Part shown: in pieces, positions 1 to 64,000 of the stretch
How positions within the stretch are numbered: the first letter of the stretch is position 1
Layout of the letters: each line of letters begins with the position of its first letter
The notes under the pieces: generated by a model
Seen by the model: the letters and a program-made list of their open reading frames with translations, nothing else
Told to the model about the DNA's origin: nothing
The model's database searches: none
Translations under genes and position numbers: made by a program
Assembly: GCF_009914755.1 (NCBI RefSeq)
Contig: NC_060930.1
Strand: one strand, 5' to 3'
Length of the DNA stretch: 64,000 nucleotides
Origin: the human T2T-CHM13v2.0 reference genome, Homo sapiens

Positions 1-1082
1 TCCCTTTCTTGCCCCCTTTTTTCCATCCTTTCTTCTTTTCCTCCTCCCTCCCCCGCCCCAACCCCCGTCTCACTCTGTAGTCCAGGCTGGAGTGCAGTGG
101 TGTGATTATAACTTGCGGCAGCCTCTACCTCCTGGGCTCAAGCAATCCTCCTGCCTTAGCCTCCAGAGCAGGGACTACTGGCATGTGCCACCACACCACA
201 CCTTCCTTCTTTTCTTCCTTCCCAACTCCAGCATCAGGCCTTAGGATGGGCAGGGTGCAGAAGACAGTGACAGCAGGGAGCTGTTTAGAAATTGGCCTCA
301 GGAGCCCAGAACACAGGTAATTTGGGCCTTAGCCAGGCACTGGCAATGGTGATGTCTGTGAGGCAGAGAGCTAATTAGGGGGCAGAAATCATAGACTATA
401 CTGAACAAGTGGATTTTGAGAGAGAAGGGCAGAGTTACAGTTCCAGATGGTTTGTATTTATTCTAACTCAGAGAACTGGGTACATGAAAGAGTACATAGG
501 GGGAGGAGGATCAGATTTAGGGGTCAGATAATCAGTTTGAGTCAAAAGGGGCTTAGAGTGCTGGTGAACATTTAGGTGAAGATGTCCAGAGGACAGGTAG
601 AAATTACGACAAAGGTAAGAGCTATCGATGCTAAATGAAGCTGGGGGAGAAACTCCTTGATCCAGCAACAAACATTTTAAAAGACAGCTGGAAAAGGAGC
701 ACATGGCAAAGAGGACAGAGAAGGAGAAGACAGAAGAAACAGAGAACCAGGTCAGCATCCGCTGCTGGTGCTGAGAGGAAGAGGAGAGTCAGAATTGAAA
801 AGGGCATTTCTCATTCCCAAGTCGTTAGTTACCAAGGGACGATAGATGGGAGGAGCAAAAACTGAGGCAGATCCAGGCCTGGAGACACATGGAGAGAGTT
901 GTCTTAGAATACTCTTTCAAGAAACTTATCTGGGATGAATGAGAAGACGAACTGGAGCTGGAGGTGGGACTGTGTCTTTTGAGATAGGAGCCTTGGCTGT
1001 GACCCATACAATGTGTAAGGAGAGGCATCACACCTCTTCCACCCCTACAAGTTGATACTCTCATATTTAAAATCTGAGTTAA

Positions 1083-1567
<485 letters not shown>

Positions 1568-2366
1568 TAAAATCTGAGTTAAATTTAAATAATTGTGTTG
1601 TTCTGGAGATTTTTTAAAAAATATCATCACTGGTCATAAGAATTTGAGGAATAGCTAAATAACAAAACAGAGGTTTCTCTCTCTGTCTCTCTTCCTTTTT
1701 CCATAACAAGAGAAGCTCATCTTCTTATCTGGTCTGGAATCACTTGGGTGACATTTCAAAATGCAAATTAAGAGCCAGGTGGGCAGGTCCCCAATGCGTT
1801 GGGATGGGCCGCAGCTGACTCGGCAGCCTCCCTTGAGCTCCCAGGACTTTGCCGAAGGGAGTGGCGTCCATTTGCATGAGGAGCTCAGGAAAACTGCTCC
1901 TCAGGTGCCGAGTTAGAGGCACCTAGTGAGCTTCACCAGAGTAGTTTTGACCAGGGATACAACAAAGCTCCTAAAACTGAAAAAGCACGAAAACAAAAAT
2001 GGTTGTGAACAGGGCTCAGCGATGACGAGGCTACATTCAGCCAGTGTGTGTCTGGTGCCATGGTAGACACACCCCTGGGATCCTGCCGCCCTGGCACAGG
2101 GGGTGCTCTGGGAGACAGAGGCTGGAATTGGACTGCATTGCAGCCAGGTGGCCTTGGAGACCCAGAAGGGTGCCTCCTTGGGCAAACTTAATGTTCCCCC
2201 TAAAGGGATCCCTTTGAAGATCCGCATGGCTTTCACACAAAGGGCGTGGGGTTTAGTTCCAAAACGTAGGCTTGGGTATTATAGAATAAAAGCAAAAGAG
2301 GGCACAAGATGTGCATTTTCATTATGTTTACTTAGTGAAGGGTGGGCAGACATTTTCATTATTTTT

Positions 2367-2729
<363 letters not shown>

Positions 2730-3111
2730 TAGAGAATCCCAACCCCTTACCACGAAAACAGATAATCTGTTCACTGAGCCCCAAGGACAAAGCAGCCAGG
2801 GTCGACTGAGGGGCTACTGCAGCCTTCCTCTCTGACTCCTCCCACCTAACCATTCCCTCAATACCTCAATACACACACTCCTTTCTTTCCCAAGTCTATT
2901 GCCTCTTCCAAAAGCAATGTAAGATCCGCCCCAGAACAGTGGGGAGTTCTTATCCTTTCCGTTACCTAAGCAACCTGAGGGCAAAGACCTTTAGATTACC
3001 GGCAGTGCTGTTCTTTGGGTAACTTGATCTTTGCTTATCAGCTTTAATAACTTTATTATACGAAATACCCAGCCTTGATGAAGTATCGATGACTCACTAA
3101 CTGTGGTGTAA

Positions 3112-3433
<322 letters not shown>

Positions 3434-3929
3434 TCATTCTACAAACTTTTATTCTGCACTCACTATAGGCTGGGAGCTACACTAGGGCCTGGGGACATGA
3501 AGACAGGCGACACGGTCCCTGGGCTCAAGATGCCAGACAGATGTGCAAACAAGTGAAATCTGATGTGATATGTGCTTTAGTGGTGCCAAGGATAAAAGGA
3601 TAAGTGTTAAGAAAAAGTAGCAACAATATGTCTGACTGGGAGAATCAAGAAAGGTGTCATAGAGTCCCTAACACTTGAGCTGAGAATGAGAAAGAGCATG
3701 AGCTGGCCAGGTGACACACAGAGCGTATTCCAACCTAGGAGACTGGGAAATGGGCCAAAATATATACGTTTGAGGAAACAAATAGCTTACTATATAATTA
3801 AATATGAGGCAGTTTAGACTGGGCCCTTATGGATAAGTCACACCCATAAATTTTATTTCATCTTACAGGCAGTGGAGAGCCTCTGGAGGATTCTGAGCTT
3901 CGTGGTCTCATCATCAGAGTTATGTATGG

Positions 3930-4391
3930 CAACCATCCCAACCTTTTTGGCACCAGGGAGGGGTTTTGTGGAAAACTATTTTTCCTTGGACAGCAGAGGA
4001 TGGTTTCGGGATGATTCAAGCACATGACACTTCTTGTGCACTTTATTTTCAGTGGGAGCCCTGAGCTTGTTTTCCTGCAACTATCTGGCCCCATGTGGGG
4101 GTGATGAAGACAACGGCAGATTATCAGGCATTAGATTCTCATAAGGAGCGCACATCCTAGATCCCTTATGTGTGCAGTTCACAGTAGGGTTTGTGCTCCT
4201 ATAAGAATCTAATGCTGCCTGATCTGATAGGAGGCAGAGCTCTGGTGGTAATGCAAGCAATGGGGAGCAGCTGCACATACAGATAAAGCTTCACTAGCTC
4301 ACCCACTGGTGGCTCACCTCTTGCTGTGTGTCCTGGTTCCTAACAGGCTACAGACCAGTCAGGTCTGTGGCCCGGGGGTTGGGAACTCCTG
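3930..4391 (+). mobile_element. MER1A-like hAT-Charlie DNA transposon
   Basis: CCCAACCTTTTTGGCACCAGGG start, GGGGTTGGGAACTCCTG end, 8-bp TSD ATGTATGG/GTGTATGG; family from recalled consensus. Confidence 0.8.
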
Positions 4392-4497
4392 GTGTATGGA
4401 AGAGACTACTCTGCAGCAATGTGGACAAATAGGATGAGGGTGAGCTGTCAGGGGAGACAGGCACACATGGCAGAGCTATTTAAAAAGGAGGATAGAT

Positions 4498-4848
<351 letters not shown>

Positions 4849-5499
4849 CTAGCATGACTCTCAGACTACTGACTTGGACCAGCAGGGGAATGGCTGTGAC
4901 AATAAATAAGATTGGGAAAACAAGAAGGTGAGCAAATTTAGAGGAGAAAATGAATTTCATTTTTGGCATGGTGTGGAAGGCTCGGGAGAGAGGTCTAGGC
5001 ACCAGATGTCAACGTGAGGTGAAATGGATATAGCTGAAGTCAAGGGTGTGGTGAGGTTTTGCAGGGAGAGCAGGGACCTCCAGCAAGGCCAGTGCATAAG
5101 GGAGAATAGAGAAAAAAAGAACCAGAAAAAGACAAGGAGAGGCCAGAGAGGTGTGGAAAGAACCAGGGAAGACAGTTATTCACAACAAACAAAAGAGGGC
5201 AGAGTTTTAGAGAAGGAACTGAGCAGTTTGGGGCTCCAGGTGGGGCAGGAGTGGGTGGCCACGGTTGAGGGGCAGTGGCCTTCAAATTGGTCTGGGTAGG
5301 TTCTAATGGGTCAGATTGGTCAGTCCTTTCCAGGACACTGAAGGCTGCAGAGGTGTGACTGGATGCTGGTGGAGGGATGCATGGCGGGGAAGCTGAGTCA
5401 GATCCTGAAATCCTCCAAGCATGCGCCTGAAATGACCAAGGGAAATGAAGGCGGAGGCTGCTGTCGCCTGGTGGCCTGGGAAGGGCCAAGAGCCAGGGA

Positions 5500-6230
5500 G
5501 CTGGAGGGAGGAGAGAACGTGCGACCTCAGCACGGAGCACTGTAGGGGAGGCGGGGCTGGAGGGAGATGGCGCCGCGCTCCCGGATGAACAGAGAAAGAG
5601 ACAGGGTGAGTCGCAGGGCACAGTGTGGGATGAGTCACCGACAGCAAGGCATGGACTCCGGGAAGAAGGGGAGACGAGCCGGGAAAGACTTGCATCGGGG
5701 ATGTGAGCTGAGCTGCACCCAGACAAAAGCGGCTCGGGGCTCCTGAAAGCAGCAGGCACCGCCGGTCCTGCCAAGGGGCTACTTCCTGCGCGGAGTAGGA
5801 GAGTAGGAGACCCCAGGCCAGTCCCAATCCCCGGCCCGTCCGGGATGAGGGGGGCTGCGGGAGCTGCGGGGGCCTCCTCCAGGGAGGACGGTTGCAGGGT
5901 CCCTCGGCCGCCGCCCACTCCCGGGGGCGTTCCTTCCTCCCAGCTGCGCCCGGAGCGCCTGCTGCCTGGCGAGAGCCCGCCCCTCTGCAACCAGCCCGCT
6001 GCAGCGGAGGGCGCCTGGGTGCCCTCGGCCGAGCCAGCAGCCCACGGTCGGCGCCGCACTGTCCCCTGGTGGCGGAGCGCTCCCGCGACCCGGCTCGCCA
6101 CGCCTGGGAGGGGTCCAGGAGGACGCGGCTGGGACCTGGGGGCTCTCAGGGTGGGGCCTTGGGGGATGAGGCTGGGGCCCGCGGGAAACCGGGCTGGGGC
6201 GAGGAGGCTCGCAGGACTTCCTGCCACAGA
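5500..6230. promoter_or_regulatory. CpG island
   Basis: Very GC- and CpG-rich stretch with GC boxes and a YY1-like AGATGGCGCC at 5565. Confidence 0.8.
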
Positions 6231-6499
6231 ATGTTTCGATGCTGTTTTTAATTCTGCAAATGTAAGCCTTTCCACTTTAAGTCCAAGCTCAGCGCAGAGG
6301 ACTGTTCTATAATACATACAATTTAGTTTAAAAATGTTGCAAATGTTAACATGTGTCACAAACTCAAGCAATCCAGTATTATAGAAAGCAAAGAATGAAA
6401 TGTGCTGCTTCTTTCTCCCCCAGACGCCCTTGCATACATTAAGATATGTATATATGGAAATGTTACCGGGAGTCCCGGTTATCCCAAAAAGGGTTGTTT

Positions 6500-7000
6500 C
6501 CTGTTGCGTGGTGAGGCCAATGCACGAAACCGAAAGGGAGTGTGTCAAGCAGTGCAGGCTGTATTCAATGGCTATGGAATTGGAAGATCTGAAATCAACT
6601 TAGCTTGTGAGAGCTGGGAAGTTTCAGAGGTAGGGTGTCTTTAATGAAGGGGCTGGGCATTAAGAGCACGGGGGGGGAATATTCGTGCTTTCCTTGGGAA
6701 AGAACGGAGATTTTTCCCGGAATCAAGAAACCCCTTTTTTTCTGTCCCTTCTTGGTCTCTTCCAGTCGTTGTCATGGCGACCGTCAGTTGTCACGGCGCT
6801 GGTGGGAGTGTTGTTTAGCATGAGAACAGGATGATGATAAAGCCAGAGGCTCTTCAGAGGCGCCATCTTGGATTTCGCCAGCTTCAGCTGGTTTCGTCCT
6901 AAGAAGGAACTTCGAAACACAGGCATTCTTTTTCCTGAAAATAAGCAGAGTTACAGCTGAGTAGGAATTTAGCTCTGTCCCATATGCTATCGCATTGGGC
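6500..7000. promoter_or_regulatory. Promoter-like motif cluster (CCAAT, RFX X-box, YY1)
   Basis: CCAAT at ~6517, GTTGTCATGGCGAC at 6768-6781, CGCCATCTT at 6861-6869, retained CpGs. Confidence 0.6.
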
Positions 7001-7580
7001 AGCAAAAGCAGGGTGGGGTCCAGCGAAATCAGCAGGCACTGCAATGAGTAACATACCCAGCCACGTTTATGCAGCATTTTTACGAAAATGAAACCATACT
7101 ACCTGTAAAGGAAGATATGCTAACAAACAACAAAACTGGCAGGAACCAAGATTCCTACTGACACTACCCTTAGTTTTAATTTTCCCTGACAACAAATGAG
7201 GTTAACAGAGCATAATTATCTACCGTGACCCCTTCAAAAAGACAGGCTGTATACATTTGCACTAAGAGAAGAAATCGTGTAATGTCAGCAAATTTCCCCC
7301 ACTTAAAACTTCTCTATTTAAAAAGCTTCACGCACACATGCACGCATATGTCTTCAAGATGACCACAATTTATTTTGCAGTCATTCTTTGCACCAGTTCC
7401 CAATTTTTCCCACTAGCTTGCAAGCTCCGTGACTCGAGGAGACCGGGGGATCAGAGTTTGTTTTTGCGGAGAAGTGAGTCCTTTATGCCCCAAATAGTGA
7501 CTGACATAGAGAAGGTACTCAGTAAACACTTTTTAAAGGAATGCCTGCCTGACTGAAGCTTAATGATGTGAGGCTTCTAG

Positions 7581-8132
7581 TGTGATACCCTACCTTGTTT
7601 TAACCTGAAGTGACTCTTCCTTAGCTAAGAGAGCCAGACGGACTCCATCGTGACTCCTTCACTCGCAGCCCCTTACCCACCCCCTTCCTCAAGGACTTAA
7701 CTTGTGCAAGCTGACTCCCAGCACATCAAGAATGCAATTAACTGATAAGATACTGTGGCAAGCTATATCCGCAGTTCCCAGGAATTCGCCCGGTTAATAG
7801 CACCCAGAGCCCCTGCGTTTGTGTCCGGTTGATAACGCCCAAAGCCCGGCGTCCATCACCTTAGGATAGACTTAAAGCCTCTGCACCTGGAACTGTTTAC
7901 TTTCCTGTAACCGTTTATCCTTTTAACTTTTTGCCTACTTTACTTCTGTAAGATTGTTTCAACTAGACTCCCCCTCTCCCCTGTCTAAACCAAAGTATAA
8001 AAGAAAATCTAGCTCCTTCTTCGGGGCCAAGAGAATTTTGAGCGCTAGCTGTCTCTCGGCTGCCGGCTAATAAAGGACTCCTGAATTCGTCTCAGAGTGT
8101 GGCGTTTCTCTGTAACTCGCTCGGTTACAACA
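7581..8132 (+). mobile_element. Solo ERV1 LTR (LTR6-like)
   Basis: TG...CA ends, 4-bp TSD CTAG (7577-7580, 8133-8136), TATAAAA at 7996, AATAAA at 8069. Confidence 0.8.
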
Positions 8133-8492
8133 CTAGGTTAATCTTTTTCCTTTAACTGTTTGTTTAAAATATATTATGTTTAAGACCTTCTAACTGGTCA
8201 GCCTCCAAGATAGTATTGTGGTGGGCTTGCTTTATTCTGGTTTGGTTTCCATGATCCCAGTTCATGTGTTACCTGCTTCTCTTTTGAATTCACAATGATA
8301 CACAACTTTTAATTTGTTAGAACACAAACATAAGGAATTTTTTTTTCCATTTTAATGTGAGATATGACAGAGGCAAATTGTTTCTTAAAGACATAAAATA
8401 ATTAAAATAATTACATAAATTGTAATAAAATAATTATTACAATGTTCTATCTTTGGCATTAAGGCATAGAACAATTTTTTAATCCTAAACTA

Positions 8493-8803
8493 GGCTGGGC
8501 ATGGTGGCTCACTCCTGTAATCCCAGCACTTTGGGAGGCTGAGGCTGGTGGATCACTTGAGGCCAGGAGTTGGAGACCAGCCTGGCCAACATGATGAAAC
8601 CCTGTCTCTACTAAAAATACAATAAAAAATTTAGCCGGGTGTGATGGCGCTCACCTGTAGTCCCAGCTACTCAGGAAGCTGAGGCACCAGAATCGCTTGA
8701 ACCCGGGACGCGGAGGTTGCAGTGAGCTGAGATATAGCGCCGCTGCTCTCCAGCCTGGGCAACAGAATGAGACCCTGTCTCAAAGTAAATTAAATAAATA
8801 AAA
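8493..8803 (+). mobile_element. AluS
   Basis: Full Alu, TSD AATCCTAAACT. Confidence 0.9.
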
Positions 8804-9271
8804 TCCTAAACTGTAGGACCAAGATTTGATTCAGAAAAGAGACTTTCTTGTACTAATTTATACACTGTTCATGTCAGATCCAATCTTTCTTTTTATTAGA
8901 TGAATCTGGAAAAGCAACTTAGAATAATTCAATCAGTCTAAAAGAATAACAGCTGATGAGATGCAGTCAATAAGCAGTTTTGTATTAGTATTTTTATAAG
9001 AAATTAGAAAAACATGATTTTGGGGGAGATCTTCTCATAGTTAACAGCATATATAACATATAAGTTAGAAATGTACTCTGCTAGCTCATAAGATATTTTA
9101 AAGCAGGGATTTTAGTGTCATTAAACTTTTATTTATAATAGTTTTTTTAATACAATTTTTTTTTTTACTTTGGAATAACTTTAGATTCACAGGAAAGTCA
9201 GATAATACAGGTAGTTACCATATTCCCCTAACACAGTTTCCCCTAATGGTAACATATCACCATGGTAGTGT

Positions 9272-9816
9272 TGTGAATTCTTATGTTGGGTTGCCTCCAC
9301 ATCCATTTTGAATATACATTGGACTTTCCCACACCAAAATCAAGGCTCAGTCACCCCGGACAAAGTTGCTGGTTCTCCACCTTCTCCCAGTTCTGTTATG
9401 TGGTGGATCCAGATATCTGCCTCATACAACTATCTCCTGTTGACCACTTCTCTATGGCACAGCTAGAACCTATTGGCCACACTGACCCTCACACCCCACC
9501 TAGAATGTGCAGATGCGCCACAGGGCCCACCACTCAGTCACTGTGCCACCTCCTGGAACTCATGCCTGCTTGCTGTAAACCCACCGAATAAAACTCCCCA
9601 TGGGAAACCTGTTTGGATAACACCCTGGACCCAATAAAGGTGTTGGCCCATGGGTTGCTGTCTTGGTCTCTCTGCCTGCACTCCCTGATTTCCATGAAGG
9701 TGGCCTCCAAGTATGCCATGTGCCCCAGGATCTGTAAGTAATAAACTATTTCTAGCCTGTGTCTCTCCTAATCGTTGTAGGGGTGCTCCGCATCTTGAAG
9801 ATCTTAAAGTAAAACA
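9272..9816 (+). mobile_element. Old solo LTR (ERVL, MER73/MER74-type)
   Basis: TGTGAATTCTT start, AATAAA motifs, AAACA end; family assignment tentative. Confidence 0.55.
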
Positions 9817-9986
9817 GATACATTTGTGGAAACTAAGGTCCCAACGTTGTACATTACTATTAACTCCAGGCTTCATTTGGGTTTCAGTTTTTTCATTAAT
9901 ATCAGCCTAAGTTTTTAAAAAATAGTCAGCCGAAAAGAAGGATTTAATTTTATGTGGTAATTTCTGCACAAACATAATATTCTTGA

Positions 9987-10367
<381 letters not shown>

Positions 10368-10781
10368 CCAAGATTTGTCTTTACTAAGTAATGCATGTGA
10401 AATATAATAACTGACAATGATAATACAGTGACCAGGTAACTCAAAAATTATAAGTCATTCAATTGAATAACATAGTGTTTTTGAAATGTAAAAAGATAAA
10501 TATAAATAATAAGTCATATTAAGACAAAATTTATTTAACTGATAAAAGTAAAATTTGTTATTCTCTCTAGCTGTATAGATAAGACAGGATCTCTATAGTG
10601 CATTATTTCAAGACTTACTTAGTAAGAAAACCAGTAGGTTTGATTTTTTTTTAAATGCCACTTTGGTTTTAAAGCACTCGCTTTGTCCACTAGTTTTCTA
10701 GATCTGAGTATTGGCTATTAATGACATATTTCTAAATTATACACATCAATAATGTGACAATAGCTTCAGGTCAGGAACTAC

Positions 10782-11373
10782 TGTGTGATTTAGATGTTTG
10801 TTCCTTCCAAACCTCATGTTGAAATTTGTTTCATCTTTTTTCTTGTTTTCATAGATAAGGGCCTCGCTCTGTTACCCAGGCTGGAGTGCTGTGGTGTGTT
10901 TGTGACTCACCGTAGCCTTGAACTCCTGGGCTCAAGCAATCCTCCCACCTAAGCCTCTGGAGTAGCTGGGACTACAGGTGAGCACCGCCAAGCCTGACCT
11001 CAAGTTGAAATGTGATCACCAATGTTGGAGTGGGGCTTAATGGGTGGTGTTTAGGTTGCAGGGCCAGATCCTTATGAATAGATGAATGCCCTCCCTCAGG
11101 GGTGAGTGAGTTCTTCCAGAGCTGGTGGTTAGAAACAATCCTTGACCTCCCTCCTTTCTCTCTTGCTTACTCTCTTGCCATGTAATCTCTGCACACTCCA
11201 GTTCTCCTTCACCTTCCTCCATGAGTAGAGGCAGCCTGAGGCCCTCACCAGATGCAGATGCCCAACCTTGAACTTTCCAACCATTCAGAGTCATTAGCCA
11301 AATAAACCTTTTATCTTTATAAATTACTCAGCCTCAGGTATTCCTTTATAGCAACACAAAACAGACTAAGACA
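10782..11373 (+). mobile_element. MST-type MaLR LTR interrupted by an Alu fragment
   Basis: AAACCTCATGTTGAAAT ... TCAGGTATTCCTTTATAGCAACACAAAACAGACTAAGACA; Alu piece at ~10845-10995. Confidence 0.8.
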
Positions 11374-11810
11374 GGAACCTACACTCCTTAGAAGAAGGCC
11401 ATATGATATAAGGGTGTTGAGTCTAAGATTTTAGTGTCTACACTTCGTCTTACATTTTCCATTCTTTCTATTTTCACAAGTCCTATGATACAGTTGAAAA
11501 TCTTTCCTACGCACTAGTAAAGCCATAGGAACTTAAAATTATTAAGTGTCAAGCACATATGAAAATCAGACAATGTGCAAAGAAAAACGGGCTATGTGTT
11601 GCATGAGAACGAGGAACTAATGTTCAGTTTAGGGATATGAACTGTTCAGAAACTTGGTCTGATCAAAGTTATGTCAGCCTTAATAGTAATCTGACTGATA
11701 AACAACTAATACTTGAAAGACGGTACTGATATGGACTATTTCACCTGGAGATTGTTTACTTGATAACTTTTTTTTCAAGTTCTGCAAGGTGATTTAACAT
11801 CCAAATATAT

Positions 11811-12127
11811 ATAGTCAATCCTGGGTATTCATGGAGGACTGGGACCAGGACCCCTCAAATATATCAAAATCCACAGATGCTCAAATCCCTGATATAAAAT
11901 GGCATAGTATTGACACATAACCTTTGCACAGCCTCCCATATACTGTAAATAATCTCTAGATTACATATAGTACCTAATACAATGTAAATGCTATATAAAT
12001 AGTTGTTACACTGTATTTTTATTTGTATTTTTTTATTGTTGTATTGCTTTTTCTTTCAAATATATTCCATTGGAGGTTGGTTGAATCAGCAGATATGGAA
12101 CACACAAATACAGGAGGACAACTATAT
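11811..12127 (+). mobile_element. MER2 (TcMar-Tigger)
   Basis: CCAGGACCCC...AAAATCCACAGATGCTCAAATCCCTGATATAAAATGG and TACCTAATACAATGTAAATGCTAT motifs. Confidence 0.75.
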
Positions 12128-12489
12128 CTAAATCTAGATTAATGTAAGCGGTGAGAAAATATTTTATCTCCGTCTAAGTAGGTCCTACCAGAGGGGAAAC
12201 TAGACCCACTCAAAGATTGCTTTGATCAATCCACACACAGTTCAGTGATGGACAGAGTGTCAGTATCTGTTATATGTGTCACTATCCCATGCTAGAGGTG
12301 TCAATAGATTATGTAACCTTTCTGAGGAATCACAATACAATAATTGATAATAATATTGATCACATAAACATAGACTTCCTTGACACAGGATTGCCACAGA
12401 CCTTCAATTTGTAAAAAAAAAAAAAAAATGCAACATCTGTGGAAGTACTATAAAGAGAAGCAGAATAAGGCAGATATGCCTGTATAAGA

Positions 12490-14720
<2,231 letters not shown>

Positions 14721-15835
14721 AACAAAAAATCCAAAACCTTTATGTTATTATGAAGAAGCAGTTTTCCAAAGGAATAGGGATGCTGGTAGCACAAGGGAAA
14801 GAAATCTCATTAAATAAAAACAAAAGCAATGTCCTCTTCAGGAGGTGGCTCAGCTAGTTTAGCTTTACCTTAGCACCATGATGGTTCATTTTATTCAGAA
14901 ATAGAAACATGGGGCGTTGGGGAGAAGAGGAGATGTGTACCTGCCTCACCTGCCTCCCTGCCCAGAATGCCGACTCCGACTCTTGCTTTCCACTAAGGCT
15001 GGGGATTAAATGAAAAGTGAGAATCTGGAAACCCCCAGAGATGATGTTTGTCGTTGGAGCTGATTTTATCTCATTTTAGTAGCATGACCTCCTCCTCAAA
15101 CTCAGGATGCAATTATGGTCAATCTCATTAGTGTGCAGTAATTGCTCAGCCCCAATACCAGATTAGCAGGAAGTTCTGTTATTTTCCTTTTGAGGATGGG
15201 CTCCTACTGAACTGTCCTGGAATCTACCACCATTCAGGTTACAAAAGACCCAGGGAACTAGGCCAGTCCAGCTCCCAACCCCAAGCAGGGAGCAACTTGC
15301 TCAGTCCACGTTGTGATAGCTCCTCGCTGCCACAAGGTGGTGATGTTGCATCACACACGCGCATGATGGGCGCGCAGGCGCCAATGCTCCCAGGACCTGC
15401 TGTTCCATTCCTAAATGAAAGTTGTTCCCAGGATCTGGACTCACAAGACAAGGCAGCCTATTCCCTGCTGGGGAGCTCAGGGGCAAGAGGGCATCTCGGA
15501 GGGAGGGCACATTCTCACCTCTGAAGACAAGGAGAACATCATCAGCACATAGACCAATCCCAGCAGTGCACCTTAGGATGGGGAGGGCCACTGTGAGTTA
15601 CAGCAAAATGAACGAATGAATGAACCAATAAATGTCTGAGAGGGAAAGTCCCAACGACCCTCAGGAGGTGCAATCAAGAGTTGCAGTTATTTTCGTTAGG
15701 AACGTTCTAAACACAGGGGAAACCTTCCTTCCTTCTGCTCTATTGTTGGAGTGGGGCCATCCCGGGACACCAGAAATCAAGGAATTGAGTTTGGAGAAGG
15801 GACTTGGGGAGGTCACAGTGGCAGGTGACTGCCAA

Positions 15836-15846
15836 ATGAGGTGGCA
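15836..15846 (+). promoter_or_regulatory. ARE-like element upstream of NQO2
   Basis: ATGAGGTGGCA fits RTGAnnnnGCA, preceded by a GTGAC half-site; about 1 kb upstream of the TSS. Confidence 0.45.
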
Positions 15847-16659
15847 GAAGCCAGCAAGCGCTGGAAAAAGTCGGCCCAAACTGTTCACCAGCACCGCCCC
15901 CCATAACTCCCCACCGGCTCTGGTTTCAAGACTTTCCGTTTTCTAGGTATTTCCTTGGCCTTAAACCATTTTCCTTTAAACGAACTTTTTCTGTGGAGCC
16001 ATCCGGTTTCCCCCGATAGTGGCATCTCACAAAGGACAGTCCAGTATCCCAACAGCGTGTTGCGTTCCGCGGGACGCAGATTTCCTTCACAGGCACCCCC
16101 CGGGTTGCGTTTTTATAGCCACACCCACCCGCCCCCCTATCTCCTGGGCACTGCTAATGAGTCCTGCATTTCTCTCCTTTGGTCTTTGGATAAATGAACC
16201 ATCCGTGCGTGACCTTTGCGAGGGCATCTTGCATAATACCAGTACACCAGCGGCGCCGTCGGTGAGTGACCTTTGGGACTGGTTTCTCTCACCAGCGTAA
16301 CTCCCCGGGAGATCCGAGCAAGCTGATGAGTGTATCAGTGGCTCATTCTTTCTGTTGCACCACGGACCCTCATTCTGTAACCGGGATACCAGCCAGGGAT
16401 GGGGAGCGGGAGGCGCAGGGCAGGGGCGTCCCTCCTCTCAGCACAGCCTCCCCGCGCTGGATTTCTATCAATCCAGTTTCCACCTGCCTGGAAGTCAGCA
16501 GGGTCCTCCCCAGTCCCAGATCGCCGGGCGAGGCCCCAGATGGACCTCAGGGGCGGGGAGTGGGCGGAGCTTAGGGGCCGAGGCGAGGTGTGGGTGGGGC
16601 GGGACGCCGCTGTGGAGGCGGGGCCTGGGCGCGGACGGGCGCGGAGCGAGGCACCGCAC

Positions 16660-16746
16660 CGCCGGGGCGGGGAGTGGGCGGGGCTCGGGGGCGGGGCGGG
16701 GTGTGGGCGGGGCTCACGGGCGGGGCGGGTGAGTGGGCGGGGCCTC
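16660..16746 (+). repeat. About three tandem 29-bp GC-box units
   Basis: GGGCGGGGCGGGGTGTGGGCGGGGCTCAC (16689-16717), GGGCGGGGCGGGTGAGTGGGCGGGGCCTC (16718-16746) and a related unit before them. Confidence 0.8.
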
Positions 16747-16799
16747 GGCGTGGTAGGCGCGCTGCGTAAAGAGGCCTGCGGTCCCGCGGCGCGGGGCAG

Positions 16800-16987
16800 G
16801 TTCCGGGCTGCTTAGGTTGGCACCGGTCCGTGGTCCCCGGGGGCGCAGTCGCAGCGCTCCCGCCCTCCAGGCGTCAGCGAGTGCGCGGTCCAGTGCGGCC
16901 GGAACCTGGCGCAACTCCTAGAGCGGTCCTTGGGGAGACGCGGGTCCCAGTCCTGCGGCTCCTACTGGGGAGTGCGCTGGTCGGAAG
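16800..16987 (+). other. NQO2: NQO2 exon 1 (5' UTR; start approximate)
   Basis: Ends GGAAG|GTGAGT (donor at 16988); joined to 23370 it gives the NQO2 5' UTR as I recall it. Confidence 0.85.
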
Positions 16988-17300
16988 GTGAGTGATCCCT
17001 TGTCAGGGACCGGGGGACTTGGGAAGGACAGTTCCCGGACTGGACGGCCAGAACGCTCTCAGGGATTTCAGCTGGCCGGCCATATGGCCCTGTGGGTCGT
17101 CGCGCCCGGGCCAGGGACCATTCTGTACATAGGATCGTGCTTGGCTCTCACGGAACGCGCCCACACGCAGGGTCCCGGTGTCGAATCGTCTGGTGGAATC
17201 TGCCCTCAACCCTATGGAGCGGGTGCTGGTATCATAGTCATATTACAAGTAGGAATCAGCGGGCCCAAGGTCAGTCTGTAAAGGGGGTACCGGGGTTTAG

Positions 17301-18287
<987 letters not shown>

Positions 18288-19145
18288 AAAAATCAGCTTC
18301 TTTAACCTTTAATCTCTGAAAAAATAAATCAGTTTAACCTTTAATCTCCGAAGATCACAGCCAAAGAAATACATGAAAAGGAACAAGTATTAAATAATAT
18401 ATACTTCTAGCTGTGCTGTTTATAGTTTTGGGAAAAAAATGGAAATAACCTAAGGTCCCAGAAATAGGAAAATGGGCACAAAAGGGTATGCAGGCAATGG
18501 TTTAGCTGCCGCATGAATACACACTGAATACACTGTGAGATGTTGTCTGTTAGAATGCCCAGCACGGGGACTGTCCACATGGAAAGAGGCACAGGAAAAA
18601 AAGTGAAAACATTATAAAATAACTTCTTAAAATTAAATAATGTACACGTCAAAAATATCAGAGCCCACTTGACCTGGTATATACAGTTTAATAACCACAT
18701 GGCTCTTTTTTCCTGTAGGCCTGGGTAGGTGCATAGTTTCTAAAAAGGGAGAGAACTGTCACTGCTGTGGATGGGGTGCCAAGGGAAGTGCCTGGGGTCA
18801 AGTGAACAGTGACACAACTGCAAGTCAAGAGCCTGTGTTGGAGTCTTTCCCCACTATTTCAAATAGTATAGAAAATAGAGCTGAGTCACTCAAATAGAGC
18901 TGAGTTAGTCACTCAGCTCTTGGACCTCAGATTCTTATTCTTAACCGCTAGGGGGATGGAGACAGAAGTCACAAACTCACATGCCACCAGCCATATGATG
19001 TAAACATGTAAACTGGGCCAAGGAATACAAAAGGGAGTGGTGAGCTGGGGACACTGAAGAATGGATGCCCTGTCTAGAGGAGTGAAAATGAAGCATTTCA
19101 TACAAACAACATGATTTCGGGCAATCACTTTGGGAATCAGGATAA

Positions 19146-19930
<785 letters not shown>

Positions 19931-21999
19931 TCTGCTTCCCTGGGCTTTGCCAGGCCTCCCTATGCATTGTGATAGCCAAAGTTTGCTTTCTACAAAGTCA
20001 CCTCCAGGCAGTGACTGTCCACCAGGGCACTGTAGAGCCTCCCAGCTAATGATGAAGTCACTCACTCTCCTCTCTTTTTCCTTTAAGATAATCCCTTTCC
20101 AGACCCGCCATTTTGGCTCACCCTGTAAGTTACAGCCCCACTTCTCACTGCCAAGTGTGGGTGTCACTGCTGGCTCAGGGAGCATGGATCCTGTAAACTT
20201 GCCTCATCGGGAGGCTTTGAGGAGTGACCCCCAGGAACTAGACAAGTAACTTGTTCTTCACAATCACTGCCCTCCCAAGAACATCCAGGATTTCAGCCTC
20301 AGTGCTAAGACAACCATGTCTCTCCCTGACACATGCTCGCTGCTGAGAATTCTAGGAAAAGCAGAGGGCTGTGCAGGCGCCCCTGCCCCTAGGCTAGGAG
20401 AGCTGGCAAATGCCTGGAGACCCAAAGGCCTCATCCTCAGGGCGGCCAACTCTTCTGTTTTAGTGATATACAGACTATCTTTTATTGTGATTTATAGTGC
20501 AACTTACCGGTTCAAACAATACTACCTGTATTCATAAACTTTCTTTTTCCTTTCCTTCCTCACTGCCCAGCTTTAGGTTCATTCTTGTAAGTGTTGCTGG
20601 TGTCAGAATAGGAACCTCCCTGCGCTTTGAAGGGATGAATGTGACCTCTCCCACATTCTCCGGTGCTGTGATGTACCTTAAACACAGCAAGGTACTTGGA
20701 CACAAAGCCTGTGCCTGGAGCACTTTCAGACAGACAGTGCATGGCCCTCGCTACAGACTCAGTGCCATTGTAGATGTTTCTGCATGGAAAATACATAAAC
20801 ACAAATATCTGCAGTTGCCAATCCACCACCATCTTGCAGCCCCAAGAGAGCCCCGGGAATCCAGGTTCCTTTGGTATTTCTGCTCCCTGCCCTTGGTGCA
20901 TAGCCTCCATCCCCAGGACGACAAGAAGGCTGACTGAGCCCTAACATCATCCCACAGTCCAGCTGGGAAGAGAGCCAGCGACAAAGCCAGAGGGAGCTAG
21001 CTCCCACACCTCCCAGCCCCAGCTGAGTTCGCTTCTTGAGGGTATTTCTTGGAAGCCCCGCCTGTGACTTCTGCTGACACCTCACTGGCCATCTCAACTG
21101 CAAGGCAGCCTAGGAAATGTAGTGCTTACCTGTACACGTGGATTCCTGGAATCAATTCAGGGTCTGTCCTTGGGGAACCAGAGTGGGGATATTCAGTCAC
21201 TAAAGATGCAGGTTCCCAGCTGTCCAGTGAAGTCAAGCGAATGGGGAAGGATTTGAAGTCACCTTTGGGTGTTTGGAGTGATCAGAGCTGTCTGCCCTCT
21301 TGGGGAGTGACAGTGCCCCACTCTGTTAAGTCCCATGCCTGCCCCCAACTCAGCTTCAGCCACAATGATGTAGCCTCTTTTCCTTTCCATCCACAGGGCA
21401 CCTGGCCTGGGTGGAGCCCACTCCTCAGCACCCACCTCACTTCTTGCAGTATTCTGCAGACCCCAGCCCTGTGCCTGTGCTCCTGGACAGCTGGAGATAA
21501 GGAGTGGGCCCTGGAAGATGCTCATTCAGGCCCTGCTCAAGATTCCAGTCCTGGTGGGGATAAGCACCACTTTTGTGTGTCTCTGTGCTTTTTGTTTTGC
21601 TGTAAAGACACACTGATAGGTTCACGTTGTCGTTTGGACACAACATGCGCGATGCGTGTCTTCACACTAAGCCCTAGTCACACTCTCTGCATTGTTTTTT
21701 TATCCCATTTTTTCCTACTGTGGTACAGAACATCTCACATAAAATTGACCATTTTAACCACTTTTTTTGTTTGTTTGTTTTTTGTGTTTTTGGACAGAGT
21801 CTCGCTCTGTCTCAGCCTCCCGAGTAGCTGGGATTACAGGTGCACACCACCACGCCCGGCTAATTTTTGTATTTTTAGTAGAGACGGAGTTTCGCCATGT
21901 TGGCCAGGCTGGTCTCGGACTCCTGACCTCAGGTAATCCACCTGCCTCAGCCTCCCAAAGTGCTGGGATTACAGGTGTGAGCCACGGTGCCTGACCTCA

Positions 22000-22530
22000 T
22001 TTTAGCCACTTTTAAGGGTAGAATTTTCTGGCTGTTTTCATTCATGTACTGATAGACACTTGGGTTGCTTCCATGTTTTAGCTGTTGTGGAAAATGCTGC
22101 TTTGAACATGGGTGGGCAAGTGGTTTTCAAGACCCTGCTTTCAGTTTTTTGGGTTCAGAGTAACGAATGGAATTGCTGAGTCATATGTTAATTCTCATTT
22201 TTCTAATTGTAATTTTTGGGGGCACAGCACCTCTCCAGCAGCGGCAGCACTCGACCTTTCCCCAGCGGTGCACGGGGTTCCAACTTCTCCGCATCCTCAC
22301 CTACGTGTGTTTTGTTTTTTGGTAGTAGTAGCCATTCTAATGCGTGTGATATGGGATCTCATTGTGGTTTTGATTTGCATTTCCCTAATGATTAGTGATG
22401 CTAAGCATCTTTTCATGGCTTACTGACCATTCATACATCTTTGGAGAAAAGCCTACACAAGCCTTCTGCCCATTTTTGCATTGAGTTGTTTGCTTTGTTG
22501 TTGTTAAGTTTTATCTGAGCTGTTTTTTTA
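22000..22530 (-). mobile_element. Old L1M 3' fragment
   Basis: CTCATTGTGGTTTTGATTTGCATTTCCCTAATGATTAGTGATG and related reverse L1 motifs. Confidence 0.8.
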
Positions 22531-23369
22531 TGGTAGGGAGAGTGGGTTTGTTGGAGTCTCCTTGTATCTCCCAGAAGGAAGCCAGAATTTCAGAGATGGC
22601 CAGGAGGGGGTGAGGCCAAAGGCTCCCCTGGGGAGAACTCACGTTTTTCCAGAGCCCCATTGTGTGCCAGCCACCGCACATAGCAACTGTCTCTCTCTCA
22701 CTCTTCTGGGCCATGCTGTGACTTTGTTGATGAGGAGGTTGAGGCACAGAGGGGTGGAGGGATGTGCTGCAGGGCCCACAGCTACAATGGGCAGAGCTGG
22801 AAATTGCACCAAGTCTGTCTGATGCGGGGGTCTCCTCTGCTCCTCTGGCCTCCGCTGCATCCCTGGAGAATCTCTGAGACTTCTGGTTAGAGCCTGGGTC
22901 TAAGCCAACTCCCATTATTTTCAAGTGAGGGGAAGGGCCGACAACTGCCAGTGCTGGCCCACCAGAGTCTGGCACCAGCCGAGGAGTGCACGCACCCATT
23001 GGTGGTGTGGCGGTTCACTGATCCCCCAGCCTTCTGCTCGATCTACGGGGAAAACTGGGGAAGGCAGGAAGGCCAAGGAGGCTCAACTCCTGCTTCCTAC
23101 CGTGGCTCATTTCCTGGGTCCTTTGCTGTATGACTGTCTGGATGGAAGGTTCAGAGTCCTCTCAAAAAAGGAAAAAAGTATGGGTTTTGACATCCTGCGT
23201 GGCTTGTCCTCTGAGGCCTAAATCTCCAGAAGATTCCTGGCCTCTCTTGAGAGGTCTTTCTCTGATGTGTTTGCGTGTCTGTCAGGAAGCAGCAGTGATG
23301 CCTAGATGTGGTACATTCGACCTCACCTATGCCTCTCCCCACCCCCTCTGGGTTCGTTTTGTCTTCCAG

Positions 23370-23454
23370 ATTGCTGGACTCGCTGAAGAGAGACTACGCA
23401 GGAAAGCCCCAGCCACCCATCAAATCAGAGAGAAGGAATCCACCTTCTTACGCT
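23370..23454 (+). other. NQO2: NQO2 exon 2, 5' UTR part
   Basis: Acceptor TTTTGTCTTCCAG|A at 23369/23370. Confidence 0.9.
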
Positions 23455-23461
23455 ATGGCAG
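23455..23461 (+). CDS. NQO2: NQO2 coding exon 2 (ATG GCA G)
   Basis: GCTATGGCAG|GTAATG; in frame with exon 3 to give MAGKKVL. Confidence 0.95.
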
Positions 23462-23999
23462 GTAATGATTCACTATTGTGGAGTAAGACTTTTTTTTTTT
23501 TGAGATGGGATTTTGTTGTATTGCCCAGGCTGGTCTCAAACTCCTGAGCTCAAGTGACCCTCCCACATTGACCTTCCAGGTGGGAGTTAGACTCTTAATC
23601 AGAAATTGGATACATTGTTGTAAAAAATCCAAGCCACGTGGAAGTGTATAAACTATCTGGAATTATCTTGTTTTCTATGTTCTCACTTGTTTCATTGTTC
23701 CTTTCGACTCCCTCCAGAATTTAGGTTCCTCAAAAGTGGGGCCCTGCCTATCCTGTCTTTGCTGTGCCTCCAGGCCCTGAAATTCTCCCTGGGCTGTAGC
23801 AGGGGCTCAAGTGAATGAACCCCAGGAGGCATCTTGGGTAAAAATTCAGTACGATTCTATCTTTGCTTTTGCAACTGCTTATCATGCACATATACATGAA
23901 CATGCAATCTCTCAACTTTTTAATTTCACCTAACGATATAACATGGAGAGCCTTTCGTGTTAGAACGCACAGGTTCACCTTACTCTATACATTATGGTG

Positions 24000-24227
24000 T
24001 AGATTCGGATTTTCGCCCTTGGCACCACTGACATTCTGGGCCAGATAATCCTATGTTTTGGGGGGTCATCCTGTGCACCCTGTTTAGCACCTAGCACCAT
24101 CCCTGGCCTCTGCCCACCAGATGCCAGTAGCACCCCTCCCCCACCGGCTGTGACAAACCAAAATGTCTCCAGGCATTGAGAAACGTCCCCTAGCAGGCAC
24201 AACACTGCCCCAGTTGAGAACCATTGG
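24000..24227 (+). mobile_element. MER20 DNA transposon
   Basis: GGCACCACTGACATT...CCCTGGCCTCT...GATGCCAGTAGCACC...GTTGAGAACCA motifs. Confidence 0.8.
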
Positions 24228-25036
24228 TGTAGGTATTTCATTTGCATCTATTCTCCTGTTAAGCCCCTAAGTATAGTTCCTTTATTGAAACAAGAGTCTG
24301 AGAAAGTAAAATTAAAATGTTAACCATGAATCTAACTTATGGAATTCAACCTTTGTAGCCAGCTCAATGCCCTGAAACCCATTGCTTCAAACTGATACGT
24401 GTATCTTTTCCTTAAAGTGTCATTATGAAAAATTTAAATCAAGAGTTTAACATCTTCTTAAAGGTGACCAGGGTAAATTTAATTAAGCAAATCACCAGGC
24501 TGCCTCCCAGACGAAGTCAGTATATAAGCCTGGAGACTCTTTCCAATGAGGAAAATACTGCTTCAGAAGCCCCTGGTGTGAACGATACTGCCAGTGCCAG
24601 GAGGGCCTGACTCTTCCTAGAGTCCTCTTTGTTATCAGCATCACCACTGAAAGATGGGCTCCATGTGGCCCTGCCTTCCCATGAGACCAGCGGGTCTGAT
24701 TCCTCATGTTTTGTTTAAGTGTCAGATTTGATGGACTGGGGGAGATGGAAGCAGAACTGTGCCACACTGAAAGGTGCCTGTAGCTGATATCTGCAAATGT
24801 AGGGTTAGCATGGAAGACTAATTCCAGCAGTTCTTTATTTTGGTGTTAGGGAGCTGGTCTAAACCTTCTTACAGAGGATAACCAAATTAGGTTGGGCTTT
24901 TAAAAGATTTAGTGGTGGTATTTTTGAGGAGATATAATTTGACCCATTGTATTGTGATGTTGAGCTATGAATAACTGGATTTTTAAAATGCCCATTGCTT
25001 TAAAACTGCCACCTATTAGAAAGTTTGGTATTTCTG

Positions 25037-25503
<467 letters not shown>

Positions 25504-25528
25504 TTAGCTGGGCGTAGTGGCACACATC

Positions 25529-26638
25529 TATCGGGGGAAATTCAGCCAGATATTGGGCGAAATTCACCCCCAATATTTCACGTAGGTTCTTTTCTATATT
25601 TCCTAAGTGTCGGCCGGTCTGAGAAATAAACGGACAGAGTACAAAAGAGAGAAATTTTAAAGCTGGGTGTCCAGGGGAGACATCACATGTCGGCAGGTTC
25701 CGTGATGCCCCCAAGCCGTAAAACCAGCAAGTTTTTATTAGTGATTTTCCAAAGGGGAGGGAGTGTACAAATAGAGTGTGGGTCACAGAGATCACATGCT
25801 TCACAAGGTAATAGAATATCACAAAGCAAATGGAGGCAGGGCGAGATCACAGGACCACGGGACGGGGCGAAATTAAAATTGCTAATGAAGTTTTGGGCAC
25901 CATTGTCATTGAGAACATCTTATCAGGAGCCAGGGTTTGAGAGCAGACAACCGATCTGACCAAAATTTATTAGGCAGGAATTTCCTTGTCTTAATAAGCC
26001 TGGGAGCGCTACGGGAGACTGGGGCTTATTTCATCCCTACAGCTGGACCATAAAAGACAGCTGCCGCCCCGAAGCGGCCATTTCAGAGGCCCACCCTCAG
26101 GGACGCATTCTCTTTCTCAGGGATGTTCCTTGCTGAGAAAAAGAATTCAGCGATATTTCTCCCATTTGCTTTTGAAAGAAGAGAAATATGTCTCTGTTCC
26201 GCCTGGCTCACCGGCAGTGAGAGTTTAAGGTTATCTCTCTTGTTCCCTGAACATTGCTGTTATCCTGTTCTTTTTTCAAGGTGCCCAGATTTCATATTGT
26301 TCAAACACACATGCTCTGCAAACAATTTGTGCAGTTAACACAATCATCACAGGGTCCTGAGGCAATATACATCCTCCTCAGCTTATGAAGATGATGGGAT
26401 TAAGAGATTAAAGTAAAGACAAGCATAGGAAATCACATGGGTATTGATTGGGGAAGTGATAACTGTCCATGAAATCTTCACAATTTACGTTCAGAGATTG
26501 CAGTAAAGACAGGCATAAGAAATTACAAAAGTATTAATTTGGGGAACTAATAAATGTCCACGAAATCTTCACAATTTATATTCTTCTGCCATGGCCTCAG
26601 CCAGTTGCTCCATTCGGGGTCCCTGACTTCCCACGAAA
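25529..26638 (-). mobile_element. MER11 solo LTR (HERV-K/HML-8 type) inserted into an AluS (25369-25528 and 26639-26800)
   Basis: Ends in GGGGTCCCTGACTTCCC (reverse of the MER11 start); near-TSD CACATC/CACACC; Alu resumes at CACCTGTAGTCCC. Confidence 0.85.
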
Positions 26639-26662
26639 CACACCTGTAGTCCCAGCTAGTCA

Positions 26663-26824
<162 letters not shown>

Positions 26825-26926
26825 TTACTATGATGCACCTGAACATTCAATTTTCATCTTAGTCTTCATTGAATTTAACAGAGAGAGGTTGTTCTTCAAG
26901 AGGAACTGTTTCTTATCCTGATTTAG

Positions 26927-27091
26927 GTAAGAAAGTACTCATTGTCTATGCACACCAGGAACCCAAGTCTTTCAACGGATCCTTGAAGAATGTGGCTGTA
27001 GATGAACTGAGCAGGCAGGGCTGCACCGTCACAGTGTCTGATTTGTATGCCATGAACCTTGAGCCGAGGGCCACAGACAAAGATATCACTG
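26927..27091 (+). CDS. NQO2: NQO2 exon 3 (GKKVLIVYAHQEPKSFNGSLK...DKDITG), FAD-binding N-terminal region
   Basis: TTTAG| acceptor, |GTGAGT donor, 165 nt; matches NRH:quinone oxidoreductase 2. Confidence 0.98.
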
Positions 27092-27154
27092 GTGAGTCAT
27101 GGGATAAATGCTCTATTTATAAAAACCATCTTTATGTTTTTTACTTTAAAAAAT

Positions 27155-29110
27155 GTTGACTTCCAGCTGCAAAATGGCATTATAGAAGCAAGCTAGCTTC
27201 ACTTTCCAAAAACAAATAGATAGCACTGGGATTATCACCAGCAGTATCCCAGAAGTCAAATATGAAGATGAAATAGTTCCCAAGACCACACATAAGTGAA
27301 ACAACTCCAAGCAGACGGTAAGAGATTGGACTATCATATCCACGACACCCCTCCCCACAAACTACCCAGCACCAGCTGTGTGGGAAATTTCCTCCCAAGT
27401 CACAGGTTCTACACTGGAAAAGAGATCAAGGGGGACAATCAGCTTCTCAATTTTCTGGGGTTCCCAGAAACAGGCAGGAAGGAGACCTGTTCCTGCCTCA
27501 ACCCACAGGAAGCATCAGGAGTGCCTAAAGGGAGAAATATCCCTGACAACAGCCAGAGACAAAGGAGGGAGATGGGAATATTGTCCCCAGCCCTGGAAAC
27601 TCTGATCTGTAACTTAGCCAAAGGAGATGCCAAACCAGAGTGGCTGTTCAGCAGCACCACACTGTAGGAGGTACATTCTGCAGGTTTCCTGGGCATGAGC
27701 TGCTAGCCAGCCTTCCCACACTACCATGCTATCCCCTTTGGAACCTCTCATATTCAGGACTGGCACACTCTGAACAGTAGGTTACTAGAGCTGAGGCAAA
27801 CGTGGGCATAAACCACCATCTAGTGCCAAAAAGCAGGTGGTGGCTTAGTAGAGGAAAAAAAAAAAATTTAATAAGAAAGTTGCAAAGACTTTCTAAGCAA
27901 ATATATGTAATAAAAATGAAAACAAGTCAGACATAGAAGACTGAAATAAATAGATGTCATCCACAAGAAACAACAGTAAACAGGGAACCATGACCTCTCC
28001 ACACAGACAAAGCAAGGAACCAGTGACTGAACCTAACGAGACGGCACTGTTTGGACTCTCTGACCAAGAATTCAGAATAGCACTTTTAAGGAAATGTGGT
28101 AATCCTCAAGATCACACAGAAAAGCAGTTCAGAAATTTATCAGTTAAATTTTACAAAGAGATTGAAATAATTTTTAAAAAATCAAACAGAAATCTTGGAA
28201 CTAGAAATACATTTGCTGAAAAATTCATTAGAGGCTCTCAACAGCAGAATGGATGAAGCAGAAGAAAAAATCAGTGAACTCAAAGGCAGGTGATTTGAAA
28301 ATACACAGAGGAGAAAAAAGAAAAAGGTATGGAGATTTCTTACAAAATATAGAAAATTACCTCAAAAGACCAAATCTAAGAATGATTGGTGCTTAAGAGG
28401 AAGCTGAGCAAGAGCAAGGCATAGCAAGCTTATTCAAAGAAATAATAACAGAAAAATTTTCCAAAACTTCAGAAAGAGATAAATATCCTGGTAGAGGAAG
28501 GTCATAGAATAAACAGATTTGACTCAAATAGGACTACCCCAAGGCATATAATTATTAAACTCTCAAAGGTCAAGAACAAAAAGAGGATCCTAAAAGCAAA
28601 TAACATGTAACAGAGCTCCAGTTCATCTGGCAACAGACTTCTCAACAGAAAACATATAGGCCAGGAGGTAGTGGGACATTTTCAAAGTGCTGAAAGAACA
28701 AAACTGTCAACCAAGAATACTGTACCCAGCAAATCTAGCCTTCAACTCTGAAAGAGAGAGAGTCTTTCCCAAACAAAGAAAAGCTGAGAAAATGCACCAC
28801 CACCAGACCCACCTTACAAGAAATGCTAAAGGGAATTCAATAAGAAAGAAAAACACTAATGTGCAAAAAGAAAACATTTGAAGATGTAAAACCCACTGGT
28901 AAAAGTAAGTACACAGAACACTCTAATACTGTAATTGTGTACAGTCCACTCATTACTAGTATTAAGTCTAACAGACAAATCTATCAAAAACAATAATCAC
29001 TACGTGACCTGTTAAGAGCCAAAGATAAGCAATATAAAATATGTAAATCAAGACACAGATACTCAAAAATGTGGAGGTGAGCATGAAATTAAAGCGTAGA
29101 GTTTATTTTT
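27155..29110 (+). mobile_element. Old L1 5' UTR and degraded ORF1
   Basis: ORF fragments 27954..28256 and 28687..28881 (LKEQNCQPRILYPA) resemble L1 ORF1p. Confidence 0.8.
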
Positions 29111-29420
29111 TTAGACCTGTTTGGCATTGAACAAGACATCCAGCCTCTCTTGGGTGTCAGTTTGCTCTCTGGTAAATTGGGAAATACACCAGTCTCACCA
29201 GTTGTTATGAAGAAAGGTGATGTGTGTAGAGCACAGCACCTGCTAGGTAGCAAGTGCTCAATCAGCAGCCCTCCCAGACTGCTTCTCTTTCCCTAGCTCG
29301 GACCCAGGGTGCAGCTTCTGGTCAGGTTGCAGCAAATGTCTTTGACTTGTCTGAGGAGTCCGGTATACACAGTGCTACTGGGATGGTTGGGATGGGCTGT
29401 GGATGCCCACCTAGGAGTGA

Positions 29421-30156
<736 letters not shown>

Positions 30157-32431
30157 GATGTAACACTACTTTAAACACTTTACCTAATTGGGTAAAGATA
30201 TCCACGTAGCCAATATCACTCACTCCAAATCCCGACTGCCATGTAAATAGGAATGAAGGATATTTCCATTATTCCAGTGGTCCAAGAATCATCTGAAACC
30301 TGCCAGTCTTGTTGCTTCCCTTCTCTTCCCGTTCCTGCCCTGAGACATTCTGGGGCTGCTTGAGAACCACATTTATCTGCACAAATGTTTATCAGGGTAA
30401 ATCAGGCCAAATGCATCTCCTTAAATATCCTGCCTTAAATATCCTGATCATTAAGAGGAAAATCTCTGGTTTCTACCCTCTCAGTGGTTGCTTCACCCCC
30501 AGCCCAGCCACCTTCCTGTATTTGTTCACAAGGAGGTGATGCCACTGCAGAGTGAACTGGCCCAGCAAAATGCCCTCCAGGAGTGCTGACTCATCAGGCC
30601 ACTTCCCGCCACTGCAAGGAAGATGTGCAGGCATGGCTGTGGCTGTGTAAACCTGGCAGCAGAGTACGCACATGAGCTTTGAGGGAATTGTTGGGTGACA
30701 GAAATTCCTGTCCAACTAGAAGGAAAGGGGAATCTATTATAAGGGCTCTGGTCACTTGGGCCTCCTGGATCCCAAGGACAGAGCTGTAGCTGCTCTCGTC
30801 CACAGATTCCCATCTGCTCCTTTCTGCCTCTTGGCTCTGTTCTCTCTCACTGCTTGCCAGGGACTGGATCCCCTAGATCCAGAATTTCCAACCAAGGGAT
30901 CTGATTGGTTCAGATCATTTCTGTTTTCCAACCCTGCTTGAGGATGCGGAGTGGGCAGGAGAACGAGAGCACTGTTCGCATGAGTCCGCCATGTGAGGGC
31001 AAGGCAGGGGGTGAGCGGCATGTGACCACTTTCCAGACAAAACCACCTTTCCAGAATGATGAGGTTCCCAAGCCTTCATAAAAGCAACCTGCATGTGCGG
31101 GAAGAGGGCTGCCTCATCCCTGCCCAGGCTTGCCTCTGCACACCCCTTCCCGACACCAGCCCTTTCTTTACTCAGTGACCTTGAGCTGCTAATCTGACCA
31201 AAGTGCAGGACGTCCTTTGTCCTAATTACAGGTGGGTGGACTCATAGTCCTCAGGCCTAGGTGACCATGTGGTTTACCATCTCCGTCTTAATACCATGCC
31301 AGTATGACGGGCCTGTATCCTGGGGTGCGTGGTCCCAGCAGAGCCACGCTGAGCTCTCTGCTCTGCTTCTCCTGTCCCCCTTGGGTCGGCCGGCCACGTG
31401 GAGCCCGCTTTCCTCCTCGCACCCACTCCACTCCCATAACCCGGTGGCTGGGTAGGCTAAGACCTGGCCTTTCTATAATGGCCTTTCTTTTGTTTCACTT
31501 CATTTCACTCCATTTCCCTACTTTCCCTTTTTTTCTGATAGTTTGTCCAGAGGGTCTGCATTATAAGTTATTCTTTTATTCAACATTAATAAAAATTTCA
31601 TTCATCACTACTGCACTACTAATATCAGAGCCCACCACTCACTGAGCATTGATTCTGTTTTGGGCACTGTGGTGTGTCTTCGAATCCTCACCAGGATGCT
31701 GTGAGCTGTGAACTATTAGTAGCCCTATTTGATGAATCAGGAAAAAGGAGGCACAGGGAGGTCAAGTAACTTGCCAATGTCACACAGCAGCAGGTCGTGG
31801 AGCTTGGGTTTCAATGCCAAGTCCTGAGTTTGTTTTATATGGAAAGCACAAGAGACATTGGCTTCCACCTTTGGTAACAGATGATTGCCTATGTTTATTT
31901 CCCTTCCCAGGCGGTAACACTGGATGTAATGTTAGGGCATCTATGGGATAGGGAGATCTTAGCGCTGGTCTAAGGAATACAAACATGACTTTAGTTGGTG
32001 TCTAAATCCATAGATGCTCAGCACCGAACTCAGTCTGACTTCCAGATGCTAACAACACACCCCAGGCAGGCGAAGGGGCATGCTTTTCCATACTCTTCCT
32101 TTTGACTGGCTTGATCACAGACTGCTGCTCCAAAGCTGGTGTTACGCACAGCTCCTCGTCCCCTCCCTGCCTGCCCAGGGCCAGCATCAGGGGCTGTCAT
32201 CACTGGGGGATGCAGAGCTACCTGTAACAGCAACAAGGACCATTGTCAACTCCGTTCCCGTCTGACACCCACACTGCACCTTTCAGAGCTGACCATAAGG
32301 GTTACCCTCACCTGCCCAGCTGCCAGGGAAGAGGAGGGCTGTGGGCTTCATTCCGAATCACCAGATAAACTAAACTAGGAAACCTGAGGCGAGCCGCAGC
32401 CTCAGTTTCTCTTTGGTGTTGCCGCCCACAG

Positions 32432-32545
32432 TTCCCGCTGTACTGGTTCAGCGTGCCAGCCATCCTGAAGGGCTGGATGGATAGGGTGCTGTGCCAGGGC
32501 TTTGCCTTTGACATCCCAGGATTCTACGATTCCGGTTTGCTCCAG
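32432..32545 (+). CDS. NQO2: NQO2 exon 5 ([19 protein letters not shown]...GLLQ)
   Basis: ACAG| acceptor, CAG|GTATGT donor, 114 nt; flavodoxin-fold PLYWF motif. Confidence 0.98.
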
Positions 32546-33049
32546 GTATGTGCTCTTGGATAAGGATCACTATGGATAGTTGGAGGGAGGGGACAGAGGA
32601 TGCGTCTTCTATCAAGTTATATTTCTAGTTTCCTTCCTTTTCTTAGCAAATATCGATTGAGCACCCACTATGTACAAAGCACCATGTGCTGCACACGGGT
32701 GGACACAGCATCGTTTCTGAAATCATGGAGCTTTTTGTCTGGTGGGGCTGCGAACACATCCACAGCATACTACACGCATGGCAAACAAGGGAGTGGGTCA
32801 GGTGTCAGGTGACGGGGGACCTGGGCAACCTTATGTGGGCAACCCGGTGGCCAGCCCTGGCTCCAGAGAGAGTATCTCCCTGGTGCAGAGCCCAGCCCTG
32901 GCCTGGCACAAGTTCACCCCCTTGAGCATCATGTGCCTGCTGTGAGAAAAGACCATGCGACACCCACGTGGCAGGATGAGGAGGGCATGGAATCTGGTAG
33001 ATGTGCCACATGTGGTAGCTATGAATTCTTACTAAAACAATGATTTTTA

Positions 33050-33493
<444 letters not shown>

Positions 33494-33785
33494 TCAGTGC
33501 CTCGGCCGTATCCATCACACATGGTGTCATGGAAACCAGGTTTCCACCAGCAACCTGGGCATGTTAGAGCTTCTGTGTCTGCTTGGTCCATTCACTTGGA
33601 TTGTCTCCTCCTCCTCTTGGGATGTCATTGTCACCTATGGATGGGAGTGTTGCATTTGTCCATCCCTGGAGGGTGTCCACACGCATGTTCCCTGCTGGCT
33701 GTGCTGAGCCCGTGTGCTGGAGGCTCAGCAACATTTCTGTCCTCTTCTGGAGTCCACACAAATGCATCTGCTTTCTCCCTTGCAG

Positions 33786-33887
33786 GGTAAACTAGCGCTC
33801 CTTTCCGTAACCACGGGAGGCACGGCCGAGATGTACACGAAGACAGGAGTCAATGGAGATTCTCGATACTTCCTGTGGCCACTCCAG
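33786..33887 (+). CDS. NQO2: NQO2 exon 6 (GKLALLSVTTGGTAEMY...WPLQ)
   Basis: TGCAG| acceptor, CAG|GTAGAC donor, 102 nt; TTGG flavin-binding motif. Confidence 0.98.
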
Positions 33888-33922
33888 GTAGACCAGCTGC
33901 GAGTGGCTCCCTTGCTTGTTGG

Positions 33923-33985
33923 CACACGCACACACAGACACACACATGCACACATGCATACACACACACACGCACACACATACAT
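33923..33985 (+). repeat. Imperfect (CA)n microsatellite
   Basis: CACACGCACACACAGACACACACATGCAC... Confidence 0.85.
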
Positions 33986-34905
33986 GCCCTCAGCTCCCCG
34001 AGGGGTGAGATGAGATGGGATGGAAGCGTGATGCCCCACACCATTTTGACTCCCCTGGATACAAGAAAATTATAACATTTTGCCCCTTTTAAATGCTTTA
34101 CTTGACAGATTTGAAAAGCTTGACCAATAGGGAAAACATGCCCTAATTATAGCTTTTGATATGGTTTGGGCAGAAGCTAAGCCAAACCTGCTTAGCTTGG
34201 TCAGCAGAATGGCCCCAAGGTGGCCCTGCGTGTGTTGTGATACGTGCGGGTGGAGGCCATCCATATGGCTCTGGCAGTGCTTGGTGAGGGCAGCACTGCC
34301 CTTGGACCCTGGCAAGTGGCACCCCAGGCCCTGCATTCTGATGGCCGCATGCTGGTCTCTGCTGGCCATGCCAACCCCCACAGGGGCAAGGGGCCTATGG
34401 AGCCAGCACACACCCACCTCCCAGTCCGCAGGCCCCTCCCAGGCCTGCTTCCCCAGGGGACCTCTTGGTGCCTGCGTGAGTGTCCCTGGGCCTGAAATGT
34501 GGCCGAGTAGTGGCCACCTGCCAAAGGGAAGGTGGTGGGCAGAGCAGTTCCAACGTGCTGGGGTGTCCCACGAAGGAACCCCTGGTGAGGGGTGGCAGAG
34601 GGAGGGAGTGGGGAGCAGACTCCAGGTCAGGGGCTCCAGGGAACCCAGAAACCTAGGGGTCAACTGTTCTTCCAGGTTGTTTAAGGGAGGTTTGTCGAGA
34701 CAGGGGGAGAGCTCGTTCTTGAGGGGTAGGGAGTTTGCTGGGAAAATGCACGCGTCACCCCTTTTCTGTGAACTCTCTCTAGGTGCACGTGCCTTGCCCA
34801 TGTCCTATTGGTTTGGTATTTTTTAATTTTCTATTTGTCAGTGCTCTTCATATATCAGAGAAATTAATCCTATTATGTCCTTTCAAAACACAATGATTTT
34901 TCCTT

Positions 34906-35178
34906 CTACAGGCAGTGCACATTGACTAAGTTCATTCCTTGCTTTTGTTGTTGTTTGCTATTATAAATAGGATTTTGTCTTCAATTATATCTTCTAAAAG
35001 TTCTTTTGATTGGTGAAAGCTATTGATTGCTGAATATTGGTTTTTGACCCCGACCATTTGCTGTTTTCTCCTCCTAATCATAATTTTTTCTTAGTTGGTT
35101 TCCAGTAATAAAGTCATGTTGTCTGAAGCTGGGTGCGGTGGCTCACGCCTGTAATTCCAGCACTCTGGGAGGCTGAGG
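34906..35178 (+). repeat. Copy 1 of a 273-bp direct repeat (other copy 38531-38803)
   Basis: Manual alignment, 6 mismatches counted; the last ~50 bp are the head of AluS 35128-35440. Confidence 0.95.
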
Positions 35179-35246
35179 CAGTGGATCACCTGAGGTCAGG
35201 AGTTTGAGACCAGCCTGGCCAACATGGCGAAACCCCATCTCTACTA

Positions 35247-35486
<240 letters not shown>

Positions 35487-36380
35487 TCACTCCCCACCTG
35501 ACAGGGCAGGCCTGGATGAGGGTGTGGGTTTTAAAGGAAGTAATGCAGAGGATTGAGTGTGACATTTTTAGAAAAAAAGTGGTCCTCTTTGAAAGGAAAA
35601 AGTACGTGATTCCAGTTACTGATAGTCTACTGAAGGAAATGATAATTTATAAACCTGACCTTGCTTCTTCACAGGCCAACTGGTCTCTTATGTGTCATTA
35701 GCCAAGTTCAAATTCTTCTTGCTTTTAAAAAAATCTTTTTTTTTTTCAGTTTGCAGAAGTACATATTATGGCCAAAAAAAAAAGAGACAATATGAAATAT
35801 AAAAAGAGAAAATCCCTTTAATCCCTCCCACCTCAGAAAGAATCACTTTAAATGGTTTGATTTATTTTCTTAGGGCCTATATATTTTCTCACATACATAA
35901 TTTTTATTATAGGTTTATTACATTTACTGCTCTTTTACATGAATGGTATATCATAAATACGGCTTAAAATTTGTTTGTTATTTTCATTTAACAGATATCT
36001 TGAACAAACTTCCATGGTATATATTATAGCTAGAATAACCTCATTCTGGAATAATCTATAGTGTGAATGTACCATAATTTGCCCAATCAAGCAGAACTAT
36101 AATGTTTGGCATCTGAATCAGTTGCAAAGATTGTAGGTTAATTGCAGTTATAAAAATAGAGCTTGGAAATTGCAACTGCCCCAAGTTCTTCACGGCTCTT
36201 ATGCAAGGCTGTGTCCTAAAGCCATAGGGAAGTTTAGCTTTCAGTTGCCTGTAACATTAAGGTTGTTTCATGATTTTTTGAAGGTTTGTTTCACACCATT
36301 TCCCCCCTTAAATCATTTAACTGAATGGTATGTAACAGGTGTAGTTTCTAATGAGTTCTTTTCTTCCCCTGTGGCTTTAG

Positions 36381-36557
36381 CATGGCACATTACACTTCTG
36401 TGGATTTAAAGTCCTTGCCCCTCAGATCAGCTTTGCTCCTGAAATTGCATCCGAAGAAGAAAGAAAGGGGATGGTGGCTGCGTGGTCCCAGAGGCTGCAG
36501 ACCATCTGGAAGGAAGAGCCCATCCCCTGCACAGCCCACTGGCACTTCGGGCAATAA
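36381..36557 (+). CDS. NQO2: NQO2 exon 7 coding part (HGTLHFCGF...PCTAHWHFGQ*)
   Basis: TTTAG| acceptor; TAA at 36555-36557; total CDS 696 nt = 231 aa; HxxxH and the C-terminal Cys form the NQO2 metal site. Confidence 0.98.
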   Translation, partial: HGTLHFCGFKVLAPQISFAPEIASEEERKGMVAAWSQRLQTIWKEEPIPCTAHWHFGQ

Positions 36558-36636
36558 CTCTGTGGCACGTGGGCATCACGTAAGCAGCACACTAGGAGGC
36601 CCAGGCGCAGGCAAAGAGAAGATGGTGCTGTCATGA

Positions 36637-36642
36637 AATAAA
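36637..36642 (+). terminator. NQO2: NQO2 polyadenylation signal
   Basis: AATAAA 80 nt after the stop, followed by a T/GT-rich downstream element. Confidence 0.85.
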
Positions 36643-36679
36643 ATTACAACATAGCTACCTGGGGATACTTTTTTCTTTC

Positions 36680-37250
36680 TGTTTTTTGTTTGTTTTTAAT
36701 TTTAGCTTTAAGGAGCACATGGCCAGTACTGTTTCAGGGGAATATTGGGTGGCGCTGGGGTTTGGGCTTCTATTGATCCCATCACCCAAACAGTGAGCAT
36801 AGTTCCCAATAGATAGTTTTTCAACACTTCCTTTCCTCCCTTCCTTCCCGCTTTTGGATTCCCAGCATCTATTGATCCCGTCTTTTCACCCCTGTGTACC
36901 CAATGTTTAGTTCCCACTTATAAGTTAGAACATGGGGAATTTGGTTTTGTTTCTGTGTTGATTCACTTAGGATAATGACCTCCAGCTGCATCCACGTTAC
37001 TGCAAAGGACAGGATTTCATGTTTTTTTATGGCTGCATAGTATTCCATGGCGTCCGTGTACCACACTTTCTTTATCCAGTCCACTGTTGATGGGCACCTG
37101 GGTTGATTCCATGTCTTTGCTACTGTAAATAGTTCTGTGATGAACATACAAGTGCAGGCATCTTTTCATAGAATGATTTTTTTTTTCCTTTTGGTAGATA
37201 CCCAGTAATGGGATTGCTGGGTTGAAGGGTAATTCTATTTTTAGCAAACT
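36680..37250 (-). mobile_element. L1 3' end (L1PB/L1MA-type)
   Basis: Reverse ORF 36869..37147 (AKTWNQPRCPS...WIKK) is the L1 ORF2 C-terminus. Confidence 0.85.
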
Positions 37251-37774
37251 AGAAATATTTAATGAAGTACATGAATGAGTGTCTTCAGAATTGTACACAG
37301 TGAGATCAAATATTTTAATAATGAGCTTGTTATGTTGAATTCTATTCTGACCATCACTCACTGAGATTTTCTTTTCTTTCTTTCTTTTCTTTTCTTTCTT
37401 TTTTAAAGAGACAGAGTTTCACTATGTTGCCCGGGCTGGTCTCAAACCCCTTGCCTCAAGTAATCTTCCCACCTTGGGCCTCCCAAAGTGCTGGGATTGC
37501 AGGTGTGAGCCACCACACCTGGCCCAGATTTTCTTTAATATTTGTCTAATATCTTTCCATCTCCCTATATTCAAGCTTCATGTAATTTTATTTTCTGGTA
37601 ATTCTCTGAGCATAGAGCTGGATTTGCTAGTTTTTTTATTTTATGACTCAACATGACAGTTTCTATTTTTCATAGAAAAGTTGAATCTGGGCCTGTTGCT
37701 TAATTTTCTTCTTTGTCTTTTTAAATTTACATTAGGACTATGAAGTTTTAATTGAACAGCCATTAACATATATG

Positions 37775-38440
37775 GTTATATGTTGCATGATGTTTCAATC
37801 AGTGATGGACTGCATGTACGATGGTGGTCCCCTAAGATTATAATGCCATGTTTTGTTTATTAAAATTTATTTAAGATTTATTTTATTATTTTTATAGATG
37901 AGGTCTCACTCTGTTGCCCCAGCTGGGTGCAGTGGCATGATCATACCTCACTAGGCTCAAGTGATCCTCCTGCCTCAGCATCCCTAGTAACTAGGACTAC
38001 AGGCACATGCTACCACGCCTGGCTAATTATTTTAATTTTTGGTAGAGACAGGATCTCATTATGTTGCCCAAGCTGGTCTTGAACTCCTGGTCTCAAGCAG
38101 TCCACCCACCTCAGCTTCCCCAAGTGCTGAGATTACAGGCATGAGCTGCCTGCACCTGGACTAATACAGTAATTTTACTGTACCTTTTCCATGTTTAGAT
38201 ACAGAGATACCTATTATTGTGTTACAGTTGCCTACAGTATTCAGTACAGTAACATCTCTACAGGTTTATAGCCAAGGGCAATAGGCTCTACCATAAAGCC
38301 TGGGTGTGTAGTAGGCTGTACCATCTAGGTTTGTGTAAGTGCATTCTATGATGTTTGCGTGACAATGAAATCAACTAATTATGAAATCACTTAATGATAC
38401 ATTTCTCAGAATGTATCTCTTTTGTTAAGTGAAACATTAC
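37775..38440 (+). mobile_element. Tigger3/MER7-type DNA transposon interrupted by an AluJ
   Basis: GATGGTGGTCCC-TAAGATTATAAT and GTTGCCTACAGTATTCAGTACAGTAAC motifs. Confidence 0.75.
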
Positions 38441-38456
38441 AAAATTTATTTTTTTG

Positions 38457-39640
<1,184 letters not shown>

Positions 39641-39759
39641 AAAAATCATTAATTGCCAGTTACAATGAAAATTTAAAACTTTTAAAAAATTTAGTCTGAT
39701 GGCATTGTACCACTGTGCCGTGTTCACGTAACCCTACTAATAATCACCCTGACACACAG

Positions 39760-40870
39760 CCACATGCAGATGGAGGAACTTCCCTAAAAGCAAGTTTGAG
39801 GGATTAAATATCATCTTTGTCATCATATCCTCCTCTTTTCCCTTTTCCTCCTCCTCCTTGTCATCACTACTGAGGACAGCACTGCTGGCTGTGCCCAGGG
39901 GCCCTTCTTCCTCAACGCCCCCAGCACCACCCAAAGTCCCCCTCTGTGGAATCGGAGCACTGAGTGTGTTGGCCTCAGGGACACTGAAGGAAGCCGCCCG
40001 CCCGTCCTCTCAGCCTTGGAGTCTGTTCAACCATTATCATTCAAACCACCTTCCATCAAAGGTTTGAATACAATGAGCAGCTGCTCCTGCATTCCTCCAG
40101 GACACAGGTTCACCAGCTGGGTGTCTGTCAAAGACAATGAGCCTCCGAGTTGGTCCAAACTTGACTCTCCTTGAAGGTCTTCTCTGGCCATCCTCAAAAT
40201 CCACAGGATGAAATGTGTTCGATGAGGACAACTCACTCGTGTCGCGGCGTTTGGATGGGCTGCGGCGTGGCCGCTTCTGCCGTAGAGACGGAGCCTTCCT
40301 GTGGTTCGCGCACTTCCTTCCTGAAGCCTCATATTTCCCATTCCGTTGATACTTGGCCACCTCAACCTGCAACGTGCAGTTTCCAGTGTCATCTTCATCC
40401 AAATGCATGAATGCAAGATCCACAGCTTCCCTCTTCCAATGATCGCACAGCCTGTCTCCTTTAAGATGTCCTTGGTTATCTCTGTAAAACTTGACCTTAA
40501 GTTCTTCTGTCTGGGGATCGCTCATAATAATGCCAAATGGACAGGCGTGTGAATGCCTCCACGGTAACGACCAGAGGCAAACCGGCACATACACGTTTGT
40601 ATTTCTCCTTCTTCAGCATGAAGCCTTCCTTTTTCTCCCCTCTTTGTGGGATCAGTGGGTTTGGGGTTTTTCTTGGTGGCAGAGCAGCGCCGTCACCGAG
40701 CAGCCGTCGCTGGCCTGATATGCAGCGGTGAAGTCTTCACTGGTTTCTCTTCTGCTCCTGTGTGCTTGCAGAAACCGGGCTGGCTCTTGATTGGGATTGT
40801 AGGCTGCAGAGGCTGGGGAAGGGCAGACAGCCTCGGGAGACACGCCGGAAAGGGCGGCTCCCTCGTGCTC
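39760..40870 (-). pseudogene. HTATSF1P2: Processed HTATSF1 (Tat-SF1) pseudogene, frameshifted and internally deleted
   Basis: Intronless homology: FGIIMSDPQTEELKVKFYRDNQGHLKGD, FHPVDFED, FDRHP, CIQTFDGRWF (RRM/UHM); C-terminal EEGPL..SSDD..DI* with TAA at 39804-39806. Confidence 0.92.
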
Positions 40871-41305
40871 CTCAGTGACTCAGGGTTTTGGCCACATAGC
40901 TCCCCTCCTCCACCCTCGCTCAGCAGGCTGCATCCGGGGCGGGGCTGGCAGGCAAAGAGGCTGTGTCACAGCCCTTCAGAGCCTCAAGCTGGGGTCCCTA
41001 GGGTTTCTGGACCTCAGATCACTGTGAGGCAGGAGGTCCTCCACCCTCCCTCCGGCAACTCTGAAGTATGGGAAGGTGCGTTCTCGAACTGCCGAGGGGC
41101 CTGTTCCTGTGTGGGTTGAGAGGATGGGAAGTTGCTGAAATCCAACCTCTCTGAGAGCCGGTGCTGTCACCTTGGCCTGAGTATGCTGAAGACATTAATT
41201 CCGGTTCCCAAGCAAAACTGTTAGCAATTCGAGGGCTGGGCTCTTGCCTATGTCTCATCTCCTGTTAGTACCGGGCACCCTGATACATTTTCTGCCGGTT
41301 TTTAA

Positions 41306-41594
<289 letters not shown>

Positions 41595-42136
41595 CGGTTT
41601 TTAAGATCTTATTGCTGAAAAACTTAAAATAAAAAATAAATTCAGTATCAGCAGGGCAGCAGGAATTGCCATTAAAAAAAAAAAAAGAAAATTGGAAATG
41701 ACTGCAGCCAGGTGTGTGTGATTGGGCCCCGCGACCTTTTTCTTAGGCAAACAGGGCTTTGTGGATGCAGAAAGACTTCTTTGGTTGTGTAGTTTGTCTC
41801 AGAGCCTCTCGTGGGTGGAGCCTGGTAAAAAGAGGAAAGAGACTCATGTTGCTCAATGTGAGGAAGCACCAGGAATTTTGGAGAAGTTCCCAGCAGCTCA
41901 GGAGAGTGGCTGGTGCCTTGTCCCAGGGGAGAGGGAAATAAGCACAGGCCTATTTCTTTCTCAAGACGGAAAAACCGAGCCCCAGAAAATGGCGATAAGA
42001 TGGGGATGCAGGAAAAAGCTAGCTAATGAACAGTTCAGCAGTGGGCACCGTGTGGGAACCTCTCCTAAGCCGCCCTCCCTCTGATGGATGCATGCTCAAG
42101 TGATTTCGTTGGCCCTTAAAGGAAAGTGTTATTCCA

Positions 42137-42653
<517 letters not shown>

Positions 42654-44422
42654 TCAACCAAGCTATGTGGTGTTCATAAGGGTAGCCCCTCCTCCGACCC
42701 CAGGAGTGGCAGTTCACAGCCCTGACTGATCACAGTGTTCCGTGGCCTAGCTGTAACCACCCCAGGGAGTGAGACTGAACTCAGGGGTTCATTGGACCTA
42801 TCAGGAAAGAGAGACCTTTCTTGTTTCTGGACTTGGAGCTGTGATGAAGTAAGTGGGTCAGGGGCCAACACATAGACAGCGTTGGCCTACAAATGCAGCC
42901 CAGGCAGAGGACGGTGCAGCCAAGCCACACAGAGAGACAACTTCCTAGTGACACGCTGTGAACTCCTGCATCCACCCCTGCCTGAACTGGAGCTTTTCCT
43001 CTTCAGCTCTTCAGTTATGTGAGGCAAGATGTTGCCTTTTTTGCTTAATGCTGTGAGTTGAGTGTACAGCAGTTACAATCAAAGAATCCTAAATAATGCT
43101 GCAAGCATGGTGACTATCTACATGGGAATATGCAGTACTCCAGTGAAGACAAAACATAAATTAATTTTGGAATCTGATGACCATAATCTAAAAACATTCA
43201 TAGAGGTATATAAAAATTATAACAAAATTTAAAGTAGCATATCTCCTCATGAAGCAGGTTAAGTGTATACACAAAGAAGGAGGAGGAAAAGGTGAGAAAG
43301 AATCTGCCCTTGTGGGGAAGTGACAGAGGCAGAAGAGGCTGATGCAGTCCTGCATCCAGGCCCAGCTCTGCCAGCAGCTGAGTACCCCTGAACAAGCTCC
43401 CCCACCTCTTCGGGCCTCACTTTCCCCATCTATGAAAGAAAGGGAGTCTAGCTTCCATAGCTGCCCCAGCTGATACGCAAGGTGCCAGTGTGTCCTCAGT
43501 CCTGTCAGGAGAAACCTTCCCCACTAGAATCCCAGGAGGAGCTTGAAATCCTGTCTGGGATCCTGACGGCCCAGGTGCTGACCCTGCCTCGGGTTGTGTC
43601 TGCTAAGAAGTCTGATTTCTGCTCATCTCTCCCCATTTCTTTCTTCCCATAAAGTGGGCTGATGCGCTGGAACGTCGATGCAGCCAGTGATGTGTTTGAT
43701 GAGAATGTATTGAGAGTAAAGCTGCCCAGAATCCAAGTGTGTGTCATCTGAACTCTTGAATCATGGATGGAAGGTATGTCCTCTGTTGATGTCTCGCAGC
43801 CTGAGCTGACAATCTGTAAGAAGGTTTTGTTATCTTCATGTTACAGATGGTGAACCGAAACTTACAGAGCTCAAGTCACTTGACCAGGCTCCACCCCTAC
43901 AAGAGGCAGCACGCAAACTAAAAACCAGGCGGCCTTTTCCAAAGCTTGTGCTCTGCTCCACTGCTGGAAGGAACCCTTCGGGGAATTGAAGCAGCACTGA
44001 ACAAAGGCCATTTTTAAGAAGCGACACCAGAAACCTAAGGCGGGGTCCCCGGCTCAACAAGGATCTCATGTTTTGTGGGTCAGAGATTCTTGTGTCGTGT
44101 CTGGGTGAGGTCAAAAACCATGCAGAGACTTTCACTTCCTGTTCTGTGGCAGACAAGACATCTGAAAAGCTCTCCTGCAGCAACACTTCTAGATGCCAAG
44201 TAAATCACAGCAAGTGCACTTTTAAATGTGTTACTAAGATCATAAAAATGAAGGAAAATGCCCAAGCATATCCCCAACCCCTCACCCCACAACCACCACC
44301 ACCACAATAAACAAGTTGCTGACAGTGGATTGGCAAGCGAGAGTGGAACCTTAGGCTGCGTTGGCATCAAATACTAATAACCAAGCAAAAGGGAGCAAGA
44401 CCAGGCCTGGGGGCTGTGCCAT

Positions 44423-45639
44423 TGAGAGGTGACCGCGTGCTGGCAGTCCTCACAGCCCTCGTTCGCTCTCGGCGCCTGCTCTGCCTGGGCTCCCACTTCG
44501 GCGGCACTTGAGGAGCCCTTCAGCCCGCCGCTGCACTGTGGGAGCCCCTTTCTGGGCTGGCCAAGGCCGGAGCCGGCTCCCTCAGCTTGCAGGGAGGTGT
44601 GCAGAGAGAGGCGCGAGCGGGAACCGGGGCTGCGCGCGACGCTTGCGGGGCAGCTGGAGTTCCGGGTGGGCGTGGGCTTGGCGGGCCCCGCACTCAGAGC
44701 AGCCGGGCGGCCCTGTCGGCCCCGGGCAATAAGGGCTTAGCACCCGGGCCAGCGGCTGCGGAGGATGTACTGGGTCCCCCAGCAGTGCCAGCCCACGGGC
44801 GCTGCGCTCGATTTCTCGCCGGGCTTTAGCTGCCTTCCCGCGGGGCAGGGCTCGGGACCTGCAGCCCGCCATGCCTGAGCCTCCCCCACTCTCCGTGAGC
44901 TACTGGGCAGCCCAAGCCTCCCCCAAGAGCGCCGCCTCCTGCTCCAGGCGCCCAGTCCCATCAACCACCCAAGGGCTGAGAAGTGCAGGCACAGGGCGCG
45001 GGACTGGCAGGCAGCTCCACCTGGGTGAAGCCAGCTGGGCTCCTGAGTGTGGTGGGGACGTGGAGAACCTTTATGTCTAGCTCAGGGATTGTAAACACAC
45101 CAATTGGCACTCTGTATCTACCTCAAAGTTTGTAAACACACCAATCAGCACCCTGTGTCTAGCTCAGGGTTTGTGAATGCACCAATCCACACTCTGTATC
45201 TAGCTATTCTGGTGGGGCCTTGGAGAACCTTTATGTCTAGCTCAGGGATTGTAAACGCACCAATCAGCACCCTGTCAAAACAGACCACTTGGCTCTACCA
45301 ATCAGCAGGATGTGGGTGGGGCCAGATAAGAGTATAAAAGCAGGCTGCCCTAGCCAGCAATAGCAACGAAGTCGGATTTGTTTCCATGCTGTGACGGTTT
45401 TGTTTTTTTGCTTATTGTAATAGCTTTTGCTGTTGTACTCTTTTCTGGTCTACACTGCGTTTATGAGTTGTAACAGTCGTCACAAAGGCCTGCAGCTTTC
45501 ACTTTCTGCCTCAGCCAGCGAGACTGCAAACCCACCAAAAAAAAAACTTAACTGTCACACCCACCCTAAGGGTCTGCAGCTGGGTTTTTGAAATCAGACC
45601 AAGAACCCACCAATTCAGAACCCACCAATTCGGGACACA
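44423..45639 (+). mobile_element. Solo LTR12 (ERV9 LTR, LTR12C/E-like)
   Basis: TGAGAGGTGA..GCTGGCAGTCCTCACAGCCCTCG start, repeated CACCAATCAGCAC/CTAGCTCAGGG units, GGACACA end, TSD CCAT (44419-44422, 45640-45643). Confidence 0.92.
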
Positions 45640-45699
45640 CCATGTGGGCAGCTGAATCAAGACTTTGTGGAGGAGCTCCAAAGTGGGTAGAAAAGTACG

Positions 45700-47900
<2,201 letters not shown>

Positions 47901-49149
47901 TATTCAGGATAGTAATGTGATGGGAGGGGGCACACAGGTGTTTGAAGGTATTTTTAATGATCTGTGTCTTCAGCTAAATGGTGAGAACTCAAGTATTCAT
48001 TTCACTGTCATGTATAAGTCAATTTCTATACAGTTTACTTTTATACATGTGAAATAGTTTGTGATAAGAAAGAGTAATATAAAATAAATCTGGATGCATA
48101 TTGTGTTAAAAATCCTCTTGGCCAGGCACAGTGGCTCACACTTGTAATCCTACCACTTTGGGAGGCTGAGGTAGGGGAATTGCTTGAGCCCAGGAGTTGG
48201 AAACTAGCCTGGGCACCATAGTGAGACCCTATCTCTACAAAGTATTTTTTTTAAAGTTAGCTGAGCATAGTAGTACATGCCTGTGGTCCCAGCTACTCGA
48301 GAGGCTGAGGTGGGAGGATCACTTGAGCCCAGAAGGTTGAGGCTGCTGTGAGCCATGATCACACTACTGCACTCCAGCCTGGGTGATAGAACAAGAACCT
48401 GTCTCAAAACAAAACACCACTTGTTCCCCCGCCAACACCAAAACTTCTTGAGGCCTACCACCGAGGCAGGGCATGTTGCTTTGGGGACAATAGCTGAGTC
48501 AATGGCACCTTCAGAGTCCACACGGAGGTCTCCTTGGGAGTGTGAGCCCTGAACACTCAAGGGCATGTCCACCCTAGTGGACACATGTCCATGAGCCTGT
48601 GCAGGATGTAAACTCAACAGTGACCCCAGAATGGCAGGGTCAAAGCCCCCATGCTAGAGGATAAATCAGACTTTGCTATTATCTCACCTCTCAAGGTTTG
48701 AAAGAAAACACTCAGCATTCTTGTGCTATTAAGGGTGGAAGGGCGGCTATTAAGGGCATTTAGGGACCGATGAGATGAACTGGATTTTGTTTTTGTTTTG
48801 AGGCAGGGTTTCACTCTCGCCCAGGCTGGAGTGCAGTGGCACGATCATGGCTCACTGCAGCCTCGACCTCCCAGGATTTCCCACTCCTGTGCAGCAGAGG
48901 ATGCCAGGTGCACTTGATGTCGGGCTGGCTGTCACGAATATGCCCTTGAGCTGCACAGGCTGCAGGTGGCAGCAGGGCCCTGGGACAACCTCACAGACCC
49001 GCCCCACTGACGCTGGCTCCTAGAGAGGTGGTTGCTGGCCGATCTATCAGGGGCTTCTCCTTTTTGCCATATTCAGATTGGAGCCATAAATTAAATTCTC
49101 AGGAGAAAAAATTAAGCTACTTTTAGAAGTCATGAAACATGGGCTTTGG

Positions 49150-50215
49150 GGATCAGGATTAAAAACTTTAACAATAACATTGCTTAATTCTCAACTCCTA
49201 TTCTTGGTAGGATGAACTGAAACCAGTGATTTTACCATTATGTACAATATTTTTTCTTTTGAAGGGCCTGAACAGACGGTTCCAAATCCAGGCTGTATCA
49301 TTATAATCACAGTTTCCCTGGCTCACACTTCAGCGTTTTGCCTTTCATGCATCTCTCTCTGGCACAGAAGCTATTTGCCCATTTGTCTTCCAGAAAGACG
49401 AGAAGTCTTATAGGGATTTCTGAAATGAGAATGCGCCACACTAGGGGTGGGTGAGGTGCCCACATAATCGAAGCCGTGAGACATTGCCACTGCCAGATTT
49501 CTCCCCATTACCTGTATCACCACCCAAAGAGGATGGGTCTCAGGCTCCCAGGATCTTTGGCCATTCTTTCTGCTTTGTATTAGGTATCAAATTCCCTTGT
49601 GCTTGGAGGAGAAGAAAACCTAAACATTCTTATGATCAGATTGATATTTGTCAGGGTAGGACCATGGCTAAGAGCAAAAGTCAGTGCCCTGGTGAATTCA
49701 ACATGCAGCATGAACTATTATTATTCTCAGAAGGACAAGGCTAAAACCTCTCACCTAGAATAGCCACATTATATCAGACTTTTCATAAAGTTTAGTTATT
49801 TCATTTGGAGAGGGCATAGATTTATTCCATCTTATTTTCCAAGACTGTGTATTGTAAAATTAGACGAAAGTAAACCTTATAAGTTATCCCTTAAAATAGT
49901 GTAAAATGATCACCATTTTAAGAGTATGTACTAAAAGTCTTACTTTTCAGCTTTGACTACAGTGATGCATTTGCTAATGGTTTTCTTCTTCCTTGAATTA
50001 TGACTAAGAGGAATTTTTTCCCCATGAGGTTCTTTCACTGCTCATGACTTAGGTAAGAAAGTGGTCATCATCTACGTGCATCCTTGAAGAACATGGGTGT
50101 GGGTGAACTGAGCAGGCAGGGCTGCACAGTCACTGTGTCTGATTTACATGCCATGGACTTTGAGCCAAGGGCCACAAGGAAAGACATCGCTTGTGAGTTA
50201 CTGGATTAATTAATG
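49150..50215 (+). pseudogene. Unprocessed partial NQO2 duplicate (intron 2 remnant plus exon 3 copy at 50053-50192)
   Basis: GKKVVIIYV/SLKNMGVGELSRQGCTVTVSDLHAMDFEPRATRKDIA with TTAG| and |GTGAGT; 25-nt frameshifting deletion; upstream sequence aligns with NQO2 intron 2. Confidence 0.92.
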
Positions 50216-51137
50216 TCTTAGTCTCTTCTTTAAGGATTCCCTTTCTTTCTTCTTAAGAAACTGTCCCACTATGACCACATATTGAACGGCATAACAAGGG
50301 CCAGGAATAGGGGTTTAGAGAAAGGAACTAATGGTACTCCTTAACATTTCCAAAATATAAACATACACCCATAGTTCAAGTGCAGACAAATGAATGCCCT
50401 CAGTCACTACTCAGGAGGTACCTCCCAAGCTTATGCGCTTGAGATGCATTTTCATCATTACTAGAATATAACAACCTTGGCCAGGTGTGGTGGCACACAC
50501 TTCTAATCGTAGCACTTTGGGAGGCCAAGGCAGGAGGATTGCTTTAGCCCAGGAGTTCAAAACCCACCTGGGCAACACAGTGAGACCCAGTCTCTAGTTT
50601 AAAAAAAAGAAAGAAACAACTTCATTTGTCTCCAAATTTTGCATTGGTCGTATTTGCCTTTCTCAATATTTTCCGAATGTCAAGTATAGATTTCTTAATA
50701 GAGTGTCCTAGTCAGTTCTAGCTGCTATAACAAAATACCATAGACTGGTGGCTTATCAACAACAGAAATTAATTTCTTACAGTTCTGGATGGTGAAAGTC
50801 CAAGATCAGGGTGCCAACACAGTCCGGTCCTGGTGAGGGCCCTCTTCCAGACTACATGCTGCCAACTGCTCGTTGTATCTCACATGGTGGAAATAGGGTG
50901 AGAGATTTCTCTGAACAGCTGGGACTACAGGCATGCACCATCACGCCTGGCAAATATTATTTTTTATTTTTTGTGGAAGTGGGATCTGGTCTCTCTGTGT
51001 TGCTCAGGCTGGTCTTAAAACTCCTGGGCTCAAGCGATCCTTCTGCCTTGGCCTCTCAAAGTGCTGGGATTACAGGGGAGAGCCACCATGCCTGGCCACT
51101 TAAAATTGTTGAATTTTATCATATGTAAATTATTCCC

Positions 51138-51560
51138 TGTAGTGGGATGAATTGTATCCCCCTCAAAAGGCATGTGCAAGACTTAACCTTTGGTACCTGA
51201 GAATGTGATCGTATTTGGAAACAAGGTCTTTGCAGGCATAAGTAAGTTAAGGATCTCAAGATGAGACAATCCTGAATCTAGGGTGGACCCTAAACCCAGT
51301 AGCTGTGTTGTTATAAGAGAAAGCAGAGAGAGATTTGAGACCCAGAGAAGCCTCCGAGGGGAAGGCCATGTGAGGCTGGAGGCAGAGACTATAGTGAGGC
51401 TGCTGCAAGCCAAGGGCACCGATGATTACCTACGCCCACTAGGAACCAGGAGAGAGGTATGGAACAGATCTACCCTCACAGTCTCCAAAGGGAACCAGTC
51501 TTGTCGACATCTTGACTTCAGACTTCTGGCCAGATCTATGAGACAATGAAATTCCATCAT
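51138..51560 (+). mobile_element. MLT1-type MaLR LTR
   Basis: TGTAGTGGGATGAATTGTATCCCCC...GAATGTGATCGTATTTGGAAA...GACTTCTGGCC. Confidence 0.75.
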
Positions 51561-52277
51561 TAAAAAAAAAAAAAACAGAAAAAACAAAAACAAAACCAAA
51601 AATACCCTCCAATGATCCATTACAAATATTCTAGAAACCAGGAGAAAGGAGAAAGTCTCAGTAAAGAAATCGAAGATATAAAAAAGAAACAGGCCAGGCA
51701 CGATAGCTCACGCATCTAATCCTAGCACTTTGGGAGACCAAGGTGGGAGGATCACTTGAGACCAGGAGTTCGAGACCAGCCTAGGTAACATAGTGAGAAC
51801 CCATCTCTACGAAAAATAAAAAAAAAATTAGGTGGGTGTGGTGGCACGTGCTTGTATTCATAGCTACTTAGGAGGCTGAAGCAGGAGGATTGCTTGAGCC
51901 CAGAAGTACAAGGCTGCAGTGAGCTGGGATCACGTCACTGCGCTCCAGCCTGAGTGTCACAGTTATACTGTCTCGAAAATAAAAAAACAAAAAGAAGCAA
52001 ATGGAAATTTTACAACTGAAAAATACAATAACCAAAATACAATCTCAAACTCCAAACAACATAAACTGACAGAAATACACATCCAGATATATCATAGCAA
52101 AACACATGAAAATAAGGATAAAGAAAAACTCTTGAAAGCAGGCAAAGAAAAAATATATATATTACCCATAGGGGAACAACAATTCAAATGGCTGCAGATT
52201 TCTCATTAGAAACCATTTATCTCAGCAATACAGAGAACTAGAGATGGAAAATCATCAAGGAGATGACATTCCATCAC

Positions 52278-52727
52278 TGGTATGGTTGGGATGTGTGTCC
52301 CCTACGAATCTCATGTTAAAACGTGACCTCCAATGTTGGAGACAGGCCTAGTGGGAGGTGTTTGGGACGTGGGGGCAGATCCCTCATGCATGGCTTGGTG
52401 CCGTTCCCTTGGTGATGAGTGAGTTCTCACTCTATTATCTAGTTGAAACAGCTTATCTATTATCCAGTTCACATGACAGCTGATTGTTTAAAAGAGCCTG
52501 ACACCTCCTCCCTTCTATCTCTCTCTCTCCCTCTCTCACCATGTGATAAGCTGGCTCGTCTTGCCTTATGCCATGATTAGAAGCTTCCTGAGGCCTCCCC
52601 AGAAGCCAAGCAGATGCTGGTGTTGTGCCTGTACAGCCTGCAGAACCATGAGCCACATAAACATCTTTTCTTTATAAATTACCCAGCCTCAGGTATTCCT
52701 TTATAACAATGCAAAACAGGCTAACAC
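52278..52727 (+). mobile_element. MSTA-type MaLR LTR
   Basis: ATCTCATGTTAAA...CCCAGCCTCAGGTATTCCTTTATAACAATGCAAAACAGGCTAACACA. Confidence 0.8.
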
Positions 52728-55700
52728 AATCATTAATCAACTAGATCCAATGAACATGTATATTACGCTCCATCCAACAATGACAGAAAACACATTCTTT
52801 TCAAGCACACCTGGAACATTCACCAAGATAGATCATACCCTGCAGCTTAACAAATTTGGAAAAATTGGAATCATACAAAATATGTTATTACCATAATAGA
52901 ATTAAACTATAAATCAATAAAAGGAAGACAATAGAAAAAACACCAAACACTTGGAAATTAAACATACTTATAAGTGACCCATGGGTCAAAGAAGTCTTCA
53001 GAGAGATTAGAAGTATTTTTAACTGAGTGAAAATGAAAATACAACATATGAAAATATGTAAGATGCAACTAAAGTAGTCCTTAGAGGGAAATTCACAGCA
53101 TTAAAATGCTTACATTAGAAAAGGGGGTCTTGAATCAATAATACCAGCCTACACCTTAAGAAATAAAAAAAGAGTGAAACGTACCCAACACGAGCAGAAG
53201 GAAGGAAATCATAAACAGGAGTAGAAATCCATACAATTGAAAATAGCAAACAGTAGGGAAAATGAAATGAAAACAAAAGCTGATTCTTTGAAAAGGTCCA
53301 TGAAACTGATAAATCTCTGTAAAGATTGATCAAGCAAAAACGAAGACACAAATTACCGACATTAGAAATTGAAGGTGGGAGATCACTACAGACCTGCAGA
53401 CATTCAAAATCTAATAAGCTAACAAAAGAATACTGTGGAGTCCTAATTAGAGAAAGGGAGTCAGGCTGGCAGGTCCAAGGGAAAGCAAAAAGAGAAAGCA
53501 GGTAAGTTACAAGTCTGCCTTTCTTCATGGTCCAGAACGCATCGCCCTTCCGCACAAATAACTCACAATCCTGCACCCAGCTAGACACCTGCAAGTTAGC
53601 TCCGTGCAGTCTTGGCTTTATCAGTACTGCACAAAGCCCTCTTCGGCATAAACACTACCCTATACAATCTCCACAAGCCTTTGTTTCTTTGTAGTCAGCC
53701 TCCACTGACTTGCCCATTGTCTCCCTGGCAAAGTATTTTCCTACTTTATCTAATAAATCTGCCATTCTTTACCTACAACTGTCTTGGTAAATTCTTACAC
53801 TCCCACACCACTGGCCCAGATAGTCACCACTCACCCATGACATTTCTGGGTCCTTCTGGGATCTCTCCGTACAGGGGAACACTCTCCTCATGGGGAATTC
53901 TCTTGCCTCTCTCTTTCTCTTTCCCAACTCGGGAACCTCGGTGGACAGCGTCTAAGCACAGAGACAGTTGCAGGTCTCTGGCTGGGGCTATACTCCCGTG
54001 GGACTGAAAGGTGCTTGTGTGGAAACGTCTGACCGCCACTGCCCAGGTCAGGTGAGGGACCTAAGTCCTTTTCTCTTTTCGTCTGTCGGCTGCCGTTTCT
54101 TAATAGTTCTTTGGTAATTGAGGGTAACTGGCAAGGGCCACTGTCCAGCATTGCCTGAAGGCCAAAGAGTGAATGGGGTCAGCTGCCCTGCCCGGAAGGG
54201 GAAAAGGCTCGCCTCTCTTTTCTGATTGTAGTCCCTACGTGTGCTGCAATTGACATGGAAGCCCATTCAGGGCAAATTCACACACGTTTCGGGTGGCTCA
54301 GACCCTCTGTCTCAGTCCAAATTCTAGGGAGTCACCCAGCCGTCCTGTTCCAGATGTTGCCAAATTAGGTAATTTCAGACAGCCTCAGAATAGTGAGTCT
54401 TCCCCTCCCCGTTCCCTTTCCTGGGCTGGCACCCGTGGAGATCTTCTTGTACCCTTCCTTCCTCATACAATACCCAAAATACAATCTCAAACTCCAAACA
54501 TGGTTGATCACCCAGTGTGAGTGAGAACCTGGACTGGCTGTCCACCCGTAGGGCCCCCTGGATGATCTTTACTAATAGGTGGGATGCCCCTTTATACAGT
54601 GCACCCCAAGTCCCTCAGCAGACATATGTGGAACTTGGCAAACATCTCGGCATTCATCTTGGCAGGATGCCCCAAGCAGAAGTGTGGTTCGTGACCCTGA
54701 CTGGCACTGCCCCCGAGGGGTGTGCTTTCCAGTTCCGCCATGGAACAAACCCCGTCTATTCCTTCAGACTCACTGATAGGCTGCATCCTAAAGCAATAAG
54801 ACAAATTTAACCCTCAGACTCTCAAAAAAAGAAATATCTAATTTTCTTTTGTAACACAGCATGGCCCCTATGAAGGAAATCCTCAGATTAACCTCCTCAG
54901 TCTTTATAATCGAAAGCAAATTAAGGAAAACAGGGCTAAGGAAAAGAAAAAAACAAAATGCAGGGACAAGAGGCAGGTCCAATGGTTGGCTGCTTTACAA
55001 GCCCCCAGCTTCTCCAGGTTTCCCTAAGGACACTCCTCCAAATAACTGCCATCTGTGCAAAAGCCCAGGCCACTAAAAGGCAACTTACCCAATAAAATAA
55101 ATGGGGAAAAGCTGTACACAGCTTATCCACTCTGCCACAAGCTTAGCCACTGGAAACAGGATTGCCCTGAAAGCTGAAGGAGCCCCAGAACAAAAATTCA
55201 ACCCCCAGTGGCCTTAATCTAAAGGGGCTCTCTGCTCCAGCTGAAAACAGCTCAACTTAACTAGTAACTTGTGGAGGTGGGAAACATTTGTTCCACATTC
55301 TGTGGGTCTGAAGTGCTAAAGCTTTCTGTGATGGGAGATAAAGTGGAAAAGAGTGCTAGCTCCACACCATGCAGTAGCTGGGAGGCTCACAAGCCCTCCT
55401 GTAAAGCTGAACCCTTGCCTCTCCACTCTTTCTTTTCCTTTTCTCTTTATCTGTTCAATCCAAAGATCCAGCCTTAAAAGGGAAAGACAATTTCTAACAT
55501 CCTAATCTTTGATTTTGTTGTTCTCTTTAACACTCCAGCTGCTTGCATATTATGGCCTGTTTTCATGTACATTTTAAACTTATGGGCAAGTTGCAACAAG
55601 AAAAATTCAGAGCTCAAATGGTTAACCTGCCTTATAGAGTTAAATAAAGTTTTCTAAAGCTCTTTATTGTCCTCTTTTTTCTATCTGCCTTGGATCAAGG

Positions 55701-55739
55701 TGGTTTTATAATCACCTGTAGAACTCTAACAGGTGCTCT

Positions 55740-55968
55740 TTATTATTATTATTATTATACTTTAAGTTTTAGGGTACATGTGCACAACGTGCAGGTTTGT
55801 TATATATGTATACATGTGCCATGTTGGTGTGCTGCACCATTAACTCGTCATTTAGCATTAGGTATATCTCCTAATGCCATCCCTCCCCCCTCCCCCCACC
55901 CCACAACAGTCCCCAGAGTGTGATGTTCCCCTTCTTGTGTCCATGTGTTCTCATTGTTCAATTCCAAC
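55740..55968 (-). mobile_element. 5'-truncated young L1PA 3' end
   Basis: TATACTTTAAGTTTTAGGGTACATGTGCACAACGTGCAGG; 16-bp TSD CTCTAACAGGTGCTCT (55724-55739, 55969-55984). Confidence 0.92.
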
Positions 55969-56635
55969 CTCTAACAGGTGCTCTCGAGTGCAGGTTTCTA
56001 ATAACTTTGGAAATTGTAACATTAGAATAAAGAAAAAACTTCCCAGACTCTCATTAAAAGCTAATGTGTTCATAAATATCGAGCAGAACAGAAGTTAATT
56101 ACATAAACTAAACTAATGGAAAACTAAAATAATCTCTTTGTAGCTTTCTGTTTAAAACATTGTTAACTCTTTTGCTTTTCAAAGTCCATAAAAACTTTTC
56201 TCTTTTAAGCTATTTACAGCCTTTAACAATTGGCTAAAGTATAATCTTGTAACCAAAATTTAAAGCATATCTTACTCTCTACCTGATTTCTCCAGAATGT
56301 AAAAGCTATTTGCAAATATACTTAATTTATGGTACTATAGTTATTTGCATATATTCATTCAAAATCTATTTTCTGGCTGTGTGTCTTGGCCCATTTTCTG
56401 GCTGTGTGCCATGGCTCATGCCATCACGGATACTATAGTTATTTGTTTATATTCATTCAAAATCTATTTTCTGGCTGTGTGCCATGGCCAATTTTCTGGC
56501 TGTGTGAAAATCTATTTTCTGTTTTCTGGCTGTGTGCCATGGCTCACGCCTGTAATCCCAGCACTCAGGCAGGTGGATTGTTTGAGCTTAGGTGTTTGAG
56601 ACCAGTCTGGGCAATGTGGCAAAATCCTGTCTCTA

Positions 56636-56797
<162 letters not shown>

Positions 56798-57512
56798 TCA
56801 AAAAAAAAAAAAAGGAAAAAAAATCTGTTTTCTTTTGTAACAGGACACAATTGGAGACACTGGTTATTTTACCAAGCTTTAACTGGAATGGCATGCTTTT
56901 TTGGGGGGGCGGAATCAAAGTTAACTTATAAAGCCAATAAAAGTTCCTTGGGAAAGCTGGCCTCATACCTTATCTACACAGTCCCTGTGCAGGGTTCCTA
57001 ACCTGTGATAACTAAAGAATGTCACTTTCTAACAGGCCCAGGAGCCCCAAGTTATCTTGGGACCTCAAGAGGAAAAGAATTTACCCAACTCTTACAGGTA
57101 TTTAATGGCACAAACCCATAACTGGCCTTAAGGCATTAAATTCAAATCTGAGATTCTCTATGGAATAAAGTTTCAGCAAAACCAAATTTAAAAAGTAGAA
57201 GAGTCTATATGCAAAATAATTATTCTTGCTAACTTTATGCAAATACTCAAGCCAAGTTTAATAAGGCTAAAACTTATTTTACCAATAGATTTGTTCTATT
57301 ATAATTTGTTCTTAGTAAACTGGAAAGAAAAATTATGTTTCAGAAAAGCTGTAGTACATCTGTCATCAAATTCTAGTCTTGTTCACTGCTTTAAAGTTTT
57401 TTATTATTTTCCACAATTTTAACTAAATCCTGAATTCTTTCTGGGCTATAAGTTCCCAATGCATTCAACATTTTTTTCCTTTTATTTTTCTAATTTAAAC
57501 TCAATGGAGTTC

Positions 57513-57816
<304 letters not shown>

Positions 57817-59195
57817 TCAATGGAGTTGCTATTACCTCTTTCCTAAGGTCCTGCAAACTAAAGTCCATTCTTTAAAATACAAGCAAAGAAAGAAAAGGGT
57901 CAGATTGCCACTGCCTTCCTCCTCTATAACTAAAAATGCTTTAACATCTGGATAAATTGTGCCCAATGTTAATCTTTGTTTTTTTTTTTTTCTGTTTCCA
58001 TAAAAATGCCTCATTAAAAATTTGTTTGTCTTCATCATATGCAGAGGCTTGTAAGGCACACCTCTACATCACAAACTCCAAGGGGTCTGGCCTTGTCCTA
58101 GGGGCTTTAATTCGAGCCCATTGCAATTACACCCTCAATTATAACCAAACACACCAGGAATGGGAGACAAGTTCACTGTTTACCTCCACAGGTTTTTTCT
58201 GTGGTGGGGAAACAATAAAGTTAATGCCAGCAAAATGTGTAGTAATTCTTTCATGCCTATAAATAGTTCAGCAACTGGAATGGAATATGTAGAAATAAAG
58301 GTCAAAAGTAAACTAACTCCTCACTAGTACATCTACAAACTTTTCCTTGATTTTCTCTTATTGAATTAACATTTAGAAATCTTATCTCTCAGGCCCCACT
58401 TCTGTCACCTATAATAATGCTTATATTAGCTTATTCGCATTACGTATTATTAATGCAATATCTTGTTTTGTGTCTTCTAACACAACAATTTCAAATTTTG
58501 TGAACACAACCATTTCAAACTAAAATGTCACTGCAGTGAAGGTATCAGCCACTAAAAGAACTCCATGACTCTCCTTTGGATACAGCAGGACAAAATTTTA
58601 GGCTACAAATGCTGCCCCCAACCCCATGGTTACACAATGACTCTGCCCAATTAACTCCCAAGCCAAGGATTTAGGCCTTTGTAATTTCCTGACAGAGTAA
58701 CAGGATTAGGTAGGGCCGGTTCGGTGCCCCTGGTCAGCAGGAAGCAGTTGGAAGATGAGATCTTTGTCCACATACCAAAGATTTGTTATTGTTGCTCTGT
58801 TAGTGGGGAAATGTGGAGCCCTAACTAGGGAAAGGGAGTCAAGCTTGCAGGACCAAGGGAAAGCAAAAAGAGAAAGCAGATAAGCTACAAGTCTGCCTTT
58901 CTCATGGTCTGGGATACATAGCCCTCCTGTGCAAATAATTCAGTCTTCCTGCACCTAGCTATCACAGAACACCTGCAAGTTAACTCACTGCAATCTTGGT
59001 ATTATCAGTACTACACAAAGCCCTCTTCAGCATAAGCACTGCCCTACAAAATCTCCACAAGTCTTTGTTTCTTTGCAGTCAGCTTCTGCTGACTTGTCCA
59101 TTGTCTCTCTGGCAATGTATTTTCCTACTTTCTCTAATAAATCTGCCTTTCTTTATCAACAACTCTCTTGGTAAATTATTATTATTTTTTTGTGA

Positions 59196-59354
<159 letters not shown>

Positions 59355-60104
59355 TAGTAGAGATGGGGTTTCTTCATGTTGGTCAGGCTGGTCTTGAACT
59401 CCCGACCTCAGGTTATCTGCCCGCCTCGGCCTCCCAAAGTGCCGGGATTACAGGCGTGAACCACTGCGCCTGGCCTGTCTTGGTAAATTCTTATACACCC
59501 CACACCACTGTCCTAGATAGTTGTTGCTCCCCGCAACAAATACCGTGAGTATCTCTATGCACATACACTTTAGACGAGATGAACCAATTCCTAGAAAACT
59601 ACAAACTGCTAAAACACGCCCAAGATGAAATAGACATAATAAAATAATCCTATGACTATTGAAGAAATCAAATGTATAGTTAAAAGCCTTCTAAAAAGAA
59701 ATCTCCAGGCCCATATGATTTTACTGATGAATTCTACCAACTATTTAAATGAGAAGAAAACATCAATCCTATACAATCTCTTCCAGAAAATAGAAAAGGG
59801 ACACTTTCCAACTCATTTTATGAGGCTTTTATTACTATTATAACAAAAACAAATACAAAAAAGAAAATTATAGACCACTGTACCTATATCATTATGTGTT
59901 TTTGAATACAAAGAAATCCTCAACAAAACATTTGCAAATCAGCAATGTATAAACAGAATAGTACAGCATGGCATAATGGTATTTATTATATGAGCAATGT
60001 ATGAAAAGAATAGTATAGGCCAGACACAGTGGCTCATGCTGGTAATCTCGGCACCTTGGGAGGCTGAGGAGGGTGGATCACTTAAGGCCAGGAGTTCAAA
60101 ACTA

Positions 60105-60394
<290 letters not shown>

Positions 60395-61261
60395 TTATTC
60401 CGGGAATGCAAGTAAGGTTCAATATTTGGATATCAACCAATGTAATCCACCATAGACTAGAAAAAAACCCACATGATCCTATTAATTAATGCAGAAAAAG
60501 CACTTGACCAAACTTAATGTTGTCCATTCATGGGGGAAAAGGAACCTCTTAGCAAGCTTGGAATAGAAAAAAAAGTCTTTTTTTTTTTTTTTTTTTTTGA
60601 GACAGAGTCTTGCTCTGTAGAGAAGGGGTTTCACCATTTTGGCCGGCTGGTCTTGAACTCCTGACCTCAGGTGATCCACCCGCCTCAACCTCCCAAAGTG
60701 CTGGGATTACAGGTGAGAACCACCATGTTGGGCCGAAAAAAAATGTTTTTAATTTGACAATAGACAACTAAATATCTACAGCTATCATTATGCTATTCTC
60801 ATAAAATTAAGAATAGGCCAGGATGTCCATTCTCACCTAGTCAGTGCAATGAAAAGGAAAATTTACAAAAAGGCACACAAATTGGAAAGTAGGCAATAAA
60901 ACTATCCCTATTTGCAGATTATATGGTTGTATATGTAGAAAATTTCAAGGAATATACAAAAGAAAAAACAAAACAAGGCTAGGCACGGTGGCTCACACCT
61001 GTAATCCCAGCATTTTGGGAGGCCTAGGTGGGTGGATCACCTGAGGTCAGGAGTTCGAGACCAGCCTGGCCAACATGGTGAAACCCCATCTCTACCAAAA
61101 ATACAAAAATTAGCCCGGCGTGGTGGAGGGCGCCAGTAACCCCAGCTACTCAGGAGGCTGAGGCAAGAGAATAGCTTGAACCCAGAAGGCGGAGGTTGCA
61201 GTGAGCCAAGACTGCACCACTGCACTCCAGCCTGCGCAACAAGAGCAAAACTCAGTCTCAA

Positions 61262-61300
<39 letters not shown>

Positions 61301-62254
61301 ACCTTCTAGAACTAATAAGATGATATAGCAAGATACAAGGTCAATGTGTAAAGGTAAATTGTCTTTTTATATACCAGTAATGTAAAATTGGAACCCAAAA
61401 TTAAAACAATAAAATTCACAGTAGATCCTCAAATAAAATAATCTCACAAAACATGTACATGCTCTCTATGCTGAAAACTAAAAATAGCTGATAAAAGACA
61501 CCAAAGAAGGTCTAAATAAATGGAGAAAGACACCATGTTCATGAATTAGAAAAATCAATATTAAAAAGATGACAATCTTCCCAAATTTATATATACACTT
61601 AATACATTTGCAGTCAAAATCCCAGGGAATTTTTGGGAGACATAGACAGGTTGATTCAAAAAATTTATACAGAAAAGCAAAGAAGCTAGAATAGTTAGAA
61701 CAATTTTGAAAAAGAAGAATAGATTGGATTTACCCTGCACAATTTTCAAATTTACTCTAAAGGTACTTTAATTAACAAACACAGTATGATATTGGCAAAG
61801 GAATAGATGCAAGATAAACAGTAGAGAGAGTAGAGTGAGAGGAATAGATCCACATACATATGGCCAATGGATTTTTAATCCTTTTTAAAATTAATACTCT
61901 ATTATTATTATTACTATTATTATTATTCATGACAGGATCTCTGTTGCCCAGGCTGGACTGAAGTGGCACAATCATGGCTCACTGCAGGCTTGACTTCCTG
62001 GGCTCCAGTGATCCTCCCACCTTGGCCTCCCACAGCTGGTAGCACAGGTGTGCACCACCATGCCCGGCTAATTTTTTTATTTTTGGTAGAGATGGGGTTT
62101 TGCTATGTTGCCCAAGCTGGATTTGAATTCCTGAGCTCAAGCTATCCACCCACCTCAGCCTCCCAAAATGCTGGGATTACAGGCATGAGCCACTGTGAGT
62201 CTGTGCCTTACAAGAATTAATTTTTTTATAATAGTTTAGATTTCTAGAAAAATT

Positions 62255-63713
62255 AAGCAGAGCAGGGCAGCACAGGGTCACCATGGTGGAGCTGCAGCAG
62301 CTGCGGGTGCAGGAGGTGGTGGACTCCATGGTGAAGAGTCTGGAAAGGGAGAACATCTGGAAGACACAGGGTCTCATGTTCTGGTGCAGCGCCAGCTGTT
62401 GTGAGGACAGCCAGGCATTCACCCAGCAGGTGCACCAGTGCATCGAGTGCTGCCCTGTGCCTCTGGCTCAAGTCCAGGCCTTGGTCACCAGTGAGTTGGA
62501 GAAGTTCCAGGACCACCTGGCTCGGTGCACCATGCATTGCAATGACAAAGCCAAAGATTCAATAGATGCTGGGAGTAAGGAGCTTCAGGTGAAGCAGCAG
62601 CTGGACGGTTGTGTGACCAAGTGTGTGGATGACCACATCCACCTCATCTCAACTATGACCAAGAAGATGAAGGAGGCTGTCTTATCCATTGGGAAATAAA
62701 AGTCTTTGCCAGTGGCCAATGAGGGCAAGAATGTATTTTTTATAAGGAATTGGGAATTTTACTCTTTTAAGCAAAGTTTATGAATGAACAAATAAAGGAT
62801 GGCCACAAGTGTAAGGCATACATCACTTACCTCTGGACACTGGTTCTTTTATGTTTCAGTCCTGAAAAGGGAAGTGGAAAAAAGTGTGCTAAATTGGGTC
62901 AGAGATATTACGGGAGAGTTTTAGAGCTTATTCTTCCTGTGGCCAGTGCTTGTCCTGGAAGTAAGGATCTCCTCTGTAACAAGCCAGAGCCCTCCAACAT
63001 ACCAGACTCTTCTTACTACACAGGTACCAACAGGCTGGCAGGCTAGAGTTGATGGAGTTTGAGGAGAGATATTTTCTCTTTGTTGCCAACATCCTGTTTG
63101 CCACAAGTGTCACTGCACCGTTTTCCATAAGCTGTGAAACAAAATCCATGAGGTCACTAACTCAGAAGGGAAAAAAGTTTTCTGGGTCTTTTTTTTTTTT
63201 TTTTTGGTTTTGTGTAATTTACACAAGGGCATACAAGTTGATTTTAAGATGTGCAATTGGGACGGAGATAGTTTGGATAAGAGCTTCAAAAAGTTCCTTG
63301 TGGATCCCCATTTTTGATCATCAACATTTGGATGTGTATTTCTGAAAATTATCACATGTTGCATCTTTCAGCCTGGAGACCATGCAAACACATGAGAAGC
63401 GATGACACACTCATTATGGGAAGCAGAGCTTCCCTCTTACTGGCTGATGGGCCCTGAGGCTGTGTGTAGCAAAATGACAGGGCAATCTTGCAGTAACATT
63501 TTCGCCTTGAAGAGAAGGGGGTTTTGATTGGGATATGTACTGATATCAATGAATGAACAGTAAAAGAGGAGCAGTTGGCTGCTTGATTATAAGAGAGTTA
63601 TGAAGTACTGGGTTTGGAAAAACTTGCTTTTTATAGAATGGAATGGAATGAAAGCCTAAACCTAGCATTACTTAGCCCCCTGAATTAACAGAGCCCAATT
63701 GAGACAAACCCCT
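62255..63713 (+). pseudogene. FAM136BP: FAM136A processed retrocopy with an uninterrupted 138-codon ORF (62283..62699) and 3' UTR
   Basis: Intronless MVELQQLRVQE...EAVLSIGK*, same length as FAM136A as I recall it, four CX3C motifs; embedded among L1/Alu. Confidence 0.92.
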
Positions 63714-64000
63714 GTTGCTACTATAAACGGAATTATTTCATAATTTATGTGACTTGTTCATTTCACATGTGTAGAAACACAGCAGATTTTTGTGTGTTGA
63801 TTTTGTATCCTACAATTTTTCTGAATTCATTTATTAGCCCTAGTAGTGTTCTTGTGGGTTCTTGGGGATTTCCTATATTAAGATCGTTTCATTTGGGAAT
63901 AAGGATAGGCTTACTTCTTCCTTTGAAATTTGGATGCCTTTTATTTCTTCTTGTTTAACTGCTGTAGATAGAACTTTCAGTACAATGTTGAATAGTAGTG
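63714..64000 (-). mobile_element. L1M ORF2 fragment
   Basis: GATTTTTGTGTGTTGATTTTGTATCCT...TGGATGCCTTTTATTTCT...CAGTACAATGTTGAATAG reverse L1 motifs. Confidence 0.85.

What the first reader, a model, noticed from the sequence alone, without database searches (positions are those of the whole stretch)
49150..50215. Hidden ancient tandem duplicate of NQO2 (intron 2 plus exon 3) with both splice sites intact
Seen: 50053-50192 is a 140-nt copy of the 165-nt exon 3, with TTAG|GTAAGA and |GTGAGT preserved and a 25-nt deletion removing the HQEPKSFNG region. The ~900 bp upstream aligns block by block with NQO2 intron 2 (e.g. 24859 CTAAACCTTCTTACAGAGGATAACC vs 49741 CTAAAACCTCTCACCTAGAATAGCC; TCACCACTGAAAGATGGG vs TCACCACCCAAAGAGGATGGG), about 70% in the block I counted. 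It lacks the Alu/MER11 insertions at 25037-26800. Inference: a DNA-level duplication older than those insertions, i.e. the remnant of a lost second NQO2 gene. Many exon differences are synonymous or conservative, suggesting it was once functional. The ORF track does not show it and I do not recall it being annotated.
Basis: partly seen in the sequence, partly recalled or inferred. Interest (0 to 1): 0.8.

Follow-up and report, generated by a model that had tools for sequence, protein, structure and literature searches.

The report
Old dead copy of NQO2 exon 3
About 23 kb downstream of the human NQO2 gene lies a very old, broken genomic copy of one NQO2 exon with parts of both neighbouring introns; it is an ordinary kind of gene relic that does not appear in the supplied gene table.

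Summary
Window 49133-50301 (+) is a single-copy relative of NQO2 24286-24937 plus 26804-27189. That is the 3' part of intron 2, exon 3 and about 100 nt of intron 3.

- **Identity:** the exon is 82% identical (115/140). The adjacent intron flanks are 65-66% identical. The distal intron is 57.5% identical overall (nhmmer E 5e-10).
- **Exon state:** both splice dinucleotides are kept. A 25-nt deletion shifts the frame onto a TGA.
- **Young insert in the parent:** the intron blocks lie on a diagonal 1758 nt from the exon block. That offset matches young interspersed repeats present only in NQO2 intron 2.
- **What it is:** an unprocessed, DNA-duplicated pseudogene fragment, in the same orientation as NQO2. 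It is far older than those repeats.
- **Other exons:** no relic of any other NQO2 exon turned up in the same orientation. I searched 37.5-82 kb and, for the exon 3 and exon 7 peptides, the whole genome.
- **"Once functional":** suggestive only. Pairwise dN/dS is 0.23. The relic side carries 8 amino-acid changes, where neutral decay at half the intron divergence predicts 15-22 (P <= 0.016). An internal codon-position estimate is not significant.
- **Literature:** four searches found no description.
- **Aside:** a mosaic inverted duplicate of the NQO2 5' region lies just beyond the window.

Interest is modest.

The parts
49133..49819 (+). Relic of the distal 3' part of NQO2 intron 2 (parent 24286-24937); patchy homology
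   Evidence: nhmmer E 1.1e-8 and 5e-10. 57.5% of 616 columns identical, 70.3% of 138 high-confidence columns. Best Smith-Waterman block beats 100 of 100 shuffles. Single copy in the genome.
49936..50052 (+). Relic of the last ~120 nt of intron 2, with pyrimidine tract and AG acceptor (parent 26804-26926)
   Evidence: 66.1% of 115 columns identical. Part of the nhmmer hit at E 2.2e-37.
50053..50192 (+). Relic of NQO2 exon 3: 140 nt against 165 nt in the parent (26927-27091)
   Evidence: 115/140 identical. tblastn E 2.5e-14. Whole-genome peptide search ranks it second after NQO2 itself, at 74% and E 7.5e-11; NQO1 scores 49%.
50076..50087 (+). Site of the 25-nt deletion (exact placement ambiguous within a few bases) and the TGA it brings into frame at 50085-50087
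   Evidence: Single 25-column gap in the exon alignment. The two halves of the peptide lie in different frames. GTG CAT CCT TGA read directly.
50193..50301 (+). Relic of the first ~100 nt of intron 3, with GTGAGT donor (parent 27092-27189)
   Evidence: 65.3% of 95 columns identical. Inside the nhmmer hit at E 2.2e-37.
26927..27091 (+). Parent: NQO2 exon 3
   Evidence: Hub gene table; translation.
24954..26803 (+). Stretch of NQO2 intron 2 with no counterpart in the relic (1850 nt against 99 nt): young interspersed repeats inserted after the duplication
   Evidence: Diagonal shift of 1758 between the intron and exon blocks. Alu-type matches at 25038-25529 and 26643-26773. 25560-26640 is 91-94% identical to many genomic copies.

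Best explanation
Window 49133-50301 is an unprocessed (DNA-duplicated) pseudogene fragment of NQO2.

An old local duplication in direct orientation copied at least the 3' part of intron 2, exon 3 and the start of intron 3. The copy now sits 23.1 kb downstream of the parent exon and is dead. A 25-nt deletion removes the QEPKSFNG codons and puts a TGA in frame, and no other NQO2 exon survives beside it on the same strand. It does nothing that can be inferred from sequence; it is decaying DNA.

Shown here:
- homology of the exon and of both intron flanks
- single-copy status in the genome
- the frameshifting deletion
- the absence of other exon relics
- that the duplication predates the Alu/LTR insertions in the parent intron

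Inferred:
- An age near or before the radiation of placental mammals. This rests on an intron divergence of about 0.46-0.63 substitutions per site and on recalled mammalian neutral rates.
- With roughly 55-60% confidence, that the copied exon stayed under purifying selection for a good part of that time. That would mean it once belonged to a working second NQO2-type gene whose other exons were later deleted.
For: - Exon homology: blastn E 1.4e-33, tblastn E 2.5e-14, 115/140 identical.
- Intron homology on both sides: nhmmer E 2.2e-37 for 26804-27189 ~ 49936-50301, and E 1.1e-8 / 5e-10 for 24286-24937 ~ 49133-49819.
- Collinearity: two independent intron blocks share one diagonal. That diagonal is 1758 nt from the exon block's, which equals the parent-only repeat insert.
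- Not an interspersed repeat: DNA searches of the whole genome return only the query itself, or the query plus NQO2 exon 3. The exon 3 peptide has 3 matches genome-wide: NQO2, the relic and NQO1.
- Closer to NQO2 than to NQO1: 74% vs 49%. Identity to mammalian NQO2 proteins reaches 84-86%.
- Lesion: 25-nt gap and change of frame.
- Past constraint, rates: dN 0.130, dS 0.560, ratio 0.23 over 46 codons.
- Past constraint, polarity: of the 11 replacements, 3 are on the human NQO2 side, because the relic keeps D46, F47 and R53. Those states are seen in 75, 151 and 136 of 151 NQO2 proteins. The other 8 are on the relic side.
- Past constraint, simulation: neutral evolution of these 46 codons gives 15-22 changed residues for a per-lineage d of 0.20-0.31, and P(<=8) <= 0.016 (6000 replicates per setting). 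Half the intron divergence is 0.23-0.31.
Against: - Only one exon is found. The whole-gene part of the story rests on an assumed later loss of exons 1, 2 and 4-7.
- The constraint test depends on the intron-derived neutral distance. At d = 0.12-0.16, P(<=8) is 0.05-0.29.
- An internal estimate I made by hand is not significant, at roughly p = 0.2. It compares the 12 differences at codon positions 1+2 with the 13 at position 3.
- Six of the 8 relic-side replacements fall at positions at least 95% invariant in 151 NQO2 proteins, and 7 of the 8 states occur in 0 of 151. That is how a sequence free of constraint behaves.
- No distinct second NQO2 clade appears among the proteins retrieved. The entries named "-like" (sloth, tenrec, vampire bat) sit with their own orders' NQO2.
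- The relic peptide joins primate NQO2 in a 40-row tree (SH-aLRT 86, long branch, 20% of columns filled). If real, that placement would mean a younger duplication than the intron divergence suggests.
Confidence: 0.85

Rival explanations
1. Fragmentary duplication that was never part of a working gene. A segment of one to a few kb, carrying only exon 3 and its flanks, was copied downstream and has decayed neutrally ever since.
For: - Detectable homology stops at 49133 and 50301. nhmmer finds nothing further upstream (22000-24300 vs 44400-49200) or downstream (27092-28560 vs 50193-52170).
- No same-strand relic of exons 1, 2 or 4-7 in 37.5-82 kb. The exon 7 peptide has no third match in the genome.
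- Relic-side replacements hit invariant NQO2 positions.
Against: - The exon is 82% identical where the flanking introns are 65-66%.
- dN/dS is 0.23.
- There are 8 relic-side amino-acid changes where 15-22 are expected after neutral decay at half the intron divergence, P <= 0.016.
- At this divergence, loss of detectable intron homology says little about where the duplication really ended.
Confidence: 0.3
2. The exon 3 relic and the inverted copy of the NQO2 promoter, exon 1 and intron 1 just beyond the window (equivalent 67805-75521, minus strand) are two pieces of one second NQO2 gene. On this reading the gene was later broken by an inversion, and its 5' piece was partly homogenised with NQO2 by gene conversion.
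For: - The inverted copy exists, and for the exon 1 region it is the only other full-length copy in the genome.
- Its identity to NQO2 is a mosaic: 96.3%, 95.5%, 90.3%, 88.4% and 78.4% by block. That pattern fits an older duplicate patched by conversion.
Against: - Even its most diverged blocks (78%) are much closer to NQO2 than the relic's introns are (57-66%).
- Strand and order do not reconstruct a gene with a single inversion. This is my reasoning from the coordinates.
- No relic of exon 2 links the two pieces.
Confidence: 0.1
3. The exon is better kept than its flanks because it is used today, for example as an exon of an unannotated non-coding transcript or as a regulatory element. On this reading there was no past protein-coding constraint.
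For: - AG acceptor and GTGAGT donor are both intact.
- The exon is more conserved than its flanks.
Against: - The excess conservation sits at codon positions 1 and 2: differences by position are 8, 4 and 13. That is a protein-coding signature.
- The hub table has no gene or functional-element row at 49-50.3 kb.
- Transcription could not be tested here.
Confidence: 0.05
4. A chance resemblance, a shared repeat, or a processed (retro-copied) fragment.
For: None found.
Against: - E-values range from 1e-33 to 1e-37.
- Intron flanks align on both sides.
- The sequence is single-copy in the genome.
Confidence: 0.01

Closest known systems
NQO2 (the parent gene; exon 3 at window 26927-27091)
   Same: Same exon, with the same splice junctions and flanking intron sequence. 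115/140 nt are identical, and the peptide is 78% identical over aa 20-56.
   Different: It has a 25-nt frameshifting deletion and 8 relic-side amino-acid changes, 7 of them to states seen in 0 of 151 NQO2 proteins. No other exon lies beside it. The relic also keeps older states that human NQO2 has changed: F47 and R53.
Unprocessed (duplicated) pseudogenes and exon relics left by tandem gene duplication; the beta-globin cluster pseudogene HBBP1 is the example I recall, and it was not examined here
   Same: Made by DNA duplication near the parent. It keeps intron sequence and splice signals and carries a disabling lesion.
   Different: It is reduced to a single exon and is much more diverged (introns 57-66% identical) than typical annotated cases. 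That probably explains why it has no row in the gene table.
NQO1 (chromosome 16), the known paralogue of NQO2
   Same: Same flavodoxin-like fold family. The exon 3 peptide of NQO2 matches the corresponding NQO1 exon.
   Different: NQO1 is 49% identical to the NQO2 exon 3 peptide, against 74% for the relic. The relic therefore comes from the NQO2 branch, long after the NQO1/NQO2 split. PMC11586865 places that split about 450 million years ago (passages read).
Inverted duplicate of the NQO2 5' region (window 12361-21744 ~ equivalent 75521-67805, minus strand)
   Same: A second partial copy of NQO2 in the same NQO2-RIPK1 interval.
   Different: It has the opposite orientation, covers different parts of the gene (promoter, exon 1, intron 1), and is much more similar to NQO2, at 78-96% by block.

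Membership tests
Unprocessed (duplicated) pseudogene | Significant homology to an exon of a parent gene | tested here: met
   blastn E 1.4e-33; tblastn E 2.5e-14; whole-genome peptide search E 7.5e-11.
Unprocessed (duplicated) pseudogene | Keeps the parent's intron sequence and splice junctions, so it was copied as DNA rather than from mRNA | tested here: met
   Both flanks align: 66.1% of 115 and 65.3% of 95 columns. nhmmer E 2.2e-37 and 5e-10. AG and GTGAGT are present.
Unprocessed (duplicated) pseudogene | A disabling lesion | tested here: met
   25-nt deletion, frame change, and a TGA two codons later.
Unprocessed (duplicated) pseudogene | No protein product or transcript | not testable with these tools
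   No expression data are available here. The hub table has no gene row at this position.
Functional NQO-type quinone reductase gene (Pfam Flavodoxin_2, PF02525) | A complete set of coding exons with an open frame | tested here: not met
   Only exon 3 is found, and its frame is broken.
Functional NQO-type quinone reductase gene (Pfam Flavodoxin_2, PF02525) | A match to the family profile | tested here: inconclusive
   The 40-residue relic piece matches 0 families at E <= 0.01. The intact 54-residue parent exon matches PF02525 at E 3.2e-9. The relic piece is too short for this to count against homology.
Functional NQO-type quinone reductase gene (Pfam Flavodoxin_2, PF02525) | N-terminal HQEPKSFNG stretch (its role in flavin binding is recalled, not tested) | tested here: not met
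   The QEPKSFNG codons are removed by the deletion.
Processed pseudogene | Intronless copy of the mRNA, several exons joined, poly-A tail | tested here: not met
   A single exon with intron flanks on both sides. No adjoining exon 2 or exon 4 sequence.
Interspersed repeat | Many dispersed copies in the genome | tested here: not met
   One or two matches genome-wide. True repeats nearby gave 1537-7957 candidates with the same tool.

The most novel reading that the evidence does not exclude
The fragment is the last trace of a third mammalian quinone-reductase gene: a tandem NQO2 paralogue that arose near or before the placental radiation. On this reading the gene stayed under purifying selection for more than half of the time since then and was lost on the primate lineage. 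It may still be intact, or recognisably broken in different ways, in other mammals. Eight relic-side replacements correspond to only about 0.09 substitutions per site of neutral decay, against 0.23-0.31 for the flanking introns.
Probability: 0.3. Interest if true: 0.5.

Novelty: new member of a known kind. Interest (0 to 1): 0.3.

Why it matters
NQO2 is treated as a single-copy gene whose only paralogue is NQO1. Its odd biochemistry is the subject of current evolutionary work (PMC11586865, passages read). A relic showing that NQO2 was once duplicated adds a small footnote to that history, more so if the copy lived for tens of millions of years. It also gives a concrete locus to check in other mammals.

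Practically, it is one more unannotated exon-like sequence with intact splice signals. Aligners or variant callers could confuse it with NQO2 exon 3, although at 82% identity the risk is low. If the fragment never functioned, it is simply an ordinary piece of genomic debris.

Tried and rejected
- **Alignment with very cheap gaps.** It produced a 79%-identical chain across everything. I discarded it as overfitted and used shuffles, diagonals and nhmmer E-values instead.
- **100-nt tiles along the expected diagonal.** Clear signal came only at 24820-24969 (z 10.9 and 5.8) and 24620-24719 (z 4.8). Two isolated tiles further upstream reached z 4.3. nhmmer found nothing upstream of 49133, so I do not claim extension there.
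- **Two weak same-strand hits downstream in gene order.** These were 28607-28738 ~ 52168-52313 (E 0.007-0.05) and 36690-36923 ~ 55757-55974 (E about 0.003), and they looked like an extension of the relic to the 3' end of the gene. One partner of each pair was searched genome-wide and is an interspersed repeat: 55740-55990 gave 2113 candidates and 28570-28790 gave 1537. I recognise the sequences as LINE-1 by recall only. Rejected.
- **11002-11374 ~ 52313-52729 (E 2.6e-39).** This is an interspersed repeat with 7957 candidates. Rejected.
- **Exon 6 region 33729-33890 ~ 57466-57625 (E 0.009).** The target lies inside an Alu-type copy. Not accepted.
- **Second-copy promoter idea.** The bidirectional promoter between HTATSF1P2 and LOC101927759 (about 40.8-41.0 kb) lies close to where a second copy's exon 1 would be expected. 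It shows no homology to the NQO2 promoter or to its inverted copy; the only match is an Alu.
- **Search for an intact orthologue among predicted proteins.**
  - The exon 3 query gave 425 proteins at E <= 0.001 among 433 candidates, of which 120 were listed.
  - The relic query gave 110 among 124 candidates, with best identity 86%.
  - None of the 151 retrieved proteins shares 7 of the 8 relic-side states.
  - This is weak evidence, because those states may all postdate inactivation and the 305 unlisted proteins were not seen.
- **First peptide alignment.** The second half of the relic was in the wrong frame, so its identity counts are void. Corrected.

Full report
**1. What is there**

I read both regions. 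Window 50053-50192 is a 140-nt copy of the 165-nt NQO2 exon 3 (26927-27091), with 115 of 140 aligned bases identical and one 25-nt gap.

- blastn of the NQO2 locus against everything downstream is dominated by Alu-type repeats (525 segments). Its one non-repeat match in this neighbourhood is 26809-27109 vs 49941-50210, 67.7% over 303 columns, E 1.4e-33.
- A protein built in a script from the six annotated coding parts matches at aa 20-56 (50078-50188, 78%, E 2.5e-14). It also matches weakly at aa 3-12 (50052-50081), in a different frame.
- The acceptor (cttag|GTAAGAAAG) and the donor (|GTGAGT) are both present. The last exon base is T where the parent has G.
- The deletion takes out the QEPKSFNG codons plus one base. 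The parent's frame then reads GTG CAT CCT TGA. Neither half contains a stop in its own frame.

**2. The intron homology is real and collinear**

It is 24859-24953 vs 49741-49836, 63/94 identical. The score is 20, against 13.0 +/- 1.45 (max 19) in 100 dinucleotide shuffles, and 12 for the reversed sequence.
The exon block lies on diagonal 23124.
- The difference of 1758 nt is the size of a stretch present only in the parent intron. That stretch consists of Alu-type copies and a ~1075-bp element that is 91-94% identical to many copies elsewhere (2222 candidates). I did not test the name MER11.
- nhmmer gives 24286-24937 ~ 49133-49819 at E 1.1e-8 (20-kb target) or 5e-10 (local target). It gives 26804-27189 ~ 49936-50301 at E 2.2e-37.
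- Both intron segments match only themselves in the whole genome. Repeats nearby return thousands of candidates with the same tool.

The detectable relic is therefore 49133-50301, 1169 bp. It was copied as DNA, and it lies in the same orientation as the parent exon, 23.1 kb downstream of it.

**3. How diverged, and how old**

| Region | Identity | JC distance |
|---|---|---|
| Exon | 82.1% of 140 columns | 0.20 |
| Intron 2 flank next to the exon | 66.1% of 115 columns | about 0.45-0.47 |
| Intron 3 flank next to the exon | 65.3% of 95 columns | about 0.45-0.47 |
| Distal intron block, all columns | 57.5% of 616 columns | 0.63 |
| Distal intron block, high-confidence columns | 70.3% of 138 columns | not computed |

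The synonymous distance in the exon is 0.56, with a standard error I calculate at about 0.19.

Two copies in one genome have had equal time, so each side carries about 0.23-0.31 substitutions per site. From recalled figures for the human lineage (roughly 0.16 since the common ancestor with carnivores and rodents), this points to a duplication near or before the placental radiation.

That date is an inference with wide error. The locus is subtelomeric, where rates may be higher. A 40-row protein tree also puts the relic peptide in an unresolved group with primate NQO2 (SH-aLRT 86, branch length 0.46, only 20% of columns filled). I regard that placement as unreliable, but it pulls towards a younger date. 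Either way the copy is far older than the primate-specific insertions in the parent intron.

**4. Was there a whole second gene?**

I found no other piece of one on the same strand.

- tblastn of the NQO2 protein over 37.5-64 kb gives only exon 3. I then fetched the next 18 kb of the genome and searched 37.5-82 kb, with the same result.
- nhmmer with each exon plus 200-nt flanks finds nothing for exons 4, 5 and 7, and only Alu-type matches for exon 2. For exon 6 it gives two weak hits (E 0.009 and 0.019). The plus-strand one lies inside an Alu-type copy. The minus-strand one was not followed up.
- Genome-wide, the exon 3 peptide has three matches: NQO2, the relic at 74%, and NQO1 at 49%. The exon 7 peptide has two: NQO2 and NQO1.
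- Two weak downstream hits in gene order looked promising but turned out to be interspersed repeats.
- The promoter at about 40.8-41.0 kb lies where a second copy's exon 1 might have been. It is not homologous to the NQO2 promoter.

If a complete second gene existed, its other exons have been deleted. At an expected identity of about 74-82% they would have been found.

**5. Was the copy ever under selection?**

- Over the 46 intact codons, dN = 0.130, dS = 0.560 and the ratio is 0.23. Differences by codon position are 8, 4 and 13. A pairwise ratio mixes both lineages, so I polarised the 11 replacements on 151 NQO2 proteins retrieved.
- At three sites the relic has the common state and human NQO2 the odd one. 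D46 is seen in 75 of 151, F47 in 151 of 151 and R53 in 136 of 151. The window's L47 is, by recall, the known F47L polymorphism.
- The other 8 replacements are on the relic side: L7V, V9I, A11V, V25M, A26G, D28G, Y43H and T57A. All but V9I are to states seen in 0 of 151.
- Simulated neutral evolution of these codons gives 15-22 changed residues for d = 0.20-0.31, with P(<=8) <= 0.016. At d = 0.16 the probability is 0.05-0.07, and at d = 0.12 it is 0.23-0.29 (6000 replicates per setting). Eight changes correspond to about 0.09 substitutions per site of neutral decay, roughly a third of the intron-derived figure.
- Taken at face value, the exon was protected for more than half of the time since the duplication.

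Three things count against this:
- The comparison of codon positions within the exon, done by hand, is not significant (about p = 0.2).
- Six of the 8 relic-side changes hit positions that are at least 95% invariant in NQO2. That fits a late neutral phase, but it gives no positive sign of function.
- No second NQO2 clade is visible among the annotated proteins I could see. The sloth, tenrec and vampire-bat entries named "-like" sit with their own orders.

Gene conversion is an unlikely explanation for the better-kept exon, because synonymous sites are as diverged as the introns. I put "once part of a working gene" at roughly 55-60%.

**6. Is it known?**

- The supplied RefSeq table has no row at 49-50.3 kb.
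- Four full-text searches found nothing about a second copy. They were NQO2 + pseudogene (49 papers, 15 listed), NQO2P (1 paper), NQO2 + segmental duplication (5) and NQO2 + tandem duplication (9).
- I read passages of three papers:
  - PMC11586865 discusses only the NQO1/NQO2 duplication. The terms tandem, synten- and RIPK1 each occur 0 times in it.
  - In PMC6017951, "NQO2P" is an artefact of table labels such as NQO2_Peromyscus.
  - In PMC9652883, NQO2 appears only in a reference.
- Genome-browser self-alignment tracks and pseudogene catalogues could not be consulted and may well list it.

**7. Verdict**

The core reading also holds: an old DNA-level duplicate, in direct orientation, that predates the Alu/LTR insertions and is not annotated. 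The larger reading, a lost second NQO2 gene that once worked, is plausible and has some statistical support, but it is not shown. This is a new member of a very familiar kind of object, an unprocessed pseudogene fragment, and I score it at modest interest.

**8. Seen on the way**

Just beyond the right edge of the window there is an inverted duplicate of the NQO2 5' region.

- Window 12361-21744 holds NQO2-AS1 exons, the bidirectional promoter, exon 1 and intron 1 with its alternative exons. It matches window-equivalent 75521-67805 on the minus strand.
- Block identities form a mosaic: 96.3%, 95.5%, 90.3%, 88.4% (two blocks) and 78.4% (the promoter plus exon 1, and the distal end).
- The copied promoter still has 34 CpGs at 73% G+C, and it keeps the exon 1 donor.
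- It is much closer to NQO2 than the exon 3 relic is, so I treat it as a separate event. The mosaic pattern remains unexplained.

Noticed in passing
Outside the window: L003 3805-9000 and L004 1-2521 (window-equivalent 67805-75521, minus strand), paired with window 12361-21744: An inverted duplicate of the NQO2 5' region: NQO2-AS1 exons, the bidirectional promoter, exon 1 and intron 1. Block identities form a mosaic of 96.3, 95.5, 90.3, 88.4 and 78.4%. The copied promoter keeps 34 CpGs at 73% G+C and the exon 1 splice donor. The exon 1 region has only these two full-length copies in the genome. The hub's list of nearest genes after the window shows nothing between SERPINB8P1 and RIPK1.
   Followed up: partly
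window 27064-27066 (codon 47) and 27082-27084 (codon 53) of NQO2 exon 3: This assembly encodes L47, where all 151 retrieved NQO2 proteins, including the database human entry, have F. By recall this is the known F47L polymorphism. Human D53 is also unusual: R is seen in 136 of 151 and D in 2. The relic keeps F and R.
   Followed up: partly
window 25560-26640: A ~1075-bp interspersed repeat inside NQO2 intron 2, 91-94% identical to many genomic copies (2222 candidates). It is probably a solitary LTR.
   Followed up: partly
window 52313-52729 and 11002-11374: Two copies of an older interspersed repeat, about 73-76% identical to its other full-length copies (7957 candidates). They produced a strong but irrelevant same-strand match between the NQO2 upstream region and the stretch just downstream of the relic.
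   Followed up: yes
window 55740-55990, 28570-28790, 36690-36923: Fragments of interspersed repeats that imitate collinear homology between NQO2 and the region downstream of the relic. 55740-55990 is 95-97% identical to many copies (2113 candidates). 28570-28790 is about 80% identical to many copies (1537 candidates). I recognise them as LINE-1 by recall only.
   Followed up: yes
Proteins P0098, P0080, P0115, P0021: NQO2 entries named "-like" in sloth, lesser hedgehog tenrec and vampire bat group with their own orders' NQO2. The "-like" label therefore reflects naming, not a second clade. The 104-aa roundleaf-bat entry sits on a very long branch (1.07-1.42) and looks like a faulty or partial model.
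   Followed up: partly
window 40700-41100: HTATSF1P2 (minus strand, ends at 40792) and LOC101927759 (plus strand, starts at 40965) start back to back in a moderately G+C-rich stretch (0.60-0.64). It looks like a bidirectional promoter and is not homologous to the NQO2 promoter (hub table).
   Followed up: partly
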